Source: a virus
Lineage: Duplodnaviria; Caudoviricetes
IMG/VR virus record: IMGVR_UViG_3300009514_000027
Span: 1 to 60,761 of that record
Strand: one strand, 5' to 3'
Length of the DNA stretch: 60,761 nucleotides
A model generated the notes under the pieces. That model saw only the letters and a list, made by a program, of their open reading frames with translations. It had not been told where the DNA came from and made no database searches. The position numbers were made by a program, and so were the translations under genes. Positions 1-60,761 of the stretch are shown here, piece by piece (position 1 is the stretch's first letter; every line of letters starts with the position of its first letter).

Positions 1-170
1 ACTAAAGAAGTTAACCATCAGTCCCTTTTCTAAAAAAAAATACAATTTTTGGAGGGGACTCCGTATATCTAAACGGTAAAAAGAAAAAGATAAAGTAACC
101 TTTAAGTAAGCACGTAAGGATGAACAGGAAAGTTATGTACTATGGAATGCCTCCGTAACGGCAACTACTA

Positions 171-527
171 ATGGGATTTATACTCTTTATAATAGCAAGT
201 ATACTAAAATGGGCATTTTCTCCATTGCTTTATGTTTATAGTTCAATAAGGGCTGCTCAAAGTAAGGAATGGAACTCATGGCATAGGGTACTGGCTGTAT
301 CAAAAGACCAGCATGGCAATGTGTTAGGCAAGTACTTCTGGAATGATACTATGATAAAGAGTTATTCTCACCATAAGTTTGGACATGAGGATGAAACTAT
401 GTCATCTGTATATGGCAAGAATGAGAGAGATGGTACATTAAAGCCTTTAGGAGACTGGGTTAATAAGAACTTGAATAAGGTAGACCCAGGACACTCTATA
501 AAAGCTATTGAAGAAGACAAATTATAA
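171..527 (+). CDS. phage membrane-anchored hypothetical protein
   Basis: 118-aa ORF with hydrophobic N-terminus. The DQxGN...FGxxDETxSS...DPxH pattern resembles a small conserved phage family often found near lysis genes (recollection). Confidence 0.7.
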   Translation: MGFILFIIASILKWAFSPLLYVYSSIRAAQSKEWNSWHRVLAVSKDQHGNVLGKYFWNDTMIKSYSHHKFGHEDETMSSVYGKNERDGTLKPLGDWVNKNLNKVDPGHSIKAIEEDKL

Positions 528-555
528 CTTAGTAACCAATTAAATATATATATAT

Positions 556-861
556 ATGTTACCAGTATTTGCAGGACTTATTAACCTTATACCAGGAGTG
601 GCTAATACCATCCTTTCAATTATAAGGGAAAAGAAGAATACTAACCCAGCTACCAGTGCAGTACTTCCTGCGTTTGTAGCAGATGCTCATAACATTGCTG
701 ATGGTATAGAACTTAGTTCTAAAGCTATAGTAGGTTATGGAGTAGGTGGTGCTATTGTGTACTTTGCACTCCAGCAAGACCCACTTAATCTTTATGTACT
801 CGCTATTGGAGCTGTAGTAGTAATTGCTACCACGGTTGCCAAGGTGTTTGATAAGAAGTAA
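556..861 (+). CDS. small membrane protein, holin-like
   Basis: 101 aa, two C-terminal hydrophobic segments, basic C-terminus (FDKK), A-rich start region. Confidence 0.55.
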   Translation: MLPVFAGLINLIPGVANTILSIIREKKNTNPATSAVLPAFVADAHNIADGIELSSKAIVGYGVGGAIVYFALQQDPLNLYVLAIGAVVVIATTVAKVFDKK

Positions 862-944
862 CCCCCACAGGATTAGTAGTCCTGTGCCACCTCATCAGTA
901 AATTGAGGTTCATAAAAAAGACCAGCCCCGTAAGGCTGGCAAAT

Positions 945-984
945 AAATACCCTGTAGCTTTAGGTGGCAGGGTATTTTTTTTTT
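945..984 (+). terminator. intrinsic terminator
   Basis: AAATACCCTGT (945-955) pairs with GCAGGGTATTT (967-977), followed by a T-run to 984. Confidence 0.85.
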
Positions 985-1004
985 GAAAAATAGTTGCCAA
1001 AAAA

Positions 1005-1036
1005 TTTGGAAATCTCGATTTTATTTCGTATCTTTG
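1005..1036 (+). promoter_or_regulatory. Bacteroidota sigmaA-type promoter
   Basis: TTTG (1005-1008) + 20 nt + TATCTTTG (1029-1036), 14 nt before the ATG at 1051. Confidence 0.85.
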
Positions 1037-1050
1037 TATACTTTTAGCAA

Positions 1051-1278
1051 ATGGTCAGTAAATTAGAGATTAAAAGGGCTGGATGGCAACAGGAGAAATG
1101 TGAGGACATTGTTTATCACATATATAAGGAGGACAGCCTTTATCTCTTATTTAGAGACACTGATAATAACCTGATAAAGATATCCCTATTAAAGGATAAG
1201 AAGAAAGTCTGTCTATTCAGGGATAAGATAAAGGATGTAGTAGAACTTAAAAGGATAATGGAACTTTATAAAATATGA
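1051..1278 (+). CDS. hypothetical protein
   Basis: 75-aa ORF directly downstream of the promoter. Confidence 0.65.
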   Translation: MVSKLEIKRAGWQQEKCEDIVYHIYKEDSLYLLFRDTDNNLIKISLLKDKKKVCLFRDKIKDVVELKRIMELYKI

Positions 1279-1432
1279 AAAAACATTTTAATTTTGATTT
1301 TGACTTATTAAACATCTGTGGATGTTGTGAGAAAAAGTTTGGTATCTGTACATGTACTGATAAGAAAGAGTTTATAAAAGTACAAAAAGAGATACATGAA
1401 GCACTGGAGTAAAATAGACTTATCAAAATACA

Positions 1433-1807
1433 ATGGAGAGAAAGGTAATACCGATTAATACAGAGATACGGACATTCTTCAGACAGTATGTCCATGTTCT
1501 CAAACCAGTACTTAGGCTTAATGACAGAGAGTCAGATATTCTTGGGGAACTGATGTATGCTAATTATAAGCACAGGGACTTGAAGGAGGATATCAGGTAT
1601 AAGATTATCTTTGACTACGATACCAGAGTGGATATGAGAAATGCTTTAGGCATCTCTGAGGCTAGTTTTAATAATGGGCTTACTACTCTTAGAAGGTCAG
1701 GGATTATAGTTAATAACAGGCTATCTAAGAACTTACTTGTGATACCTGAATCTAATAGGTTCTGCCTGTCTTTTCTGTTTAGTATAAACCCTGCCAAAGA
1801 TGTTTAG
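1433..1807 (+). CDS. winged helix-turn-helix DNA-binding protein
   Basis: LNDRESDILGEL...RVDMRNALGISEASFNNGLTTLRRSGII fits an HTH/wHTH pattern. Confidence 0.65.
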   Translation: MERKVIPINTEIRTFFRQYVHVLKPVLRLNDRESDILGELMYANYKHRDLKEDIRYKIIFDYDTRVDMRNALGISEASFNNGLTTLRRSGIIVNNRLSKNLLVIPESNRFCLSFLFSINPAKDV

Positions 1808-2072
1808 TATTACAAGAGTATCAGAAACAGACTACTTTGAGATATTTAAGGATATATCTCTTAGATACAGAATACCTTTACCTATTGTAGAGAAGATTTG
1901 TATGTCTGAGTTTGGATGTCTGAGAGACACTATAAAAGGGGCAACAAGAAATGAAGCAGATACGTTTAAGAATGTAAGACCCCTTGGATTGGGGTTATTC
2001 TATTTTAGTCCTGGATTATTAAGCAGATATAAAAGACTACACGATGAAGGTAAGATTAAAAGTACTAAATGA
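1800..2072 (+). CDS. IHF/HU-like DNA-binding protein
   Basis: 90 aa, helical N-terminus (IFKDISLRYRIPLPIVEKI) then NVRPLGLGLFYF, resembling the HU/IHF I.GFG.F strand. Confidence 0.55.
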   Translation: MFSITRVSETDYFEIFKDISLRYRIPLPIVEKICMSEFGCLRDTIKGATRNEADTFKNVRPLGLGLFYFSPGLLSRYKRLHDEGKIKSTK

Positions 2073-2331
2073 CCTCTCTCGTCCTGGAACAGAGGATGAC
2101 CCTTTACCTATTGTTGTAAAGAGGAATGTAGTAACACACTACTATGTATACCCACAGGATATTATGTTTGTAGGAGAGGTTCTTGCAAAGGACGGTCGAG
2201 TCTACAAAGGAAGATGCAGGCTTGCCTGTAGGGAACTTGGAGAGGTAGTGGTAAAGCATTCTGTGGAAGCTGTAAGGAAAATGGCAGAACCTCCACAAAG
2301 AATAACAGTAAAAGGATTTAAACTATATTAA
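2044..2331 (+). CDS. hypothetical protein
   Basis: 95-aa ORF in a tightly packed operon. Confidence 0.65.
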   Translation: MKVRLKVLNDLSRPGTEDDPLPIVVKRNVVTHYYVYPQDIMFVGEVLAKDGRVYKGRCRLACRELGEVVVKHSVEAVRKMAEPPQRITVKGFKLY

Positions 2332-2342
2332 TTATATATAAG

Positions 2343-2702
2343 ATGGAAGAGCCAAATGGAGCGGAAGAAGTAAAGGAAGCTTTAGACAACTTTGTAGAAG
2401 AAATTAAAGACACGGAGAAAGTCAATGTTGTTGAGACATTGCAGGTTGAAGAGCCAAAACGTACTGAACCTACTGAAGAAGAGAAAGCAGCATTCAGAAA
2501 TCCTGCCCGTAATAAGGGAGAATCTTATGAGGCATATAGGTTCAGAAGGAATACTGTTAATAAGATTGAGAGGGCAAGACTTCGTGGATTTTGGTATTGG
2601 AGAAGTAAGAATATAGAAGACTTGAGAAAAGGTAAGAGGGATACCTCATGGGGAACCCTGTCTAATAAGATGCTGGAAGAAATGGCTAAACAGAGCAAGT
2701 AA
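2343..2702 (+). CDS. hypothetical protein
   Basis: 119 aa, acidic N-half and basic C-half, stop overlaps the next start. Confidence 0.7.
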   Translation: MEEPNGAEEVKEALDNFVEEIKDTEKVNVVETLQVEEPKRTEPTEEEKAAFRNPARNKGESYEAYRFRRNTVNKIERARLRGFWYWRSKNIEDLRKGKRDTSWGTLSNKMLEEMAKQSK

Positions 2703-2995
2703 TGATACCAAAGTCTCTAAAAATAGCAGGCCAGACCATTAAGGTTATCTTTAAAAAGGATTTAAAGCTTAGTGGTGAATCTGTATTTGGAGTATGGGAT
2801 TACAATAAGAATAAAATATACCTACAGGCTTCTACAAGAAAAGAACCTATAACACAGGAACAGATAGAGAGTACGTATATTCATGAATTAGTGCATGCTT
2901 GTTTGGAGATTCTAGGAGAGGAGGCTCTATCAAAGAAAGAAACCTTTGTAACAGGGTTTGCTAATTTATTACATCAGGCTTTAAAAAGTGAATAA
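2702..2995 (+). CDS. small zincin-like metallopeptidase
   Basis: TYIHELVHA (HExxH), preceded by G.WDY....IYL and followed by an E-containing helix. Confidence 0.7.
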   Translation: MIPKSLKIAGQTIKVIFKKDLKLSGESVFGVWDYNKNKIYLQASTRKEPITQEQIESTYIHELVHACLEILGEEALSKKETFVTGFANLLHQALKSE

Positions 2996-3567
2996 TGGGA
3001 CTATTAGTATTTGAAGGCAGTAAACTGGAGGTAACTCCTGAAACATTAACCATAGGTCCGTTCAAGACTATTTGGAATAGGGACAAGAGTAAGGGTAAAG
3101 AGATGGCTCTTGCAGAACTTGCATATGTTTACTATGCTGCAGACTTTAAATCTATATATAAGAATATCCCTATAGATGAAAGAGAGGATAGAATAGTACA
3201 GGATGTATTTGAAGGAAAGAAATGGAAGGCAGATATTGTTATAAAGAAGGCTATAGAGAAGTATAAGGAGTTGAACTTCTCTCAGACTATGGGACTATTG
3301 GAAGATGCAGAAGGAGCTATAGAGAAAGTACGTTCTTACCTTCGTGAGGTAGACCTTATGGAGACAGACAATAGTGGTAAACCTATCTATTCTGCTAAGG
3401 ATTTGATGGCAAACCTTAAAGGTCTTGGAGAGGTCGTAGCAGGTATCAAGAAACTAAAGGATGAGGTAGCTAAAGAGGTTAATGATAGTTCTACTATTAA
3501 GGGAGGAAATACTTTAGGGGCATTTGAAGACCCTGATTTTATAGATAGTGATGAAGACGATGGATAG
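2995..3567 (+). CDS. conserved protein upstream of terminase, putative terminase small subunit
   Basis: 190-aa helical protein overlapping the TerL start. Assignment is by position only. Confidence 0.5.
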   Translation: MGLLVFEGSKLEVTPETLTIGPFKTIWNRDKSKGKEMALAELAYVYYAADFKSIYKNIPIDEREDRIVQDVFEGKKWKADIVIKKAIEKYKELNFSQTMGLLEDAEGAIEKVRSYLREVDLMETDNSGKPIYSAKDLMANLKGLGEVVAGIKKLKDEVAKEVNDSSTIKGGNTLGAFEDPDFIDSDEDDG

Positions 3568-6500
3568 GTATTTCAAAAATACAGAGAATTTTAGGGAGGC
3601 AGCTCTTACCTACAAAGAAACGGGTAAGTTTTGTCCTTATCCCGTGAATTTCCACAGGAACTCTCAGTATATGAAGTTCTGGAAAGAGCAGGAGAAGCGT
3701 TCTTTAAGAGGTTATACTAGTAATGGTATTTCTATTACTGGATATCACTATTTCTATATGAATTTCTCACAAATATATATTGTAGTTTTTGATAAAAATT
3801 CTGTATCAGGAAAAGGAGGAAAAATAGTAGGAGAAAGGATATTAGATTTTCCAAGATTTTGGGACTCTGACTATGATTATTATTGGTACATAGAAGATGC
3901 TGAGAAGCAAGGAGAGCACGGGTCTGTATTAAAGTGCAGGGGTCGTGGGTATAGCTTCAAGGCTGCATCTATGTTAAACAGGAACTACTTTCTTATACCA
4001 GGAAGTAGGAATTATGCAGTAGCCTACGAGAAGGAGTACTTGACAAAGGAGGGGCTGCTGTCTAAGACCTGGGAAATGATGGATTTTGTCAATGAGCAGA
4101 CAGCTTGGGGCAAGAAACGTCAGTTCAAGAACAGTGACATGCATAGGAGGGCTTCCTATGAAGCTAATATAGGAGGAGTAAAGGTAGAGAAAGGCTATAA
4201 ATCGGAGATTATAGGAATCTCACTCAAGGATAATCCTCAGAAGATAAGGGGTAAGAGAGGAAAGCTGATATTGTTTGAGGAAGCAGGGATGTTTCCTGGG
4301 ATGTTAACAGCTTGGCAAATTGCCCGTTCTTCTATGGAACAAGGAAACATTGCTTTCGGTCAAATGCTTGCCTTTGGTACTGGTGGGTGTGTTTGTGCAG
4401 GAACAAAAGTATGGACAAGTTCAGGAGACCTTATAAACATAGAAGATTTAAAAAAAGAACAGGGAATTTTAGGTTATAGTGGAAATAGTGTTTCTAAAGA
4501 ACCTATTTCTTATTGGCAAAAACCTACAAAAAAATTATGTTATAGAATTACTACAAATACAGGAAGATTTTTGGAATGCAGTAAAGACCATCCTATCTTA
4601 AAAGCAGACGAGGAGAAAAAATTGTTTATTAATAAAAAAGTTTTTGTAAAAACCTCTACTTTAAAAGTAAATGATTTAATTGCTACTATAGAAGAAGTTC
4701 CTATTTTTGGAAACAACCGTATGTGGAATCCCAGAATTATAGGGTGGTTAATAGGAGACGGTACTTATGGTAAAGACCAGACTCCTTGTCTAAGTAACTG
4801 TGAAGAAGAAATAAATTCTTTTATAGAAAAAAATCTTACCACAAGTCTTAGAAAACAGTATATTACAAAAACAGGAAAAACATACAAAGAAACACATTTA
4901 AAAAACTTATGTCCTATTTTAAGAGAACTTGGTATTTATACACAAACTAAGTTAGATAAAACACTTCCTACTAGTATACATTCTTATTGTAAGCAAGATA
5001 TTTGCGAACTACTTGGTGGATTATTTGATACAGACGGTTATGTATCTTACAGAACTAATAGAAAAAGAGGAAGTAAGGTAATAGAGATAGGTATTTCTCA
5101 AGCATCTTTAAAACTCATTATAGAAATACAGTTACTTCTACAAAAGATAGGAATACACGGAATTATTAGAAAAAGACTGCCGAGAAAAAATAACCCCATA
5201 GATAGAAACTGTTGGTATGAGTTTGTCATATCTGACAAACTAAGTTTATTATCTTTCTCAAAAAACATAAAACTTTTCATAAAAACTAAACAAGATAGGA
5301 TAGATAAAATAAACAGTCTTTATGGTGAAAAAAGGATATCAGCACTTAGAGGGGACGGTGTTAGGTTTGAACGTATAGTAAGTATTGAGAATATAGGTAT
5401 ACAAAACATATACAATCTTACCGCAGCTTTAACTAACACATATATAGCAAATGGCATAATTACACACAATACTAAAGGAGCTGACTTTATGGCACTTGAA
5501 GAATTGTTCTATAGTCCTGAAGGGTATAATGTCCACTCTGTTCCCAACATCTGGGATAAGGGTAGGGAGAATACCAAGTCAGGATTTTTTATTCCAGTTA
5601 CCAGTAACTATGAAGGATACTATGACGAGAATGGCAACTCTGACGTAGACTCTGTACTGAAGAAGGAAGAGATAAACAGGAATAAGGTAAGAGAGAACTC
5701 TACTAATATCTCTGTAGTTACTCAGTATATTGCTGAGAACTGTATCACTCCTGCTGAAGCTGTATTAAGGACTACAGGTACAATCTTTCCAATCAATGAC
5801 CTTAAAGAAAGACTCTATGAACTTGAGACTAACCAGAGGATTATGGACTCTGATTTTGTAGGAAGACTTTCTATAAATTCAAGTAGTGGTAAAGTGGAGT
5901 GGAAACCAGACCCAGAAGTAAAACCTATCTATGACTACCCTATAAAGAATAATAAAAATCTTGATGGTGCTATAGTTATTTATGAACACCCATTCAAGGA
6001 TGAATCCACCCAACAAATACCTTATGGGATGTATATTGGTGGATGTTTAACACCTGGTGAAAAAGTAGTTACAGATAAAGGACTAAAGAATGTAGAAGAT
6101 GTTACTCTTGAAGATAAACTTGTAAATAAAGAGGGAGAGTTTGTTAAGGTAATAAATTTACAACAAAGACAAAAAATAGACCACGACACTTATGAATTAA
6201 AGATGTCTGGTACTTATAGGACTACAAAATTTACTAGGGGACATCCTATCTATACTAGTAAAACTCCGTATAACAGTAATAAAACTATAAATGAAAAAGG
6301 TTTTGATTTTAAGTTTAATCGTGCAGATACTTTAGATGTAGGAGACTGGACAAAATATCCTAACATTTATAATAAAGAAATTAGTTTTGACACTGTAACT
6401 TTATGGAACAATGCCGGTTATAGAAAAGATAAGTTAATCTCTGACCCTTTATCCCATAAAGATTTTTGGTGGTTTGTTGGTTTATGGTTAGGGGACGGAT

Positions 6501-7867
6501 GTTGTTACAATGACAAGGTAAGTATTTCTTTTAATAAAAATGAAAAATACTATATAGACAAACTGGTTAATGTTATAAAAACATTATTTAATAGGAGTCC
6601 TCAATTAAATAACAACGGGGATAATTGTATTGAGTGTGCTTTTAATTTTCAACAACTGTGTAATTTTTTAGAAAAGTATTTTGGTAAATATGCACTAGGT
6701 AAGCATATTCCAGAGTGGGTAAAGTATGCTAAAAAGGAGTATAAAACTAGTATGGTATTAGGATATTTAGACTCTGATGGCTGTATAACAAAACACGTTA
6801 AAGGGTACTATTCTACAGAATTTGTTAGTATAAACTTAGAACTTCTTGAAGGATTTCAAGATATAATTTTTAGTCTTGGTATAGTTAGCAGTATAAGTAA
6901 ACTTAGAGAAGCAAAAAAAACCTATATAGTTGAAAGGGAAGTGTTACAAAAAGAATGTTACCATCTTCGTTTAGCCCATCATTCTAGCTTAGAGTTAGTA
7001 AATCAATTAGGAGATTATAACGATTTAAAAATAAAAAGAATAGATTTTAATAATCTTCCTGTATTAAGAGTACGTCCAAAAGATGGTTGTTTTTTAAGTC
7101 CTGATTTGAAGTATATTTATTTTCAAATTAGGGAAATAAAACATAGTTTGTATACAGGAACTGTTTATAACTTTGAATGTGAAACTCATAATTATGTGTC
7201 ACACCACGTCTCTCAGAAAAACTGTGATCCCTACGACCATGATGAATCTACAACAGATTCTTTAGGGTCTACTTTCATACTTAATTTACTTACTAATAGG
7301 ATAGTAGCTGAATATACAGGGAGACCTGCAACTGCTAGTCAGTATTATGAGAACGTAAGAAGATTACTAGTATATTACAATGCTGTATGTAACTATGAGA
7401 ACGCTCTTAAAGGAATGTTCACGTACTTTGATAATATGCATTGTGTACACTATCTGGCAGATACTCCAAAGTCACTTGTTGACCAGGAGTTGATGACCGA
7501 TAAGATGTTTAATAGGAAGAAAGGAACTCCAGCCAGTGAGGTTATAAATAAGTATGGAAGAGAGCTTACAAAGACATGGTTATTAGAACCTATTGTGGGA
7601 GAAGAGAATATTATGAACCTACACAGAATAAGGTCTATTCCTTTACTTAAAGAACTTATATACTGGAATAAGGATATTAACTGTGACCGTGTATCCGCTA
7701 TGGGTATGCTTATGATTCTTAAACAGGATGTGTTTAGATTCTTAGAGGATAGAAAGAAACCCATCAAACTTGTTACAGATGACCCATTATGGGACAGGGC
7801 ATATAAAGGAAATGGGGGAAAAAAGATAGAAGGGGAGGATTTAGGGACTAATTTACTGGTATGGTAA
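3548..7867 (+). CDS. terL: terminase large subunit precursor containing two inteins (about 685 aa after splicing)
   Basis: Walker A VLKCRGRGYSF, Walker B LILFEEAG, coupling motif FGTGG|T, nuclease motif YIGG|CDP, C-terminal NCDRVSA. The ATG at 3560 is a plausible true start. Confidence 0.95.
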   Translation: MMKTMDRYFKNTENFREAALTYKETGKFCPYPVNFHRNSQYMKFWKEQEKRSLRGYTSNGISITGYHYFYMNFSQIYIVVFDKNSVSGKGGKIVGERILDFPRFWDSDYDYYWYIEDAEKQGEHGSVLKCRGRGYSFKAASMLNRNYFLIPGSRNYAVAYEKEYLTKEGLLSKTWEMMDFVNEQTAWGKKRQFKNSDMHRRASYEANIGGVKVEKGYKSEIIGISLKDNPQKIRGKRGKLILFEEAGMFPGMLTAWQIARSSMEQGNIAFGQMLAFGTGGCVCAGTKVWTSSGDLINIEDLKKEQGILGYSGNSVSKEPISYWQKPTKKLCYRITTNTGRFLECSKDHPILKADEEKKLFINKKVFVKTSTLKVNDLIATIEEVPIFGNNRMWNPRIIGWLIGDGTYGKDQTPCLSNCEEEINSFIEKNLTTSLRKQYITKTGKTYKETHLKNLCPILRELGIYTQTKLDKTLPTSIHSYCKQDICELLGGLFDTDGYVSYRTNRKRGSKVIEIGISQASLKLIIEIQLLLQKIGIHGIIRKRLPRKNNPIDRNCWYEFVISDKLSLLSFSKNIKLFIKTKQDRIDKINSLYGEKRISALRGDGVRFERIVSIENIGIQNIYNLTAALTNTYIANGIITHNTKGADFMALEELFYSPEGYNVHSVPNIWDKGRENTKSGFFIPVTSNYEGYYDENGNSDVDSVLKKEEINRNKVRENSTNISVVTQYIAENCITPAEAVLRTTGTIFPINDLKERLYELETNQRIMDSDFVGRLSINSSSGKVEWKPDPEVKPIYDYPIKNNKNLDGAIVIYEHPFKDESTQQIPYGMYIGGCLTPGEKVVTDKGLKNVEDVTLEDKLVNKEGEFVKVINLQQRQKIDHDTYELKMSGTYRTTKFTRGHPIYTSKTPYNSNKTINEKGFDFKFNRADTLDVGDWTKYPNIYNKEISFDTVTLWNNAGYRKDKLISDPLSHKDFWWFVGLWLGDGCCYNDKVSISFNKNEKYYIDKLVNVIKTLFNRSPQLNNNGDNCIECAFNFQQLCNFLEKYFGKYALGKHIPEWVKYAKKEYKTSMVLGYLDSDGCITKHVKGYYSTEFVSINLELLEGFQDIIFSLGIVSSISKLREAKKTYIVEREVLQKECYHLRLAHHSSLELVNQLGDYNDLKIKRIDFNNLPVLRVRPKDGCFLSPDLKYIYFQIREIKHSLYTGTVYNFECETHNYVSHHVSQKNCDPYDHDESTTDSLGSTFILNLLTNRIVAEYTGRPATASQYYENVRRLLVYYNAVCNYENALKGMFTYFDNMHCVHYLADTPKSLVDQELMTDKMFNRKKGTPASEVINKYGRELTKTWLLEPIVGEENIMNLHRIRSIPLLKELIYWNKDINCDRVSAMGMLMILKQDVFRFLEDRKKPIKLVTDDPLWDRAYKGNGGKKIEGEDLGTNLLVW
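4388..5470 (+). mobile_element. intein 1 in TerL with LAGLIDADG homing endonuclease (361 aa)
   Basis: Starts CVCAGTKV, ends NTYIANGIITHN, +1 residue Thr. LAGLIDADG-like motifs IIGWLIGDG and LLGGLFDTDG. Confidence 0.95.
6044..7222 (+). mobile_element. intein 2 in TerL with LAGLIDADG homing endonuclease (393 aa)
   Basis: Starts CLTPGEKV, block B FTRGHP, block F VYNFECETHNY, ends SQKN, +1 residue Cys. Motifs FVGLWLGDG and VLGYLDSDG. Confidence 0.95.
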
Positions 7868-7871
7868 ATTT

Positions 7872-7953
7872 TATTAGTTATTAGAAAACCTATATTTATT
7901 TTAGGTATTTACCCCAAATCACTTGTTTTTAGTATTTTATTGTTGTATCTTTG
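7872..7953 (+). promoter_or_regulatory. portal promoter with upstream 31-bp conserved element
   Basis: TATTAGTTATTAGAAAACCTATATTTATTTT (7872-7902), then CTTG (7922-7925) + 20 nt + TATCTTTG (7946-7953). Confidence 0.8.
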
Positions 7954-7971
7954 TATTATTTATTTTTTTAA

Positions 7972-10479
7972 ATGGCAGATAGCGCACTAGTTTCAAATTT
8001 TCCTAGTCAGAAAAAATCTATGGCTGATAAGTCAGAGAAGTGGGCTAAGGAATGCATAGACTCAGCTGAGAACCTAATAATTTTTAGGAACCAGCGTATA
8101 CGGCAATCGCAGTATAACAAACAGGTTAATTACAATCTTGCAAATGATATCCTTGACACAAAGGATATGGAAGGAGTAACCAATCCGCTAGGATTACGGG
8201 GAGCTACCTTTCCTGCAAAGATGCAGAACTATCCACTGCTTAATCCTAAAATAGACCTACTTGTAGGAGAGGAAGCTAAACGGAGGTTTGATTGGAAGGT
8301 AAGGGTTATTAACGAGGATGCTGTATCTGAAAAACAGACAGCTAAGAAAGATGCCCTTATGGCTTTAATGGTAGAGCTGATAAAATCAGAATCCTATGAT
8401 GAGGCAGATGCCAAGAGAAAAATTGACGACCTTCAAAAGTACTACAATTACGACTACCTTGAACTAAGGGAAAGTATGGCTACTAAAATCCTTAAATATC
8501 TTTATAAGGATTTAGACTTAAAGATTACGTTTAACAGGGGATTCCATGACGCACTTATCGCAGGAGAGGAAATCTATTGTGCAGACGTAATTTCAGGTGA
8601 GCCTGTACTACGAAGGGTCAATCCTTTAAACTTATATACTATTCGGTCAGGAGACAGTCCTTACATAGAGGATAGTGATATAATTATAGAAGAAATTTAC
8701 AAATCTCCAGGTCAGGTTATTGACGAGTATTACGAGGAACTTAAACCTAAAGACATCTCGTCTATAGAAGAAGGCAATCTTCACTTGTCATCTGGTAGTG
8801 GTACTTTGTCCCACAAGGCACTTAATCCTACCCTGTCTATTGAAGACTTCTTACAACAGAATGCAGGAGACATGATTTCTGTAAACGAGAAAGGAGTACG
8901 GGCTATAGGTGGGGCATATGATACTGAAGGAAATATTAGGGTAATAAGGGTGGTATGGAAGTCCAGAAAGAAGATAGGAAATCTATCTTTCTTTGACGAG
9001 AACGGAGAACCGCAGAAAGATGTTGTAGATGAAAACTACATAGTAGACAAAGAACTTGGAGAGACTATAGAGTGGATGTGGGTAAATGAATGGTGGGAAG
9101 GTACTAAAATTGGAGAGGATATTTATGTAAAAATCCAACCAAGACCTATCCAGTTCAGGAGTATGATTAACCTATCATCTTGCGGACCAGGATATGTAGG
9201 AACACTTTACAACATCAATGACAGCAAAGTAAAGTCTATGATGGATAGGGGTAAGCCTTATCAATATCTATATAATGTATTTATGTATAGGACTGAACTT
9301 GCTTTTGCTAAATCCAAAGGAAAGATTGCAGAACTGGATATATCTAAAGTTCCTGACCACTGGACTATGGATAAGTGGATGTACTATGCCGAGATTATGG
9401 GATGGGCAGTAGTTGACCCATTTAATGAAGGTAAGAAAGGACAAGCACTTGGTAAGCTGTCTGGTAACTTCAATACTACAGGTAAGGTATTAGATATGGA
9501 ACTTGGTAACTATATTCAGCAGCATATTTCTATGTTGCAGTATATAGAGAACCAAATGGGACAAATTGTAGGTGTTACTAATCAGCGTCAGGGTCAAATT
9601 GAGACCAGAGAGCTTGTAGGTAATGTTGAAAGGTCTGTTACTCAATCCAGTCATATTACTGAGAAGTGGTTTTTACTTCATGACAATACTAAGGTAAGAG
9701 CTTTAGAAGTTCTTCTTGAAACTGCAAAGTATGCATGGAAGGGGCAGAATAAGAAAATACAGTTCGTTCTTGACGACCTGTCTACAGATATTCTTGACCT
9801 TGATGGAAACTTATTTAATGAGTCTGAACTTTCGTTGTTTGTAACTGACGGTACTGCTGATGCAGAATTGGTAGCAGCTATGAAGCAACTTGCTCAGGCA
9901 GGATTGCAGAATGATAAGATTAGCTTCTCTACTATAATGAGTATTTATAACTCAGACTCTATCTCTTCTATCAGAAGGAAGATTGAGGCTTCTGAGGATG
10001 ATGCAAAGCAAAGAATAGCCGATGCACAGAAAGCTCAGACTGAAACTGCTATGCAGATAAAACAGATGGAAGTAGAAGAAAAGAACAAGGATAGAGAACT
10101 TACTAAATATAAGATAGACTCTGACAATGCTACTAAGATAGAGACAGCCACTATCAGCGCTATGGGATTTGCACAGGATACCGATGTAAACGAAAACAAT
10201 ATTCCTGATGTAGCTGAGATGGCAGAAATAGCAAGAAAGGATAGAGAGCTTATGAGTAAGGAATATATAGAACAACAGAAGCTTAGTCAGAAGGATAAGG
10301 AAATCCAGTCTAAGGAAGGGGTGGAAAAACTAAAGATTAAGCAGACTGAAGTTCAAAATCGTAGTCAGGAAAAAATAGCTAACGCAGCTAACAAACTAAA
10401 AGAAAAGGAAATGGCAAATAAACTTGCTATTGAAAGGCTAAAGATAAAGAATAAGCCAAAACCAGCAAAAAGTAAATAA
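7972..10479 (+). CDS. portal protein
   Basis: 835 aa directly after TerL. QNYPLLNPKIDLLVGEE.KR and WVNEWWEGTKIG motifs resemble crAss-like portals. Long coiled-coil C-terminus. Confidence 0.9.
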   Translation: MADSALVSNFPSQKKSMADKSEKWAKECIDSAENLIIFRNQRIRQSQYNKQVNYNLANDILDTKDMEGVTNPLGLRGATFPAKMQNYPLLNPKIDLLVGEEAKRRFDWKVRVINEDAVSEKQTAKKDALMALMVELIKSESYDEADAKRKIDDLQKYYNYDYLELRESMATKILKYLYKDLDLKITFNRGFHDALIAGEEIYCADVISGEPVLRRVNPLNLYTIRSGDSPYIEDSDIIIEEIYKSPGQVIDEYYEELKPKDISSIEEGNLHLSSGSGTLSHKALNPTLSIEDFLQQNAGDMISVNEKGVRAIGGAYDTEGNIRVIRVVWKSRKKIGNLSFFDENGEPQKDVVDENYIVDKELGETIEWMWVNEWWEGTKIGEDIYVKIQPRPIQFRSMINLSSCGPGYVGTLYNINDSKVKSMMDRGKPYQYLYNVFMYRTELAFAKSKGKIAELDISKVPDHWTMDKWMYYAEIMGWAVVDPFNEGKKGQALGKLSGNFNTTGKVLDMELGNYIQQHISMLQYIENQMGQIVGVTNQRQGQIETRELVGNVERSVTQSSHITEKWFLLHDNTKVRALEVLLETAKYAWKGQNKKIQFVLDDLSTDILDLDGNLFNESELSLFVTDGTADAELVAAMKQLAQAGLQNDKISFSTIMSIYNSDSISSIRRKIEASEDDAKQRIADAQKAQTETAMQIKQMEVEEKNKDRELTKYKIDSDNATKIETATISAMGFAQDTDVNENNIPDVAEMAEIARKDRELMSKEYIEQQKLSQKDKEIQSKEGVEKLKIKQTEVQNRSQEKIANAANKLKEKEMANKLAIERLKIKNKPKPAKSK

Positions 10480-10481
10480 AC

Positions 10482-10563
10482 TATTAGTTATTAGAAAACC
10501 TATGTTTATTTTCATGTTTTAGGTCTAAACTATTGCTTTTAGTTAATTAATGTTGTATCTTTG
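10482..10563 (+). promoter_or_regulatory. scaffold/capsid promoter with upstream 31-bp conserved element
   Basis: TATTAGTTATTAGAAAACCTATGTTTATTTT (10482-10512), then ATTG (10532-10535) + 20 nt + TATCTTTG (10556-10563). Spacing is identical to the portal promoter. Confidence 0.8.
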
Positions 10564-10592
10564 TATATTAACCTAATAAAAAAATATAAATT

Positions 10593-11774
10593 ATGGATAA
10601 TGGGGGATTGTTTAATATTGATTTTAACTCAATCGGAGAAGGAGAGTTATTAGAAGTAGATGTACCGGTAAAAAAAACGCCACCTGCAGAACCAGGTGAC
10701 GAAGGTGTAGAAACTGCTACGGCAGCTGCAAAAGATAAAAATAAGGAAAAAGGAGAAGAAGACCTTATTGAGGTTGAAGCGAAAGGTGACGGCATTACGT
10801 CAGTTGCACCTGCTAAGACACCTCAAGAAAGTGGAGAAGAAATAGATGGGAAGGATGATAAATCCGCCCCAACTACGCCCTCTAATGAAGAGCACTCTCC
10901 TTTCACTCCATTTGCCAAGGCTCTTCATGAAGAGGGTATCCTTCCAAATTTGGATATTGAAAAATTTGGAGGAACTGCTGACAGTCTTTTTGATGCAGTT
11001 CGTAGTGAAATTCAGGTTGGGGTTGATACCTATAAGGAATCACTTCCTACTGTAGTAAAAGAGATTATAGATAACTATGAAGAAGGAGTTCCTCTTTCAG
11101 AACTTATTGATGCAAAATCTAAGCAGATGGAATATGCTTCCATCAAGAAAGAAGATTTTACAGAAAACGATGCTCTTCAAAAAGCAGTAGTAAGAGACCT
11201 TTTAAAGTATAAGGGTATTAAGGAAACCAAAGTTGAGAAGATTATACAGTCTTTTGAAGACGGAGGACAACTTGTAAAAGAGGCAGAAGATTCTCTTGAA
11301 GAACTTCAGGAAATACACCAGGAGTATTTGAAAGAACAAAGAACTGCAGCTGATGCACGGAATAAGGAAATATCAAAGCGCAATCAAGAAGCTTTGACAA
11401 GTATTAGAAGTCTCGTAGATACTACAACCGAGATTATACCTGACCTTAAACTAAATAAAGTAGCAAAAGACAGAATTTATAACTCTATGACACAGGTAGT
11501 ATCTGTAGACGAGAGAGGTAATCCAATGAATAAGGTTATGGAGATAAGGAAGAAAGACCCTCAAAAATTTGAGATGGTTCTTCACTATCTTGCAGACCTT
11601 GGAGTATTTGAAGGAGACTGGTCTAAGATTAAGACCAAAGCCAAGACAAGTGCGGTTAAAGACCTAGAGAAAACAATCTCAAATGGAACTGCTTTTGCTC
11701 AAGGAAATAAAGGAGTAGGAACTTCAGGAGGTTCTTCATCTTTGTTAGAGTCTCTAAAAGGCTTCAGAAGATAA
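10593..11774 (+). CDS. putative capsid scaffolding/assembly protein
   Basis: 393 aa, acidic disordered N-terminus and helical remainder, located between portal and capsid. Confidence 0.65.
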   Translation: MDNGGLFNIDFNSIGEGELLEVDVPVKKTPPAEPGDEGVETATAAAKDKNKEKGEEDLIEVEAKGDGITSVAPAKTPQESGEEIDGKDDKSAPTTPSNEEHSPFTPFAKALHEEGILPNLDIEKFGGTADSLFDAVRSEIQVGVDTYKESLPTVVKEIIDNYEEGVPLSELIDAKSKQMEYASIKKEDFTENDALQKAVVRDLLKYKGIKETKVEKIIQSFEDGGQLVKEAEDSLEELQEIHQEYLKEQRTAADARNKEISKRNQEALTSIRSLVDTTTEIIPDLKLNKVAKDRIYNSMTQVVSVDERGNPMNKVMEIRKKDPQKFEMVLHYLADLGVFEGDWSKIKTKAKTSAVKDLEKTISNGTAFAQGNKGVGTSGGSSSLLESLKGFRR

Positions 11775-11811
11775 TAAAATAGAAAACTAACCCAATTAAA
11801 TATATAAACAA

Positions 11812-13290
11812 ATGTTGCTTTCACCATTACAAAAGTATGAGCCTAAAGACTGGACAAGCTTAACTACCGAAAATCATTTCGGTTCAATCTATGGCTTAGA
11901 GCCTCAATTAGTTTCTCCCCTTATAGAGAGTATCTATAAAGTGAATTTAGGAGATGACCTATTGAGCGTTATTAGCCAGTTCCCAGTAGAATACATTGAT
12001 GATGACCGTCCTTACGAATGGTTACTTCAAGGAGCTGATGAGAAGAATCTTCCTCTTATCCAAGCTGAAGACCTTGCTGGAACTGCCATTACGGTATCTG
12101 CAGGTATTAATCACACACAATTTTATTTACGTTTCGGAGAAAGGTATTTTGAAGCTACCGATGTATTGGTAGGGGAAAAACCTGACCTTTACAAATTACG
12201 TGTAGTTGCTGACCCTATCGCCAGTGGCACTGAATGGTTATATAAAGTAGAATTGGTTACAGGAGACGACAATCTTGCTGTACCAGCTGCTGACTTAGCC
12301 GTAGGAACACGTTGGTCAAAAGACTACTCTCTTGTAGAGCAGACTCTTTCTAAGCGTGGAGGAAGTATTTCACATACCTCTCCATTCCGTATGTCTAACG
12401 TACTGTCTATGATTAGGAAACAATATATGGTTCCTGGTAATATGATTAGGAAAGGACAAAACAAGCCTTTGGCATTCTCGTTTAAAGACCAGGATGGTAA
12501 AACACAATCCACATGGCTTGGTAAACTTGACTGGGATTTCCTCAGCCAATTCCGTAGAGAAAAAGCTCGTCTTTGTATGTACGGTAATTCTAACAAAGCT
12601 TCCGATGGTACTTATGGTAACAAAGGAGATTCTGGCTTTGAGATTCGTTCAGGTGCAGGTCTTCGTGACCAAATTGCTCCTTCAAACTTGTTCTACTACA
12701 ATGATTTTGACCTTGATTGGTTGACTGAAGTTGCTATCGGACTGTCTGTAGGAAAGCTTCCTGAAGACAAACGTAGGTTTGTTCTTGCTTGCGGTGAATA
12801 TGGAATGTTCCAATTTCACAAAGCAGCTGAAGATAAGTCTTCTAACTTTACTCCTAACTTTACACAAGATAGGATTTCTGTAGACAAGTCTTCAGGTAAA
12901 ATGAGGTATTCAGGTCAATTCCTTGAGTATAAAACCGTAAACGGTATTACTTTTGAGTTGATGCATATGCCACATTATGATGACCCAGTACGTAATAAAC
13001 TGATGCACCCAGAAGGTGGAACTGCAGAATCACGCAGATATACCATTATGGATTTCGGTACTGCTGGTGGAGAAAGTAATATTGCACGAGTTGAAATGAA
13101 AGGAGATAGCGAAGTATATCGCTATATTCCAGGTCTTCGTGACCCATTCAATCCTTACAATGGCTTGACTTCTCCTGCTATGACTGCTTCCAGTGTGGAC
13201 GGTTATGAAGTTCATAGGGCTTACATGGGCGGTGTTCGTGTTAAGAACCCAATGAGAATGGCAGAAGTTATCCCATCAATTCTTAGCTAA
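11812..13290 (+). CDS. major capsid protein
   Basis: 492 aa. LTTENH start, G.EIRSGAGLRDQI, HMPHYDDPVRNK..HP.GG.AES.RY motifs as in crAss-like MCPs. Codon usage suggests high expression (many CGT, TTC, AAC). Confidence 0.92.
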   Translation: MLLSPLQKYEPKDWTSLTTENHFGSIYGLEPQLVSPLIESIYKVNLGDDLLSVISQFPVEYIDDDRPYEWLLQGADEKNLPLIQAEDLAGTAITVSAGINHTQFYLRFGERYFEATDVLVGEKPDLYKLRVVADPIASGTEWLYKVELVTGDDNLAVPAADLAVGTRWSKDYSLVEQTLSKRGGSISHTSPFRMSNVLSMIRKQYMVPGNMIRKGQNKPLAFSFKDQDGKTQSTWLGKLDWDFLSQFRREKARLCMYGNSNKASDGTYGNKGDSGFEIRSGAGLRDQIAPSNLFYYNDFDLDWLTEVAIGLSVGKLPEDKRRFVLACGEYGMFQFHKAAEDKSSNFTPNFTQDRISVDKSSGKMRYSGQFLEYKTVNGITFELMHMPHYDDPVRNKLMHPEGGTAESRRYTIMDFGTAGGESNIARVEMKGDSEVYRYIPGLRDPFNPYNGLTSPAMTASSVDGYEVHRAYMGGVRVKNPMRMAEVIPSILS

Positions 13291-13321
13291 TACTAACTAA
13301 TTAAATTATAAACTGTAAATT

Positions 13322-14188
13322 ATGGAAACCTTAGAAAAGGAGATTAAAAAGGCAGATAGAGCTTCCATTCTTGTCAAAAAAACGGTCAAAGTTGTCCCTA
13401 TAATTAGGGGCAGCTCTTGGCTTCATAAAGGACATGATGGAGAGTTTCTGTACACAGGCTGTAAGCATAGTTATTGTTTACCTTTAGATATAAAGAAAGG
13501 TAGACTTGTCAATATTCTAGATAAAGAAGAGCAAGAGTTTTTTGAAGCTGAGCTTTTTTACAAACCAGGAGATTTATCTATCTATAAAAAGACAGAGAAC
13601 TTTTGGAAAAAATTTAGAGTTGATGTAGATAAGAATGGGATGTTTCTCGACCTGAGTGACCCTATTGACAATCTTCGTCACAGATTATTGTCGGTGTGTC
13701 CATCTATAGCTCCAAGTTGGAATCTTAGATTTGCGTCAGGCGAATATAAATTTGCTATTGTAGATACTGATGTAGAGGTAGAAGACAGAATTAAGGCTAA
13801 AGATAAGAAGAAAAAAGCATACAAGTTCCTAGGTTCTATTGAGAATAACTGGGATAAGATGTATGATTTCCTCAGAGTCTTTGGACGTAAACCTGCTAAA
13901 ACCGCAAGTAAGGACTTTTTGCAAGCAGAGATTGATAAGCTTATTGAGGAACCAGCGTCCCTTGAGATTCTTATCTCTTTGATAGACGACAAACACTATG
14001 ATATTAAAATCTTCATAGAGAATGCTGTCCAGGCAAAAGCTATAGTAAAAACAGGAAAGACCCAATACTCACTCCCAGGTGGAGACGTTATTGGAGGAAC
14101 TCTTGATGCTACTATAGAGTACCTTACTGACCCAAAAAATCAGGATGTATATTTACAAATTAAAGCTCAAATAGAAGCAGCTAAATAA
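13322..14188 (+). CDS. conserved crAss-like protein downstream of MCP
   Basis: 288 aa, FLDLSDPIDNL motif, synteny. Confidence 0.7.
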   Translation: METLEKEIKKADRASILVKKTVKVVPIIRGSSWLHKGHDGEFLYTGCKHSYCLPLDIKKGRLVNILDKEEQEFFEAELFYKPGDLSIYKKTENFWKKFRVDVDKNGMFLDLSDPIDNLRHRLLSVCPSIAPSWNLRFASGEYKFAIVDTDVEVEDRIKAKDKKKKAYKFLGSIENNWDKMYDFLRVFGRKPAKTASKDFLQAEIDKLIEEPASLEILISLIDDKHYDIKIFIENAVQAKAIVKTGKTQYSLPGGDVIGGTLDATIEYLTDPKNQDVYLQIKAQIEAAK

Positions 14189-15012
14189 TGACAGCTTCAG
14201 AATTCAAATATGAATTTCTAGTTGAATATGACCGTGTAGCTAACCTTTCTTCTCCAGGTTACGAGGATGACGAAATATCATTGTTCTTGACTAAGGGACA
14301 AGAAAGGTTAGTGAAACGTCATTATAACCCTAAGTCTAATAGACTTGGAGAAGGCGTTGATAGCACTGAAAAAAGAAAGAAGAACTTAGCAGAACTTGTA
14401 ACAGATAGTGTAAACTACCTTACAGGAACTTCTAAAATCTCTGTTTCAGCCAATCAAAAAGGTATTTTACCAAACGGAGTTTTCTACGATTTACCAGGAG
14501 ACTTGATGTTTGTGTTGTCAGAGACAGCTACAGTAGACGTAAAAGACGTTAACGACAATGATTCAGTAATAGAGGTAAAACCTGTTACTTATGATGAATA
14601 CTCAGTAAATATTAAAAACCCATTTAAGAAACCTTGTAAAGAAGAGATATGGAGACTGGAGTTTTCTTCAGCCTTAAATATTGTAAATTCCAGCACAACA
14701 TTGTTTGGAATTACAATTCCTACTATTTCTACTTCTCAGGGGGCAAAAAGACATGAACTTATTACCGATGGTACTTATAACATTCTTGATTACAAGATGC
14801 GGTATGTAAGAAAACCTAATCCTATTATAGTATCAAATTTGGGAAATCTTTCAAATCCAAAGACTATAGAAGGATTCTCAGGACCCCTTGAGTGTGAACT
14901 CGACAGTTCTTACCATAGGGAAATTATATCAGAGGCGGTTGCGATTGCTCTTGAGACAGCTCAAGAAAAGAGGTATACCACTCATAGACAAGAAACACAA
15001 TTAACAGAATAA
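14188..15012 (+). CDS. tail ring/adaptor-type virion protein
   Basis: 274 aa, PGYEDDEISLFLTKGQ and YVRKPNPIIV...CELD...H.EII..AV..A pattern, synteny. Confidence 0.65.
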   Translation: MTASEFKYEFLVEYDRVANLSSPGYEDDEISLFLTKGQERLVKRHYNPKSNRLGEGVDSTEKRKKNLAELVTDSVNYLTGTSKISVSANQKGILPNGVFYDLPGDLMFVLSETATVDVKDVNDNDSVIEVKPVTYDEYSVNIKNPFKKPCKEEIWRLEFSSALNIVNSSTTLFGITIPTISTSQGAKRHELITDGTYNILDYKMRYVRKPNPIIVSNLGNLSNPKTIEGFSGPLECELDSSYHREIISEAVAIALETAQEKRYTTHRQETQLTE

Positions 15013-15036
15013 TTTATAAACTAATATAACAATAAA

Positions 15037-16509
15037 ATGGCAGACTTATCAAGAATAATTTCTACTACAAAAAGACCTAAGACAGTAGAAGAATCACGGA
15101 GGGTTACAGCACGGGACTTCAATAAACTTATTGATGAACTCGAAAATGGCGGTAGCGACCTTACAACAGGTGATTTAGCAGTAGCAGGTGATTTAACAGT
15201 TACAGGAGCTACTACCTTAAATGGTACACTAACTCTGGGTGATGCAGCAGCAGACGCTTTAACCGTTAATGCTACAACTACTTATGCAGAACCAGTAAAT
15301 TATGCAAATGCTACAGCAATTACTGCGTTTGCTACAGGAGGGCAAACTAGTGCCACAGCTCTAACAGAAGAAATTAATGATGTTACAGTTTGTGCTACAG
15401 CAGGAGATTCAGTAAAACTTCCAGCTGCAGTGGCAGGTAAGCACGTTTATGTAAAAAATTCTGGAGCAACTGCTCTTGATATTTTCCCAGCTTCTGCTGA
15501 CAGTATTGACGCTTTAGCTATAAATTTAGCTGTAAGGATTCAACCAGGTTCTTCCATCAATTTTTATGCAAAAAATGCTGTTGTATGGGAATCAGACAAA
15601 GATGCAAGTTTAACTCTTTCTGCACCTACAACGGTACTTGGACAATTAGAACTTAAAGCTACTGATTCTGCAGGTAATACTGTTACTACTATTACAAATA
15701 GGTCTCAGGCAGCAGCAAGAACTTATAGTGTTCCCGATGCAGGAGGAGATGCTGACTTTGTAATGACAGGGGGAGCACAAAATGTTGGCGGAGTTAAAAC
15801 TTTAACTAACCAACTTATAGTAATTGACGGTGTTGTTGGAACACCTTCTATTGCTACCACCACTACTGGTCACGGTTTGTACGAAGTTTCTACTGTTCAA
15901 CTTGGATTTTCTGTAGCCGGAGCACTAGCGTCATTAGCTGATACTTCAGGATTAAAATCAGATTCTTTACGAGCTAGAGTTGAACTTGGAACCGCAGGAA
16001 CAGGTGTTACAGCGGTGTCTTATGGAGATGGTAGAAATTTTACAACAGAACTTACTTTTACTGATTATATTGTTGCAGCATTAGCTGGAGCAGCAGCCGC
16101 TAAAGTACTAGTTCCTTCAGAAGCAATTTATATTTTTCCGGCAGGAGCACACGTATTAGAAGTTTCTTTTGCTTCTTTAGCTTTAACAGCTGCGGGAACT
16201 GCAGTTACTCCTGATGTAGGATTAGGAAGTGTTGTTGGAGATGGTTCAGCAAATGCAGTATTAAGTGCATCTGCAGCTGGAGCAGAGGATATTATGACAG
16301 GATTTCCTATTGCTGATACTGACACTCATGCGGTAGTTAATAATGGTCCAGTAGGTGCAACAGCAGGAATACTTACAGATATATCTTTGAATGCAGTAGG
16401 TGGTGTTAAGAATGTTTTCTTAAATGCTGCAGCTACTTGGAATGCGGATAATACAGGTAATTTAACTGCAACTGGAACTATTACGTTAAAATGGACATTA
16501 ATGTCTTAA
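15037..16509 (+). CDS. head/tail fibre-like or decoration protein
   Basis: 490 aa, A/T/G/V-rich beta-type sequence (GDLAVAGDLTVTGATTLNG). Confidence 0.6.
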   Translation: MADLSRIISTTKRPKTVEESRRVTARDFNKLIDELENGGSDLTTGDLAVAGDLTVTGATTLNGTLTLGDAAADALTVNATTTYAEPVNYANATAITAFATGGQTSATALTEEINDVTVCATAGDSVKLPAAVAGKHVYVKNSGATALDIFPASADSIDALAINLAVRIQPGSSINFYAKNAVVWESDKDASLTLSAPTTVLGQLELKATDSAGNTVTTITNRSQAAARTYSVPDAGGDADFVMTGGAQNVGGVKTLTNQLIVIDGVVGTPSIATTTTGHGLYEVSTVQLGFSVAGALASLADTSGLKSDSLRARVELGTAGTGVTAVSYGDGRNFTTELTFTDYIVAALAGAAAAKVLVPSEAIYIFPAGAHVLEVSFASLALTAAGTAVTPDVGLGSVVGDGSANAVLSASAAGAEDIMTGFPIADTDTHAVVNNGPVGATAGILTDISLNAVGGVKNVFLNAAATWNADNTGNLTATGTITLKWTLMS

Positions 16510-16516
16510 TAATTTA

Positions 16517-16548
16517 TTTGGTAATGTCAAATATTATTAGTATCTTTG
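16517..16548 (+). promoter_or_regulatory. Bacteroidota sigmaA-type promoter
   Basis: TTTG (16517-16520) + 20 nt + TATCTTTG (16541-16548). Confidence 0.85.
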
Positions 16549-16587
16549 CATAATTAAATAATAATACTAACTAAAAAAAGGAGAACC

Positions 16588-16956
16588 ATGAAACTTGGAG
16601 ACCTGGTAAACAGTAAGGCAGCGTTGGAGTCGCTGCTGAAGAACCCACTAAACATCACTGTTGGGTGGGAATTAAAAACATTTGTAAAAGCAATCAACCC
16701 AGAACTTACGTCTTTTGAAGAAGTAAATAATGAAAAGATTAAAGAGTTTGGTGAAGAAGTTAAGGATGAAGAAGGTAAATCTACTGGAAAAATCAAAGTA
16801 AAAGAAGAGAACTTTGAAGAATTTGCTAAACAAGTGAATGAACTCTTAAATAAGGAACTGGAGATTAAAGTTCCACAGATTAAGATTGGAGATATTAAAG
16901 AAGTATCTCTTACAACAGCAGAGCTTATGATGCTCGACTGGTTAATAGTAGAATAA
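16588..16956 (+). CDS. acidic small protein, possible fibre assembly chaperone
   Basis: 122 aa, E/K-rich, typical of small proteins next to fibre genes. Confidence 0.55.
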   Translation: MKLGDLVNSKAALESLLKNPLNITVGWELKTFVKAINPELTSFEEVNNEKIKEFGEEVKDEEGKSTGKIKVKEENFEEFAKQVNELLNKELEIKVPQIKIGDIKEVSLTTAELMMLDWLIVE

Positions 16957-16999
16957 TCAAACAATAAGAAAAATAAGTTTAACTAAATAATTAATTAAA

Positions 17000-18283
17000 A
17001 TGTTTACACAAAACAACGTATTGCACGTACAAATTGCAAAGAAAGTTAATAGAGTAGCTACTGTAGGTATCTCTGACTGCACTGCAGATGGAGAAGTTAT
17101 TGTTGCAACTCCAGGTGGAGTTCTGGTAACTACCAGTTCTACTACAAATGAAATTGTATTAGTACAAGGACGAGGCACTAGTAATCCTCCTCTTATTTCT
17201 CCAGTGATTAAAAGGGGAAAAGTACTGTCTTACACAATTAAACAGTATGACGCAGCTGCAGAACAGGTAACCTATATTGGTTATGATGGTACTACTGCTA
17301 CTAAAAAGATTGACGCCCTCAATGATAACGTATATCTTGCACGGGTTTATCGCCAGGATTTAGGTAAAACATTTGGTAACAAACAAATGCTTAAATTTGG
17401 AGTTTACAAATCTGACGCTACTGCAACTCAAGAAGAGATTGCTACAGGTTTGCAAGAAAGTTTCATTGCTAACTTTAAACGTGAGGCAGAACCTGTTATC
17501 AAGTTTGAAATGGTTCTCAGTGATGCTGCCACTAATCCTGCTGTTAGTGCAAGTAACGCCACAGGAAACTGGAGTGTAGTTAATGGAAGTACAAGAGCGA
17601 TAATGACTGATACCCAAGATTTGTCTGCAGGAGATTATGTAAGGTTTAGTGCAAGTGCTACTGAAGCATTGACTGACCCTGCTTATGAGATTGCTTCTGT
17701 AGATTCTTCTACTGTAGTTACTCTTTCTGTTCCCTATCAAGGAACTACAAGTGGTTCTTATGATGATGACTATATTCACCTTATTACTGCTGCTAGTATT
17801 GCTGCTTGTAATTTCGGTATCAAAATGACTGGTATTGCTGCTAATTTCGTAGTTGGACAATTCAAATATCATAAAGTTCGGTTTACTATTGGGCTTGCTG
17901 ATTTTGGAACTACTGACCTTACCTACACTACAGCAGCTGCTGAAGGAATGGGCGAAGGCGAACAAGTTGCAGAACTTGAGTGGTTTGCACAAGGTAACGA
18001 AGGAAAGATTGAAAGAGTAGGTATTCCTCCTCCTGTTTCCCGTGCCGATGCAGATAGCACTTCAATCTATTCTATAGTTACTATTGAGTACTTTGATGAC
18101 GAAATGGATGGAACTATTCAGGGAACCAAACCTTCCAAGAAACAACTTATCCTGGCATTAAACTATGCTTCTTCCGCTTATGGTGGACAGGTTCAAGGTT
18201 CTGCAAGTGATATTGTAGATGTTCTTGACGATATGATTGTTACTGACTGGGGATTTGGTTCAGCCCAAATAGGCAATCTTTAA
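17000..18283 (+). CDS. virion structural protein, possibly auxiliary capsid protein
   Basis: 427 aa, high-expression codon usage, GMGEGEQVAELEWFAQG motif, followed by a strong hairpin. Confidence 0.6.
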   Translation: MFTQNNVLHVQIAKKVNRVATVGISDCTADGEVIVATPGGVLVTTSSTTNEIVLVQGRGTSNPPLISPVIKRGKVLSYTIKQYDAAAEQVTYIGYDGTTATKKIDALNDNVYLARVYRQDLGKTFGNKQMLKFGVYKSDATATQEEIATGLQESFIANFKREAEPVIKFEMVLSDAATNPAVSASNATGNWSVVNGSTRAIMTDTQDLSAGDYVRFSASATEALTDPAYEIASVDSSTVVTLSVPYQGTTSGSYDDDYIHLITAASIAACNFGIKMTGIAANFVVGQFKYHKVRFTIGLADFGTTDLTYTTAAAEGMGEGEQVAELEWFAQGNEGKIERVGIPPPVSRADADSTSIYSIVTIEYFDDEMDGTIQGTKPSKKQLILALNYASSAYGGQVQGSASDIVDVLDDMIVTDWGFGSAQIGNL

Positions 18284-18291
18284 TATCCAAT

Positions 18292-18338
18292 AATATATAA
18301 GGGGGTAGTACTTAAAAGGTACTACTCCCAAATATATT
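18292..18338 (+). terminator. stem-loop after structural gene (terminator or mRNA-stabilising stem)
   Basis: GGGGGTAGTAC...GTACTACTCCC stem extended by AATATAT/ATATATT. No clean U-tract. Confidence 0.6.
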
Positions 18339-18351
18339 TAATCTTCTTTCC

Positions 18352-18930
18352 ATGGCAAAATTAGTACTTAAATACAACATCTGTCAAAAAAAAGATTGTA
18401 CTTCCCTGTTTTTTTCAGAAACGACTGGTACTTACAATAGTCTTTCAAACTCTGGAGGATTTGGTAGTCCCAATCCTGTAGTAGGAGACGCTACTTCGGT
18501 ACTTCTCAAAGTTTTATTCCCAAATGCAGACGACACAGTAGATATAGATATATCTGCTTCTTTCCCAACTGTAGATAGTACAGTAGAAACAGAAATTACC
18601 TCAGAAGATTTAGGTCTTGCTGCGGGAGCAGTTCTTGCTGACGGAATCTATGAAATTACCTATGAGGTTATTGCAAACGGAGTAACCTACACAGAAACAA
18701 AAAATATTTTCTTGTATTGTAATGTACAATGTTGCATTAACCAGTTTATTGCAACTATCCCTGACACAGCTTGTAACTGCACAGACAGTTCAGTTAGTGA
18801 CGCTCTTACAGCCTTTATGCTTATGAGGTCATTAGAATATGCTGCAGTCTGTGGTAAAAAAACGAAATTCACTAACACTTTAGCAATACTAAACAATATA
18901 TGTACAAACAACGATTGTGGTTGCTCTTAA
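18352..18930 (+). CDS. Cys-rich virion protein (tail hub-like)
   Basis: 192 aa, LADGIYEITY motif, Cys-rich C-terminus. Confidence 0.55.
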   Translation: MAKLVLKYNICQKKDCTSLFFSETTGTYNSLSNSGGFGSPNPVVGDATSVLLKVLFPNADDTVDIDISASFPTVDSTVETEITSEDLGLAAGAVLADGIYEITYEVIANGVTYTETKNIFLYCNVQCCINQFIATIPDTACNCTDSSVSDALTAFMLMRSLEYAAVCGKKTKFTNTLAILNNICTNNDCGCS

Positions 18931-19100
18931 AACTAGCAACACTTGGAGCTATACTTTTCATAGCTTGTGGAACTCCTGATAACAGTATTCAGGTAGAAAA
19001 AGCAAGATTAGATTCTTTAAGGCTTGATAGTCTTGAAAAAGACCTTGCACGTAAGATGGCTGAGGCAGATTCAATAGTAGAAAATTTAAAAAGACAATAA
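18900..19100 (+). CDS. small putative lipoprotein
   Basis: Basic N-terminus, hydrophobic stretch, FIA-C lipobox-like site, coiled-coil remainder. Confidence 0.5.
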   Translation: MYKQRLWLLLKLATLGAILFIACGTPDNSIQVEKARLDSLRLDSLEKDLARKMAEADSIVENLKRQ

Positions 19101-19101
19101 G

Positions 19102-19638
19102 ATGGCTTGTAGCTCGTGTAACTCAAATAGTGGAACAAGTTGTTCTTGTTCAGTAAATACAATAATTCTTCCAAAAGCAGTTGGAGAACAAGGACCTCAA
19201 GGAGTTCCTGGAGCTGCCGGAGCTACTGGGGCTACTGGAGCTGCCGGTGCACAAGGACCTGCAGGAAGTTCACTCATAGTAGTGCCCTGCTTTAAAGACA
19301 ATCTTGCTGTCTATATAACCTCTTCTACTTCTTATGTAACTCCTGTAGATTTTATATTTCCAGGAACTACTTATTTTGGAACACCCACTAATATAAAAAT
19401 AGCCTTGTTTAGTTCTGCAACAGATACTACATGTACTGTAAGAGTTTGCAACTGGACTGGATTTTTAACCACAGGTACAGTAATCTGTCAAAAAGATATT
19501 ACAATAATAGGAGGCACAGTTATATATGATTTAGGAACACTTTCTAACCTACCTGCTTCAGAAGGAGTATTTAGAGTGGATGTAAAATCTAATAATGGAG
19601 GAAGTATTATAGTGAGTTCAGTAATGGTTATAAAATAA
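19102..19638 (+). CDS. collagen-like repeat virion protein
   Basis: Cys-rich N-terminus followed by about nine Gly-X-Y triplets (GEQGPQGVPGAAGATGATGAAGAQGPAG). Confidence 0.7.
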   Translation: MACSSCNSNSGTSCSCSVNTIILPKAVGEQGPQGVPGAAGATGATGAAGAQGPAGSSLIVVPCFKDNLAVYITSSTSYVTPVDFIFPGTTYFGTPTNIKIALFSSATDTTCTVRVCNWTGFLTTGTVICQKDITIIGGTVIYDLGTLSNLPASEGVFRVDVKSNNGGSIIVSSVMVIK

Positions 19639-19639
19639 T

Positions 19640-20338
19640 ATGGCAGATTTATCACGGCTTGATATTTTAGTTAGGACACAGTACTTATCTCAATATATTG
19701 CTGACTTTGGATATACCATAGCAACAAGAATGTATGGTGGTAGATATTGTGAAGAGGATTTTAAGAAGCTCTCTTTACTTATAATGTATGCAGATGTTCT
19801 TATATGCAATCTTCCAAGTGAAGGTACATTAGGACACGGACAAATAGAAGTAGTAGATTTTACATCTTCCCTTACAACTCTTGCTGTAGGTGGTGTAAGT
19901 ATTACAGGTTCTACAGTTTCAGGAGCAACTAACGCAATTTTTGCAAGTAATATTGCAGATGAAATAAATAATTATACTTCTGAACCAAACTATACAGCAG
20001 TTGCTAATGGGGTATATGTAGATATTTATGGACCTACAGATGGAGTTATAACTCTAAATACTACACCTTCACCAATACTCTCTGTAACAAGTAATGTACT
20101 TGGAAGTGTAGCAGAAGGAACTATAGCGGATGTATGTCTTGACAATGATGAACTTGAGGGTATTTTCTCTCATATATCTAGTCTTACAGGATTATGTTTT
20201 GTACCTGCGGGTTCTAACTACATAGAAACACCTGATTATGTCAGAGTATATGATACTCTTGTTACAAGTGCAGGAGACACAGTAGTAAACAATGCGGGAG
20301 AAATTATAGCAGCAGGGTCTACTGTCACAGGAGGATAA
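19640..20338 (+). CDS. virion structural protein
   Basis: 232-aa ORF within the tail cluster. Confidence 0.6.
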   Translation: MADLSRLDILVRTQYLSQYIADFGYTIATRMYGGRYCEEDFKKLSLLIMYADVLICNLPSEGTLGHGQIEVVDFTSSLTTLAVGGVSITGSTVSGATNAIFASNIADEINNYTSEPNYTAVANGVYVDIYGPTDGVITLNTTPSPILSVTSNVLGSVAEGTIADVCLDNDELEGIFSHISSLTGLCFVPAGSNYIETPDYVRVYDTLVTSAGDTVVNNAGEIIAAGSTVTGG

Positions 20339-20362
20339 TAATTAACTAAAAAATATTTAAAA

Positions 20363-21775
20363 ATGGCAGCAATAGAAATACAAGATTTAGGAGCAGTTGC
20401 AGTTCCAAATGACGCAGATGAATTTATACTGGCTCAAGCCGGTACTACTTATAAAGTTACAAGAGCAAATATAGTTCTTGCAGAGAAGACCAGAGCTGAA
20501 GCCGCTGAAGGGGTTATTGCTGCAGATTTAGTATCAGAAGCAGCTACAAGAGGAGTAGATGATGCAGCCATTGCTGCTAATTTAGTTACTGAAACTAATA
20601 ATAGAGTAATAGCAGATGCTTTACTTATACCTCTTACATATGTAGATACAGACGTTACTCTTGCTGCAGACAGTGATACCAAACTTCCTTCCCAAAAAGC
20701 TATCAAGGCTTATGTAGATTCTTCAAGTGGGGGAGGAGCAAAGACTTTAGAAAATTTTAGTGCTGCTGCTAACCTATTTCCTACCACTTATGGAGGAAAC
20801 GCTATTACCGCTGGAGATAGGTGGGTAATTACCGTAGCAGGTACTTTAGGTACACAAGTTGTAGCTGCAGGAGACAGCATAGAAGCAAAGATAGATGCAG
20901 CAGCTGTAGAGGCTGATTTTGCGTTTTTCAACACTAATGTTATAGTTTCTTCTACTACCGAGTCAGGAACTGTAGAACTTGCTACCACAGACGAGGCTAA
21001 ACTTCTTGCGGATACTTCAAGGGCTGTTGTGCCTTCAGGAGTAGGTGGAGTATTAGATAAACATGTATTTCAAAGAACTGTCGTTGCAGCCACTCCTTTT
21101 ACTGCAGACACTTCAAATATAGGGGTTCTTGGAGTAACCTTATCAGGAGCAAGGGTAATAAATTTACCTTCTATTGCAGGTATTGCCGCAGCTTCTCGTC
21201 CAAGGACTTATTACAAAGTAGTAGATGAACTTGGTACAGCGCTAACTGCAAACATTACTGTAAATGGTAATGGAGCAGAAACTATTAATGGAGCATCTTC
21301 TTACGTAATAGCCGAGAATTATGGTGCAGCTACTTTCTATAATGACGGCACTAATTGGTTTGTAGCGGCTAATAAGACAGAAGGAACTGTAAGGTTTGCA
21401 AGTAAAACTATTGTTGCAGCATCTGTAGCTACTTTATCAAGCGTTCCAGTGGAAATTATACCAGCTCCAGGAGCAGGAAAACTTATACTTATTATTTCAG
21501 CAGACGCTACATATGTATACGATACGGCTCCTTACACAGGAAACTGTACATTGCAGTTAAAATATGACACGGGAGTAGCTATTGCAGAATCTGTAGATTT
21601 CTTAAAAGCTACTAATTCTCCTTGCAAACCTCTTCTTAGAATTTATAACGCAGGAGTTGGAGTAATACAGGCTATAGAGAATAAAGCAGTGCAGGCAATT
21701 ACTGCTGTAGGAGACCCTACACCAGGAGCTTCATTATCCTATATTAAAATATTTGTAAGTTACAGAATAATCTAA
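20363..21775 (+). CDS. tail fibre-like protein
   Basis: 470 aa. LPSQKAIKAYVD, GTVELATTDEA and ITVNGNGAETINGASSYVI are fibre-type motifs. Confidence 0.7.
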   Translation: MAAIEIQDLGAVAVPNDADEFILAQAGTTYKVTRANIVLAEKTRAEAAEGVIAADLVSEAATRGVDDAAIAANLVTETNNRVIADALLIPLTYVDTDVTLAADSDTKLPSQKAIKAYVDSSSGGGAKTLENFSAAANLFPTTYGGNAITAGDRWVITVAGTLGTQVVAAGDSIEAKIDAAAVEADFAFFNTNVIVSSTTESGTVELATTDEAKLLADTSRAVVPSGVGGVLDKHVFQRTVVAATPFTADTSNIGVLGVTLSGARVINLPSIAGIAAASRPRTYYKVVDELGTALTANITVNGNGAETINGASSYVIAENYGAATFYNDGTNWFVAANKTEGTVRFASKTIVAASVATLSSVPVEIIPAPGAGKLILIISADATYVYDTAPYTGNCTLQLKYDTGVAIAESVDFLKATNSPCKPLLRIYNAGVGVIQAIENKAVQAITAVGDPTPGASLSYIKIFVSYRII

Positions 21776-21787
21776 CACTAAGTTGTC

Positions 21788-22027
21788 GTGGAAATAGGAG
21801 CCGAAATAGCTGACATAAAAGAAACTCAAAAGGAGCATTCTAAGATTCTTCTAAGGCTTGAGAGTGTTATAGTAGATGACCCTGGAACTAACAGGATAGG
21901 ATATGGCTCAAGGATTAAACTTCTTGAAACTTATGTAAATTCTGACAAAAAAGCAAAATGGTACATTGCAGGGTTTATAGCTGCACTTGCTATAGGGATT
22001 AAAGAATTACTTGCTAAAATATTTTAA
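21788..22027 (+). CDS. holin-like single-TM protein
   Basis: 79 aa, coiled N-terminus, C-terminal TM (WYIAGFIAALAIGI), GTG start. Confidence 0.5.
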   Translation: MEIGAEIADIKETQKEHSKILLRLESVIVDDPGTNRIGYGSRIKLLETYVNSDKKAKWYIAGFIAALAIGIKELLAKIF

Positions 22028-25000
22028 TGACGATTGTTCTTCCATATGAAAATATCCAAAAATTACATCTTACCAAAACAGCAGTCTCAGGACAAAGGTA
22101 TAGAGACTTGCAGGGTAATGTGTATGAAGGAACTCCGCATAGAAGGATAAAACTTTTATTAAAAGCTTCTGAAGTAACATTTGAGGCAACTACTAATGTA
22201 GATGCTGACGATGCTCAGGAAGCTATAGAAGAGTCTTTCTATACCCTTGTGAATACAGCAGTTACTCCAGGTACTTACGGAGACACTACTAATGTTGCAC
22301 AATTTACTGTAGACCAAAAAGGAAGACTTACTTACGCTGCAGATATAGCTATTACTTTTCCCGTAAATTTTATTACCTCCGTCTTAGACACAGCTACTAT
22401 AGATTTAACAGTTGCTGCAGGAGTATTAAGTGCTGATATTATTATGTCAGGCATCACCCACAATGTGTTGTCCGCAACCCACAGCGACAGCAACGCAGGT
22501 GCAGTAGTAAGGGGTGATTTGATGGTAGGCAATGCCACTCCCAAATGGGACAAGTTGGCTGTTGGTGCAGCGGGTACGGTGTTGATAGGAGGCACAGACC
22601 CCTCTTATTCCTCCTCCCCCACCATCTCCGTCAGCGTAACCACTCCAAAGATTATCGGGGGAACTGCAATGGGTTCAACCTTGACCTTGCAATCCACGAG
22701 TATAGGGGCGGGGAGTACAACTGATGCTATAATCTTTAATGTTGGTGATGGGGGGGCAACGGAGGGGATGAGAATAACCAGCGGTGGAAACATAGGAATA
22801 GGAATTGCCTCTCCTTCCGCAAAACTCCATGTAGTAGGTTCAGGTACTGCTGATTCTACTTATGCTTTAAGAGTTGATGGAACAAGTGGTAATAATTTCT
22901 TAACTGTAAGAAATGATGGATTTGTTGGGTTTAATACTACCGCACCTGTATTGTATGATTTTTCAGAAGGTGGGGAATTTGTTTATAAATCAGCCACAGG
23001 CAGCAGACTTCATGCTGAATTTGTTGATAGTGTTACAGGGAAGGGCGTAATAATTAATAGTTACAATGAACCTTATGAATCTACAAGTTGGACAACAATA
23101 GCAGGTGCTTATGCTTATCGTAATCTTCAAATGTTTCTCAATGACATAGGACAGGTTGCTTTTGGACAACAGATATTAAGCAATACATACCCTAAAATAA
23201 AGGTTGGGACTCAATTAAATTTTAATACAGCAACAATAGAAGAAGTTGCAATTTCAAGCGGTAGCCAAGCAGCAGATACTGGAATTATCAACTCCTACTA
23301 TATTAGGTCTAATGGAGTTTCCGAAACCTTGTACAAACAGGCAGAGTTTAATATTTTAAAATCTGACGGGACTGCCGCAGGTAATAATGTGCCAACATAT
23401 TTTCAATGGAAAAATTATAATGGTGCATCATTTGTAGAGAGGATGAGGTTAGATGAAAATGGGAATCTTGGAATTGGCATAGCAGCTCCAACGGTTGCGC
23501 TATACATTGACCGAGCTGCAAATGATTCATTAACGAGTGTAATCTTGCGGAATACAACTGCGGGTACTGCTGCCCAGTCATTGTTTCATATCATAAACGA
23601 TAATTCCAAAAACGCTATTCTTAAACTGTATTCGAGTGCTTTTACTACAAGCGGGATAAACATTGCAGATTCCGCATCATTGCAAGCCAATACCAATCTA
23701 ACCATTGGCACATATTCGGCTCATTATACTTCATTCTGGACGAATACTGCGGAAAGAATGAGAATTGATAGTGCTGGATTAGTAGGCATAGGAACGGCAA
23801 CACCTACAAATAAACTTCATGTAGTTGATGGTGGAGCTACAACAAACTTATTACTTGCGATGGATTGTTATTCTGCCGATGATGCTTATCGTTCATTCTT
23901 TGCTTTTAGAAAATCTGGAAGTAATACCATCGGTACACTTACTGCTACAGCAGACGGAGAAGCGTTAGGTGAGTTAGCTTTTTATGGTGTCAGGTCATCA
24001 ACACCAGCATTTACTTATGCAGGTGGTATTAAAGTAGAACAAGACGGAGCAGTAGGGGCTTCACAAGTACCTTCAAGGATTGTATTTAAGACAGGCACAT
24101 CAACAGGGGCAGTCACTGATAGAGTAAGGATTTTATCAAGTGGGGAGTTGATAATAGGAGCAACAGCATTAGTTAGTACAGAATTGTTTTCTGTGCAAAA
24201 AGACCAAAATGGACTAACACAAATAAGGCTTAATAATGCAACATCGGGAACAGCAGGTAGGGCTAATGTATACATCACATCAGGTACAACTGGATTGGCT
24301 TTAAATGCCAATTCAGCAGGATATACAACTTCTGGGCTACTCGTAGCTAACACAGCCTGTGTTTTTTCTAATATGACTGGTGGGCTTAATGTAGGTACAT
24401 CAGTGGCACAACAACTCTCCTTTTGGACTAACAATACCCAAAGAGTTACTATTCTTTCTACAGGACAAATTGGTATAGGCACAACTACTCCAACTAAAAC
24501 ATTAGATATAGCGGCTTATGGGACTGACTCACAAGCTACTGGTAGATGGTCTACATATAATGACCAAGCGACTTTTGGTAATGTGTTTAACTTTTTCAAG
24601 TCGCATACAGACACAAATGGAGCAATGGTTCAAACTATTGATACGGAGGTATTAGGTTCTATTAATTTTGAGGGAGTAAATAGTTCTAATACTTTAGCCG
24701 CTGGTGGTAAAATTAGAGTAGTACAAGATGGTTCCGCTACATCTACAGGTATTCCAGCTAAAATATTCTTCGAATCAACAGGAGGTACATCAGCCACCGC
24801 TCACCAAGTCTGCCTTACAATGAAACCCGACAGAAGTATTGAGTTTGGTGAAGGTGCAGCAGGATATGACCAAGTAATTAAATTCATAGGTGAAACTCAT
24901 ACTGGAATACTTACTTGGATGGAGGATGAAGATTGCTTTAAGTTTGATGACAATGTAGGTATAGGCGTAAACGCAACAGCTGCTTTACAATTAAAGGCAG

Positions 25001-25635
25001 GTACAGCCACAGCAGGTACAGCTCCAGTTAAATTCACTGCAGGAACTAATTTAACCACACCTGAAGCAGGTGCTTTAGAATTTGATGGTGATAGGTTATA
25101 CCACACTAATAGTACCGCAATAAGAGAAGCAATTTCTGGTGTAATATTTACACAAACTGGAGACCAGACTATTGGGAATACAACAACCGAAACAACACTA
25201 ATAAATGGTGGGGTAGGAACATTAACCCTACCAGCTAACTTTTTGATAGTTGGTAAGGCAATAAGAGTAAGAATAAGAGGTATTATTTCAAATACAGGAA
25301 CACCCAATTTCACAGTAAAGGCTAAGTTAGGGTCTACAGTGATTGCTACTTCTGGGTTAGTTACTATGAGTAAAAACATCACAGACAAATACTTTGATTG
25401 TGAAGTATTACTAACCTGTAGGACAACTGGAGCTTCTGGAACAGTAATAGGAACTGGTAAATTTGAGCACGATGCTACTGGAAACCAAGCAGAAACTTAT
25501 GGAATAATCACCACATCAGCTGTCACAGTAGCCACAACTGCTTCTCAAGCAATTAATATAACTTTTGAATGGGGAACAGCAGATGTCGCAAACACTCTAA
25601 CAACTCAAGTCGGTGTTGTAGAGATTATCAATTAA
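22027..25635 (+). CDS. long tail fibre / receptor-binding protein
   Basis: 1202 aa. VTPGTYG...TVDQKGRLT motif and about seven ERMRI..GN.GIG...P...LHV repeats. Confidence 0.8.
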   Translation: MTIVLPYENIQKLHLTKTAVSGQRYRDLQGNVYEGTPHRRIKLLLKASEVTFEATTNVDADDAQEAIEESFYTLVNTAVTPGTYGDTTNVAQFTVDQKGRLTYAADIAITFPVNFITSVLDTATIDLTVAAGVLSADIIMSGITHNVLSATHSDSNAGAVVRGDLMVGNATPKWDKLAVGAAGTVLIGGTDPSYSSSPTISVSVTTPKIIGGTAMGSTLTLQSTSIGAGSTTDAIIFNVGDGGATEGMRITSGGNIGIGIASPSAKLHVVGSGTADSTYALRVDGTSGNNFLTVRNDGFVGFNTTAPVLYDFSEGGEFVYKSATGSRLHAEFVDSVTGKGVIINSYNEPYESTSWTTIAGAYAYRNLQMFLNDIGQVAFGQQILSNTYPKIKVGTQLNFNTATIEEVAISSGSQAADTGIINSYYIRSNGVSETLYKQAEFNILKSDGTAAGNNVPTYFQWKNYNGASFVERMRLDENGNLGIGIAAPTVALYIDRAANDSLTSVILRNTTAGTAAQSLFHIINDNSKNAILKLYSSAFTTSGINIADSASLQANTNLTIGTYSAHYTSFWTNTAERMRIDSAGLVGIGTATPTNKLHVVDGGATTNLLLAMDCYSADDAYRSFFAFRKSGSNTIGTLTATADGEALGELAFYGVRSSTPAFTYAGGIKVEQDGAVGASQVPSRIVFKTGTSTGAVTDRVRILSSGELIIGATALVSTELFSVQKDQNGLTQIRLNNATSGTAGRANVYITSGTTGLALNANSAGYTTSGLLVANTACVFSNMTGGLNVGTSVAQQLSFWTNNTQRVTILSTGQIGIGTTTPTKTLDIAAYGTDSQATGRWSTYNDQATFGNVFNFFKSHTDTNGAMVQTIDTEVLGSINFEGVNSSNTLAAGGKIRVVQDGSATSTGIPAKIFFESTGGTSATAHQVCLTMKPDRSIEFGEGAAGYDQVIKFIGETHTGILTWMEDEDCFKFDDNVGIGVNATAALQLKAGTATAGTAPVKFTAGTNLTTPEAGALEFDGDRLYHTNSTAIREAISGVIFTQTGDQTIGNTTTETTLINGGVGTLTLPANFLIVGKAIRVRIRGIISNTGTPNFTVKAKLGSTVIATSGLVTMSKNITDKYFDCEVLLTCRTTGASGTVIGTGKFEHDATGNQAETYGIITTSAVTVATTASQAINITFEWGTADVANTLTTQVGVVEIIN

Positions 25636-25674
25636 TATTAATACAAATAGAAAAATAATTACTAATTTTGCATT

Positions 25675-25911
25675 ATGGAATACGAAATCACAAACACCGA
25701 AATAAGCCGAATCACTCTATCCGAGGACAACTCCACACTTGCGGTTGATATGACACTTTGGTACAACGTAGCAGAATCTAAATTGCAAGATTCAACTACT
25801 GGTTGCACAATTACTCTTGACATGACTACCGGAGAAAGGGCAACGATGAAAGCGGAGCTTGACACAAAAGTTTTGGAATGGTTTAATAAGAAATTTAATC
25901 CGATAGTATGA
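25675..25911 (+). CDS. small protein after fibre, possible chaperone
   Basis: 78-aa ORF whose end overlaps the next start. Confidence 0.55.
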   Translation: MEYEITNTEISRITLSEDNSTLAVDMTLWYNVAESKLQDSTTGCTITLDMTTGERATMKAELDTKVLEWFNKKFNPIV

Positions 25912-26357
25912 AATTATTAGTACAGAGGAAAGTATTTAATAAAACTAACTGCATCGGGGAGTTGTTCCTTGACGGAGAATGGTTTTGCTATATCCTTGAA
26001 GATATATTAAGAGGTACAGGAGAAAAGGTAATGCACGAAACCGCCATACCTGCAGGTAATTACTTTGTAAAAGTAACTATGTCTGGAACATTTAAGAAAC
26101 GTATGCCGTTGGTATATAACACAGTAGATTTTAAAGTATCTGCAAATGGTAAAGAATTTAGCGGCATTCGTTTTCATAATGGGACTAATGAAAGACATTC
26201 TTCAGGATGTCTTCTTACTGGCAGTAATACAGATAATAAAATGATATGGGGTAAGGTAGGGGATAAACTTACTGCCTTATTAGACAATGGTGAGATACAC
26301 AATTTAACAATACAAAATAAGATTTTTTCTAACGGACTATCAAAACAAATAGAATAA
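25908..26357 (+). CDS. DUF5675-like putative endolysin/peptidase
   Basis: IGELFLDG..FCYILED, TAIPAGNY, GIRFHNG....HSSGCLL (H...GC pattern). Confidence 0.75.
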   Translation: MKLLVQRKVFNKTNCIGELFLDGEWFCYILEDILRGTGEKVMHETAIPAGNYFVKVTMSGTFKKRMPLVYNTVDFKVSANGKEFSGIRFHNGTNERHSSGCLLTGSNTDNKMIWGKVGDKLTALLDNGEIHNLTIQNKIFSNGLSKQIE

Positions 26358-26380
26358 CATAGCAACATTAGAAAGAATAA

Positions 26381-26412
26381 TTTGGAAAATTGGAAAATTA
26401 TGTGTATCTTTG
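26381..26412 (+). promoter_or_regulatory. Bacteroidota sigmaA-type promoter
   Basis: TTTG (26381-26384) + 20 nt + TATCTTTG (26405-26412). Confidence 0.85.
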
Positions 26413-26446
26413 TAGTAATTAAGTAATATAAACTAAATTTATATAA

Positions 26447-27385
26447 ATGGCAAACAAGGAAAAGTTTATTCAGGATGTTCTGAAAAACGGGAAAGTTAAA
26501 TCCTGGAAGGAGTATGCAGATATGTATAACTTACGTCCTGATGGAGATAACAAACAGAAGTCAGATACAGCTCGAAGGATTTTTAAAGATTACAAGAGAA
26601 ATCCTGTAAGACAAAAATTAAACAATGAGTACGAAGAATTTTTAAAATGGAAAAACTCTAAGGAAACTTATAAAGAAAAAAGTAAGGCTTTACCAAAACC
26701 TTTTTTAAAAGGGGATAAAAAGAATGTTATAATTATAGGTGACACCCATCTTCCATTTGAGAAAGAGGGATATTTAGAATTTTGCAGAGAGCAGCAAGAA
26801 AAATATAACTGTGGAACTGTAGTACATATAGGGGATTTAATTGATAATCACGCAGTTAGCTACCATGAGCACGACCCTGAGGGTATGAGTATTGGAGATG
26901 AATATAAGCTTGCTCTTACAAAGGCTAGGCAATGGTATCAGGTATTTCCAACTGTTAAAGTCTGTATAGGCAATCATGATGCCTTGCCGTTCAGAAAAGC
27001 TTTTACAGCAGGACTACCCTCTACATGGTTAAAGAACTACCAGGAAATGTTTGAATCTCCTAAAGCATGGGATTGGGCATTTACTCACGAAATTGAAGGG
27101 GTAATTTATCAACATGGTACAGGGTTATCAGGAGAAATGGCAAGCATAAATTGTGCAAGAGAAAACAGACAATCCACTGTAATTGGACATATGCATACAG
27201 TAATGAATACTAGATTTCTAGCTTCATTCAAGGATTTAATATTTGGGATGAATGTAGGGTGTGGTATAGACCATACTAAATATGCATTTATCTACGGCAA
27301 AGAACAAACTCGTAAACCTGTTATTGCTTGTGGAGTAGTTCTTGGCGGGGAATTACCAATCAACATACCTTTTAAACTAAAATAA
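26447..27385 (+). CDS. calcineurin-like metallophosphoesterase with N-terminal extension
   Basis: Full motif set: IGDTH, HIGDLID, GNHD, HG, GHMH. Confidence 0.88.
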   Translation: MANKEKFIQDVLKNGKVKSWKEYADMYNLRPDGDNKQKSDTARRIFKDYKRNPVRQKLNNEYEEFLKWKNSKETYKEKSKALPKPFLKGDKKNVIIIGDTHLPFEKEGYLEFCREQQEKYNCGTVVHIGDLIDNHAVSYHEHDPEGMSIGDEYKLALTKARQWYQVFPTVKVCIGNHDALPFRKAFTAGLPSTWLKNYQEMFESPKAWDWAFTHEIEGVIYQHGTGLSGEMASINCARENRQSTVIGHMHTVMNTRFLASFKDLIFGMNVGCGIDHTKYAFIYGKEQTRKPVIACGVVLGGELPINIPFKLK

Positions 27386-27386
27386 A

Positions 27387-28106
27387 ATGGCAACCCTTTC
27401 AGAATATACCTTCCGTGTCCTAAACAATCTTGCTCCAATACTGAGTGATGATTTCTTTATAGATGAACGAGAAGTAAAATTTGCTATACACGAAAAGAGA
27501 CACCTTTTCATAAAGCAAGATATAACTAAGAACCACTCTATAAATCCTGACGTTATTCAGGATTTAGGGTGTGTAGACCTTGAGGCAGTAGATAGTGCCC
27601 ATTGTTGTGAGATAACCTTTGACTGTAAGATTATACGGACAGAGGAGATTCTTCCAAGGTTTATAGAGACACAACACGAAACAGGACTTACAAGAGTGGC
27701 TTCCTTAGATAAACTAAGTGCTCCATTCTCTATTATACCTTTTGAGGCTGCACCATTTGCAGGGAATGGAAGGTTTAATAAGAAATCTATATTTGTCTTT
27801 CCTCTGAACGGGAGGATATACTTTACATACAACCCATCAAACTTATGGGCAAGAGGTGTAAAGAAAGTAAATATCTCAGGAGTATTTGAAGACCCTACTA
27901 AAGTATGGGATTATTTGAATACCAAGTATACAGGAAATACAAACTTCACTCCTTATTCTGATGCTACAAGTGAGTATCCTATGAAAGGATGGATGGGAGA
28001 CGCTGTAGTTAAAGCCGTAACTGATGACTTTATTAAGAGGTTAATAACACCAATAGACAACACTAACGATAGTAAATCTAATCCAACGCCTGTAACACAG
28101 AAATAG
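27387..28106 (+). CDS. tail ring-type structural protein
   Basis: 239 aa, QDLGCVDLEAVD and ISGVFEDP motifs, synteny with tail tube genes. Confidence 0.6.
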   Translation: MATLSEYTFRVLNNLAPILSDDFFIDEREVKFAIHEKRHLFIKQDITKNHSINPDVIQDLGCVDLEAVDSAHCCEITFDCKIIRTEEILPRFIETQHETGLTRVASLDKLSAPFSIIPFEAAPFAGNGRFNKKSIFVFPLNGRIYFTYNPSNLWARGVKKVNISGVFEDPTKVWDYLNTKYTGNTNFTPYSDATSEYPMKGWMGDAVVKAVTDDFIKRLITPIDNTNDSKSNPTPVTQK

Positions 28107-28107
28107 T

Positions 28108-28671
28108 ATGAGAGGAGCGAGGAAAGGCAAGAGTAGGGAAATTATTAAAACTCATGTAGCATCTGACGAGATGTACAGATATTATAATAGTATCCTCGGA
28201 GATGTGGAAAAAAAGAATGGGTTTAAAGTTCCTAAAAGGACTTATACTAAGATACTAAAAGAGTTTAATAAATGGATATCCAACAAGATAATCTATAACC
28301 CTAAAGGGGTGGTTCTTCCTTATAAACTTGGAAGATTGCAGATTATGAAGTACAAGACTCCTCTTATTATCAAGAAGGATGGTACCCTTTTTAAAAAGCA
28401 TATCCCTGTAAACTGGAACGAAACTCTTGCTTTGTGGGATAGGGACGAAGACGCTAAAAATAAAAAAATGCTTGTAAGACAATTAAATGACCATACTGAC
28501 GGTTATACATATGAATGGAAATGGAATAAGTCGTGTAGTAATGTAACCAATCATAAGGTGTATTTTTTTAAACCTACAAGGACTAATAAACTTCTTTTAA
28601 AGAAAGAACTTACGAAAGAAGAGATAGAAGTAGACTATTATGAACTAATTAAATACAAGAAACAATGTTAA
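28108..28671 (+). CDS. IHF-like basic protein
   Basis: 187 aa, very basic, VVLPYKLGRLQI, immediately before the tail tubular gene as in crAss-like phages. Confidence 0.6.
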   Translation: MRGARKGKSREIIKTHVASDEMYRYYNSILGDVEKKNGFKVPKRTYTKILKEFNKWISNKIIYNPKGVVLPYKLGRLQIMKYKTPLIIKKDGTLFKKHIPVNWNETLALWDRDEDAKNKKMLVRQLNDHTDGYTYEWKWNKSCSNVTNHKVYFFKPTRTNKLLLKKELTKEEIEVDYYELIKYKKQC

Positions 28672-29540
28672 CTGGTAAATATACTAGTGTGAAGCGCATC
28701 CTTGAAGATGTGTACAGGGATAATGGTTACACACAAGAACTTAATTGGAATGACTGTCTTGAGTGGATAGGATATGCTATGGACCTTATAGGAGTTCCTA
28801 TGTCATATCTGGATAAGATAGGCTGTATAAACATAGTAGATTACAAGGGAACACTTCCTTGTGACCTTCACTTAATTGTACAGACAAGAGATAAGGACAG
28901 TAAGGAACCTATGTTATATGCCTCTGATACTTTTCATACAGGGTACCATTGTCTGAACTCTACAGACCTTACAGTTAATTGTACAAACAATAATTGTCAA
29001 GCAAATGCCGTAGATGCTGTACCTTCTACAGATGACGATGACAACACTAACTGTAACCCATTCTTCAACTCTAATCCTAATCTTACTACTAATACATCAG
29101 TTGCTGCAGGAAGTGCTCCAGCAAGTGCTGCATCAGTTTCTGACCAGATAACGTACTCATTAAACAACAACTATATTTTTACCTCATTTGCTTCAGGAAC
29201 TGTGGAAATGGCTTATAAGGCTTTCCCTACCTCAGAAGAAGGATATCCTCTTATACCTGATGATACTAAGTATATCAGGGCAGTAGTCTCTTATCTGACT
29301 ATGAAGATAGATTATAAACTTTGGAGACAGAATAAACTTGAAGAAAAAGTTTATGCAAGAAGTGAGCAGGAATGGTATTTTAATGTAGGAGCTGCTAAGA
29401 CAGGAGCTACAATACCAAGTCTCGACCAAATGGAAAGTTTGAAAAATTCGTGGCTCAGAAGCATACCAAAAATAAATCAGCATTCCAGTTCCTTCAATCT
29501 TTTGAATAACCCAGAGACAAGATATACTAAAAATAGTTAA
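28665..29540 (+). CDS. tail tubular/ring protein (P22 gp4-like)
   Basis: 291 aa, YIFTSF..G.V.MAYKAFP..EEGYPLIPD motif, synteny. Confidence 0.7.
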   Translation: MLTGKYTSVKRILEDVYRDNGYTQELNWNDCLEWIGYAMDLIGVPMSYLDKIGCINIVDYKGTLPCDLHLIVQTRDKDSKEPMLYASDTFHTGYHCLNSTDLTVNCTNNNCQANAVDAVPSTDDDDNTNCNPFFNSNPNLTTNTSVAAGSAPASAASVSDQITYSLNNNYIFTSFASGTVEMAYKAFPTSEEGYPLIPDDTKYIRAVVSYLTMKIDYKLWRQNKLEEKVYARSEQEWYFNVGAAKTGATIPSLDQMESLKNSWLRSIPKINQHSSSFNLLNNPETRYTKNS

Positions 29541-29545
29541 TAATC

Positions 29546-32500
29546 ATGGACGGATTTCACACTTCCTCGTTTTTAAAAGGGCTTAATCAGGACGTAGCAA
29601 AACCACGTGCCTCAGCAGAAAGTTATACTGATGCTTCAGATATTCGTGTTGTTACTGAAAAAGGCAGTAGTACAGGGTCTGTTGAGAATATACTTGGTAA
29701 CAAGTTGTTTTTTGAGATACCAAGTGTAAGCGCTGCATACTTGATAGAAAATCCAACTTTTCCTTTTCAGGCTACAAGACCTGGAGCCGATGATTATGTG
29801 GATATAACTTCCTGGACTATGACTACTACAGTTACTCTAACAAGTTCTGCTGGGATTTCTGTAACAGTACAGTTAGTAAATACTTCTACCCAAGAGGGAA
29901 GTACTTCTATTGTAGATTTAGCAACTATTATAAAAGATGCTATAAGCAATAACGCAATTCTTACAGCAAACGGAGTTACGGTAGGAGTAACAAGTGGGTC
30001 TATCAAGGTATACAGTAATAGTGGATTACTTACATCAATTACGTCTATTATTTCTTTTACCTCTACTCCTATAGTTGCTAACGTAACAATTCCTATAAGT
30101 GTACACGTACCTCAACAAGACGCTCTTATAGTAATAGGGTGGGGAGTATTAAGAGATACTATTGTGCTCTTTACAACTAACGATACAACAGATGACGGTG
30201 GATACGGGCAAATATGGAGTTTAGTCTACGACCCTGCTAACTTAGATACCTATGCTTCTGCAGTACTGACTTTGTTATACAATGAGAATATAGGATTTAC
30301 AACTAAACACCTTATAGAGTCTCCTTGTGTATGCAGGTATGAAACTACAGATATACAAAGGATATACTGGACAGACAATCACAATGATGTAAGAAGTTTT
30401 AATATAGCAGATGATGAAAGTATGTTTATTGATGAGTCTCTTTTGAATTTGGAAGCTTCTGTAAGTTTTAGTAAACCTATTGTAAAGGAAGTGTTGTCAG
30501 GAGGAAATCTAAAGGCGGCATATTATCAATATGCTTATAGGCTTAAAGGTACTAACGGAGAACTTACAAAGTTTTCTATTCCAAGTAATACTGTGCATGT
30601 ATTCCCAGAATCAGAAACTACTGGGCTATATCAAGAATATTCTTTAGATTTTGCGTGGACAACAAATACGCACAAGATTGTAAAAGTAGAAATTTCTGAT
30701 ATAGACGCAGACTATGATACTATAGAAGTAGTAAGTATTCTTTTAGACGGGCTTAGTGGTACTCCTACCGTATCTATTATAAAAGAACTTTCTATTCCTG
30801 AGAACAGGGTAGTAACTATTTCTCATACAGGTAGTGAAGATAACATTCCTTTAACTCTTGAAGAGTACTCTATAGCAAGTTTTGGATTTTCAAAATGTAA
30901 GACTTTGGCTTCAAAAGATAACAGACTTATTGCTGGTAATGTTACTGGGTATAAGTTTCACAATAAAAGGTTTAATGCGAGAGCTTATAGATATAGAAAT
31001 TATAATGGGGTTATAGATACTTATGTAGCAGACGGGACTTTAACAGGCGCAAACGCTGTAGACCCTATAAATGATACTTCTATCTCTACTGCAAACTTAG
31101 ATGCTGTAAATCCTTTTAATAATGCTTCTATTGACCTTATAGCTGCTAATCAGTACAAATACTGGGCTGACGGAACTACTTTAGGAGGAGAAGGTCCTAA
31201 TGTGAGTTATAGGTTCATAACAGAAGAATTACAAGGAGACAAGTATACTGAAGCTGCGTATACTTCTGCTCAACCAGTTACTGCCCCTTTTGTAGATAAA
31301 GTACGGAGTAGTAAAACTATGAGTGTGGGAGGGCAAGACCATCCTCATGTAAATACGTGGTATGATTTTAAGTCTCCTTACGCAGAAGGAACTGTTAAGG
31401 GGTATATGAGAGGAGAAGTGTATAGATTTGCAATAGTGCTTTTTGACACTAAAGGAAAGGCTGGATTTGCAGAGTGGATAGGAGACATTAAATTTCCAGA
31501 GCATTATGACAGCTCTAACCCCTGGTTAGAGGGAGACTATATTTTTGCTACTAACTATGATACAACCACAAGTTCAAGGTTGCAACAAAAATTATATTCA
31601 TTAGGTATAGAATTTTCAGTTAAGAATTTACCTACTGGAATTTCAGGATATTCGATTGTAAGAATGCCAAGAGGTAATGCTGATAAGACAAGACTTGGAA
31701 CTGGAGTGCTAAATAGGTTTGTTTTATATAAGGCTCATACTTCTTCTTTTGCGAGTAACTTTTTTGACCCCTCCTTTCAGGAACTGTCAGAGAGTAGTTT
31801 TTGGAACATAAGAGAAACCGATTATTCTGAAACAGTTCAAAATTATTCTGCTGGAACTGACGGTCCACTTGCGGAAAAAAGATTTTATAGTCTTGATAGT
31901 CCCGACTTTCAGCTTATAGGCAGCCCTTCTTTTGTTGCGGGGGATAAAATCAGGATAGTAGGAGAGATAAGAGATTTAGTAGATAATCAGATAACTTATA
32001 CCTTACCTGCTAGGGAAGTCAAAGTACAAAGATTCACTACAGCTGCTACTCCCTATTCTTTTTTAGAAAAGGATATAGTAGATAGTATGCCTATAGGGGA
32101 AGGAGAAAAAGTAACTTTTCAAAATATAAAGTTTATAAACTCTACTTTATACTTAACAGGCGCAGCACCTACTAACACTCTTTTTTATGACAGGTCTTCA
32201 AAAAGTTTAATACTACATTTTCAACCTTTTGATCTTAATGATTATGTTTCTGGAGTGGGTAAGCATGTAAAAGCGTTAGCAAGTTATATAAGACCTTTAC
32301 AAGAGCAGTATGGCGGGGCAACACAAGTTGCAAGAAGTCAAAATAGTTATGTGTATTGTGGGCATTTTGTACGCATAGACGACCATCAGGATAGTCAATA
32401 TGTCAAAGTATTTGGAGGAGATACTTATGTTACTATGTATGATTATACTAAGTATCAAACTAGTGCAGGCTTAAACTCTCAGGGAATAGGAATGATTTTT

Positions 32501-33772
32501 CCTACAGAAACAACTATAAACACAGATTTAACAAGTGGAAAACACTTTGCTGCAAAAACTACAGCAGAGTTAGAAACAGAATTGTTTGACGTAGGAAGAG
32601 ACTATACAGGAGTGTCTCTTGAGGGAAATGGACTACAGACAGCTATTACCTTTTTTGCAGAGCCTTTTAATAAAAACTTTGTTGAGGAGTTTGATAATGA
32701 GGTATGGATATCCGAACACAAGATAAACGGGGAAGACGTAGACCAATGGAGGTCATTCTTAGACCTTAATGCTTTGCCAGTAGAAGGTATCTATGGACCT
32801 ATCAATAAGCTACAGGTTCTCAAAGACCAAGTATATTTTATACAGGATAAAGCATTTGGAAGACTTGTAATCAATCCAAGAGTTACAGTACCGTCTACAG
32901 AAGTAACCTTCTTACAGATAGGTACGGGGGGAGTACTTGATGACTATGAATATATCTCTACAGAGTATGGAAGTAAGCACCAGTCTGGTATTACTGCTTC
33001 TGACAGCTCTATATTCTTCTTTGACGTTATAAGAAAGAAGTTCTTACAGTATACACCCTCAAGTGGTATAAGCCCGCTATCAGAGATAAAAGGACTATCT
33101 TCATTCTTTAGTAATAACTTTACTGGGGGAATACAAACTAATGACAACACCATAGATACAAGTATCACTATGGGAGTAACAGCTACGTATGACTATAGAT
33201 TCTACGAAGCACTGTTTACCTTCTTTGATACTAAAGATTCTATAGCTTCTGCCTATACAGTAGCCTATAATGAGTTATTAGGGGCTTTTACTTCGTTCTA
33301 CAGCTTTACACCCTCAATGTATATCAATGATAAGCGACTGATATTATCGCCCAGCACAAGCGTTCCTACGCAGTTTTACAGGCATAACGCAGGGGAGTAT
33401 GGTGTATTCTATGATGGAACTCCTGTAGAATCGTTTATACAGGTATTGGCTAATAAAGACCCTCACGTAACTAAAGCCTTTACAAACATAGACTTTATGT
33501 CTGAGTGTTATGATTCTTCAGATGCAGACGTTATGGACGAGACAGTAGACTCTCTTAACATCTATAACGAGTATCAGAACACAGGTTTTATAACTCTCAC
33601 ACCTCCTAACAATGTACGTAAATTGTTCAGAACGTGGAGGATAGCTGTTCCCAGAGATACTCAAGGAGCAAGGATAAGAGGTCCTTATTGTAATATAGAA
33701 TTAGGGATAAGTAATGCTAATAATCGTAGATTTATTTTACACAATGTTAATACGTACTACCTGTATAGTTAA
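29546..33772 (+). CDS. tail stabilisation/muzzle protein (P22 gp10-like)
   Basis: 1408 aa, F.KGLNQD start, IYWTD..N..R..N, GYMRGEVYRFAIV, FGGDTYV, FTSFYSF.P. Confidence 0.8.
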   Translation: MDGFHTSSFLKGLNQDVAKPRASAESYTDASDIRVVTEKGSSTGSVENILGNKLFFEIPSVSAAYLIENPTFPFQATRPGADDYVDITSWTMTTTVTLTSSAGISVTVQLVNTSTQEGSTSIVDLATIIKDAISNNAILTANGVTVGVTSGSIKVYSNSGLLTSITSIISFTSTPIVANVTIPISVHVPQQDALIVIGWGVLRDTIVLFTTNDTTDDGGYGQIWSLVYDPANLDTYASAVLTLLYNENIGFTTKHLIESPCVCRYETTDIQRIYWTDNHNDVRSFNIADDESMFIDESLLNLEASVSFSKPIVKEVLSGGNLKAAYYQYAYRLKGTNGELTKFSIPSNTVHVFPESETTGLYQEYSLDFAWTTNTHKIVKVEISDIDADYDTIEVVSILLDGLSGTPTVSIIKELSIPENRVVTISHTGSEDNIPLTLEEYSIASFGFSKCKTLASKDNRLIAGNVTGYKFHNKRFNARAYRYRNYNGVIDTYVADGTLTGANAVDPINDTSISTANLDAVNPFNNASIDLIAANQYKYWADGTTLGGEGPNVSYRFITEELQGDKYTEAAYTSAQPVTAPFVDKVRSSKTMSVGGQDHPHVNTWYDFKSPYAEGTVKGYMRGEVYRFAIVLFDTKGKAGFAEWIGDIKFPEHYDSSNPWLEGDYIFATNYDTTTSSRLQQKLYSLGIEFSVKNLPTGISGYSIVRMPRGNADKTRLGTGVLNRFVLYKAHTSSFASNFFDPSFQELSESSFWNIRETDYSETVQNYSAGTDGPLAEKRFYSLDSPDFQLIGSPSFVAGDKIRIVGEIRDLVDNQITYTLPAREVKVQRFTTAATPYSFLEKDIVDSMPIGEGEKVTFQNIKFINSTLYLTGAAPTNTLFYDRSSKSLILHFQPFDLNDYVSGVGKHVKALASYIRPLQEQYGGATQVARSQNSYVYCGHFVRIDDHQDSQYVKVFGGDTYVTMYDYTKYQTSAGLNSQGIGMIFPTETTINTDLTSGKHFAAKTTAELETELFDVGRDYTGVSLEGNGLQTAITFFAEPFNKNFVEEFDNEVWISEHKINGEDVDQWRSFLDLNALPVEGIYGPINKLQVLKDQVYFIQDKAFGRLVINPRVTVPSTEVTFLQIGTGGVLDDYEYISTEYGSKHQSGITASDSSIFFFDVIRKKFLQYTPSSGISPLSEIKGLSSFFSNNFTGGIQTNDNTIDTSITMGVTATYDYRFYEALFTFFDTKDSIASAYTVAYNELLGAFTSFYSFTPSMYINDKRLILSPSTSVPTQFYRHNAGEYGVFYDGTPVESFIQVLANKDPHVTKAFTNIDFMSECYDSSDADVMDETVDSLNIYNEYQNTGFITLTPPNNVRKLFRTWRIAVPRDTQGARIRGPYCNIELGISNANNRRFILHNVNTYYLYS

Positions 33773-33811
33773 TACGTTAGTAGTTGTAACCCAGAAAATT
33801 ACAACATATCT

Positions 33812-33843
33812 TTTGGAAATTTAGAAAAAAGGTAGTACCTTTG
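33812..33843 (+). promoter_or_regulatory. Bacteroidota sigmaA-type promoter for cargo genes
   Basis: TTTG (33812-33815) + 20 nt + TACCTTTG (33836-33843), preceded by the inverted repeat GTTGTAA-N9-TTACAAC. Confidence 0.8.
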
Positions 33844-33855
33844 CACTTTTACATT

Positions 33856-35610
33856 ATGAAGAAGAAAAGAGTATATAAATACAAACAAGGTGGACCAATT
33901 AAACAAGGAGAACCTCAACACTCTTGGAATACTGGTAATGAAACTCCTTTAATGTTACAGAAACCTGAATTATATAATACTACTGCACAAAGAGCAAAAG
34001 AGAAATATAATCCAGAAGGATACACTACTGGATTATCTGAACTTGGGTATAGTATTGGGAAAAAATCTGCTGGTTCTTATGGTCCTTATTTAGTAAACAA
34101 TTTACCAAGATTGTTTGGAGAAGAAAGGTTAGACGAAGAACATAAATCTGCACTTGCAGTTTATTTTGGACTTCCTCAAGAAAAGGAAATATTTACTAAA
34201 TCTTCTTATAAACCAACAAGGTCATCTAAAAACAATAATGAGTACTATTCTTTTAATGACAAAACGTGGACAAATGCCATTGATGATTTTATAAAAAACG
34301 AAAAAACTAAAGTAAAACGTACCCAAGCTCCTTTGGGGCAATTTACACTTGAAAAAGGAAAAGACACAAAAGGAAATTATGTTTCTTACTATGATAAATG
34401 GGATTTACACCCTGGATTTTTAAAAGGAAAAGAAGTATCAGATGTGTATCCTGCTGGTAAACCTTTTGAAGTTTATGATAGAATATACTATGACCCAAAG
34501 ACAGGTAAAAGAATAGAAAAGAAAAAATACGGGGGACAAATAAACAACAATATGAGAAAATACAAAGGTGGAGGACCTACTCCTAAAAAGAAAACTAAGG
34601 AGGAACTTAAAGCTGAAGCGTTAAATGCTGACTACTTTAGAAAATCTTCTGGATATGCAGGAGAAAGTCTCTTTGACCTATCTCCGGCAGAACTTGCTTT
34701 GTATACTATGCCGGTAGGCAGAGTTGTAAAAGGGGCGTATGACCTAGCTAAACCTTTTGCTGCTAAATATATCACAGAGGAGGCAATGTCTAAGGCAGGC
34801 ATTAAAGCATATGACTGGATAAATAGTATAGGTAAGAAGACTCCAAAAAAGACTTCTCAAACACACACACTTTCTACAGATGGTACAAAGAGGGCAGTTA
34901 AAGCATCTTTGGAAAACGAGAATGTTACAGACTTATATCCAGGATACGCACCAGGTTCTCAAGGAACAATGGGAGCAAGTCCTTTAAAAGCGGCACAAGA
35001 GATGCCTATGTACAATAAGAAGTTTGATATTTATGGAATGTTTGATGATAATAACTTTCCTTATACTCCTCCTATGAATAAATATGGAGGAAGAGTTCCT
35101 AAGTATAGTACAGGAGGACAAGTATTAGCAGCACTTCCAGGAGCTCTTACGTTGGGAGCAGGCATTGCTCTTACAGCTACAGGAGCTGGCGCAGGAGTTG
35201 GGGTGCCTATGATGGTAAGTGGAACAACTTCAGGCATTAAAGGGGTTATGGATTATAACACACAGCAAGACGCTTTAACACAACAAGAGGCTATGCAGAA
35301 AGAACAACAAGACCAATTAGCAGCATACAATAGTGCTATGAATCCTGTTGCTCCCACTACTCCAGCGAGAGACCCTTATGGAGTACAGTATGGAAAGTAT
35401 GGAGGTCAGGTGTCTCCACAATATCTTGCAGAAGGCGGAGAAGTTGTAGACGGGCAAGGGGCATCAACCTTTGCACCAAATTCAGGAGTTGGGCAGAATG
35501 GAAGAATATATGGAGATTCTCACGAAGCTCCTTCAGGTGGAGTACCTATGGCAGGTGGGGAAAGAATATTCACTAAATCATTGAAAGCTAGTAAAAGATG
35601 GCAAAGTTAA
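33856..35610 (+). CDS. virion cargo (ejection) protein with repeated K/R-Y-(xx)-GG motifs
   Basis: The track start (TTG 33841) overlaps the promoter -7 box, so the ATG at 33856 is more plausible. Hydrophobic Gly/Ala segment and GDSHE..SGGV motif. Confidence 0.7.
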   Translation: MKKKRVYKYKQGGPIKQGEPQHSWNTGNETPLMLQKPELYNTTAQRAKEKYNPEGYTTGLSELGYSIGKKSAGSYGPYLVNNLPRLFGEERLDEEHKSALAVYFGLPQEKEIFTKSSYKPTRSSKNNNEYYSFNDKTWTNAIDDFIKNEKTKVKRTQAPLGQFTLEKGKDTKGNYVSYYDKWDLHPGFLKGKEVSDVYPAGKPFEVYDRIYYDPKTGKRIEKKKYGGQINNNMRKYKGGGPTPKKKTKEELKAEALNADYFRKSSGYAGESLFDLSPAELALYTMPVGRVVKGAYDLAKPFAAKYITEEAMSKAGIKAYDWINSIGKKTPKKTSQTHTLSTDGTKRAVKASLENENVTDLYPGYAPGSQGTMGASPLKAAQEMPMYNKKFDIYGMFDDNNFPYTPPMNKYGGRVPKYSTGGQVLAALPGALTLGAGIALTATGAGAGVGVPMMVSGTTSGIKGVMDYNTQQDALTQQEAMQKEQQDQLAAYNSAMNPVAPTTPARDPYGVQYGKYGGQVSPQYLAEGGEVVDGQGASTFAPNSGVGQNGRIYGDSHEAPSGGVPMAGGERIFTKSLKASKRWQS

Positions 35611-36866
35611 AATCATATGCAGATGTAGCTGCAGTTATACAAGGAAAGATAGCAAAGTTTAAAGATAAACTTGCTAAAACTTCTGACCCTATCTCTACCA
35701 CTTCTATAAAGAAGATGGTAGGAAAGTTAGAAGGTAAACTTGACGAACTCTTTCAAGAGCAAGAACAAGTAGCAACTGCTAAAGGTCTTAGAGGAAATCC
35801 TCAAGAACAAGGTATGCCTATGCAAGGAGGTATGGGACAAGAGATGCCTATGGGAAGATATGGCGGTAAGATACCTATGTATCAAACTGGTGGAGGAACA
35901 CCTTATGCAGAAGGTTATAATCCAAATCCTTTGTTTAATGACCAAGGACAATCGTGGGGATATATTGATACAATACCTTCTATACAGCAACCTTTAAACG
36001 AATATTCCAATCTAAATAAAATACCTGTGCAGTATGGTAAAACTCCTACATTTACTCCTTCTATGGGAACTAATACTGCACAAAGATATAATAGTGGAGA
36101 GGGTGCTTTTATGAGTAGACTTCCTAATCAAGACGTTCCTATAGACCAAAATGCTCCAGGATATCAGGAAGCTACCTTGCAAAATTCTCTTTATGGACCT
36201 CCCCATGAAACTCCCTCCAGTGGAATTCCTGATAACAACTACGCTATGGACTATCTTCCAGGAGCTATTGCAGGGGGAGTTAGTGGATTGTATGACATAG
36301 GTATGGGAATAAACTCTTTAAGAAATCCAGATAAGTTTGACTTTGGTAGAATAGATAAGGTTAACCCAAGCCTTATAAATATGGAAGGTACTAAAGCAAG
36401 AGGTACAAGAGCTATAGAAGAAGAAAGAGCTGCTGCTAATTACAATATTAGAGGCGGAGCTTCTTCTGCTGGACAATATCTATCTTCAAGAACTGCTCTT
36501 GGAGTAGGAGCAGGAAAAGCAAAAGCTGATTTTTTGAATAAGATAGGGGAATTTGAAGCTAATACCAATGCTGGAATAATTAATCAGAATAATCAGTTTA
36601 ATTCTGGAATAGATTCTCAGAATTTAGACCTTAAATATAAAGCAAAATTACTTGAGTTACAAGGTAAAGCAAGAAGTCAGGAGTCTATCTCCAGAGGGAT
36701 AGGACAACTTGGAACTGTTGCAGGACAATACGGCAGTAATGTAGCAAAATCTAAACAGCAAGATGAACTATTTAGTTCTTTAGGCACTAATGATTTTGAG
36801 TATGTTTATACCATAGACCCAAGAGACGGCAAAAAGAAAAGAATGTTAGTACCAAAAACAGCATAA
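35598..36866 (+). CDS. virion cargo (ejection) protein
   Basis: 422 aa, RYGG and YQTGG motifs, G/A/Q/N-rich helical C-half. Confidence 0.7.
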   Translation: MAKLKSYADVAAVIQGKIAKFKDKLAKTSDPISTTSIKKMVGKLEGKLDELFQEQEQVATAKGLRGNPQEQGMPMQGGMGQEMPMGRYGGKIPMYQTGGGTPYAEGYNPNPLFNDQGQSWGYIDTIPSIQQPLNEYSNLNKIPVQYGKTPTFTPSMGTNTAQRYNSGEGAFMSRLPNQDVPIDQNAPGYQEATLQNSLYGPPHETPSSGIPDNNYAMDYLPGAIAGGVSGLYDIGMGINSLRNPDKFDFGRIDKVNPSLINMEGTKARGTRAIEEERAAANYNIRGGASSAGQYLSSRTALGVGAGKAKADFLNKIGEFEANTNAGIINQNNQFNSGIDSQNLDLKYKAKLLELQGKARSQESISRGIGQLGTVAGQYGSNVAKSKQQDELFSSLGTNDFEYVYTIDPRDGKKKRMLVPKTA

Positions 36867-36870
36867 TATT

Positions 36871-39800
36871 ATGGCTATAAGCCCATTTTACCAAACACAA
36901 CAGTCTTCACAGTATGTAGACCAGTTTATTCCTTTACCTTTAGACTTCTATCAGGCACAGTTAGAAAGGAAACAGGAATCTTTAGATAAAGCAAAACTTA
37001 TTGCTGAAGACTCTAAAAATAAACTATTTGTACAACCAGGTCCAAGTACTACTCCGCATGCTGATAAAATAAATAGTTACTTTGGTGGAAAATCAAGCGA
37101 GATTGTTAGTGACCTTATAACTGGCAAAGACAGTCCAACTATAACTTTAGGAAAAGTTGCAAATTTACAAAAAGAGTTTCAAACTAACCCTGAAGTACAA
37201 GCGGTGGCTCTGGATAATCAGTTAACTGCAGAGGCAGGTAAACTTGTAAATAGTGAGGGATTTGATAACAATTATCAAGAGTTTTTTAACAAGCAGACGA
37301 GGACATTCAATCAAATACCTGCAGACCAACCCATTTCTAAGAATGATATTTTAACGAGGTATAATTCAGTTGCCCCTCAAAACTATAGTGAGGGTCTTAT
37401 GAAAATGGGAATGAGTGCTATAATAAGCCAAATTGATAATGCAGACCCTACTTATGGAATTCAGTATGTACCAGACCCAGTTACAGGAAAATCAGTTGCT
37501 ACTTACAAAACTACTGATGGTTCTATAAAGTATTTTACAAGAGAGTTAGCAAATGAGAAGTTGTCAGCAAATGACGAGGCATTGACACATCAGTTATATA
37601 ATTCATACGCAGGAGAGAAATGGGGAGCTTACTATAATACTCCTAACGTAAGAGGTACAAAGACAGAAAAAGGGATAGTGCCTCCAAGTGAAAAAGTGTT
37701 TAAGCAAGACATATTAGATGCAATGGAGGGGCAATATTTTGAGAACACTACTAAGGGTAAAGTAGGTGGAAGACCTGTTGGAGGTTCTTCTGGTAAAGGT
37801 ACTCATAGTAAGATAGATTTAAGAGAAGTTCCTATAACTATAAGTACTGTACACACTACCGAATCTCCAGAAGGAAAAGTAAATACAATTTATACTACCC
37901 CTGAAACTCTGCCTCCTATCTATTTTAAACATGATGAAAATGATGATGTAATATATAATGAGGACAAGACAGGACAAAAAGCCAATTATAAAGATTTTGA
38001 TGTTAATATCAAAAACTATATGGCAAACTTTGATACTTATCAGTCTATAAGTGATAATGTGTTAAGTAAACTTCCTGGATTTAGTGGACTGACAACTGCT
38101 GCAAAATCTGAAATTGCCCAACTCTTAGAAAAGAGAGGTAAGAATATTGATGAAAATGGAAACCCTATTATAGCAGAGATACCTACTGATATTCATAGTG
38201 ATTTATATAAGAAGGAAGGCATTAAAGATAAGATTCTTGAAATATACAGGAATGATTTTAAAGACAGACCCATCACTGTAAGTGAAGACCAGATAGAAAG
38301 TGATATTTTGCAGTTAAATAAAGATATTGCTGATGCAGCAGGAGCTATCCGTAAAAAAGCATCTGTGGATTTAGAAACTAAAAATGCTCTTAATGGAACA
38401 GGAGACTATAAGGGACATGGAATTCTTACTCCTGAAGAAAAAGCTTTTGAAAATCCTCTGGGAAAAGAGGCAATTCCAATACGCAAAGAGTATTATAAAA
38501 ATGCTATTAGTGATTTAGTTAATTCTTCAAATATTACAGGAGAAAGTGTTATAGATGCTATAGCTTATTTTTTTAGAGGAAGTATACCTACAATAGGTAA
38601 AGCAAATAAAGAAGATATTATAAAATTAGTAAACAGTACTACCTCATTAAATAATGGCAAATACGTAATAGACGATAAGAAAATCTCTAAAAATTTTGAA
38701 ACTATAGATGAGACCTTTAACAAGATTTTAGGAAACAATGTTTTAACACAAAAAGTATATAGTTACACAGGTTTTAACCCTTCTTATCAAAAAATCTTAC
38801 AGAATAAAAAAGATGCTGTTAGAGAAGATATATTCAATGCACAAACAACTTTACTTGAGAAGAATAAACAAATACCTGTATTTACTTATATAGAAGGAGT
38901 ATATGATCCAAGAGAAGATATAACAACACAGGAGAAAGATTCTCCTATGGCAAAGATTGAAAAGAAATTTAGAGGACTACTTATGCCATACAAAAGAGGG
39001 GTTGTAGATATGGCTGGAAAAACTAATTATGTCTATGATCAGTCCCCAATACTAAACTCAGTTAGGATAACTGACTTACAAGGAAATCTTGTAGATGTTA
39101 CTTCCGGAATAAGAGGAGTATTATCGGATGGTATTATCTTTGACGATGCTGATGGAAGATTTAAAGTTACTGGAAACTTATTAGACTCAGAGGGTAATGT
39201 TATAATGGATGATAAAACCGGCAAACCAAAGGTTGTAAAAACAGATTTCAATTCTAATGACTTTACTGATAATTTAAGAAAATCTTTAGGTGCCCCAGGA
39301 ATGGATAGAATTACAATGGGAAATTCTATAAATTCTATGATGGATGCTTATATGATTTCAGAGAATGGTAAGGCAAAATGGAAAAGCAGTACTTTTATTC
39401 CTGGAGCAGATATGACTCTTATCCGCTCTAATAGTGGAGAAAACACACAATGGAGGGCAGATTTTCATTTAGATGACGCTGTATCCAACCAACTTGTAAA
39501 TGTTGCTCCCTCCGGTTCTGAACAGAAACTAGTAACAATAAAAGATTTACTGGAACTAAATGACGAAGGTAATTATTCAAAACCTAATATTACCACTAAA
39601 ACACAACTTGGTAATGAGGTTTTTAAGTTTTATTCTATAATGAATCAGTTGTCTAAACAAATGTCTACTAAGTTATCAACAGAGAAGAATAATCTTCTTT
39701 CTCCTACAATAGAAAAACAATTAAGTAATATAGGGAGTCTTGCAACTAAGTATAAGAATCTTGGCAACATTACAGACAATGTAGGAACAGGAAAGGGAGT

Positions 39801-40134
39801 ACAGAATCTTACTAAGTTTGAAAGTTTTAGTTCAGGATTAAATGCTTTGTCTGCTAAGATAAATAATATGTATGAAGGAAATTCTAATAATTATCCTCTA
39901 GGCATTTCTATAGATTCTTTTGGAAAGAAATACTCTACAGCTCCAGAATCTTCTGCAAACTTGTTAGCAAATATAAAACGTATCTATTCTGAAAAAGGAA
40001 AAGATACTTCTTGGATAACTTTAAATACTCCTTACAATGATATTGATAAAGATGTCCTTATGGAAGCTATTATAGCTAAAGAAGACGGAAAAGTATACAA
40101 AGTACTGAGTGATAATAAAGTTTTCTCAAGATAG
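36871..40134 (+). CDS. large cargo protein with putative C-terminal lysozyme-like domain
   Basis: 1087 aa, N-terminal YVDQFIPLP, C-terminal KNLGNI...F.SF..G..AL...AIIAKEDG. Confidence 0.65.
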   Translation: MAISPFYQTQQSSQYVDQFIPLPLDFYQAQLERKQESLDKAKLIAEDSKNKLFVQPGPSTTPHADKINSYFGGKSSEIVSDLITGKDSPTITLGKVANLQKEFQTNPEVQAVALDNQLTAEAGKLVNSEGFDNNYQEFFNKQTRTFNQIPADQPISKNDILTRYNSVAPQNYSEGLMKMGMSAIISQIDNADPTYGIQYVPDPVTGKSVATYKTTDGSIKYFTRELANEKLSANDEALTHQLYNSYAGEKWGAYYNTPNVRGTKTEKGIVPPSEKVFKQDILDAMEGQYFENTTKGKVGGRPVGGSSGKGTHSKIDLREVPITISTVHTTESPEGKVNTIYTTPETLPPIYFKHDENDDVIYNEDKTGQKANYKDFDVNIKNYMANFDTYQSISDNVLSKLPGFSGLTTAAKSEIAQLLEKRGKNIDENGNPIIAEIPTDIHSDLYKKEGIKDKILEIYRNDFKDRPITVSEDQIESDILQLNKDIADAAGAIRKKASVDLETKNALNGTGDYKGHGILTPEEKAFENPLGKEAIPIRKEYYKNAISDLVNSSNITGESVIDAIAYFFRGSIPTIGKANKEDIIKLVNSTTSLNNGKYVIDDKKISKNFETIDETFNKILGNNVLTQKVYSYTGFNPSYQKILQNKKDAVREDIFNAQTTLLEKNKQIPVFTYIEGVYDPREDITTQEKDSPMAKIEKKFRGLLMPYKRGVVDMAGKTNYVYDQSPILNSVRITDLQGNLVDVTSGIRGVLSDGIIFDDADGRFKVTGNLLDSEGNVIMDDKTGKPKVVKTDFNSNDFTDNLRKSLGAPGMDRITMGNSINSMMDAYMISENGKAKWKSSTFIPGADMTLIRSNSGENTQWRADFHLDDAVSNQLVNVAPSGSEQKLVTIKDLLELNDEGNYSKPNITTKTQLGNEVFKFYSIMNQLSKQMSTKLSTEKNNLLSPTIEKQLSNIGSLATKYKNLGNITDNVGTGKGVQNLTKFESFSSGLNALSAKINNMYEGNSNNYPLGISIDSFGKKYSTAPESSANLLANIKRIYSEKGKDTSWITLNTPYNDIDKDVLMEAIIAKEDGKVYKVLSDNKVFSR

Positions 40135-40136
40135 TC

Positions 40137-43100
40137 ATGGCAGACATAGCAGAAAATTACCCTTACATTTCTATTAATCAATCTACAGGACTTACCGGAG
40201 AAGATAAGAATAGACCTATAAATAGTCCAGATGGTGTTCCTTATATTGATATTTCAGGATTCGGTAGTAGGGATTTTGAAAAAGTTTCTTCTATAAAATC
40301 TCCTTATAGTACAGAAACAATTTCAGAGTTTGGTCCTCAAATTCCTTTAGGCGCAACTGAAAATGAACTAAGATATCAGCGGGCAGACAGACAACCTTGG
40401 TATCAACAGTTTGCTAATTCTCTTGGACAAGCAGTCATTGGTGAAGGTATAGGAGGTACATTACAAGGGTTTGGATATTTGGGAGATGTAGCAAAAACAG
40501 TAGATACTATTGAAGGAACTAACCAGGATTTTGGAAACTTACTTGTAGATTGGGGAAAAGGAATAAGAACATGGTCTGAGGAAGCAATGCCTATCTATAC
40601 TAAGCAACAGGGAGGATGGCATCCTGAAGACAGTGGATGGTGGGCTAAAAACTTTGTATCTATAGGTTCTACTCTAGGACTTCTTATTCCTGCAGGGGCA
40701 GTTGGTAAAGGAATATCCGCACTTGGTAAATTTACTAAGTTACTGTCAGAGTCAGGAAAGATAGCATCCTGGGCAACAGAAGCAACTACAATGGCTCTTA
40801 CTTCTCGTCATATGGAGAATATGATGGAAGCTTCTCAGACATTTGATGAGACATATAGGGATTTAAAAGCCAGAGGTATTCCTGACGCTACTGCTAAACA
40901 GGAAGCTGGTAAAGCAGCCAGTAATACTTATATTGCTGACTATGCTATGTTGGCACAGGATATGTTGCAATATGGTTTCCTTTTAAGAGCCCCAAAGATT
41001 TCAACCAAGGCATTTAGTCCTTCAGTAGCAAGGGCAATGGGTAAGTCTGTTCCTCTTGTTTATGGAAAAGTTGCAGCAGGAATAGCACTTGACATGGCAG
41101 GGGAGGGTTTTGAAGAAGGGTATCAACAGGTTGTACAGAACGAGTCTAAACATATGGCAAGAGTGCATATGGGACTTGAGAAAGACACACCATTTTATGA
41201 GAATCTTAAAACATATGCACAAGACAGTGATGTATGGACAAATGCTTTATTTGGAGCTTTAGGAGCAGGAGTATTTCAGACAGTGGGTCATAGTGCAATG
41301 GAAGCTATTACCGGAGATGGTAAGAAACAAAAGAAGTATGATGAAGCAAGAATAAAAGAATTTAAAGATAGAGAGGAAAGGATTACACACCTTCGTAAGA
41401 GAGCAGATGAAGCAGCAGAAGCAGGGGATAAGGATGCTTACCATTTTATCCAAAATACTCTTATGCCTCTTGAAATAGGGATGAAGGCAGCAAGTCTTGG
41501 TAATATGGACTCTGCAATAAAGACTTTTGAATCTCATATGGCAGCATCCCCTGAAGAGATGGCTAAACTTGGAATAGATGAAGAATATAAGAAGAATATC
41601 CCTAATGTAATAAGAGACCTTAAAAGTATAGGTAAGTATTATGATGAGGCATCATTAGCACACTCTCCTTTAGTAGTAGATGATATTGTAAGAACTAAGT
41701 ATCTTATAGATAAACTAGGAGAGAACAGGCAAGAGATAAAAGGCAGGATTTCAGAATTAGAGTTAAAGAATAGTCTTGCAAATGATAAACTTACACTTAC
41801 AGGACAAGATATCCTTACTACTAAAACTACATTAGATAGTATAGATAGGCAGTTATCTTTAAATAAGTTTAGAAAAAAATACTACCTTGCAAATGGTATA
41901 GGTAAGAATAACAGACTTATTTCAGAAATTGATGGTGCAATAAAAGGTCTGGAACAACGAAAGGTAAACAATACTAAGAAACTAAACACTCTTTCTAATA
42001 GTTACAAAGAAGCAGGACTTACTGAAGAAGAAAAGAAACAGGATTCTGAATACATAGACCTTCTTTATAAAGGAGATTTGGCAAAAGAGAAGTCTCGTTT
42101 AGAAATGCATGATGAGGAGATTGTAAATCTTAATAAAGACCTACAGAAGTATAAAACTCCTGAGTATGAGCAAGAGTTACAAAAAGCCTATGATGAACAT
42201 AAAACTGAACAGGAATTTAAAGACCTTTCAGAAAAGCTTTCTAAAGCAGATAAGATTGAAGATATAGAAAGGGATTACAATAAGATAAAGGATTCTTTGT
42301 TCTACAAGAATAACGAGAAGCATGCTAAAGGTATAGATAAGGTATACACAGAAAGGAAAGGACAGTTACAGAAGGAGGCAATTATTGAGAAAGAGAAAAA
42401 GGATAAAACTTCAGAACCAGTTGTAACTCCTGCTCCAAAACCAAAACCTGTAGAGGATATTCCAGAGGATACAAGAGTATCAGAAGGATTTTCTGAAGAA
42501 GGAGACCTTTTAGATTTTGTAGGAGAACAGGAGGCTAAGAAAGTAATCAGAAAGAAAGAAGAGACAGAGATTCCTATAGACAAGGATGACTTAAACACTC
42601 TTACTAAAGAGACAGACGTATCTTCTAACAAAGAAGAGTTTGGAGACGGTGTAAGAAAGAAAACTAATATCCTTACAGGAGCAAGACAAGATGTAAGGTC
42701 TACAGGGAAGAATTTCATAGACCAAAGAGACGAGAATGGAAAGATTATTGTAAACAAAGACGGAGACCCTTTACTGTTTTCCTCTACAGCTTTCAATCTT
42801 GGGGATGAATTAGAGATATTCTGGGATAAGGACTATGAAAAGCAAGAAGATATTGCAAATGAATCTGCTCCTCCAAAAAGAAATGTAAATAACTATGCTT
42901 TTGCCGTAAGGCGTAAAGGTGCAGATAAGACTGCTTTCTATGTACATAAGCTTAACGGAGACTCAGAGACTACTAAAGACGGTATAGACTCTAATATAAG
43001 CAGATTTATCTATGAGGAGAAAATTAATGGCAAGAGGAGTGATATAAATCTCAGGATAGAACAAAAGAAACTTGAAGAGTTTAGAGCAATTCTTGCAAGA

Positions 43101-44150
43101 GAGCTTGTAGTAAGGAAAAGAGGAACTGTTGGAATAATTGTCAATAGTAAGTCCATAGGGCATATACTTGAGAATGGAGAGAACACTACAACTTCCTTTG
43201 AAGCTTTTGGTAAGGATTCCAGAGTAACACTCGGTATTACACAAAGAGATGGGTTTGCAAGTGAACCTGAAGATAAGAGTACAACTATCCGTAAGAATGT
43301 TTCTATGGATGGTATGAAAGGTTATAGACCTGGTGGAGTTGTAGTATGGCTACCTACCTTAAACAGGGAAGAAGGAAAGGTCATACATGCACCATTTCAG
43401 GTGGCTATGGACACTATCTCCAGAGTAGATGCAGAACATATCTATGACCTGTTAAACCTCTCAAATAACCAGATTAAAGACCTTAATCTTGGAGACGATA
43501 TAAGAGGTGTAAGAGATTTACTGGACAGGTATTTTATCTTTAACAAGCAGTTTCAGGTAAAGAATGGGGAGTTCAAGCCTATTGGAAGAGGAGAAGGGTT
43601 TGTTACAAAAGGTGTAAACATTAAGACTGGCAGGGAAGAGATAATTCCTATGCTTATGAATTTTCACTACAACGCAAGCAAGAAACTTACAATAGATAGT
43701 AATAGTACCTATCCTATATTGGAAGTAGTAGATGGAAAGGTAAGTATAAAAGAAACTATTCCTTATAAAGAATGGCTACTGAAACATACTATTACCAATA
43801 TTTCAAGTGATACTACTACAGATATTAATGGTAATGAGGAGACATTCTACTTTGTACAACCTAACATAGGATTTGATTTTAGTAAAGAAGAGAAGGAAAC
43901 TTTAAAGAGACAAGGTAAAGGTGTAGAGGAAAAAATAACTAAAGAAAAGAAAGGAAAAGAAGCAGTACCAATTCCTGCAAGTATAGCAAATCTTATAGGA
44001 AATGCCAGACTGAATCCTAAAAAGGCAAAGGAAACTGCGGGTTCCGCTAAAGATACAGAAGGGAAGACAACTACTGAGGAAACTAAGTCTGTTGACCCCG
44101 CAACAAGAGAAGAACAAGAGAAATTTTGTAACCCTAAAGGAAAGAAATAA
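40137..44150 (+). CDS. large cargo protein (membrane-interacting ejection protein)
   Basis: 1337 aa. G/A-rich amphipathic/hydrophobic N-third, EGFEEGYQ motif, long coiled coil. Confidence 0.65.
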   Translation: MADIAENYPYISINQSTGLTGEDKNRPINSPDGVPYIDISGFGSRDFEKVSSIKSPYSTETISEFGPQIPLGATENELRYQRADRQPWYQQFANSLGQAVIGEGIGGTLQGFGYLGDVAKTVDTIEGTNQDFGNLLVDWGKGIRTWSEEAMPIYTKQQGGWHPEDSGWWAKNFVSIGSTLGLLIPAGAVGKGISALGKFTKLLSESGKIASWATEATTMALTSRHMENMMEASQTFDETYRDLKARGIPDATAKQEAGKAASNTYIADYAMLAQDMLQYGFLLRAPKISTKAFSPSVARAMGKSVPLVYGKVAAGIALDMAGEGFEEGYQQVVQNESKHMARVHMGLEKDTPFYENLKTYAQDSDVWTNALFGALGAGVFQTVGHSAMEAITGDGKKQKKYDEARIKEFKDREERITHLRKRADEAAEAGDKDAYHFIQNTLMPLEIGMKAASLGNMDSAIKTFESHMAASPEEMAKLGIDEEYKKNIPNVIRDLKSIGKYYDEASLAHSPLVVDDIVRTKYLIDKLGENRQEIKGRISELELKNSLANDKLTLTGQDILTTKTTLDSIDRQLSLNKFRKKYYLANGIGKNNRLISEIDGAIKGLEQRKVNNTKKLNTLSNSYKEAGLTEEEKKQDSEYIDLLYKGDLAKEKSRLEMHDEEIVNLNKDLQKYKTPEYEQELQKAYDEHKTEQEFKDLSEKLSKADKIEDIERDYNKIKDSLFYKNNEKHAKGIDKVYTERKGQLQKEAIIEKEKKDKTSEPVVTPAPKPKPVEDIPEDTRVSEGFSEEGDLLDFVGEQEAKKVIRKKEETEIPIDKDDLNTLTKETDVSSNKEEFGDGVRKKTNILTGARQDVRSTGKNFIDQRDENGKIIVNKDGDPLLFSSTAFNLGDELEIFWDKDYEKQEDIANESAPPKRNVNNYAFAVRRKGADKTAFYVHKLNGDSETTKDGIDSNISRFIYEEKINGKRSDINLRIEQKKLEEFRAILARELVVRKRGTVGIIVNSKSIGHILENGENTTTSFEAFGKDSRVTLGITQRDGFASEPEDKSTTIRKNVSMDGMKGYRPGGVVVWLPTLNREEGKVIHAPFQVAMDTISRVDAEHIYDLLNLSNNQIKDLNLGDDIRGVRDLLDRYFIFNKQFQVKNGEFKPIGRGEGFVTKGVNIKTGREEIIPMLMNFHYNASKKLTIDSNSTYPILEVVDGKVSIKETIPYKEWLLKHTITNISSDTTTDINGNEETFYFVQPNIGFDFSKEEKETLKRQGKGVEEKITKEKKGKEAVPIPASIANLIGNARLNPKKAKETAGSAKDTEGKTTTEETKSVDPATREEQEKFCNPKGKK

Positions 44151-47100
44151 TGGCTGTAAGGTGTCCAAATATACAAAGTAAGGAGTGGAAAAGAATGCTA
44201 CTATCTTTAGGTAGTACTAATGCATGGAATCTATTCATTGCCAATGGTGAGAGTGTTCCTTCTATGGATACCATTGACGATGTTATAAGAAACTTCAAAA
44301 ATGAAACTAATGACATACAGAGTTCTGTAGTTAAAGGGCTATCTCCTATGGAGGAACACTATGCTATGAGGAGTATAGGCAAGATGATATTTGACAGTAT
44401 CCTTGAGAAGCCTAATATGACTATTGACCAAAGGTTTGAAAGTGTTAGAGAGACTCTTACTGCATGGGAACAGTATCATAGGGACGTAGCAGAGAAAGTG
44501 TTAGAAGGAGAAGAGCAGGATGCCTATCTTAACTTTGCAAACAGTACAGAGAAACTATTAGACCCAGAGGCGTTTGACCAGTTAAAGTCTAAGATTACTA
44601 ATGATGTCAGGAAACAACTTTCTGCACTAGATTTTGCAGACGAGTCTATAGATGAAGACCAGAAAGTAACTAAGGGAGAAAATTATGGTAAAGAAAACTT
44701 TCTTATAGACAATAAACGTAAAGTAAGTAGAAGACTAAAAGGATTTATAAGTTATATTGAAGATGTTATATTTGATGAAAACAATGAGTTACAGCCCAGG
44801 CTTAACTCTTTTAACTTACCTATGTACATTCCTTTTAGCAGTGTGTACAGTTCTTTATCTTACCACCTTGCAAATACTTCGTTTGATGGTATGGCTGCTA
44901 AACTGGAAGCTATAGGTAAGTACAATCCAGTAATTAAACAGATAGCAGATAAACTTGAGAGTCTAAAAGAAGAGACAGGATTAGACCAGGTTTCTATCTA
45001 TAAGGAGTTCATGACTAACTTCAAGAAACAACATTTGAAGTTTACCACTACTAAACTAGACCAGCAGAATTTCAAATCCCGTGTATTCTATAGTAATAGA
45101 AATAATGCTGAAAGTATTGTACTTAGTCAATGGCAAGAGAAGGTTAAGGTTTTTGCTTCTTCAAAAGACTCTGTGCTAAAGCATGATGCTAACTCTAATA
45201 TCTTTCCAAATAAAGAAAGGATTACATCTATTGTAGAGAACTTTAGAAGCGAAGAAACTAAAATAACTAATGACAATAGTTTAACTGCAAGAGAGAAAGA
45301 GAGTAAGACTGTCAGACTTACCATAGACACACTTGCTAAGTTAGGGATTACGTTTGAGAATAACATCTATGACGTTATTACTACTAACCCTAAACTTATA
45401 AACTTTGAAGAGTTTACTCCTAAAGCTTTTATTGCCTCTTCTAAATATGTATTTAAAAGATTTGATAACCTCATATCTAACAAATTATTCGTAGAACAGA
45501 ATCCTTTTATAGAGGGAGAAGAGTCTAAGAATTTTAGACTACTGGCAGCAGTAGCACTATCTACTTCTAATGCTTTCTTTTCTACAAGTTTCTTAAATGA
45601 GGAGTCAAAGAATATCTATGCTATAAGTAATAACTCCTTTATGTCCACTACTTATGATAAGCTAATGGATGGAAATGAATACATAGAGAAGTTACAAAAG
45701 CTTTCTGTATACCATGAGGATAGTTATCTTCTTGAGCAGTTAAAAAATCCCACATTCAAGAAGAACTTTGAAATAGTATTTAAGTCTGTGTTCAACACAG
45801 AGCACTCAAGTAAACAGGGTAAGCCTTTTCAGGAATTAGTAGAATCCGAGAGATGGCTAGTAAAGATAATAGACTTTCATAATTCAGGAAAGGAAAAAGG
45901 ATACTTTCAAACTCCTACCTATGGGGATAGGAAAGTAGTTACATTTGTAGGAATGCCTAAACTTGAAGGAAGGATTCATAATGGAGAGGTACAGGGAAAG
46001 GTGTTAGATGTCATGTATAGGATATTCTTATCTGAGAAGAAAAGTATAGACCAGGCAACAAAGCATTTAGAGGAGTTTAAGAATGACCCTAAGAAGTTAC
46101 TTCTTAACTACCATACTGGAGAAAAGACGGGACTAAAGTTCCATCTTCTTCCTTTCATGAACGACTTCAAGATTAATGGTATTCCTATTGCAGAGATAGA
46201 GAATTATGAAGGATATAAAACAGAGATTAAGAAAGCTATCAGTGACTATATGATAGAAAGAGTAAGGGATGATATTAAAACTCTTGAACGTCTTGGACTG
46301 TATGAAAAAAGAAACACCTTTAAGGAAAAGGTTTCAAAAGAAGTATTCTTTGAGAACTTCTTACTTAACTATCAGGCTGCATATGCAGGAATGTACCAGA
46401 TATTTTCTAATAATATAGCGCAGTCAGAAGGATTTACGAAAGGTTCTAAACGGAATGCTCTTATTCTTTCTTCAGGGACAAACATATTTCATACTAAAGA
46501 AGACTTAGGAATTAAGAGTCTTACTGTAGGAGATGTAAAGTTTCTATTAAGAAGGAGAGAGGCTATAAAGAAAGCTCTTACAAAGGAATTTGAGGAAAGA
46601 GGTAAGAATGTAGGTATAACTATTCCAGAGTCAAGAGTAGATGAAATACTCTCAAACTTTGATGATACTAATATCACAGACTCTCAAGCTTATATGTCTA
46701 TAAAGTTCTACAGAGAGTTTATGGATAGGTTTGGTAAACTTACTCCTGAACTTGCAGATATTCTTGATAAGGCAGAAAGTGGAAAAAAGATTTCTATAGC
46801 AAAATTCATAGAGGCAAACTCTCTTAATCCTGTAAAACCTGTATATGTAGCAGATGTCTATGATGAGGACTTAAAGATGATGGTAAGAAGAGTATATAAA
46901 TTCTCTGCTTTTCCTCTGTTTAAGCAACTTACTGAGACTATTGAGGAATACAACGACCTTGACCAGTTTCGTCAGGAAGTAGAGAATAGTGAAGTAGATA
47001 TGGTATTTTATGAATCTGCAAGTAAGGTAGGGACTAACAATATTCACCAGTTCTATGACGAGGAGTATCTTGTTAATCCTATAAAGAAAGAAGATGTACA

Positions 47101-50100
47101 GACTATACCTTGGGAAGGAATGTTCCTACAACAGGAAAATCCTTATGATGAGGATAAAGACTCTATTACAGGAGGTTCACAGATATGGAAACTTATTACA
47201 GGAGACCTTCTTGACCCTCAAGTAGGAGATATAAAGTTTGATGTTGGGGATAAGAAAATAGGAGCAAGAGAAATACACCAATTCCTTAATGACCTTTATT
47301 CTACTAACATACAAGAAGATTATAAAGCTCTTTTAGAGGAGTTTGGTATTAAGGAGTATGAAGGTACTGAGAATAAGAGATATGAGATAGTAAGTCTTAA
47401 AGCATTAAAGGATGTCCTTCTTAAAGAGGCAGTAGAGAGAGGATACTCCCTTACGTCATTAGTAGCATTAGAGATAGAAGTGAATAATGTTACGAAGGAA
47501 GAAAACTTTATAATCCCTCTATCCTTTACTCCTAATAGTATACAGTTTGAGAGTATGTTAAACTCTCTTATTTCTAACAGGATGAAGCAGCATCTTAGAG
47601 GAAGGTCTTATGTACAAGGTTCCCCTAATGGATTCTCTACTACCTTAGACCAACTTTCTGAAGGTGTAAGAAGTAAGATTGAATGGGCAGAAGGAAAGAG
47701 TGGTATAGAATATTACCGTATAGGAAGAGATGGTAAGACATTACCTATGCAGATACTTATTCCAAATGCTTATAAGAAGTATGTAAAGGGCGGAAGATTG
47801 TCTCCAGAGTTTGCAAGAATTATAGGATTCAGGATTCCAACACAAGCATTTAACTCTATGATGTTTGCAGAGGTAGTTGGTTACTTACCTGATGAGGCTG
47901 GTAATCTTATGATAGTACCTCACGAATTTCTTAAACAGACTGGTGGGGACATGGACTTTGATAAAGTCTATACTTACAATAGACATGGATATAACAACAC
48001 TGTTCCAAAACAACCGCAGGAAGAACTTGAGAGAGAGTATCAGAATTTCATATCTACGGAAAACTGGTCTTCGAAAGCAAAGAAAGAGATTATAAGAAAA
48101 AATATAGAGAATTTTGATGATGTTCGTGGAAGACAAGAATGGGCGAATATCCATGAAATGTATTATTCTAAAGAGGAAGGTAAATTCTTTATGCAAAAAG
48201 GAGCAGGAGATTACGTACCTGTAAAATATAATTACGAGCAAGCTCCACAAGAGAACACAAGAGAGCAAAGAGAGAATGCCTTATTAGACCTTCATATGTC
48301 TATTATGGAGCACCCTATGATGCTTTCAAGACTTATAGATGTAGATACACAAAAACCTATTACTGATGAGAATGACGCTATAGATAAGACTCTATCTGCA
48401 ACTAAGAAAGATAAACATCCTCTTTCTATTACAGAACAGGACAAGCTCTATGATAGTAACAATGCTGGTAAAAGCGGTAGAGCTACAGCAACATTGCATA
48501 GTAGTTATCATGCTATTAGCCAGTATATCCCACTTCAGGTAAGAATCTATATAAAGACAAAGGCAGGACTTATGCCTAATGTAGCAGGTGTAAAGTTCTT
48601 AAACGAGAAAGGAAATATTATACAAGCAAAAAAAGAACAAGGAAATTCATGGGCAGGCTCTTATATGCTTAATAAGGTAAGAGGACATGGAGGACATCTT
48701 ATATCTGATGTTATCAGATGGATACAATCTGCTACTCTTGATAATGCTACAAAAGGAGAACTAGGTAGGACTAAACTTGACGACAATACTCTAAATACTG
48801 CTATGTATATAGCAAGAACAGGGTTTGGAATAGACTATATTGCAAGATTCTTCAGACAACCTGCTATACAGGCTTATTCCAGAAATCTTAATAATAAAAA
48901 AGCTTTCTTTGCAAGGTATAATGATAAGATGGAAGATGAGGTTACTACTGAACTTCTTTTAGATAACGTAAATAAACTCAGGGATACCAGAGTTATTAAG
49001 GACGAGAGTGTTTTTGAAAAAATGTCACAGATAGACTTTACAGACTTTGATGGTGTATCTCTTGAAGAGATGAATAAATTTCTTATCTTAAAAGAGAAGA
49101 TAGCAGACAATACTGCAACAGAAGAAGAGAAAGCAATTTACTATCAAGGACAGATAAAGATTGTAAAAGCTTTCTATGTGTATAAACAAACTGCTGACAA
49201 TCTAATGGCTTCTATGACTCCTACAAACACTGATGTAAAAGGTGTAGGAAAGAACTATCACGCAGTTCTTGAAAGAGTAAGAGGTCTTGATAGTCTTAAA
49301 GATTTACCTCTTATAGAGAATGCAGAGTTATTGCTTGAAAATACCTTTCTTGGTAAAGTAGCAGAACTTGGTGTTAGAACAGCAAAGGATATTTTTACAG
49401 ATACTAATATTCTGTATTATAACACAGACTTGTTTAAGACTGTATATGACCTTGCTAAAGATGCAGAAATATTTTCTAAAACAGGAAGGATTAGTGAAAG
49501 TAGGTTTAATGACTTACGAAGGGATTTTACAACCTTTCTCTCTACTCATAATGAGAATGGGATATTCAATGACCTGTTTGACGATTATGCAACTGACAAT
49601 CTAAGACATCTGAGACAGTCTTTGTTATTTGGAAAGAACTCTTTAGCTGCCAGACTTTCTAAGTATAGAAAGAAGATAAAAGACGGAGAGACAATAGAGG
49701 GAGAATGGCTTATAAATAATCTTCTTTTAGATATTACGGGATGGGAGAATACTCCTGACTCTATACAGTATAATAGTTCTAATATAGAACAGGAAGAAGC
49801 TCCATTAGCAGAGAACTCTCTTATAGAGATGAATAACTCTGAGAATCCAGAGACAAGACAACTTGCAAGAGACCTGATTGCTTATATCTATATGACAGGA
49901 GGTACAGTTGCTTCTGTAAGAGGACTATCTTCTATTATCCCATCTTCTTACCTTAGAAGAAAAGGTTTTGGAACTTTTTATAACGAAAATTTGGTAATCT
50001 TGTCAAAAGTTAGTATCTTTGCAGATAGATTCTTTGACCAGTTTATGAGAAATAACCCTAAATATATTAAGACTATAGATATCAATGACATAACTATAGC

Positions 50101-51079
50101 AAAGGGTTCAAGATATTATGCAAACATATCCACTCCTACAGACAAGGTAGCATCTTTATATATAAAGGTATATACACAACCTATGCCTAACTCTAATGAA
50201 AAGAGTATAGAGATGTTGTTTAAGAGAGATTACAGCAAAGATGGTACTACACACTACTTCAGAATAGACTCATTAGGTTATGGCTATCAATCAGAGTATG
50301 ACATCAATGATGATACTGTGAGGTCAGCATATCCCATAAACAATATTCCTAACTATAGTGCAGTTGCTAATCTTGATAATATTACAGAAAAGGATGACTA
50401 CGAAGATAGATTACAAATGGAAGCTGGAAGTGTAAATGAATTTATGGGAGAAGAAAAACCCATTACTACAAATAGAGAGTTTGAAATTGCGGATAACCTT
50501 ACTCCAATAGAACAGAATTTTACTGATGGGCAAGGAGGAAGGAAAATGCAGCCACAGTTTAAAGGAAAATCCACTATGGATTTAATTATTAGTGGGGATA
50601 GAACAAGAACTACAAGAGCTAATACTGATATTCAAAGAATGGCAAAAGATTACGGTCTTTCTAAAATATCAGATTTGGAAGGAAAAGTTATAAGAATGAC
50701 TGACAAGAAAGGAAGACAGGTGTATACAAGAATAACAAAGGTAGTTCCTTTTACTCAGGAATATCAAAATAGGACATGGCAGAAAGAAGGTTGGAACAAA
50801 GAAGTTACTGATAAACTTATAGGTAAATATCCTTATGCTATAGAATTTGAAGTAGTAAATAAAACTACTGAAAAAGGTATAGAGGTAAAACCTGGAGAAC
50901 AATTAGATTTGTTTTCTCCAGAGAGTAAAGTAGAGGTTAAAGAAGATGAATCTGCAGCAGGTCAATGGAAGACACATGGTGAGAAACTAACTGCAAAATA
51001 TGGAGTGGGGATTAAAGATGCATGGAGCAGATTTACTCCTGAAGAAAGGAAGTTTAAAATTAAGTGTTTAATAGGTTAA
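44150..51079 (+). CDS. virion-packaged DNA-dependent RNA polymerase (single polypeptide, two-barrel family)
   Basis: GFRIPTQ (from 47831) and GGDMDFDK catalytic DxDxD (47948-47962), plus TDSQAY and ESASKVG motifs. 2309 aa. Confidence 0.9.
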   Translation: MAVRCPNIQSKEWKRMLLSLGSTNAWNLFIANGESVPSMDTIDDVIRNFKNETNDIQSSVVKGLSPMEEHYAMRSIGKMIFDSILEKPNMTIDQRFESVRETLTAWEQYHRDVAEKVLEGEEQDAYLNFANSTEKLLDPEAFDQLKSKITNDVRKQLSALDFADESIDEDQKVTKGENYGKENFLIDNKRKVSRRLKGFISYIEDVIFDENNELQPRLNSFNLPMYIPFSSVYSSLSYHLANTSFDGMAAKLEAIGKYNPVIKQIADKLESLKEETGLDQVSIYKEFMTNFKKQHLKFTTTKLDQQNFKSRVFYSNRNNAESIVLSQWQEKVKVFASSKDSVLKHDANSNIFPNKERITSIVENFRSEETKITNDNSLTAREKESKTVRLTIDTLAKLGITFENNIYDVITTNPKLINFEEFTPKAFIASSKYVFKRFDNLISNKLFVEQNPFIEGEESKNFRLLAAVALSTSNAFFSTSFLNEESKNIYAISNNSFMSTTYDKLMDGNEYIEKLQKLSVYHEDSYLLEQLKNPTFKKNFEIVFKSVFNTEHSSKQGKPFQELVESERWLVKIIDFHNSGKEKGYFQTPTYGDRKVVTFVGMPKLEGRIHNGEVQGKVLDVMYRIFLSEKKSIDQATKHLEEFKNDPKKLLLNYHTGEKTGLKFHLLPFMNDFKINGIPIAEIENYEGYKTEIKKAISDYMIERVRDDIKTLERLGLYEKRNTFKEKVSKEVFFENFLLNYQAAYAGMYQIFSNNIAQSEGFTKGSKRNALILSSGTNIFHTKEDLGIKSLTVGDVKFLLRRREAIKKALTKEFEERGKNVGITIPESRVDEILSNFDDTNITDSQAYMSIKFYREFMDRFGKLTPELADILDKAESGKKISIAKFIEANSLNPVKPVYVADVYDEDLKMMVRRVYKFSAFPLFKQLTETIEEYNDLDQFRQEVENSEVDMVFYESASKVGTNNIHQFYDEEYLVNPIKKEDVQTIPWEGMFLQQENPYDEDKDSITGGSQIWKLITGDLLDPQVGDIKFDVGDKKIGAREIHQFLNDLYSTNIQEDYKALLEEFGIKEYEGTENKRYEIVSLKALKDVLLKEAVERGYSLTSLVALEIEVNNVTKEENFIIPLSFTPNSIQFESMLNSLISNRMKQHLRGRSYVQGSPNGFSTTLDQLSEGVRSKIEWAEGKSGIEYYRIGRDGKTLPMQILIPNAYKKYVKGGRLSPEFARIIGFRIPTQAFNSMMFAEVVGYLPDEAGNLMIVPHEFLKQTGGDMDFDKVYTYNRHGYNNTVPKQPQEELEREYQNFISTENWSSKAKKEIIRKNIENFDDVRGRQEWANIHEMYYSKEEGKFFMQKGAGDYVPVKYNYEQAPQENTREQRENALLDLHMSIMEHPMMLSRLIDVDTQKPITDENDAIDKTLSATKKDKHPLSITEQDKLYDSNNAGKSGRATATLHSSYHAISQYIPLQVRIYIKTKAGLMPNVAGVKFLNEKGNIIQAKKEQGNSWAGSYMLNKVRGHGGHLISDVIRWIQSATLDNATKGELGRTKLDDNTLNTAMYIARTGFGIDYIARFFRQPAIQAYSRNLNNKKAFFARYNDKMEDEVTTELLLDNVNKLRDTRVIKDESVFEKMSQIDFTDFDGVSLEEMNKFLILKEKIADNTATEEEKAIYYQGQIKIVKAFYVYKQTADNLMASMTPTNTDVKGVGKNYHAVLERVRGLDSLKDLPLIENAELLLENTFLGKVAELGVRTAKDIFTDTNILYYNTDLFKTVYDLAKDAEIFSKTGRISESRFNDLRRDFTTFLSTHNENGIFNDLFDDYATDNLRHLRQSLLFGKNSLAARLSKYRKKIKDGETIEGEWLINNLLLDITGWENTPDSIQYNSSNIEQEEAPLAENSLIEMNNSENPETRQLARDLIAYIYMTGGTVASVRGLSSIIPSSYLRRKGFGTFYNENLVILSKVSIFADRFFDQFMRNNPKYIKTIDINDITIAKGSRYYANISTPTDKVASLYIKVYTQPMPNSNEKSIEMLFKRDYSKDGTTHYFRIDSLGYGYQSEYDINDDTVRSAYPINNIPNYSAVANLDNITEKDDYEDRLQMEAGSVNEFMGEEKPITTNREFEIADNLTPIEQNFTDGQGGRKMQPQFKGKSTMDLIISGDRTRTTRANTDIQRMAKDYGLSKISDLEGKVIRMTDKKGRQVYTRITKVVPFTQEYQNRTWQKEGWNKEVTDKLIGKYPYAIEFEVVNKTTEKGIEVKPGEQLDLFSPESKVEVKEDESAAGQWKTHGEKLTAKYGVGIKDAWSRFTPEERKFKIKCLIG
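49990..50021 (+). promoter_or_regulatory. intragenic Bacteroidota-type promoter inside the RNAP gene
   Basis: TTTG (49990-49993) + 20 nt + TATCTTTG (50014-50021). Shares TTTGGTAAT and TAGTATCTTTGCA with the promoter at 16517. Confidence 0.65.
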
Positions 51080-51082
51080 GAT

Positions 51083-54000
51083 ATGAAATGTCTAAATATA
51101 AGCCATCCAGAGTTAATACAGTTATCTAAAGATACTAATATTCCAATGTATGAATTGGACTATATAGTGTCTAATTGGATGGATACTACTAAAGAGGATA
51201 GATTTCCTACTAAGGAAGAAGTATTTGAGAACAAGACTAGCATTCCTCAAGTAAACTATCAATTTAAAGGCATTAGACTGGCTGTAAACAACTATAGCAA
51301 GATATTATCTTGGGAGAAGCAAATAAAGGATAAAGATATTCTATGGGACAAAGTTCAGAAACTTGGTATTCCTAAAGAACAAGTAGAGCTTATTAGAAAC
51401 TCTGAAGGAAATACGGTAGGAGAGAAGTTATTAGATTTTATTTTTAAATATAGTTATACTGTTGAGATTAATGTTTCTACCAATAAAGATGCTGCTTCAA
51501 AAGGATTATCAGAATACGATACTGAAAACTTTACAGTAGATTCATGGAATTATCAATCAAGTTTTGATGAGGGATACAATGTAAGATACCATAAACAATT
51601 TACAGATTCTGGGGAGTGGGTTAAAATTTCAGGGGATGAGTTTGACAAAAATAGAGAAATAGCAAAGGAGGAAAAAACAAGAGAAACTCCAACTCAACAT
51701 CATTCTAATCTAACAGTTCCAGGAGGTACTAATTATACAGAGAATGCTATAAGAACAGTTGGAATAGTTAATGTTATATCTGCTGAGGGAGGTTATCACG
51801 ATAATGAATTTAATCAGTCAAGAGGGGATATGGCTGGATGGTTTAGAAGTGATGATAAATATAATAAAGAACAAGGAGATTTAGTAATTTACTATAAGGA
51901 AAATACACCTAAAGATGTTAAAGAACTTTATGATGATGTAAACAACCATAAAATTACCAATAAAGAATTTGCTGATAAAAGAGAAGACTTTTATGTAAAT
52001 AAAGGTATAGATATTAATGAATATCAAACTACAGCAAAAGAAGAATTTAAAACTCGTAGAATACTAGAATTACAATCTTTCTTTCAGAAAGGTAGAGATA
52101 AAGAAAATCTTATTTCAGAATCTAATCAAAAAATTAGTTTAAAAAATATTAATGATGCTATATCAAATCCTGAAAAATATTGGACAGAAGATATGGGTGG
52201 AGGTTATTGGTTGGCAGACTATGAATCTGTTGAACAAGGTTTTGATGTTACAGGAGGTACAAAAGAACAATTTTTAGAAAGACTTAAATCTAAAAAATTA
52301 GAATTAGAACAATCATCTGTTTCAACCGAAAACCAATTCTTACAACTCCTAAATAAAAAAAATAACTGGGTAACATTCTTTGTTAAATCTATCATCCAAG
52401 ATAGTGCTAAGAAAGGGTATGAGAAAGTATTGTTTCCTACTGGTGATACTGCTAGTAAGGTAGAAGGACATGAGACTTTAGAAGAGTTTAAGAAGCAGAA
52501 AGAAGATAGGATTAAAGAACTTGAGAAGGCAAAACTACTTGAAGATAATAAGGAATATAAAATAGAAAGGGTTGAAGAAGGACTTGGAAAGGGTAAATAC
52601 GAGCTTACCATTATTGGAAAAGCAGGGTCTCTTCTTTTTAATACAAGAGAAGAGGCTTTAATAGAGGTCAAACAAAGAAAAAGAGATATTGATATTGAAA
52701 TAACTCAACTTAAACAAGAACTTGAAAGAGTAGAAACAGAAGGATTTGGTGCTTTAAAACCTATATTTAAATTTTACAATATTGATATAAGAAATATTTT
52801 TGTAAAACAATACGGAGAATGGATAAATACAGGAGTATTAAAAAATAAATACGGTAAAGAATGGAAAGAAAAAGATTTAACTTGGCAAGAATTACAAGAC
52901 CATGTAAAAAGTGATACTTTAAAATTTATTACTGATGAATATGGTAATACTTGGATTGAAGTAACTATTACTCTTGAAAAAGCTACACAACCTATTCTTT
53001 TACAACTTACTCCAGAAGAAGAAAAACCAGTAGACGAGAAGTTAGATAAAATAATTAAGAACCTTCTTGAATCTTTAGGATTCTCTGTACAAGAATTTGA
53101 CAGGATAAGAACAGAACGAGGATTAGATGCTGTTGCCTCAGTAGATATTCTAAATAAGATAGTTAAGGTTGCCAGAGGAAAGGCAAAGATAGACACTTTA
53201 GCAGAAGAGGCTTCTCACGTAGTTTTTAGAATGCTTGGTAAAGACAATCCTATGTATCAGAGAGCAATGTCTTTGATAGATAAGACTGACCTCTACAGTC
53301 GTGTAAAGCAAGAATACTGGGAAACTTACGAAGGTAATGAGGAGAAGGTAAAAGAAGAGGCAGTAGGTAAGATGATTTCCCGTTATGTAGTCAATCAACA
53401 TCTTGAGAATGAGCGTAACAAAACTATTATAGGACAGATTATCAACACTATTAAGATGATACTTAATAGGGTGATAAATATGTTTAAGTCTGTAAATGAG
53501 GTTTCTTTACAAGAAGTTATAGACAATGCTTATGGCACTCTTGCAGAAAGAATGTTATCAGGCAAACTTGATGAATTATCTTTTGAGAATCTAAAGGATG
53601 ATGTATTCTATCAATTAGGAGACTATGAGTTATGGAAAGACTTTCCTATGAGGACTTCTAATATTGAGAAGCTTGAAACAGGAGAGAAAGGAATAACTAT
53701 TCGTCCTAACCGTTTTGAAACAGGGTATTACAAGTTTGGTAAGAACTACTACCTTGTTACTAATCTATACGATAAGAAGGTAAACATAGAAGATACTACA
53801 GATAAAGCAGACCTTAGAAAGAGATTTATAAAAGACGAGGAGATAAAGAAGGAGCATATTAAGGATTTCTTTGAAGGAAAGAACCTTATGTATGTCTATC
53901 AGATTGCTAAGGTAGATGCAGGTATTCAGGCAGAATTGGAGAAGAAAGAGGTAAAGAAGAAGGCAAAGAAACAACCTCTTAGAAAGGAAACAAGAGAAGA

Positions 54001-56938
54001 TATACTTACAGGTATTCCTAACATAGACGTATTTATAATGCGTTGGGATAATGATGTTAGGAGACTTAGGAGTAAGATTGTGCCTAACGATAAAGAACAT
54101 AATGAGAAGATACGACATCAGATATTTGCTATAGAATCTCGTATAAAGAAGCTAAAAGAGGTAAGAAAGCGTAATCTAGTAAAAGAGACTGCTGAAAGGC
54201 AAGTGGCGGATATAAAGAGAAAAATGGCTACCTATGACACTCTTGACTATAAAGGAAAGGTAGATTTCTTTATTAGAGCTTCTGAATACCTTGAAGGATG
54301 GACAGATATCTCTACACTTCTTGAAGTAGAGGAAGGAGAGGATGCTCTTAGTACACAGATAAATAATATTCAGGGAGAGGTAAAATACTTACTTGGGAAG
54401 TTAAAGATTTTAAAGTTTAACTTTGTTAAGCAATATATGGGCAAGGGAGAACTTAAAGAGTCAGATGTTCTTGGACCTTTGAATAAAACTCCTTATTGGG
54501 AGTCTGTGCTACTTGACATATCTGTAAGTTCTGTTCCTGCTGTACAAAGACTATTTTCTTTCTTTGACGATGCAAGGGCAAATGCTCTTGACAAGCATAG
54601 AGTATATAATGAAGAGGTAAAGGAGATGTATAAGGCAACACAGGAGTATATAAAGTCTTCAGGAATGTCTATGAATGATATTCTTAATCTCTTTACCCAA
54701 AGAAAGGAAAATGGTGTGTATACAAAGAACCATACTGACAAGTATAAGCAAGAATATTACGATGAACTAAATAGTAAGACAGGTAAGGTAAAGAGTAAAT
54801 GGAAGACAGACAATACTACAAGAACTGTAGACTATGTAGCTTACGAAAAAGCTAGAAAAGAAGTAGAAAGAGAGTTTAAAGACGACAACGGAGAATGGTT
54901 TGAACAGACTTCTTATCTTAACTGGGTAAGCGATTATAGTCCTGATAAGTTTGGAAATCATAGAAATGAGTTTGCTGAGTTTACTCCCATAGATAAATGG
55001 ATAGACCCAAGATGGAAGGATATAAAGGAAGGAAAGTATAAGGGAACTCATGTAGAAAAGCTGTACGACTTTTATCTTCAAAAACTGAAAGAGAGGAAGG
55101 CTAAGATTCCTAAGCATCCCAATCTTCCCTCTAACTATATGCCTGAAATTACACAATCTATCTTTGAAGCTTATACTAAAGATGGTATGTCAGGAATGTT
55201 TAGATTTGGAGGAACATCTCTTGGAGAGAAACTTAAAGAGTCTTTTGGAGCAGAAATAGAGTCTGAGGTAGACTTTGCGGTAAGAGACCTTGAAACTAAT
55301 CAGGCAGAGAAGAGAGTGCCTATCTATATGATGGCAAACCTATTAAACCCAGAAGAGAAGTCAAGAGATATCTTTAAAATATTAGATATATTTGGAGCTG
55401 TTTCTTACACCTATGAGTATAAAACTGCGATAGAAGTTCCTGTAAACATAATGAGGAAACTTCTAAAAGAGGCTACAGAGAAAGAAATGATAGGAGGTGT
55501 AGCAAAAAAAGGTATTTATGGAGAGGTTCTTAAAATAATTGAGGGTAATAAGAATACCTTTGAACAGGTAGATTACTACATAGACTCTATGCTGTATGAC
55601 ATGAAGAAGGAAAAACCTAGTATTCTGTTCAAAAGTAAGACGCTGTCCTCTGAGGATAAGGAAAGAGGGCTTAGCCTAACAAGTACAGGAGATACTCTTA
55701 TAGCTCATACTCAGTTAATGGGAATGGGACTAAACGTATTTGCCTCTGCTACTAACACTTTATTCGGAACACTTAGTAACTTTGTACATGCTGCAGGAAA
55801 CGAAGACTATACAACTGCTCACGCAATGAAAGCTTTAAGTATTGCCCTTACTACTACAGCGTTTACAAGTGAAAATGCAAAGAAGGTTAGCAGGCTTATG
55901 GAGTTTTTTCAGATAGAGTATCTGAATCTGGACACTAAGTATGGAGATGCGTGGTATAAGAAGAATATGACTGACCATGCTTTTATCCTTATGAAGAAGA
56001 CCGAGAAGTTTAACCAGATGCAGATGATGATTGCCAAAATGCTGAATACAGAAGTTATAGACAAGAATGGTAAGAAAACTAGTCTTTGGGATGCTTTTGA
56101 GGTAAAAGACGACAAACTATTCTGGGACGATGCAAAATATGGGGAGAATCAGTATGGAGACGAGACAGAAGGTAAACAAACCTTTCGTAGGAGACTGAAA
56201 CAGATTATAGCTAACCAACACGGTGCTTATGATACTGCCTTTCCTATGTTGGCTAAAAAGCATCTGGCAGGGAGAATGCTGACAGTATTTAGAACATGGT
56301 TGCCAAGGGGAGCATATACCCACATTGCTGGAGAAAGGGAAGTAGAAGGAAAGATGGAAAAAGGAAGGTTTATATCCCTTAAAGACTATTATAAGGATAA
56401 AGGGGTCATTAAAGCCTCCTACGGGCTTATCTGGGGCGTGGTAAGGAAGATGATTAACTTTGGCTTTTTTAAGACTGCAGCGTTCTCTAATGAAGGATTA
56501 TCAGATATAGACGCTGCTAACATGAGAAAGTTGTCTGCAGAGATATCTTTTGACCTTGCTATACTACTAATGGGATTGATGCTAAAGGGTATAAAGGTAG
56601 GAGACGATGACGAGGAACAGAAAGCACTTATTAAATTCCTTATTAATCAGTCTGTAAGGGTAGATTCAGAACTTGCCTTTTGGTGGAGTCCTGCTGCCCA
56701 AGCTAATATAATAAGGAACATAGCTCCTCCTCAGAGGACTATTTTACAATTTAAGGAGTTGTGGGACACAGGAACAGATGCTATTATGGGAGATGTGTAC
56801 TATACAAGAGGTTCTCACAAAGGAAGGTCTAAATTCTGGAGAAAGTTTTGGAATAACATTCCTATAGTAACACAAATTCAGAAAGTTGCAGAGCTTCCAG
56901 GTTCTACAACACACTCAGGAAGGACTAGGTATTACTAA
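51083..56938 (+). CDS. large polyvalent cargo protein
   Basis: 1951 aa. GGTNYTE...RRILELQS...KGYEKVLFP domain, degenerate zincin EEASH, ASCH-like segment, helical C-terminal region. Confidence 0.75.
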   Translation: MKCLNISHPELIQLSKDTNIPMYELDYIVSNWMDTTKEDRFPTKEEVFENKTSIPQVNYQFKGIRLAVNNYSKILSWEKQIKDKDILWDKVQKLGIPKEQVELIRNSEGNTVGEKLLDFIFKYSYTVEINVSTNKDAASKGLSEYDTENFTVDSWNYQSSFDEGYNVRYHKQFTDSGEWVKISGDEFDKNREIAKEEKTRETPTQHHSNLTVPGGTNYTENAIRTVGIVNVISAEGGYHDNEFNQSRGDMAGWFRSDDKYNKEQGDLVIYYKENTPKDVKELYDDVNNHKITNKEFADKREDFYVNKGIDINEYQTTAKEEFKTRRILELQSFFQKGRDKENLISESNQKISLKNINDAISNPEKYWTEDMGGGYWLADYESVEQGFDVTGGTKEQFLERLKSKKLELEQSSVSTENQFLQLLNKKNNWVTFFVKSIIQDSAKKGYEKVLFPTGDTASKVEGHETLEEFKKQKEDRIKELEKAKLLEDNKEYKIERVEEGLGKGKYELTIIGKAGSLLFNTREEALIEVKQRKRDIDIEITQLKQELERVETEGFGALKPIFKFYNIDIRNIFVKQYGEWINTGVLKNKYGKEWKEKDLTWQELQDHVKSDTLKFITDEYGNTWIEVTITLEKATQPILLQLTPEEEKPVDEKLDKIIKNLLESLGFSVQEFDRIRTERGLDAVASVDILNKIVKVARGKAKIDTLAEEASHVVFRMLGKDNPMYQRAMSLIDKTDLYSRVKQEYWETYEGNEEKVKEEAVGKMISRYVVNQHLENERNKTIIGQIINTIKMILNRVINMFKSVNEVSLQEVIDNAYGTLAERMLSGKLDELSFENLKDDVFYQLGDYELWKDFPMRTSNIEKLETGEKGITIRPNRFETGYYKFGKNYYLVTNLYDKKVNIEDTTDKADLRKRFIKDEEIKKEHIKDFFEGKNLMYVYQIAKVDAGIQAELEKKEVKKKAKKQPLRKETREDILTGIPNIDVFIMRWDNDVRRLRSKIVPNDKEHNEKIRHQIFAIESRIKKLKEVRKRNLVKETAERQVADIKRKMATYDTLDYKGKVDFFIRASEYLEGWTDISTLLEVEEGEDALSTQINNIQGEVKYLLGKLKILKFNFVKQYMGKGELKESDVLGPLNKTPYWESVLLDISVSSVPAVQRLFSFFDDARANALDKHRVYNEEVKEMYKATQEYIKSSGMSMNDILNLFTQRKENGVYTKNHTDKYKQEYYDELNSKTGKVKSKWKTDNTTRTVDYVAYEKARKEVEREFKDDNGEWFEQTSYLNWVSDYSPDKFGNHRNEFAEFTPIDKWIDPRWKDIKEGKYKGTHVEKLYDFYLQKLKERKAKIPKHPNLPSNYMPEITQSIFEAYTKDGMSGMFRFGGTSLGEKLKESFGAEIESEVDFAVRDLETNQAEKRVPIYMMANLLNPEEKSRDIFKILDIFGAVSYTYEYKTAIEVPVNIMRKLLKEATEKEMIGGVAKKGIYGEVLKIIEGNKNTFEQVDYYIDSMLYDMKKEKPSILFKSKTLSSEDKERGLSLTSTGDTLIAHTQLMGMGLNVFASATNTLFGTLSNFVHAAGNEDYTTAHAMKALSIALTTTAFTSENAKKVSRLMEFFQIEYLNLDTKYGDAWYKKNMTDHAFILMKKTEKFNQMQMMIAKMLNTEVIDKNGKKTSLWDAFEVKDDKLFWDDAKYGENQYGDETEGKQTFRRRLKQIIANQHGAYDTAFPMLAKKHLAGRMLTVFRTWLPRGAYTHIAGEREVEGKMEKGRFISLKDYYKDKGVIKASYGLIWGVVRKMINFGFFKTAAFSNEGLSDIDAANMRKLSAEISFDLAILLMGLMLKGIKVGDDDEEQKALIKFLINQSVRVDSELAFWWSPAAQANIIRNIAPPQRTILQFKELWDTGTDAIMGDVYYTRGSHKGRSKFWRKFWNNIPIVTQIQKVAELPGSTTHSGRTRYY

Positions 56939-56960
56939 CTTGTAAGATTATAAGAAATAA

Positions 56961-56992
56961 TTAGGTAAACATTGTAATTATACCTATCTTTG
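56961..56992 (+). promoter_or_regulatory. Bacteroidota-type promoter with no protein gene downstream
   Basis: TTAG (56961-56964) + 20 nt + TATCTTTG (56985-56992). Confidence 0.7.
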
Positions 56993-56999
56993 CACTTTA

Positions 57000-57103
57000 A
57001 ATTTAATAGACTGGCTATCTACCAGCTTATATAATATTTACGAAGCCTATTGTAAGTAGTTATTTGAGGGGTAGATACTCAAATAATGAACACAATGGGT
57101 TTC
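57000..57103 (+). ncRNA. candidate structured non-coding RNA (core; may extend to about 57390)
   Basis: Hairpin 57011-57025. Long hairpin 57042-57103 with 12-bp and 9-bp stems, two G-U pairs and an AGUA/GAA internal loop. The two loops are complementary. Promoter immediately upstream. Confidence 0.6.
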
Positions 57104-57349
57104 TGATTTTATACACTACTCTTTTTCCCACAGAAAGATGCAAACGGAGAACTTTAGCAACTACGGCTATTGGAACAGGTACTTTTTTAGTGAGTTTATT
57201 TTTCCAGGGGGGACTTTTTCTTTCTTTACTTATGCTTCTTCTATAGAACTTGTTGCTTTCGTTTCTTTCTTTTAATCTACTAATTTCCTTTCAAACTTCT
57301 AAAAATATACAGACTTTTAGAATCTAAAAACCCTTGGCTACTATTCGTT

Positions 57350-57390
57350 AGAAGGGAAAGGTAGACCGAAGCCTACCAACCCTTTTCTTT
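57350..57390. terminator. hairpin at convergence of + and - transcription units, probable terminator
   Basis: GGTAG (57360-57364)/CTACC (57373-57377) inner stem, AAGGG/CCCTT outer stem, T-rich tail, abuts the stop at 57391. Confidence 0.55.
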
Positions 57391-57702
57391 CTATGTATCT
57401 TCATCACTGACTTCTCCCCATGTATCTACATATGCATTCTGAGAAGTTTCAGATAATTCTTGTAATTGTTGTTCTAAAGTAGAGATTGTTATACAAGCGT
57501 CTTCAAATTCTCTTTGTAAGGCTTTATATTCTTTTGTAGCCCTCTGTCCTTTTATTAAGCCATTCTTATAACCGTAATTATATCCTTTGGTTAAAGAATC
57601 AAAGATAGTATCTTGTGTAAGAGGTTCTCCCTCAAAGTGGTCTTTATATATTTTTTTAAACCCATCTTGACGAAGGGTTGGATTGAACTTATTCTTATTC
57701 AT
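57391..57702 (-). CDS. hypothetical protein
   Basis: 103 aa, overlaps the upstream minus-strand ORF. Confidence 0.65.
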   Translation of the reverse strand: MNKNKFNPTLRQDGFKKIYKDHFEGEPLTQDTIFDSLTKGYNYGYKNGLIKGQRATKEYKALQREFEDACITISTLEQQLQELSETSQNAYVDTWGEVSDEDT

Positions 57703-58018
57703 TGTCTTTCATTATTTCTTTTATTGGGAAAGAGTATTTTAAACCCCACATTAAATCTATTTCTCTAAAAAACTTTTTTGCTTTTTCTTTTGTATACTTA
57801 GGAGTTGTTTTTTTTGTAAGTATTTCTATAACTCCATTTCTCCAATTTCTCCAATCATCAGATGTTTTAAAAGTCATTACCTGATACCAAGGAGTCTTTT
57901 CTTCCCACTCTTTAACATCCTCATAGCATACATTATAAGGCTTTAATTGCAAATTTATAATAGCTTTTAATAAATCTTCACTATCCTTTTTATACTTTTT
58001 TACTTTCTTTTTTGCCAT
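57695..58018 (-). CDS. hypothetical protein
   Basis: 107 aa, W-rich, A-rich start region. Confidence 0.7.
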   Translation of the reverse strand: MAKKKVKKYKKDSEDLLKAIINLQLKPYNVCYEDVKEWEEKTPWYQVMTFKTSDDWRNWRNGVIEILTKKTTPKYTKEKAKKFFREIDLMWGLKYSFPIKEIMKDNE

Positions 58019-58029
58019 AGTTTTTATGT

Positions 58030-58224
58030 TTAAAAATCATTTTTCTTATGTAGTTTTTTAATTATCTTTACATGGGGCATTGAAAATTCAGATAGATAAA
58101 ACTTCTCTGCATAGTCATTATTACCTCCGTCTGTCCATCTAATTATATAAAATTCTCCTTTCTCTGTATCGAAATATACCTGATTATCTCTATTAGGTAT
58201 CATTCCTTCTGGTAAGTTTTTCAT
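58030..58224 (-). CDS. hypothetical protein
   Basis: 64 aa, A-rich start region. Confidence 0.55.
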   Translation of the reverse strand: MKNLPEGMIPNRDNQVYFDTEKGEFYIIRWTDGGNNDYAEKFYLSEFSMPHVKIIKKLHKKNDF

Positions 58225-58308
58225 TTTATTTTATATAGTTGAAAGTGCAAAAGTTAATAAGTATTCGGCACTATGTGTATAGCGTGTATTTACAAGTTAG
58301 GCGTAATT

Positions 58309-58740
58309 TTAGCGACCAGCCAACTGTTCAACATTGGAAGCGAAAATTATACCCTTATTGAATTGGTTTAAATCCATGTGGTTTCTATCACACATTTTAC
58401 CATTCTTACATCTTTCCACCATCACACCATGATTTTCTTTACACGGTATTATTCTAATTTCATCATATTCTAAATGTTCATATCCGCTTTCATGCGTTAT
58501 TTGAATTATTTTACCTTTAGAATAAACCGATACGAACTTACCTTTGCCAGTTGTGGGTATCATAGTTCCATTAAAACCGTCCATGTTAAAATTATGTATT
58601 TTAGAATAATACAATCTCTTTACATCACGTTTAAACCAACCAATCCAATATTTCCGCATCGACCATTTATACTTGAAGTTAAAAAAACTACGCCTAACAG
58701 CAAGTATATTCAATTGCGGTTTTTGTGCTTTATTTTCCAT
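58309..58740 (-). CDS. cassette-encoded hypothetical protein
   Basis: 143 aa. The N-terminus KPQLNILAVRRS is encoded by the left arm of the attC-like site. Confidence 0.7.
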   Translation of the reverse strand: MENKAQKPQLNILAVRRSFFNFKYKWSMRKYWIGWFKRDVKRLYYSKIHNFNMDGFNGTMIPTTGKGKFVSVYSKGKIIQITHESGYEHLEYDEIRIIPCKENHGVMVERCKNGKMCDRNHMDLNQFNKGIIFASNVEQLAGR

Positions 58741-58824
58741 TTATTTAAGTTATTTAAGTTATTACTAATTTGAAAGTATTATTCGTTTAAGTCCGCAACT
58801 AAATATACTTGCGAACCGTTATAA
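58692..58824 (+). repeat. complete attC-like site (133 bp)
   Basis: GCCTAAC-AGCAAGTATATTCAATTGCGG ... CCGCAACTAAATATACTTGC-GAACC-GTTATAA. Confidence 0.8.
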
Positions 58825-58842
58825 GCAAAGTTTAAACCCCGC

Positions 58843-59046
58843 CTACGCACGGAGTTCTTTTGCAGATGGCTCAAAGTAGCACATAGTCAAAGCAACTAAA
58901 TGTTTTCTACCTGTTTTTTCGGTTAGTTCCTTTGCCTTCTTCTTTGCTTCATCCTCTGTTCTAAACCAATCCTCGTATTGATGAGGATAGTCAGTTAATA
59001 CGAGCCATCTTTGCTCTTTTTTTGGTTCTGCTTTTGTCTTTGCCAT
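58843..59046 (-). CDS. cassette-encoded hypothetical protein
   Basis: 67 aa, F.TEDEAKKKAKEL helix motif. Confidence 0.6.
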   Translation of the reverse strand: MAKTKAEPKKEQRWLVLTDYPHQYEDWFRTEDEAKKKAKELTEKTGRKHLVALTMCYFEPSAKELRA

Positions 59047-59113
59047 TTTATTTGTTTTTACAGTTAATAATGCCCTCGCAAAAGGGGTTTTACTATCTTA
59101 TAGCCCCGATACG

Positions 59114-59392
59114 TTACCTGCCGTGCCCCGACAAATCAATCGGACTATCCCAATCTAACACCTCGATATTTTTATCAAGCACGGAAAGTTTGCCATTGCT
59201 ACTTAGCATTATCAGACATTGAGATATTCCCCTTTGCATCCTTTCGTTTGTTATTACCTGTTTAATCGTTCCATCGCTAAACTTTCCTAATAGCAGGAAA
59301 TTCTTTAATGATGGCATGGCAGGTAGCAAGGGCTTTACAAAACCCGCAACAGTGGTAGTTTTGGCTTTTGTGTTTTTAATTTTCTTCTTCAT
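59114..59392 (-). CDS. cassette-encoded hypothetical protein
   Basis: 92 aa. The stop codon is the TTA of the GTTA box and the start lies inside the attC-like loop. Confidence 0.65.
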   Translation of the reverse strand: MKKKIKNTKAKTTTVAGFVKPLLPAMPSLKNFLLLGKFSDGTIKQVITNERMQRGISQCLIMLSSNGKLSVLDKNIEVLDWDSPIDLSGHGR

Positions 59393-59449
59393 AGTTTTAC
59401 AGTTTAGTGTTATTTAATGTGGGCTTCGCCAAGCCCGATAATGTTATGT
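59321..59449 (+). repeat. attC-like site (129 bp) with mutated R'' (AGC instead of AAC)
   Basis: AGGTAGC-AAGGGCTTTACAAAACCCGC ... GTGGGCTTCGCCAAGCCC-GATAAT-GTTATGT. Confidence 0.7.
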
Positions 59450-59455
59450 GCAAGG

Positions 59456-59728
59456 CTACCATTCTCCTCCGTATTGGGCTGCATCCGCTTCTGCCTGTCC
59501 TTGTGCATTTTGTTCTGCTTCATATCTTGCTTGGTCGGCTTGGGCTTCTTGTTCTGCCTGTTCTTTTGCCATTTGCTCCTCTGCCCATTGTTGGTAGTGT
59601 CCATCGCTTCCATGATTAATGTCGCCCATACACATTGAGCAGATACTTTGTCCGTCAGGCACGGATGAGCCACATTGTGAACATTGTCTCATTTTGTTTT
59701 TCAATTTAACTTTAGTTTCGTTTTCCAT
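59456..59728 (-). CDS. small zinc-ribbon protein
   Basis: CSQC...CSMC followed by a Q/A/E-rich helical tail. Confidence 0.65.
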   Translation of the reverse strand: MENETKVKLKNKMRQCSQCGSSVPDGQSICSMCMGDINHGSDGHYQQWAEEQMAKEQAEQEAQADQARYEAEQNAQGQAEADAAQYGGEW

Positions 59729-59774
59729 AGTGTATTTAGTTTAATTTTTTCGTACCACCCCAAGCCAAGAGCCG

Positions 59775-60587
59775 TTAGCGTATTTGTTGTCCTAAAATAT
59801 TATAAATTTCTATATATTGAAAATTATCTGCTTTCTTACATTTACAATAAGTAATCTTTGAATATGCAAAAGCTCCATCATAATCCACTTGTTTAAGCCT
59901 AAAATAGGCTGAAATACAGTCTACGGAGTAGTCATACCACCTTTGGGTAGAACTCGTGCCAGAACCGCTTATTTTAACTAAATTTGCCCATTCTTCTATA
60001 TTTACGCTTTTTTGGACTATAAAATAGTCGTTATTGACTTCTGATGCTGTACTCCATTGTAGTACTTGTCTTGCACAATTAAAAAATAACAGTTCTATTG
60101 GTAAAGGAGTAGTATTTATGAAATAGGGGCAAAAAGTTACAAATCCATTACATCCTCCTCCTCCCCAAGCCCTCATTCTATAACAAAGAGTATAGTTTGC
60201 CCCTGTTGTTAGTCCTGAATATGATAATCCTGTACTGATAAAAGTACAGGAGTTGTCATAAAGATTATAAGGTCCAAAGGATTTATTATTACAGTTAGTA
60301 GAATTTCCTGCGTCTGCAAGTATATCTGTTCCTGCCGCAGCCAGTGATAGAAGTCCTGTTGAAGCTAATCTTAGACCTGTGTCCGCATCTGATTCGAATG
60401 CATAAGATGGAACTGCAACTGAACCTGTGCCTGCTTGAACTGTATCACCGGCGTTGGTAGGTGATAGTATTGTACCTGTTCTTACCCACTCAACGTTATA
60501 GGTAGAACCACTTCCGGCTTCTGTCAGGTCATCCCAGCTAGAACCATTGTAGAAGTATATATTAGTTCCATCGCTGAATATGTCCAA
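59775..60587 (-). CDS. chimeric ORF: fibre-like N-part plus Bacteroidota LPIEL domain with truncated T9SS-like tail
   Basis: PSYAFESDADTGL (fibre-type), then PLPIELL.F...WSTASEVNNDYF...YFRLKQVDYDG...IEIYNILGQ. The stop coincides with the GTTA box. Confidence 0.5.
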   Translation of the reverse strand: MDIFSDGTNIYFYNGSSWDDLTEAGSGSTYNVEWVRTGTILSPTNAGDTVQAGTGSVAVPSYAFESDADTGLRLASTGLLSLAAAGTDILADAGNSTNCNNKSFGPYNLYDNSCTFISTGLSYSGLTTGANYTLCYRMRAWGGGGCNGFVTFCPYFINTTPLPIELLFFNCARQVLQWSTASEVNNDYFIVQKSVNIEEWANLVKISGSGTSSTQRWYDYSVDCISAYFRLKQVDYDGAFAYSKITYCKCKKADNFQYIEIYNILGQQIR

Positions 60588-60708
60588 CGGCAGGCCTTTA
60601 CAGTCCTATTATTCTGAACTGGAATTGGAAAGAGTGCGGTCTCTTAACCAGTACGATATGAAACTCTACCGGTTCGTTAAAAGACGCCTGCAGAATACAG
60701 CAGAGTGA
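60580..60708 (+). pseudogene. C-terminal fragment resembling a sulfotransferase-family protein
   Basis: My translation is MSNGRPLQSYYSELELERVRSLNQYDMKLYRFVKRRLQNTAE*. The N..D..LY.F pattern resembles sulfotransferase C-termini. Higher GC than the phage. Confidence 0.35.
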
Positions 60709-60761
60709 ATGATGTAAAGATATGGTTTCGGGTAACTCTGGAAAAAAGAAACTTTTAAAAG

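What the first reader, a model, noticed from the sequence alone, without database searches (positions are those of the whole stretch)
56961..57103. Promoter-driven structured RNA with loop E motif and kissing-loop potential
Seen: a consensus promoter (-7 box 56985-56992) is followed by no credible protein gene. Hairpin A is CTGG-CTATCTA-CCAG (57011-57025). Hairpin B has GAAGCCTATTGT (57042-57053) pairing with ACAATGGGTTTC (57092-57103), including two G-U pairs that work only on the + strand RNA. Its internal loop is AAGUAG/UGAAC, its inner stem TTATTTGAG/CTCAAATAA (9/9), and its loop GGGTAGATA. Loop A TATCTA(CC) is complementary to loop B (GG)TAGATA (6-8 bp). Established: AGUA/GAA is the sarcin-ricin/bulged-G motif, found with loop-loop contacts in tertiary-folded RNAs. 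Inference: an unannotated phage ncRNA (decoy, antitoxin mimic, regulatory or packaging RNA). I cannot match it to a known family.
Basis: partly seen in the sequence, partly recalled or inferred. Interest (0 to 1): 0.78.

Follow-up and report, generated by a model that had tools for sequence, protein, structure and literature searches.

The report
Orphan promoter-driven hairpin RNA, crAss-like phage
Behind the last big virion gene of an uncultured crAss-like phage sits a good phage promoter followed by about 105 bases that fold into the most stable RNA hairpin of the whole stretch and by no gene, so it is probably a small non-coding RNA, but nothing like it was found in any relative and its job is unknown.

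Summary
Hairpin B (57042-57103) is the most stable of 17,342 GC-corrected 70-nt windows in the window (z -7.29). The promoter ranks 8th of about 121,500 positions, directly behind the 7 structural-gene promoters used to build the matrix. Loop-loop matches of 6 nt or more are rare (9 of 12,132 windows). No downstream frame has coding support.

New: the 8-nt loop match is also the base of an alternative 25-bp hairpin, which is the best fold of the growing transcript until about 57098. "Kissing loops" and "structural switch" therefore both remain open.

The element lies in a 452-nt convergent junction that measures 59-74 nt in 5 of 5 inspected relatives. No homologue was found in Rfam, with a covariance model on 55 related records, or by pattern scans. 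Covariation could not be tested, and no RNA data were listed.

Best reading (0.4): a lineage-specific small RNA unit of about 105-112 nt, running from promoter to hairpin. Rivals: a relic leader of a lost mobile gene, a plain operon terminator, an attenuator. Interest is moderate.

The parts
51083..56938 (+). Upstream gene. A 1951-aa virion protein, homologue of phi14:2 g065 (annotated 'RNA polymerase associated protein'). It is the last gene of the + strand structural/virion block.
   Evidence: ORF. tblastn to phi14:2 g065: 97% of the 552-aa C-terminal query covered, 19.6% identity, E 5e-13.
56961..56992 (+). Bacteroidota-type promoter. The -33 element is TTAG (consensus TTTG) at 56961-56964, followed by a 20-nt spacer and the -7 box TATCTTTG at 56985-56992. 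The start is expected near 56998-57001; this is inferred, not mapped.
   Evidence: Matrix built from the 7 promoters at 1029, 7946, 10556, 16541, 26405, 33836 and 50014. This site scores 17.3 bits, rank 8; the next-best site scores 6.8.
57011..57025 (+). Hairpin A: a 4-bp stem CUGG/CCAG with the 7-nt loop CUAUCUA. In the minimum-energy fold it is extended by AU pairs on both sides.
57042..57103 (+). Hairpin B, 62 nt. It has a 12-bp lower stem with two G-U pairs. The internal loop is AAGUA / GAAC, an AGUA/GAA bulged-G-like sequence at 57054-57058 / 57088-57091. The upper stem is 10 bp including G57059-U57087. The 9-nt loop is GGGUAGAUA (57069-57077).
   Evidence: -24.9 kcal/mol, z -7.29. Rank 1 of 17,342 windows.
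57016..57077 (+). Alternative hairpin, mutually exclusive with A and B. 57016-57043 pairs with 57050-57077 (25 bp). The 8-nt TATCTACC/GGTAGATA match forms its base.
   Evidence: -21.6 kcal/mol, z -3.32, with 1 of 200 shuffles as good. It is the minimum-energy fold for transcript 3' ends 57078-57098. The upper part alone is weak: z -1.74, 13 of 200.
57104..57112 (+). U-rich tail UGAUUUUAU directly after hairpin B. It is a possible but weak intrinsic-terminator tail.
   Evidence: Sequence. The consensus terminator scan did not call it.
57086..57106 (+). Six-codon mini-frame ATG AAC ACA ATG GGT TTC TGA inside the 3' arm of hairpin B. Both ATGs are buried in the stem.
   Evidence: Read. No test of translation was made.
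57138..57275 (+). 45-aa open frame in the T-rich spacer, judged not coding.
   Evidence: No homologue. Codon score 0.048 against 0.444 +/- 0.172 for real windows. No Pfam hit.
57113..57359 (.). The rest of the spacer.
   Evidence: z -0.35, -1.46 and -1.25. AT skew about -0.4. Local blastn found nothing with E below 0.1.
57360..57377 (-). GC-rich terminator hairpin GGTAGGCTTCGGTCTACC followed by a T-rich run. It closes the converging - strand operon. On the + strand it carries an A-C mismatch.
57391..57702 (-). First converging - strand gene (103 aa, no family match).

Best explanation
This is a lineage-specific, independently transcribed small non-coding RNA unit.

How it most likely works:
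- A promoter of the same class as the phage's structural-gene promoters is read by the host RNA polymerase in the middle or late phase. This timing is inferred by analogy with phi14:2.
- It fires just behind the stop of the last virion-block gene and makes an RNA that starts near 57000.
- The RNA folds into a short hairpin A and a long two-storey hairpin B.
- B followed by UGAUUUUAU gives a 3' end near 57104-57112, so the RNA would be about 105-112 nt. B would also stop read-through from the upstream operon.
- B carries an AGUA/GAA internal loop, which in known RNAs is a protein- or RNA-docking surface.
- The loops of A and B can pair over 6-8 bp.

Proposed action: the folded RNA acts late in infection as a regulatory or docking RNA. 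The A/B loop contact, or the competing long hairpin, sets which fold is adopted. That in turn sets how much transcription runs on against the converging operon.

Shown: the promoter quality, the fold and its rarity, the absence of a gene, and the absence of the element from relatives. Inferred: transcription itself, the 3' end, any partner, any function.
For: - Promoter: rank 8 of about 121,500 positions, directly behind the 7 training promoters. It scores 17.3 bits; the next-best site scores 6.8.
- Fold: z -4.57 for the 113 nt and z -7.29 for hairpin B. B is the most stable of 17,342 windows.
- Strand: three G-U pairs make the + strand fold 7.8 kcal/mol better than the - strand fold.
- The structure is confined to the first ~110 nt after the promoter. 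The remaining 280 nt do not differ from shuffles.
- No coding signal in any frame, no tRNA, no Rfam family.
- Loop-loop complementarity is rare in this sequence: 9 of 12,132 windows. Among 696 TANNTTTG boxes in the window plus four near-complete or complete relatives, this is the only one followed by a stable fold (-31.5 kcal/mol) with a loop match of 6 nt or more. The one other box with a 6-nt match (7946, -21.7) lies in a stretch that does not differ from shuffles.
- The phage packs its genes tightly. Most other + strand gaps are 43-272 nt and hold promoters or plain terminators; the largest gap by my >=90-aa ORF list, 862-1432 (571 nt), appears by my own reading of its sequence to hold a short unlisted frame. 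The helices here are perfect (9/9 and 12/12) next to a spacer with no signal, which argues for selection on the fold.
- Precedent: phi14:2, a cultured crAss-like phage, makes abundant non-coding RNAs of unknown function from intergenic regions (passages of bioRxiv 10.1101/2020.03.07.982082 read).
Against: - No transcript evidence of any kind is available.
- No homologue exists, so there is not a single compensatory change to support any helix or the loop contact.
- The promoter is the weakest of its class (TTAG instead of TTTG at -33; 17.3 bits against 20.0-36.4).
- The U tail is poor for an intrinsic terminator, with G and A at tail positions 2 and 3, and the consensus scan did not call it.
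- The growing transcript prefers the alternative hairpin until about 57098. This would work against termination at B.
- The element is absent from 5 of 5 inspected junctions of relatives, so it is not a conserved part of crassvirus biology.
- All statistics come from one sequence and were computed after the feature had been picked out.
Confidence: 0.4

Rival explanations
1. Relic leader of a lost mobile gene cassette. A free-standing selfish gene (for example a homing endonuclease) with its own promoter and a folded leader inserted into the short convergent junction. The gene was later deleted, leaving the promoter, the leader and the buried start codons.
For: - The 452-nt junction is an insertion relative to 5 of 5 inspected relatives, whose junctions are 59-74 nt with one bidirectional terminator.
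- Two ATGs lie buried in the 3' arm of hairpin B and open only a 6-codon frame.
- Lead only, unchecked AI notes: earlier notes of this scan describe a leader of ~105-115 nt made of a promoter box plus two hairpins with pairing loops, placed in front of homing-endonuclease genes of crAss-like and Flavobacterium-type phages.
Against: - No endonuclease or any other domain remnant lies downstream: Pfam at E up to 10 gives nothing better than E 0.1, and there are no homologues.
- There is no free-standing endonuclease gene elsewhere in the window.
- No such promoter-plus-hairpins unit occurs in four near-complete or complete relatives.
- The two HNH genes found in relatives have no such leader.
- No member sequence of the noted family was within reach, so similarity was never tested.
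- A relic old enough to have lost every coding trace should also have lost perfect helices.
Confidence: 0.2
2. Plain transcription terminator of the virion-gene operon. Hairpin B plus the U tail simply ends transcripts of the 1951-aa gene. The promoter match is a weak or idle site, and the loop match is chance.
For: - B is the first strong hairpin after the stop codon at 56938 and is followed by UGAUUUUAU.
- G-U pairs give it + strand polarity.
- Relatives carry a terminator at this junction.
- Other very stable windows of this phage are terminators (918-987 and 18278-18347).
Against: - The terminators of this phage and its relatives are short G+C-rich stems with long T runs. B is 62 nt, AU-rich, two-storeyed and has a poor tail, and the scan did not call it.
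- A terminator of the usual kind already stands at 57360-57377.
- This reading does not explain a promoter scoring 10 bits above every other non-training site.
- It does not explain the 8-nt loop match either.
Confidence: 0.15
3. Terminator/antiterminator switch (attenuator). The alternative hairpin 57016-57077 forms first and blocks hairpin B, so polymerase reads on into the spacer and against the converging genes. A factor that holds hairpin A, or binds 57016-57043, frees B and stops transcription.
For: - Three consecutive complementary segments share 57042-57077.
- The alternative fold is -21.6 kcal/mol, z -3.32. It is the best fold for 3' ends 57078-57098, and B wins only from 57102.
- The estimated direct refolding barrier is about 21.5 kcal/mol.
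- The alternative fold appears among the 25 most stable of 17,342 windows listed (window 57016-57085).
Against: - Without the 8-nt base, the alternative helix is not significant (z -1.74, 13 of 200 shuffles).
- There is no gene downstream to regulate.
- No known riboswitch or leader family matches.
- At equilibrium B has probability about 1.0.
- The terminator tail is weak.
- The barrier figure comes from a heuristic that forbids pseudoknotted intermediates.
Confidence: 0.15
4. Structured 5' leader of a small hydrophobic protein (45 aa, 57138-57275), possibly a type I toxin-like or membrane peptide.
For: - The layout reads promoter, 138-nt folded leader, open frame, hairpins and terminator.
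- The C-terminal 30 residues are hydrophobic and aromatic.
Against: - The codon score of 0.048 lies below the 5th percentile of real windows and inside the range of spurious frames.
- The only hit among 1.84 billion representatives is a repeat match to 12 residues, and there is no Pfam family.
- The T-rich composition is opposite to that of the + strand genes.
- The other 7 promoters stand within a few tens of nt of their genes.
Confidence: 0.06

Closest known systems
Small RNAs with their own promoter at the 3' end of an operon that share its terminator (enterobacterial DapZ/MicL type; phage lambda OOP RNA at a convergent junction). Named from my own knowledge, not from a call.
   Same: A promoter stands at or just past the end of the upstream gene. 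The product is a short structured RNA that would end at the hairpin which also ends the operon. As with OOP, it points against a converging gene.
   Different: No overlap with the converging gene is shown. No seed region or target is known and there is no chaperone context. The promoter is of the Bacteroidota type, the 3' hairpin is unusually long, and expression is unproven.
Abundant intergenic non-coding RNAs of the crAss-like phage phi14:2 (g004-g006 region; bioRxiv 10.1101/2020.03.07.982082, passages read).
   Same: Non-coding transcription units of unknown function in a crassvirus.
   Different: They lie in a different genome region (the early left end) and are longer. In phi14:2 they are present from the earliest time point. 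The covariance model of the present element finds nothing in the whole phi14:2 genome.
Sarcin-ricin / bulged-G (loop E) internal-loop motif.
   Same: 5'-AGUA-3' faces 5'-GAA-3' in an internal loop between two helices. The polarity is that of the ribosomal sarcin-ricin loop, and a G-U pair closes it on the apical side (read; consensus recalled).
   Different: Only the letters match. There is no 3D evidence and no conservation. An extra A-C opposition sits on the basal side.
Kissing-hairpin leaders before phage homing-endonuclease genes (known to me only from unchecked earlier notes of this scan), and the published RBS-hiding hairpins of T-even endonuclease genes (recalled).
   Same: A promoter box is followed by two hairpins whose loops pair, about 105 nt in all, in a crAss-like or Bacteroidota phage. 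The start codons are buried in the second hairpin.
   Different: No endonuclease gene or remnant lies behind it. Similarity to family members was not testable.
phi29 packaging RNA (pRNA).
   Same: A phage RNA of about 120 nt, driven by its own promoter, with complementary loops that could link molecules.
   Different: No match to any Rfam family, which includes the pRNA family if my memory of Rfam's content is right. This phage has a classical large terminase and portal. There is no three-way junction.

Membership tests
Any Rfam 15 family | Score at or above the family's gathering threshold | tested here: not met
   0 matches in the whole window at the gathering threshold. At E up to 10 on 56800-57500 there are 3 matches, all on the - strand at 57276-57460, E 2.8-4.2, far below threshold and none in the element.
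Intrinsic (factor-independent) terminator | Stable hairpin directly followed by a U tract | tested here: inconclusive
   The hairpin is very stable. The tail UGAUUUUAU has 6 U in 9 but G and A at positions 2-3. The consensus scan did not call it. The alternative fold competes until about 57098.
Sarcin-ricin / bulged-G motif | AGUA opposite GAA in an internal loop with the right polarity | tested here: met
   57055-57058 AGUA faces 57088-57090 GAA, flanked by G57059-U57087 and U57053-A57092. Sequence level only.
Sarcin-ricin / bulged-G motif | S-turn geometry, with isosteric substitutions kept among homologues | not testable with these tools
   No 3D or motif-scoring tool was available and no homologues exist.
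Kissing-loop (loop-loop) complex | Watson-Crick complement of about 6 nt or more between two hairpin loops | tested here: met
   6 nt lie strictly within the loops, 8 nt if two stem pairs of A open. This is rare: 9 of 12,132 windows.
Kissing-loop (loop-loop) complex | Co-variation of the two loops among homologues | not testable with these tools
   No homologue was found.
Terminator/antiterminator attenuator | Two mutually exclusive helices sharing one segment, one of them the terminator | tested here: met
   However, the upper part of the alternative helix alone is not significant.
Terminator/antiterminator attenuator | A regulated gene downstream | tested here: not met
   No frame has coding support.
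Kissing-hairpin leader of phage homing-endonuclease genes (earlier notes of this scan) | Promoter box followed by two hairpins with pairing loops within about 105-115 nt | tested here: met
Kissing-hairpin leader of phage homing-endonuclease genes (earlier notes of this scan) | Homing-endonuclease gene directly behind the leader | tested here: not met
   The only endonuclease domains in the window are inside the terminase intein.
Kissing-hairpin leader of phage homing-endonuclease genes (earlier notes of this scan) | Sequence/structure similarity to family members | not testable with these tools
   The notes give no sequences. I found no member in 4 near-complete or complete relatives or next to the 2 HNH genes of relatives.
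phi29-type pRNA | Match to the described family, in a phage of the phi29 packaging type | tested here: not met
   No Rfam match. The phage has a crassvirus large terminase and portal.
Type I toxin-antitoxin locus | A translated small hydrophobic protein plus an antisense RNA promoter | tested here: not met
   The frame has no coding support. No promoter of the phage's class lies on the - strand in the junction. Other promoter types were not tested.

The most novel reading that the evidence does not exclude
The element is a working structured RNA of a kind not yet described in Crassvirales. It would be a late, host-polymerase-made RNA of about 105 nt. Its S-turn-bearing long hairpin docks a protein. 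Its two complementary loops either lock the RNA into a compact tertiary fold, link copies into multimers, or flip it between two folds that decide whether late transcription runs into the converging gene block. It may belong to a wider, uncatalogued class of kissing-hairpin RNAs of Bacteroidota phages, here freed from any gene.
Probability: 0.12. Interest if true: 0.7.

Novelty: new member of a known kind. Interest (0 to 1): 0.38.

Why it matters
CrAss-like phages are among the most abundant viruses of gut and aquatic Bacteroidota, yet almost nothing is known about their RNA-level regulation. The only non-coding transcripts I found in print are the uncharacterised phi14:2 RNAs (searches; passages read).

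This is a self-contained, promoter-driven RNA with a recognisable docking motif and a built-in loop-loop or switch design. It would make a compact handle for studying late-phase control at the junction where the two gene blocks of these phages collide. As it stands it is a single-genome candidate without expression or comparative support, so its value is as a well-specified target for RNA mapping, not as a discovery.

Tried and rejected
**Searches for relatives of the region**
- INPHARED blastn with 1 kb around the element: no match.
- IMG/VR, exact 27-mer of the upper hairpin: none.
- C-terminal part of the upstream protein:
  - alone in IMG/VR: none;
  - as alignment A1 in IMG/VR: 7 loci at 21-38% identity;
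  - as alignment A3 in JGI metagenomes: 590 pattern matches, none a relative;
  - as alignment A3 in GTDB genomes: 600 pattern matches, none a relative.
- The 103-aa neighbour in IMG/VR: none.

**Searches with the RNA itself**
- Covariance model R1 (single sequence, weak by nature): only the element itself and its reverse strand in 10 sources, 155,578 bases; next best E 1.1. 0 of 5 and 0 of 50 related records at E <= 1. The other 30 of the 80 capsid-related loci were not searched.
- Pattern keeping both internal-loop strands and loop B but freeing the stems: 4 IMG/VR and 37 metagenome stretches, 41 matches. None has complementary stems (at most 7 pairs by a lenient count that allows G-U and shifted registers; 9 in the window). 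If loops vary between family members, this pattern would miss them.

**Coding and similarity**
- Alternative genetic codes (TAG=Q, table 4) open no convincing frame.
- The - strand 76-codon frame has no homologue. Its Pfam best is E 0.1.
- The GGTAGATA motif is not a repeated site in the genome: 68 matches with up to 1 mismatch against 64.9 expected.
- The spacer has no similarity to the rest of the window or to any held locus.

**Expression and earlier notes**
- Sequencing runs: none was listed and no RNA holder was listed, so no reads could be laid.
- Earlier-notes look-ups by place and by sequence returned nothing.

**Ideas dropped**
- CRISPR-repeat mimic. The resemblance to Cas13b repeats was recalled from memory only and the layout differs. 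Rfam's repeat families gave nothing. Not pursued further.
- Replication origin or packaging site. No evidence either way. The cumulative GC-skew peak here follows from the switch of gene orientation.
- Homing-endonuclease searches in relatives: HNH_3 1 hit, GIY-YIG 0, HNH 1, LAGLIDADG_3 0. Neither hit has a promoter-plus-hairpins leader.
- tblastn with the G001 HNH protein found only enterobacterial and Pseudomonas phages.

Full report
**Context**

The window is one IMG/VR virus record of 60,761 nt, estimated 62% complete. It is a crAss-like phage.
- The portal is about 40% identical to those of PhiCrAssBcn phages and Cellulophaga phage phi14:2.
- Pfam finds the crassvirus capsid, auxiliary capsid, ring and muzzle proteins.
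- PHROGs finds the large terminase and the portal.
- All genes from 171 to 56938 lie on the + strand; from 57391 onward they lie on the - strand.
- The last + gene (1951 aa) is a distant homologue of phi14:2 g065, a virion protein annotated as RNA-polymerase associated.

The finding therefore sits in the convergent junction between the virion block and a block of small unknown genes.

- The 113 nt from 56998 fold to -31.3 kcal/mol on the + strand: z -4.57, with 0 of 200 dinucleotide shuffles as good. On the - strand the value is -23.5, z -3.51.
- The difference comes from three G-U pairs, so the + strand polarity is real.
- Hairpin B alone gives z -7.29.
- In a scan of 17,342 overlapping 70-nt windows on both strands, with energy regressed on G+C, the window holding hairpin B is rank 1. 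It lies ahead of the phage's evident terminators.
- I folded 12,132 windows of 110 nt. 4,016 had at least two hairpins, and only 9 (5 loci) had a Watson-Crick match of 6 nt or more lying strictly inside two hairpin loops. This element is one of the 5.
- Two of the other four loci were folded and look like shuffled sequence. The other two were not examined.

**The promoter**

The bare box TANNTTTG is not informative: 88 matches against 73.8 expected. However, seven sites in front of + strand genes share a long consensus, TTTG, 20 nt, TATCTTTG.
- A matrix from those seven scores the site at 56961-56992 at 17.3 bits, rank 8 of about 121,500 positions on both strands. The next-best site scores 6.8.
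- Leave-one-out scores of the seven are 20.0-36.4, so this is the weakest member of the class. It has TTAG for TTTG at -33.
[quoted passage not shown] By analogy this promoter would be a middle or late one. That is inference.

**No gene behind it**

- The 45-aa frame 57138-57275 has one hit among 1.84 billion representative proteins: a 602-aa protein matched nine times by the same 12 residues, which is a repeat artefact.
- Its codon log-odds is 0.048 per codon. Real 45-codon windows of this phage give 0.444 +/- 0.172 (5th percentile 0.147). 367 spurious open frames give -0.258 +/- 0.308.
- The other frames do no better.
- Stop-codon reassignment does not open a convincing frame.
- There is no tRNA and no Rfam family.
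- The 280 nt behind the structured part do not fold better than shuffles (z -0.35, -1.46, -1.25).
- Their T-rich + strand composition resembles that of the - strand genes, but no frame supports a decayed gene.

**A second fold**

The 8-nt match TATCTACC/GGTAGATA is not only a loop-loop match. The segment 57016-57043 can pair with 57050-57077 in a 25-bp hairpin of -21.6 kcal/mol, z -3.32, with 1 of 200 shuffles as good. This fold excludes both A and B.
- Folding transcripts of growing length shows hairpin A first. The upper part of the alternative hairpin appears from about 57058, and the full alternative hairpin for 3' ends 57078-57098. A plus B appear only from 57102.
- At equilibrium the full RNA is in the A plus B fold with probability about 1.0. 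A direct-path heuristic puts the refolding barrier near 21.5 kcal/mol.
- Caveats: without its 8-nt base, the alternative helix is not significant (z -1.74, 13 of 200). The barrier estimate also ignores pseudoknotted routes.
- The complementarity therefore supports either a kissing contact in the A plus B fold or a structural switch. I cannot tell which.

**The internal loop**

AGUA (57055-57058) faces GAA (57088-57090). A G-U pair lies on the apical side and an A-C opposition on the basal side. The polarity is that of the sarcin-ricin loop (consensus recalled from my own knowledge). For a fixed register and this base composition I estimate a chance of about 1 in 10,000. That estimate is mine, made after the fact, and several other named motifs could equally have been noticed. 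No tool here scores 3D motifs.

**Comparative evidence: none to be had**

In 5 of 5 inspected relatives the same junction measures 59-74 nt and holds one G+C-rich hairpin between an A run and a T run:
- phi14:2;
- two IMG/VR phages found through the upstream protein;
- two found through the capsid. In one of these an extra + gene precedes the junction.

In the window a hairpin of that kind stands at 57360-57377, next to the - strand stop. The promoter, the hairpins and the spacer are thus about 400 nt of lineage-specific extra sequence.

Searches for a homologue of the RNA all came back empty:
- the single-sequence covariance model on 10 sources, 5 records and 50 records;
- 41 pattern matches in IMG/VR and metagenomes, all without a stem;
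- 696 promoter boxes in the window and four near-complete or complete relatives. Only two boxes, both in the window, have a 6-nt loop match, and only this one is followed by a stable fold.

The upstream protein evolves fast. A relative with a 73% identical capsid has a g065 tail only 25% identical. The two closest relatives seen at protein level, P0002 and P0017, come from sources whose contigs were out of reach. No helix, and not the loop contact, could therefore be tested by covariation.

**A lead from earlier notes**

Earlier notes of this scan are unchecked AI notes, used only as a lead. They describe, in at least 33 genomes, a leader of ~105-115 nt in front of homing-endonuclease genes of crAss-like and Flavobacterium-type phages. 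It consists of a promoter box and two hairpins whose loops pair. The notes also describe a few self-contained promoter-to-terminator RNAs with complementary loops in crAss-like phages.
- The layout and size fit the present element. An inserted mobile cassette would also explain the expanded junction.
- Against membership: nothing behind hairpin B resembles an endonuclease or any gene. The window has no free-standing endonuclease; its only such domains sit in an intein of the terminase.
- I could reach no member sequence to compare.
- Perfect helices beside a spacer without any coding trace argue that the fold is kept for its own sake.

**Verdict**

The feature is real and statistically outstanding within its genome. 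The promoter is credible and no gene follows.
- Best-supported reading (0.4): a small, independently transcribed non-coding RNA whose long hairpin also serves as its 3' end.
- Rivals: a relic leader (0.2), a plain terminator (0.15), an attenuator-type switch (0.15) and a leader of a tiny protein (0.06).
- It matches no catalogued family, but it is a new example of a known kind of thing, a phage small RNA or leader. With one sequence and no transcript data, its interest is moderate.

Noticed in passing
window 3548-7867 (+): The large terminase gene encodes 1439 aa. It carries an intein with a LAGLIDADG endonuclease (Intein_splicing at residues 297-641, LAGLIDADG_3 at 487-574). A second homing-endonuclease-like stretch lies at residues 1066-1153, so there may be two inteins.
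   Followed up: partly
window 1029, 7946, 10556, 16541, 26405, 33836, 50014 (+): Seven near-identical promoters (TTTG, 20 nt, TATCTTTG). Six stand in front of + strand genes. The one at 50014 lies inside the 2309-aa ORF, about 1 kb before the 1951-aa gene, so that gene may have its own internal promoter. No site of this class scores well on the - strand.
   Followed up: partly
window 7868-7971 and 10480-10592: The gaps before the portal gene and the next gene share a block (TTAGTTATTAGAAAACCTAT...) upstream of their promoters. It could be an upstream promoter element or a protein site.
   Followed up: no
window 51115-51191, 60201-60291, 13364-13440, 35666-35742 (+): Very stable hairpins inside coding regions, among the top 25 of 17,342 windows. 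The first sits right at the start of the 1951-aa gene.
   Followed up: no
window 57016-57023, 57070-57077, 57360-57365; 57041-57049 and 57367-57375: The hexamer GGTAGA or its complement occurs three times in the 452-nt junction, the third time in the 5' arm of the - strand terminator. A 9-nt direct repeat CGAAGCCTA links the base of hairpin B with that terminator. This hints at a duplication history or a long-range pairing, but it may be chance.
   Followed up: no
L134 (G006) against window 51083-56938: A relative with a 73% identical capsid has a g065-like tail only 25% identical. This virion protein therefore diverges far faster than the capsid. In the same relative a further + gene of 456 aa follows it.
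   Followed up: partly
L052 1179-1380 and 1381-1938 (G001): An HNH_3 endonuclease gene lies in a tRNA region (tRNA-Lys at 2833-2905). Directly upstream is a stretch that by eye looks like the 5' half of a tRNA, plus a long-range inverted repeat. This may be a tRNA gene interrupted by the endonuclease.
   Followed up: no
window 44150-51079 (+): The 2309-aa protein matches a PHROG of huge virion proteins. A simple search found no DFDxD motif, the catalytic motif of the crassvirus virion RNA polymerase, in it or in four other large proteins checked. The 1951-aa protein and the smaller ORFs were not checked. The catalytic subunit may carry a variant motif or lie elsewhere.
   Followed up: partly

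Follow-up and report, generated by a model that had tools for sequence, protein, structure and literature searches.

The question raised by this locus is whether a run of small genes near one end of a phage contig, separated by recurring GTTA boxes, represents a set of mobile gene cassettes and, if so, by what kind of recombination system these cassettes are moved. The DNA analyzed here (the window) is a contig of 60,761 nt (60.7 kb), estimated to be 62% complete. Its predicted capsid and portal proteins place the phage among the crAss-like phages (Crassvirales); the portal protein matched phrog_6547 at 6e-142, the major head protein matched phrog_11589 at 5e-97, and the capsid protein was 35-39% identical to those of crAss-like phages over 99% of its length. 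Overall, our data make it very likely that positions 58296-59777 are a site-specific recombination cassette array of a phage-borne, integron-like system. As the 60.7 kb hold no recombinase (no match to PF00589, in agreement with the preliminary description of this DNA) and complete sites were found in only two of five units, we refer to the array as CALIN-like.

The five GTTA boxes of the preliminary description were located as claimed at 58296, 58818, 59113, 59443 and 59774, and they delimit units of 522, 295, 330 and 331 bp, each with one small ORF (143, 67, 92 and 90 aa, respectively) on the minus strand of the window (i.e., the gene strand). None of the eight small window ORFs gave a match above cut-offs to Pfam or PHROGs, and the roles of the cargo genes are thus far putative. 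The first unit, cassette 1 (58296..58821, minus strand), has a TAAC box at either end when read on the gene strand and is a complete mobile unit. Its cargo, a 143-aa ORF (58309..58740, minus strand), belongs to no Pfam or PHROG family and has no match in the ESM Atlas; relatives of this ORF show 73-92% amino acid identity.

Cassette 1 is associated with hairpin recombination site 1 (58689..58826, minus strand), which comprises, in plus-strand coordinates, an inner box (58689-58698), an arm (58700-58719), a loop (58720-58792), a second arm (58793-58812), a 5-nt spacer (58813-58817) and the GTTA box (58818-58821). The two arms pair over 20 nt at 90% (18/20) and are 73 nt apart; the start codon of the 143-aa ORF lies inside the loop, and the first approx. 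20 codons of this ORF are encoded by the inner arm and inner box. Moreover, positions 58296-58310 pair with 58684-58698 (15 nt, 93%), a stretch that includes the 10/10 match reported previously, i.e., the inner box of unit 1, TACGCCTAAC at 58689, is complementary at 10/10 positions to the end of its own cassette. The second complete site is hairpin recombination site 2 (59318..59451, minus strand) of cassette 3 (59113..59446, minus strand), where the inner box, GGCAGGTAGC at 59318, agrees with the cassette's own end at 9/10 positions and has its core mutated to TAGC; the TAA stop codon of the 92-aa ORF of this cassette (59114-59392) forms part of the TAAC box. At these two sites the inner box agrees with the cassette's own end at 6/6 positions each, as compared to 2/6 and 3/6 for the box adjacent to it. 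This own-end complementarity had been put forward as the decisive feature of the region; it holds for units 1 and 3, the two for which it was named, and not for the other three of the five units, as no inner box was found in units 2, 4 and 5 when up to 2 mismatches were allowed.

We also assessed how far such features could be expected by chance, i.e., whether the region might contain only fortuitous inverted repeats, as may occur in AT-rich intergenic sequence, or the usual terminators and promoters between small phage genes. A strict composite signature (TAAC, a 12-nt stem with at least 10/12 pairs, GTTA and an own-end box with at least 9/10 matches) had 1 match in the window; when the whole window was dinucleotide-shuffled 100 times, 5 of the shuffles had at least one match. 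The gene-strand DNA fold of site 1 (-14.3 kcal/mol, z -1.08) was equaled in stability by 26 of 200 shuffles, the long hairpin of site 2 differs from the minimum-energy DNA fold, and single-strand DNA folding was overall no better than that of shuffled sequences (z -0.2 to -1.1); the sites thus do not stand out by their folding energy. An Rfam scan of 56900-60761 (E up to 10) gave two chance snoRNA-like matches only. While the folding energies and the matches in shuffled windows would fit a chance origin, neither promoter-like sites (14 vs 12.6 expected) nor terminator-like sites (3 vs 2.2 expected) were enriched, and the reading is already contradicted by the covariance model matches, the covariation and the exact common breakpoints in at least 8 contexts described below, which leave it practically no probability.

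A covariance model (R1) was trained on 30 sites from other phages, with the window sequence excluded. R1 matched the window at three boundaries named in the preliminary description, i.e., at full length at site 1 (90.5 bits, E 2.2e-15) and site 2 (39.9 bits, E 1e-5) and marginally at a third (18.4 bits, E 0.13), where the E-values are rough due to a short calibration. The next best match anywhere in the 60.7 kb had an E-value of 0.65, and both significant matches as well as the marginal one were on the minus strand. The two inverted repeats claimed earlier are thus both matched on the gene strand by a model built from other phages, and this evidence is much stronger than the chance test of the composite signature.

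Across the 30-site alignment, 16 of 22 pairs showed compensatory change. Paired cells amounted to 89.6% as compared to 62.3% in shuffles (none of 500 shuffles reached 89.6%), and the covariation score was 0.646 as compared to 0.166 for shuffled data and 0.11-0.17 with slid partners. As the training sites were picked by a stem filter, the proximal 12-bp pairing is partly built in; the distal 5-bp helix, which played no part in site selection, also covaries. Mean column identity was 53%, with 13 invariant columns; the sites (60-200 nt long) have approx. 10 invariant bases in common and share an invariant TAACG...TGTTA with 5-nt vs 1-2-nt spacers. On the gene strand, G.T/T.G pairs outnumbered A.C/C.A pairs (29 vs 6), in addition to one invariant G.T pair in 30/30 sites. 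Sense-strand structure that tolerates G.U, in a hairpin whose loop often contains a start codon, would also be expected of RNA elements (e.g., for processing or translation control around the start codon), with the modular exchange arising at conserved motifs through ordinary recombination, either illegitimate or based on short homology. We regard this explanation as quite improbable, as it leaves unexplained why the inner box matches its own cassette end up to approx. 1 kb away rather than the box with which it is paired, why an attI-like junction adjoins a recombinase gene and why intact units are reordered at 100% identity; moreover, the invariant bases (approx. 10) are too few for homologous exchange.

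The remaining units are less complete. Unit 2 (58818..59116, minus strand; 67-aa ORF at 58843-59046) has kept its left half-site and gave no R1 match; as it has no inner box (at most 2 mismatches), it is probably either decayed or of a "gene inside the loop" type. This half-site (59083-59116) has counterparts in five other arrays (L005, L012, L034, L035 and L036), with 94% identity over 34 nt and a match that stops exactly at GTTA; in L005, the equivalent arm pairs across a whole gene. Unit 4 (59443..59777, minus strand) has a degenerate site, to which the marginal R1 match (59623-59782) corresponds, and carries a 90-aa zinc-ribbon-like ORF (59456-59728; Zn_Ribbon_1 at E 0.001, below the cut-off). 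Complete sites were therefore not present in units 2 and 4, neither of which has an inner box or a significant R1 match. Upstream of the array, a 270-aa ORF (59775..60587, minus strand) has its TAA stop codon within the TAAC box at 59774-59777 and may represent an additional, larger unit that is truncated where the contig stops; this unit showed no inner box as far as the window end, and the ORF belongs to no Pfam or PHROG family. A putative likeness of the C-terminus of this ORF to a Bacteroidota secretion-sorting domain was dropped, as there was no Pfam match at E 0.1.

Comparisons with other phages revealed exchange at the box boundaries. Between the window and a complete phage genome (G001), cassette 1 is the sole common stretch (83.6% identity over 530 nt), ending at 58296 and 58821. 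Of 19 metagenome loci, 8 showed the same ends to within 2 nt, in unrelated sequence surroundings, and one of the further loci with unit 1 is a complete 76-kb phage without the window's capsid gene. The proposed breakpoints are thus borne out in other phages, where both cassette 1 and the unit 2 half-site end at the boxes. Conversely, loci L008 and L005 have both flanks in common (91% and 98.8%) and wholly different arrays (4957 vs 1706 bp), and L008 shares four cassettes with L006 or L009 at 97.7-100% identity in changed order. Taken together, these comparative data support the earlier proposal that genes were gained by attC-type recombination at G|TT through a tyrosine recombinase absent from the window.

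Cassette 1 is 83-91% identical to its relatives and never identical, and thus gives no indication that it moved recently in the window phage itself. A sediment metagenome run (X1) contained 6% of the window's words and yielded two 151-nt contigs (at 58580-58730 and 58709-58822), one of which diverges from the window at 58822; no joints were seen in these two contigs, nor any excision product or junction of a cassette circle. A blastn search with 57000-60761 as query found no match among 50,697 phage records. No close relatives of the window phage were detected in viral or metagenome contigs when the last 399 aa of the 1951-aa protein were used as query, the 92-aa and 90-aa ORFs had no relatives in viral contigs, and the window's giant proteins matched none of the related loci analyzed.

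The preliminary description had proposed a search for an IntI-like integrase. An array-linked enzyme does exist elsewhere; it is a short Xer-like tyrosine recombinase of 277 aa whose gene adjoins arrays in uncultured phages. One-strand arrays of hairpin sites were found in 24 of 34 related viral loci, with 83 sites on the gene strand and 11 on the opposite strand of the 34 recombinase loci, as compared to 2 in shuffles. All R1 matches (82/82) were on the strand of the recombinase gene and upstream of it, and orientation was likewise the same for 32/32 in a second set; R1 gave no match at three loci (L022, L024 and L032) in which the recombinase gene is preceded by 1 kb or more of sequence. For 54 site pairs that had been defined solely by their stem, the inner box matched its own cassette end at a mean of 4.72/6 positions, as compared to 2.78/6 for the adjacent box. 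An attI-like junction, TAAC|TAYTATATGTA, at which the arrays end, is located 50-65 nt before the recombinase start codon in 17 of 18 loci, the recombinases of which are merely 57-100% identical to each other. The complete G001 genome encodes a single tyrosine recombinase. Nine of 20 larger cassette ORFs scanned represent DNA methyltransferases or a DNA-glycosyltransferase, and, among the eight small window ORFs, the 143-aa ORF alone matches the recombinase loci. The best cultured matches to the recombinase (31-32%) are in the Polaribacter phages Freya and Leef, which have runs of small ORFs before an integrase; these phages were dropped as members, as neither the site scan nor R1 finds sites in them.

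The Xer-like recombinase reached 164.5 bits, in two stretches, against TIGR02249 (cut-off 265) and 86.4 against NF011946 (cut-off 435), and its alignment to IntI4 (2a3v) places 29 residues opposite 72 at the insertion, with approx. 43 residues missing. Judged by these alignments, the enzyme is Xer-like without the IntI insertion and is not an IntI. The array's last TAAC box (58296..58299, minus strand) is followed by T rather than G (TAAC|TTGTAAATAC), which indicates a junction with non-cassette DNA; where two hairpin sites adjoin, the sequence is TAAC|G in all 30 aligned sites, whereas TAAC|T or TAAC|A is seen at the attI-like junction beside the recombinase. This last box may weakly resemble the attI-like site, with TGTAAA alone in common.

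It is tempting to consider these hairpins canonical integron attC sites, with cassettes moved by a host IntI and the Xer-like gene being merely a lysogeny integrase. Unit 1 has the classical core pair GTTAGGC / GCCTAAC, and R1 matches the Polaribacter phage P12002L at five gene-strand places (E 2e-4 to 6e-3) beside methyltransferase genes. The accessible part of one report describes phage CALINs detected by IntegronFinder and HattCI, of which 5/6 phage attC sites were recombined by IntI1, one P12002L site being included (PMC9892861). Nevertheless, the conserved junction fixed 50-65 nt before the Xer-like gene, the placement of every site on the strand of that gene, the TAACG...TGTTA ends with 5-nt vs 1-2-nt spacers rather than RYYYAAC/GTTRRRY with symmetric spacers, and a gene strand opposite to that of classical cassettes leave this explanation unlikely. 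The P12002L sites found by R1 bound methyltransferase and Mom-like genes, which does not imply that they are identical to the sites of that report.

Single-strand transposable units of the IS200/IS605 type, which would insert on the 3' side of TAAC and be mobilized by a Y1 HUH transposase, were considered as well. A tetranucleotide boundary, one-strand polarity and a subterminal hairpin are features of this family that the units resemble. Y1_Tnp (PF01797) was absent from 5/5 phage records, including the complete G001 (the control was positive in 6 of 14 known genomes), there is a single hairpin per unit rather than one at each end, and own-end complementarity and an attI-like site next to a tyrosine recombinase suit an integron scheme; movement of this kind is therefore highly improbable.

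Under the preferred reading, an integron-like cassette array, a cassette on the gene strand (the window's minus strand) starts just past TAAC with G and approx. 4 unpaired bases, followed by a 17-bp imperfect arm, a loop of approx. 10-90 nt that usually holds the ORF start codon, the pairing arm, 1-2 bases, the inner box (TGTTA plus 5-6 cassette-specific bases) and the remaining gene; the cassette ends with the complement of the specific bases of the inner box plus TAAC. When the gene strand becomes single-stranded, box and arms would fold into a hairpin mimicking a double-stranded recombinase site, and this folded single-stranded DNA would be the substrate of a tyrosine recombinase, which may cut at TAAC, the exact bond being putative. 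Recombination between two neighboring sites would release a circle, and recombination of the circle's site with the attI-like site or with another hairpin site would lead to insertion. The probable catalyst in related phages is the 277-aa Xer-like recombinase encoded 50-65 nt past the attI-like site. As the window has no recombinase, the enzyme would have to act in trans and could be encoded in the 38% of the genome that the contig lacks, be supplied by a second phage infecting the same cell, or possibly be a host IntI.

Integrons are regarded as bacterial, and recently also archaeal, devices defined by IntI, and, to our knowledge, stray integron parts are all that has been reported from phages to date. 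The data presented here point to a simpler and distinct recombinase tied to hairpin-bounded cassettes within phage genomes, with the same cassette occurring in unrelated phages and identical cassettes reordered in related ones. We tend to favor the broader view that uncultured Bacteroidota phages, some of them crAss-like, possess a self-contained integron analogue (a minimal Xer-like recombinase devoid of the I2 insertion of IntI, an attI-like site and gene-strand hairpins) that shuffles a bank of accessory and counter-defence genes across unrelated families, that the window is a recombinase-less outpost of it, and that the system represents either an independent invention of single-strand hairpin recombination or a relative of the pre-IntI ancestor. 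If the enzyme is confirmed, the system would provide a mechanism behind the "ORFan" accessory regions seen in Bacteroidota phages (crAss-like ones among them) and a route by which anti-restriction methyltransferases spread among phages; it would also serve as a natural test of the need for the I2 helix of IntI in recombination of single-strand hairpins. As P12002L is cultured and has such sites, the idea can be tested at the bench. CALINs have been described in phages before (Qi et al. 2023, PMC9892861), and the earlier suggestion of novelty therefore stands only in that nothing was found in print for crAss-like phages, phage attC clusters being described in the accessible part of that report. 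The phage-borne platform (recombinase, attI-like site and arrays) appears not to be in print, as it was not found in the accessible parts of the literature consulted (PMC9892861, PMC11054128, PMC8138268); subscription journals and supplements may hold more.

Compared to bacterial integrons, as described in the accessible part of Cury et al. (2016, PMC4889954), the phage arrays are alike in their single-gene units, imperfect hairpins ending in AAC/GTT, chimeric sites in which the inner box agrees with the opposite end of its own cassette, a recombinase past an attI-type junction and transcribed away from the array, a coding strand that is the "bottom" strand of the sites, and replacement and reordering of cassettes. 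They differ in the recombinase (Xer-like, 277 aa and approx. 43 residues short at the IntI4-specific insertion), in spacers of 5 nt vs 1-2 nt, in the invariant TAACG/TGTTA and in being carried by phages; moreover, the ORFs are on the strand opposite to the classical one (bottom-equivalent, not top-strand upstream of attC), and the site is thus upstream of the gene or overlaps its 5' end. With regard to the features that define an integron, an IntI-type integrase was found neither in the window nor as the recombinase of related arrays; TAAC/GTTA-ended hairpins with covarying arms were seen, with no Rfam match and a different spacer geometry; the inner box is complementary to its own cassette; an attI site beside the integrase occurs in relatives only and not as such in the window; gain, loss and reordering at G|TT were observed in other phages; and promoterless top-strand ORFs upstream of attC, read from Pc, were not found. 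"Integron-like" is thus the right term, and "integron" is not demonstrated. At least two one-strand sites without an integrase, which characterize a CALIN (Cury et al. 2016), were found with the phage-derived R1 and not with IntegronFinder's model. In this respect, the window is like the phage CALINs of PMC9892861, the accessible part of which reports isolated clusters identified by canonical attC models and IntI1 assays and describes no cognate phage recombinase, attI-like site, inter-phage cassette reordering or crAss-like phage. P12002L, a published CALIN-bearing Polaribacter phage, is also without a recombinase.

Among Xer-dependent systems, dif modules have double-stranded XerC/XerD sites of 28 bp on either side, which alternate in orientation, and depend on host XerCD. 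The modules of Acinetobacter plasmids, as far as the accessible parts of two reports describe them, are alike in that accessory modules are shuffled at short Xer sites (PMC13141974, PMC6449649). In contrast, the phage sites are long hairpins in one orientation (82/82) with own-end complementarity and a dedicated recombinase gene, and short double-stranded sites in alternating orientation were not found. PeSLs of T4-type phages are conserved promoter-terminator sequences thought to work via homologous recombination. These cassettes are alike in that small ORFs flanked by stem-loops are shuffled in hyperplastic regions, as the accessible parts of PMC2839356 and PMC4122927 describe. The phage stems studied here differ in that they covary, have approx. 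10 invariant bases and are attached to a tyrosine recombinase and an attI-like site; a conserved promoter plus stem-loop for homologous exchange was not found. In CTX-type filamentous phages, a folded single-stranded attP is recombined by XerCD at the host dif. There, the whole phage genome integrates at dif, with no cassette array within the phage, whereas the likeness to the arrays described here lies in a Xer-family enzyme acting on a one-strand hairpin that mimics a duplex and has an unpaired central region.

The window, a linear IMG/VR virus record of 60,761 bp with an estimated completeness of 62%, comes from a crAss-like phage, as its portal matches phrog_6547 (6e-142), its major head protein matches phrog_11589 (5e-97), and its capsid protein shows 35-39% identity over 99% of its length to Bacteroides, Flavobacterium and Cellulophaga crAss-like phages. 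Four giant ORFs in a row (1087, 1337, 2309 and 1951 aa; 36871-56938) close the structural block, and giant consecutive ORFs in this position are typical for crAss-like phages. None of the four had a match in any locus fetched, and no close relatives of the phage were found. Following the giant plus-strand gene at 51083-56938 are eight small minus-strand ORFs (103, 107, 64, 143, 67, 92, 90 and 270 aa). At approx. 60588 the character of the sequence shifts; the 270-aa ORF begins there with TTG and has no frame upstream, and a 42-aa plus-strand ORF (60580-60708) spans the junction. A scar left by recombination, a gene cut short or an artefact of assembly close to the contig end could each account for the stretch from this junction to the end (60588-60761).

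The last five of the small ORFs are divided by GTTA boxes at 58296, 58818, 59113, 59443 and 59774, exactly where the preliminary description had placed them; on the gene strand, i.e., the minus strand of the window, these boxes read TAAC, and the stretches between them are designated units (or cassettes) 1 to 4. A repeat search also recovered the inverted repeats described earlier, i.e., 58700-58719 with 58793-58812 (20 nt, 90%), which are the arms of hairpin site 1, and 58296-58310 with 58684-58698 (15 nt, 93%) in unit 1. A covariance model of the hairpin sites (R1), trained without any window sequence and without the copy of cassette 1 in phage record G001, matched 58689-58826 (90.5 bits, E = 2.2e-15), 59318-59451 (39.9 bits, E = 1e-5) and 59623-59782 (18.4 bits, E = 0.13); these E-values are approximate, as calibration was short. 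Elsewhere in the whole window, searched with filters off, the top match of R1 reached only E = 0.65.

Cassette 1 is intact and cassette 3 is fairly intact, with its inner core mutated to TAGC. Units 2 and 4, on the other hand, have no inner box (i.e., TGTTA plus cassette-specific bases after the hairpin) and no significant R1 site, and the last window box is followed by three small ORFs, none of which matches the recombinase loci, instead of a recombinase. The window array is thus recombinase-less and partly decayed (two of four units), and it is CALIN-like, i.e., like a cluster of attC sites lacking an integrase, in the sense used in the available text of Cury et al. 2016 (PMC4889954). A cassette type that carries its whole gene in the loop seems to be represented, in decayed form, by unit 2; positions 59083-59116 show 94% identity to a half-site of five other loci, and the match ends precisely at GTTA. 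The 270-aa ORF terminates in a TAAC box, and any site of its own would lie beyond or at the contig end. The array's last box reads TAAC|T, like attI-type junctions, as compared to TAAC|G between hairpin sites.

The preliminary description had proposed that genes are exchanged with breakpoints at the boxes, and the distribution of unit 1 bears this out. A relative of the 143-aa ORF is encoded by G001, a phage record of 76,304 bp that has terminal repeats and is rated 100% complete (loci L002, L008 and L058). At the DNA level only 58296-58821 is common to both phages (83.6% over 530 nt), which is unit 1 from GTTA to GTTA. No homologue of the window capsid protein was detectable in G001, and apart from unit 1 the two phages are thus unrelated. 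Scanning metagenomes with the 143-aa ORF yielded 19 loci, among which L055 and L056 represent one context and L058 is G001 itself. In eight of the 19, the match to the window spans 58820-58823 to 58295-58296 and both flanks differ, while three share the upstream box end alone; in six, the match begins within the unit (58691-58764) and stops near 58281-58297. In the remaining two (L062, 957-1096, and L063, 1047-1112), the common part is limited to the hairpin site plus the initial 20 codons (window 58822-58682), which are fused to another gene body. The hairpin site and the N-terminal leader it encodes seem to form a module that can be separated from the cargo. One 151-nt contig from a sediment-metagenome run tracks the window up to 58822 and then departs; this run yielded just two 151-nt contigs, and circle junctions were not observed. 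R1 found 32 matches in 12 of 18 cassette 1 metagenome loci, all on the gene strand. At L052 (75-575 and flanks), the same approx. 34-nt stretch, ending GAGGCATAAC, both precedes and closes the cassette, such that two consecutive cassettes have their 3' ends in common.

In G001, an array of small genes is followed directly, on the same strand, by the gene for a 277-aa tyrosine recombinase (P0001), the only tyrosine recombinase in this record. Relatives of P0001 (57-100% identity) were found in 34 viral loci and in small contigs of MAGs from Chitinophagales and other Bacteroidota. In 18 loci, the 130 nt that lead up to the start codon of the recombinase gene were aligned; the sequences are unrelated as far as TAAC (CAAC in one locus), after which TAYTATATGTA is conserved at 50-65 nt from the ATG, although the recombinases share just 57-100% identity. 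A homologue of the capsid protein (phrog_11589) occurs in two recombinase-bearing records, i.e., G002 (1e-30) and G004 (5.6e-15, a weak match). As G004 also carries a full array, the recombinase platform is probably present in crAss-like phages too.

Comparisons among these loci show, at the level of sequence, cassette turnover. L008 and L005 are 91% identical in the left flank and 98.8% identical on the recombinase side, and between these lie unrelated cassettes (4957 and 1706 bp, respectively). Between L008 and L006 or L009, four cassettes that are 97.7-100% identical have been reordered (A...B-C-D vs. D-C-A...B). The ends of the exchanged blocks in the comparisons of L005, L006, L008 and L009 fall on TAAC boxes.

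The feature previously regarded as decisive, i.e., that an inner box is complementary to the end of its own cassette and not to the box it now adjoins, proved to be general. For 54 unique pairs of consecutive sites, identified from their stems only, agreement between the six cassette-specific bases of an inner box and the end of its own cassette averaged 4.72/6 (at least 5/6 in 37 pairs) as compared to 2.78/6 with the adjacent box (at least 5/6 in 5 pairs). Window units 1 and 3 agree (6/6 vs. 2/6 and 6/6 vs. 3/6, respectively). Such a pattern would be left behind if a cassette were excised as a circle and re-inserted at a box. It is sensible only if box and inner box pair with each other, which would imply a folded single strand as the substrate.

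On the gene strand, a unit consists of the end of the previous cassette (yyyyyTAAC|), G plus approx. 4 unpaired bases, an arm, a loop, the second arm, 1-2 bases, the inner box (GTTA followed by zzzzz), the remaining gene, the complement of zzzzz and TAAC|. When the 34 recombinase loci (345 kb) were scanned for the combination of TAAC, a 12-nt stem and GTTA, the recombinase strand yielded 83 sites (73 with an own-end box), as compared to 11 on the opposite strand and 2 in mononucleotide shuffles. For 30 non-identical sites aligned with MAFFT, RNAalifold predicted 22 pairs, and compensatory changes occur in 16 of these. Paired cells accounted for 89.6% of this alignment as compared to 62.3% after shuffling (a level reached by 0/500 shuffles), and the covariation score was 0.646 as compared to 0.166 for shuffled data and 0.11-0.17 with slid partners; pairing in the proximal 12 bp is partly built in, as sites were pre-filtered on it, and the distal 5-bp helix, which was unfiltered, likewise covaries. 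Among non-Watson-Crick pairs, G.T/T.G (29, with one G.T invariant) exceed A.C/C.A (6), which argues that the gene-sense strand is the one that folds.

Applied to the 34 recombinase loci and two Polaribacter phage loci, R1 gave 82 matches at E <=0.001 (30 of them the training sites themselves). Every match shares the strand of the recombinase gene and lies upstream of it, and 24 of the 34 loci have at least one. Loci with no matches mostly have little or no upstream sequence. L022, L024 and L032 gave none despite 1-8 kb upstream, and may use a second site type; their junction is a variant (TAAC-ATACAATATGT, or CAAC). In L005, the last cassette before the recombinase (4097-4546) has arms at approx. 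4106-4129 and 4495-4517 that surround a whole 98-aa gene; only 11 nt separate its inner box from the cassette end, and its left arm is common to window unit 2.

The best NCBIfam matches of P0001 all fall under their cut-offs, i.e., XerA_Arch ("site-specific tyrosine recombinase/integron integrase"; 198 bits, cut-off 220), XerD (175 bits) and the integron integrase TIGR02249 (164.5 bits over two stretches, cut-off 265). The closest solved structures are XerC-like 4a8e and XerA 5hxy. Against IntI4 (2a3v), the alignment breaks where residues 173-201 of P0001 (29 aa) lie opposite IntI4 176-247 (72 aa), which is the place of the IntI-specific insertion; this insertion is described as essential for integron function in the available text of Smyshlyaev et al. 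2021 (PMC8138268). Because it lacks the insertion and scores below the TIGR02249 cut-off, P0001 is ruled out as an IntI by defining features. No Y1 transposase was found in the five phage records searched.

A host IntI may be the mobiliser of the cassettes in the window; in the available text of Qi et al. 2023 (PMC9892861), where 10,705 phage genomes were screened with IntegronFinder and HattCI and 3 integrons, 1 In0 and 17 CALINs were found, IntI1 recombined five of six tested phage attC sites, one of them from P12002L, a virulent Polaribacter phage whose CALIN encodes two methyltransferases. In P12002L (NC_028924), R1 produced five gene-strand matches (E = 2e-4 to 6e-3) and one further plus-strand match (14497-14631, E = 0.0059), and no P0001-like gene was found. 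As this phage carries a published CALIN, the hairpin site family has probably been glimpsed in print as "attC". Chained TAAC boxes, with weak to moderate R1 matches, occur in minus-strand stretches 29240-30061, 32217-32695 and 37266-39250, and such chained boxes enclose the gp54 methyltransferase, the Mom-like gp53 and the gp35 methyltransferase. P12002L, cultured and virulent, could be usable as a bench system. Polaribacter phage Freya_10 (L038) has a run of small ORFs upstream of its integrase (1-4962), and neither the site scan nor R1 detected hairpin sites of the present family there; the Freya_1 to Freya_10 records are 43,978-48,920 bp long, with integrase positions from 71 to 4168.

Family searches assigned no family to the window's cassette ORFs. 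Among the 20 longest of 76 ORFs called in the relatives' arrays were three C5 cytosine, two N6_N4 and three Dam-type methyltransferases and one TET-associated glycosyltransferase, and this cargo points to a putative counter-defence function. The arrays rich in DNA modification genes are those of L014, L016, L021, L023 and L026.

The available text of a study of epsilon crAss-like phages (PMC11054128) states that IntegronFinder analysis returned nothing, and in our literature search no account turned up of a platform carried by phages that brings its own recombinase, of cassettes changing order from one phage to another, or of arrays of this kind in crAss-like phages. Overall, the initial observation is confirmed, and its interpretation as attC-type cassette gain and shuffling is supported in substance. 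Judged from sequence, the feature is most aptly classed as a phage-borne cassette system, integron-like in kind and with a candidate Xer-like recombinase, of which the window holds a recombinase-less array.

Like bacterial integrons, the phage system has single-gene cassettes, hairpin sites with AAC/GTT ends that are chimeric, an attI-type junction with the recombinase beyond it and transcribed away from the array, a recombinase coding strand that is the "bottom" strand of the sites, and cassettes that are replaced and reordered. Unlike in integrons, the enzyme belongs to a clade without the IntI insertion, and the cassette ORFs are found on the opposite strand, with the site upstream of the ORF or across its 5' end; the loop often contains the start codon, and the first approx. 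20 residues are encoded by the inner arm and box. The phage sites also differ in their asymmetric spacers (5 nt on one side of the hairpin and 1-2 nt on the other) and in their invariant TAACG/TGTTA, and some phage cassettes, e.g., the last one of L005, hold a whole gene inside the loop.

Follow-up and report, generated by a model that had tools for sequence, protein, structure and literature searches.

The window analysed here is the whole 60,761-nt stretch (60.7 kb sequenced) of a viral record that is about 62% complete. Its minus strand, which is the gene-sense strand, carries two members and one marginal member of a single hairpin family, and in each of these three sites the loop, or loop region, contains the ATG of the downstream ORF. 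With a probability of about 0.7, we interpret the window as holding part of an integron-like cassette array of a phage, now decayed, in which a cassette consists of a folding recombination site followed by a gene. The cassette borders, the mobility and reordering of the cassettes, the structure family, its linkage to a recombinase and the hairpin-encoded N-terminus of ORF1 were established computationally.

Hairpin sites and reading frames in the window

Read on the sense strand, family members consist of RYYYAAC, a 5-nt spacer, an arm of about 20 bp, a loop, a second arm of about 20 bp, a T and GTTRRRY. The following features were assigned:

58692-58824, minus strand: whole element #1, 133 nt
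58818..58824, minus strand: 5' core box of element #1 (sense TTATAAC); breaks at AAC in 12 contexts, TAAC columns invariant in 25 elements
58813..58817, minus strand: unpaired spacer of 5 nt, GGTTC in sense orientation, facing one T on the 3' side; a 5:1 (or 4:1) imbalance is seen throughout the family
58793..58812, minus strand: 5' arm of hairpin #1, from inverted repeat, fold and family covariance model
58720..58792, minus strand: A-rich loop of 73 nt with the ORF1 leader and ATG (58738-58740), read directly and from the fold
58700..58719, minus strand: 3' arm of hairpin #1, with codons 8-14 (PQLNILA) in the predicted translation; from translation and inverted repeat
58684..58698, minus strand: 3' core box GTTAGGC (58692-58698) with extension, predicted translation VRRSF; 14/15 complementary to the cassette's own far end
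58309..58740, minus strand: ORF1, 143 aa, conserved core from residue 23 (KYKW) in the homologue alignment
58296..58310, minus strand: 3' end of cassette 1 (sense AAAATTACGCCTAAC); homology stops after AAC in 15/19 rows
58843..59046, minus strand: 67-aa ORF between cassettes 2 and 1, ending GCTTATAAC, from translation
59321..59449, minus strand: element #2, a decayed member; covariance model 40.1 bits, E 2e-6; homologous to element A of the related phage G001
59443-59449, 59438-59442 and 59418-59437, minus strand: 5' box (ACATAAC), spacer and 5' arm of element #2, from the model match
59349-59417, 59329-59348 and 59321-59327, minus strand: loop, 3' arm and 3' box (GCTACCT) of element #2, from the model match
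59114..59392, minus strand: ORF2, 92 aa from the loop ATG or 67 aa from the in-frame ATG 59315-59317 just after the box, from translation
59113..59122, minus strand: 3' end of cassette 2 (sense GGCAGGTAAC), holding the ORF2 stop; 9/10 complementary to the 3' box region of element #2
59675..59780, minus strand: marginal element #3, boxes kept and stem mostly lost; 22.7 bits, E 0.012
59456..59728, minus strand: zinc-ribbon ORF (weak signal) with its ATG in the element #3 loop region

The 20-nt arms of hairpin #1, separated by 73 nt, are Watson-Crick complementary at 18/20 positions; the other two are G.T on the minus strand, where 20/20 positions therefore pair, and TAAC and GTTA pair as well. 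On the plus strand the element reads GCCTAAC (58692-58698) and GTTATAA (58818-58824), with spacers of 1 nt on the AAC side and 5 nt (GAACC, 58813-58817) on the GTT side. The ORF1 ATG is preceded by an A-rich run and lies 18 nt upstream of the 3' arm, codons 8-18 read KPQLNILAVRRS, and the TAA of ORF1 (58309-58311) lies 6 nt from a second GTTAGGC (58296-58302).

Element #2 was absent from the training set of the covariance model, which nevertheless covers it over its full length, the next unrelated match in the 60.7-kb window scoring 16.7 bits (E 0.23). Its 3' core is GCT instead of GTT, cmsearch marks eight unpaired positions (four model pairs), and the long-range stem was not formed in the minimum-energy fold. 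The ATG 59390-59392 sits between the arms, AGFVKPLLPA spans the 3' arm and box, and the ORF2 TAA (59114-59116) lies inside GTTA (59113-59116). The original prediction had placed the ATGs of both ORFs in hairpin loops with an A-rich initiation region, had read the arms as KPQLNILAVRRS and AGFVKPLLPA, and had located the stops in or next to GTTA; these positions were confirmed, for the ORF2 loop ATG by way of the covariance model. Upstream of the 67-aa ORF no family hairpin was recognised, the best match reaching 10.9 bits (E 4.1) at 58985-59105.

The folding energy of the window hairpins was not significant (z -0.8 to -1.1); significance therefore rests on the family model and on comparative data. 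The motif GTTAGGC is uninformative by itself (6 occurrences vs 4.9 expected). A DNA search of the phage collection with the window region and a protein search of it with ORF1 gave no match. Pfam and PHROGs returned nothing useful for eight small window ORFs except the weak zinc-ribbon signal, and no family for ORF1; the remaining small ORFs had no match in any of the fetched loci, and a homologue search with ORF2 returned ORF2 itself as the sole match. The AlphaFold2 model of ORF1 has a mean pLDDT of 64.8 and a pTM of 0.47, values too low to base a fold comparison on.

Structure and strand of the hairpin family

In 25 elements, the two arms of an element pair at 17.0/18 positions, compared to 8.5 +/- 2.8 between arms of different elements (n=600), at an arm identity of 35%. 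In an unfitted MAFFT alignment the share of paired cells is 79.7%, vs 61.0 +/- 1.4 in shuffled alignments (0/500), and the covariation score is 0.428 vs 0.156 in shuffles (0/500). Slid controls give 34-44%, and changes on both sides were found in 18/20 stem pairs. TAAC and TGTT do not vary. The stem, of about 20 bp, is regular and has no conserved bulge; its internal loop is 5 nt vs 1 nt, and stem position 13-14 carries a conserved G.T wobble.

Every element points the same way as the genes. Using strand-symmetric detection, 100 G.T vs 21 A.C cells were counted on the sense strand (p = 1.6e-13), for a ratio of about 1.1:1 predicted from base composition; this sense-strand bias fits mRNA structure equally well. 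A loose scanner also reported look-alike sites in the cultured phages Leef_1, Freya_10 and P12002L, which the covariance model did not recover at E <= 0.01.

Cassette borders, mobility and order

Hairpin #1 and ORF1 form one moving unit, found in 12 distinct upstream contexts and shared from the AAC/GGTTC junction onward. At the far end of ORF1, homology stops after GCCTAAC in 15 of the 19 rows, all 15 being evaluable and in agreement. Given breakpoints at AAC upstream and after GCCTAAC downstream, the site lies 5' of its own gene, opposite to integron cassettes. The same breakpoints bear out the proposal that the sites are borders of mobile cassettes with integron-like logic; they also carry the predicted reversal of ORF polarity, which the spacer rule used originally does not demonstrate.

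The 3' box of one site and the 5' box of the next share at least 5 nt of complementarity beyond the core in 15/30 pairs, whereas within one site even 4 nt is reached in just 2/48 sites, and in 6% of random pairs. The other 15 adjacent pairs show little complementarity, perhaps because the scanner missed sites. In integrons the crossover falls in the core, at G|TT or, on the folded strand, at AA|C. A crossover in the core is supported here by the breakpoints at AAC and by box complementarity across the ORF, at a resolution that does not extend to the exact phosphodiester; in element #1 it falls within AAC or directly beside it, and whatever stands 5' of this trinucleotide is part of the neighbouring cassette.

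The complete related phage G001 contains 10 or more such cassettes, and its array stops next to a Xer-like recombinase of 277 aa. Four of them recur at two other loci (L066, L069) with 97.7-100% identity and in rearranged order, the blocks ending at AAC boxes. Genomes with an identical recombinase have identical cassettes in differing order, and every array meets the recombinase flank at one AAC box. Outside cassettes, members of the ORF1 family lie in phage-like gene neighbourhoods.

The linked recombinase

In 27 loci, 65 hairpin matches were located upstream of the recombinase on its strand, vs 4, 6 and 4 elsewhere. The 277-aa protein matches Pfam Phage_integrase (9.9e-39) and a SAM-like domain; its best sequence matches are XerA 4a8e (4e-35), XerA 5hxy and XerD 1a0p, and in NCBIfam XerA_Arch. 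It scores under the curated cut-offs both for XerA (198 < 220) and for the integron integrase TIGR02249 (164.5 < 265, in two stretches), and aligns with IntI4 (2a3v) over residues 17-172 only. The IntI-specific insertion is thought to be necessary for recombination of folded sites; the linked recombinase is without it, which counts against integron-like action. The enzyme resembles XerA and XerC/D as its closest sequences, and differs from them in falling below the equivalog cut-offs, in being phage-encoded beside a cassette array, and in that no dif-like duplex site is evident.

In a cassette array of this kind, strand exchange would occur in the AAC box that forms the 5' foot of the hairpin. 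As this is the exchange position of the bottom strand in integrons, the coding strand would here play the bottom-strand role, and the genes would be reversed. With the site upstream of the gene, the loop of long-loop sites would contain both an A-rich leader and the start codon, and their 3' arm and box would be translated as the first 14-25 residues. The Xer-like tyrosine recombinase, which in related complete phages follows the array directly and adjoins a conserved attI-like AAC junction, is presumably what cuts out, inserts and reorders the cassettes; we infer that it is the acting enzyme and that folded single-stranded DNA is its substrate.

Two features of these Xer-linked arrays, the sense-strand family hairpin and the cassette made of a hairpin and its downstream ORF, are seen in the window; neither a recombinase nor an attI-like junction occurs in the record, which is 62% complete. 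Its two significant sites and one marginal site fall within 1.1 kb, where an integrase is absent, and no tyrosine recombinase was found within the 60.7 kb, so nothing there shows present-day activity. Without a recombinase, and with sites #2 and #3 degenerate, the window resembles a site cluster without integrase; in integrons such a cluster (CALIN) is defined by two or more attC sites called with the standard attC model and no integrase close by.

The G.T wobbles on the sense strand, the leaders and start codons in the loops and the co-orientation with the genes would also suit hairpins that are mainly RNA elements of a polycistronic early transcript, acting as processing sites or as translation-control stems with the start codon in an open A-rich loop, and spread among genomes by ordinary recombination, homologous or illegitimate, acting on the conserved boxes, a route suggested for the promoter/stem-loop modules of T4-type phages. 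They would then be a new RNA element, as Rfam gave 0 matches at E <= 0.1 for the window region and the G001 array. We consider this unlikely as the main explanation: it does not account for breaks exactly at AAC in 12 contexts, for ends complementary across a 400-nt ORF while a site's own boxes pair just TAAC/GTTA, for the reordering of 97.7-100% identical cassettes, or for the fixed junction beside a tyrosine recombinase. An RNA role could coexist with recombination. In the promoter-early stem-loop (PeSL) modules of T4-type phages, repeated stem-loops flank small accessory genes in plastic regions and are linked to shuffling; they are regulatory and thought to recombine by homology. The phage cassettes likewise have stem-loops beside small genes and tied to gene shuffling, but differ in breaks at a fixed trinucleotide, self-complementary ends and a dedicated adjacent recombinase.

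Relation to integrons

The array has several properties of integron cassettes, namely inverted AAC/GTT core boxes (TTATAAC and GTTAGGC in element #1), an imperfect palindrome conserved by structure and not by sequence, a crossover in the AAC/GTT core with complementary cassette ends and a hybrid site in the array, an array end at a fixed junction beside a tyrosine recombinase, and shuffling between near-identical genomes. It differs in that the phage site lies 5' of the gene and its folded strand is the coding strand, whereas attC lies 3' of the ORF; in the start codons within the loop; in being phage-carried; and, compared to a complete integron, in its linked 277-aa Xer-like enzyme without the IntI-specific extra domain. 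In attC, strand choice is set by extrahelical bases together with an unpaired central spacer that is roughly symmetric; the family has neither, but a 5:1 loop and the G.T wobble at 13-14. The attC sites of the original prediction are not canonical ones: the internal loop is 5:1, bulged bases are absent and there is no IntI. Sedentary chromosomal integrons contain inverted cassettes, for example toxin-antitoxin cassettes, with their own promoters and as exceptions in arrays of normal polarity. These too have the ORF on the unusual strand relative to attC, whereas here all cassettes are reversed and the ORF can begin inside the site.

A derivation from host integrons, with genuine bacterial attC sites and cassettes acquired by the phage and served by a host IntI, would fit the core boxes (RYYYAAC / GTTRRRY) and element #1, the 133 nt of which fall in the attC length range. 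It would also fit the work of Qi et al. (2023; PMC9892861), the available text of which describes attC clusters in 17 phages, one of them a Polaribacter phage, and shows that IntI1 recombined five of the phage sites. The clusters described in this text resemble the window in having attC-like sites without an adjacent integrase; they are treated there as bacterial integron parts recognised by IntI1, and the same text reports no Xer-like recombinase ('Xer' occurs 0 times), reversed polarity or in-site starts. A loose scan of the Polaribacter phage named there gave look-alike sites on the gene-sense strand. Against a host origin, which we regard as improbable, stand the regular 5:1 internal loop, the 20-bp stem without bulged bases, the ORF polarity opposite to that of classical cassettes, the tie to a phage Xer-like enzyme in 27 loci, and the phage-like neighbourhoods of the ORF1 family outside cassettes. 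No paper describing a phage Xer-linked cassette system was found in the literature search.

Translation starts and N-termini

Homologues of ORF1 outside cassettes begin with MKYKW, without the 22-residue hairpin-encoded N-terminus; in 12 of 35 aligned homologues the initial M stands directly at the conserved KYKW core, and loci lacking the hairpin begin with ATG AAA TAT. All cassette forms retain the in-frame loop ATG despite loop indels. This supports the view that the start codon and about 22 N-terminal residues of ORF1 are encoded by loop, 3' arm and box, and translation would start from the loop ATG.

In-frame ATGs downstream of the hairpins are available in both ORFs, M28 (58657-58659) in ORF1 and M26 (59315-59317) in ORF2, and the stretch upstream of them could be untranslated; the pLDDT of about 50 for ORF1 residues 1-20 (AlphaFold2) is compatible with this. 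In ORF1, however, a start at M28 would cost the protein its conserved KYKWS, a stretch retained by every short homologue; most relatives have L in place of M28, and the frame stays open through loop indels in every cassette form. In ORF2 the ATG directly follows the 3' box and nothing opposes its use. As a joint explanation for both ORFs, we judge downstream starts to be very improbable. The predicted N-terminus inside the site is supported for ORF1; in ORF2, which has the second in-frame ATG and no homologues, either ATG may be the start.

A loop ATG opens the downstream ORF in 16/46 elements, and in 29/46, contrary to the prediction, the ORF begins after the hairpin. The hairpin moves with its own ORF instead of serving as a freely portable start module. 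The expected similarity of N-terminal peptides found weak support: it holds where arms are related (e.g. QLNILAV, ALNKALV, ALNKPVV), and otherwise the N-termini share little beyond the Val codon at GTT, which is in frame in 15/20 elements. At one locus (L029), compensatory arm changes alter the encoded peptide.

Two further candidates were considered: an invertible segment around the ORF1 body, which was rejected because cassette-end complementarity accounts for the 15-nt inverted repeat and other cassettes have it too, and IS200/IS605-type single-strand transposition (subterminal hairpin, tetranucleotide target), which was set aside because there is no Y1 transposase and the adjacent enzyme is a tyrosine recombinase.

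Discussion

Taken by itself, the window is a smaller matter, as it holds a partly decayed remnant without enzyme. As a tentative proposal, to which we assign somewhat less than an even chance, phages of Bacteroidota-like hosts would have an integron analogue of their own, in which one coding-strand hairpin would work twice: as the single-stranded DNA substrate of a minimal Xer-like recombinase without the IntI insertion, and as an mRNA leader presenting the start codon. Captured promoterless genes would thereby arrive with their own translation-initiation region and a hairpin-encoded N-terminal tag.

In the current view, integron-type capture depends on the IntI-specific domain and leaves sites behind promoterless genes. 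The same cassette logic with a minimal Xer-like enzyme, reversed polarity and genes beginning inside the recombination site would be a different design, and systems of this type would escape the standard integron finders, whose targets are IntI and canonical attC. Constraints of DNA structure and of protein coding would act on the same nucleotides, as where the stem changes at L029 alter the peptide, and the cassettes may offer a concrete mechanism for the small-gene mosaicism of phage early regions.

Hairpin #1 and the region around it

The IMG/VR record of 60,761 bases, for which completeness is estimated at 62%, carries small minus-strand ORFs between 57.4 and 60.6 kb, and searches against Pfam and PHROG gave no family worth naming for them. 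The features considered here are:

58309-58740 (-), ORF1, 143 aa
58692-58824 (-), element #1, containing hairpin #1
58700-58719 and 58793-58812 (-), arms of hairpin #1, 18 of 20 positions Watson-Crick, 73 nt between
58296-58310 with 58684-58698, 15-nt inverted repeat bracketing the remainder of ORF1
59114-59392 (-), ORF2, 92 aa if the loop ATG is the start
59321-59449 (-), element #2
59675-59780 (-), element #3, marginal

Both mismatches in the arms of hairpin #1 become G.T on the minus strand, giving 20 of 20 paired positions, and TAAC and GTTA pair as well. The ATG of ORF1 is located in the loop, after an A-rich leader, and PQLNILAVRR is the translation of the 3' arm plus the GTTAGGC box; in arms, loop ATG, leader and translated 3' arm with box, the hairpin is as the original prediction described it. 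Its folding energy alone was not significant (z about -1).

Elsewhere in the window, positions 3548-56938 hold a plus-strand module with giant ORFs (1439, 1202, 1408, 1087, 1337, 2309 and 1951 aa). ORF 59775..60587 (270 aa) has TTG as the sole start in frame, and its frame breaks off near 60590; past about this position the sequence seems to change in character, with a short ORF on the plus strand, and 60590-60761 is possibly a junction arising from assembly or from the genome end.

A family of hairpin sites

A relative of ORF1 led to G001, a complete phage genome of 76,304 bases whose kinship with the window is distant (five proteins with weak matches, 24-31% amino-acid identity). When the whole genome was scanned for the geometry AAC, 5 nt, arm, loop, arm, 1 nt, GTT, ten sites came up; they lie inside 4.3 kb, and every one is on the gene-sense strand. 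Block-shuffled versions of the whole genome gave 2-10 matches, scattered on both strands.

Pairing was analyzed in 25 elements of the long type, taken from the window and from 15 loci; the arms of these elements share a mean identity of 35%. An element's own arms pair at 17.0 of 18 positions, versus 8.5 +/- 2.8 for arms of different elements (n=600). In a plain MAFFT alignment of the elements, 79.7% of stem cells are paired versus 61.0 +/- 1.4 in shuffles, and the covariation score is 0.428 versus 0.156 (0/500 shuffles in both cases); both sides have changed across elements in 18 of the 20 stem pairs, and sliding the partners left only 34-44% of cells paired. Throughout the family a G.T wobble is conserved at a height of 13-14 bp in the stem, where AGT of the 5' arm faces ATT of the 3' arm (58706-58708 with 58804-58806 in the window), one stem position being G.T in 15-16 of 25 elements. 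The wobble might mark strand or position in place of attC's bulged bases.

The alignment was turned into a covariance model, which was run over the whole window with filters off. Element #1, a training member, scored 100.5 bits and its own reverse strand 19.7 bits (E 0.052); element #2, from outside the training set, scored 40.1 bits (E 2e-6) and element #3 a marginal 22.7 bits (E 0.012), with all matches in the remaining window at E >= 0.23. Element #2 is a decayed family member: GCT replaces the GTT core, pairing is lost at four of the model's base pairs, and the long-range stem has a competitor in a local 6-bp hairpin. Rfam contained no match for these sites.

The linked recombinase

Directly after the G001 array lies a tyrosine recombinase of 277 aa (Pfam Phage_integrase, 9.9e-39, plus an N-terminal SAM-like domain) with catalytic motifs readable in the sequence. 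In 27 viral loci with recombinase homologues 57-100% identical, several of them near-duplicates, the scanner found 65 hairpins in 89.9 kb upstream on the recombinase strand and 4 on the opposite strand; downstream, the two strands had 6 and 4 in 161 kb. The window, at 62% completeness, contains no tyrosine recombinase in its 60,761 bases.

As members of the canonical attC/IntI family the sites fail in three tested features. Among NCBIfam models the G001 enzyme fits best to XerA_Arch (198 bits, cut-off 220), XerD and integron integrase, the last at 164.5 bits (cut-off 265) and split in two stretches; of the solved structures, those of XerA and XerD come closest, and the alignment with IntI4 is limited to residues 17-172.

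Cassette borders and mobility

ORF1 matched 76 proteins, and relatives are encoded at 48 metagenome and 6 viral loci. The 5' border was examined in 19 rows with the N-terminal extension (window, L013-L029, L031; L030 is cut by the contig end). Hairpin #1 is intact in 13, representing 12 distinct upstream contexts (L023 = L024), and in all of these similarity starts exactly at AAC|GGTTC, the preceding 4-6 bases being different; the other six (L016, L018, L021, L025, L027, L031) keep the extension with no recognisable 5' arm. At the 3' border, similarity stops directly after TAA-AATTAC(G/A)C(C/A)TAAC in 15/19 rows, a count that leaves out L020 and L022 (not evaluated); in L015 the box is intact and the contig then ends, and in L031 the box is mutated. 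Because the 5' and 3' similarity borders fall there, the mobile unit is the hairpin together with the ORF downstream of it.

Loci whose recombinase gene is 100% identical to that of G001 have different arrays. L066 and L069 carry four G001 cassettes (97.7-100% identity) in another order, the ends of the shared blocks coincide with AAC boxes, and the junction with the recombinase flank is the same AAC box in every locus, down to 78% identity. The 3' box of a site and the 5' box of the next are complementary for at least 5 nt beyond the AAC/GTT core in 15 of 30 adjacent pairs; within sites only 2/48 reach even 4 nt, as do 6% of random box pairs. Such complementarity between neighbours is the signature that would be expected if excised cassettes close on themselves. 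By eye, G001 also has a longer hairpin with one-base bulges at 14701-14845, its loop containing a 45-aa ORF, followed by a near-empty cassette, about 29 nt long, that is flanked by GTTAGCAAA and TTTGCTAAC.

Folding strand and orientation

Wobble pairs were counted in 61 elements, with detection treating both strands alike. The sense strand has 100 G.T versus 21 A.C cells (p = 1.6e-13), where base composition predicts about 1.1:1; this excess identifies the sense strand as the one that folds, with the crossover in the AAC box at its 5' foot. In integrons, the folded strand with the 5'-foot AAC crossover is reportedly the bottom strand. The G001 order (array, AAC junction, recombinase reading away) is the reverse complement of the integron order intI-attI-cassettes. 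With the sense strand in the bottom-strand role and the order reversed, the cassette ORFs are inverted relative to those of integrons, as had been proposed.

Translation starts

The conserved core of the ORF1 family starts at KYKW, residue 23, and 12 of 35 aligned homologues have M exactly there; hairpin-less loci, whose gene neighbourhoods are unrelated, read ATG AAA TAT at the core. In cassette forms the vicinity of the core is free of start codons and the in-frame loop ATG is always kept, despite extensions varying from about 19 to 28 residues and elements from 135 to 138 nt; most relatives have L in place of M28 of ORF1. Three stem pairs of L029 are altered on both sides, by which PQLNILAV becomes QQLNIAGV; at this locus stem structure constrains the coding sequence. 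A start and N-terminus inside the site, as predicted, is supported for ORF1. Translation of ORF2 could begin either at the loop ATG (59390-59392) or at the ATG immediately beyond the box (59315-59317), and no homologues were found to choose between them.

Elements upstream of recombinases measure about 115-128 nt with loops of 60-78 nt, about 79-91 nt with loops of 31-42 nt or, in a few cases, 43-66 nt. Starts were classified for 46 distinct elements. The loop ATG opens the downstream ORF in 16, nearly all of the long class (115-128 nt), and in 15/20 long-class elements the GTT core supplies an in-frame Val codon; in 29 of the 46 the ORF starts after the site, within 150 nt, and one, G001 element K, with an ATG at the top of the 5' arm, was left unclassed. 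The further proposal of a portable start module giving proteins similar N-terminal peptides is only weakly supported.

Relation to described phages

The available portion of Qi et al. (2023; PMC9892861) reports integrons and clusters of attC sites in 21 phages, with IntI1-dependent recombination of five phage sites, and describes no Xer-like enzyme, reversed polarity or starts inside sites. Among named proteins, the closest to the G001 enzyme are Polaribacter and Cellulophaga phage integrases (29-32% identity), which the available portion of Bartlau et al. (2021; PMC8776804) takes as signs of a temperate lifestyle; the main text of that paper uses none of the words integron, cassette and hairpin. 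A loose scan found look-alike sites upstream of these integrases and in phage P12002L, none of which the covariance model confirmed. The sole model match in cultured phages (L063:14499-14628 (+), 34.6 bits, E 8e-5) sits in Polaribacter phage P12002L between the tail protein gene gp23 and gp24; the published attC sites lie elsewhere, in the methyltransferase region. Polaribacter phages Freya_1 to Freya_10 are ten isolates of one phage, with genomes of 43,978-48,920 bases and an integrase whose position in the record shifts from 71 to 4168. The pattern suggests that a block of small genes, variable among isolates, immediately precedes the integrase.

In the literature searched we found no description of this cassette and Xer-like recombinase system, and our claim that it is unpublished extends no further. 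The window holds a partly decayed cassette remnant without its enzyme.
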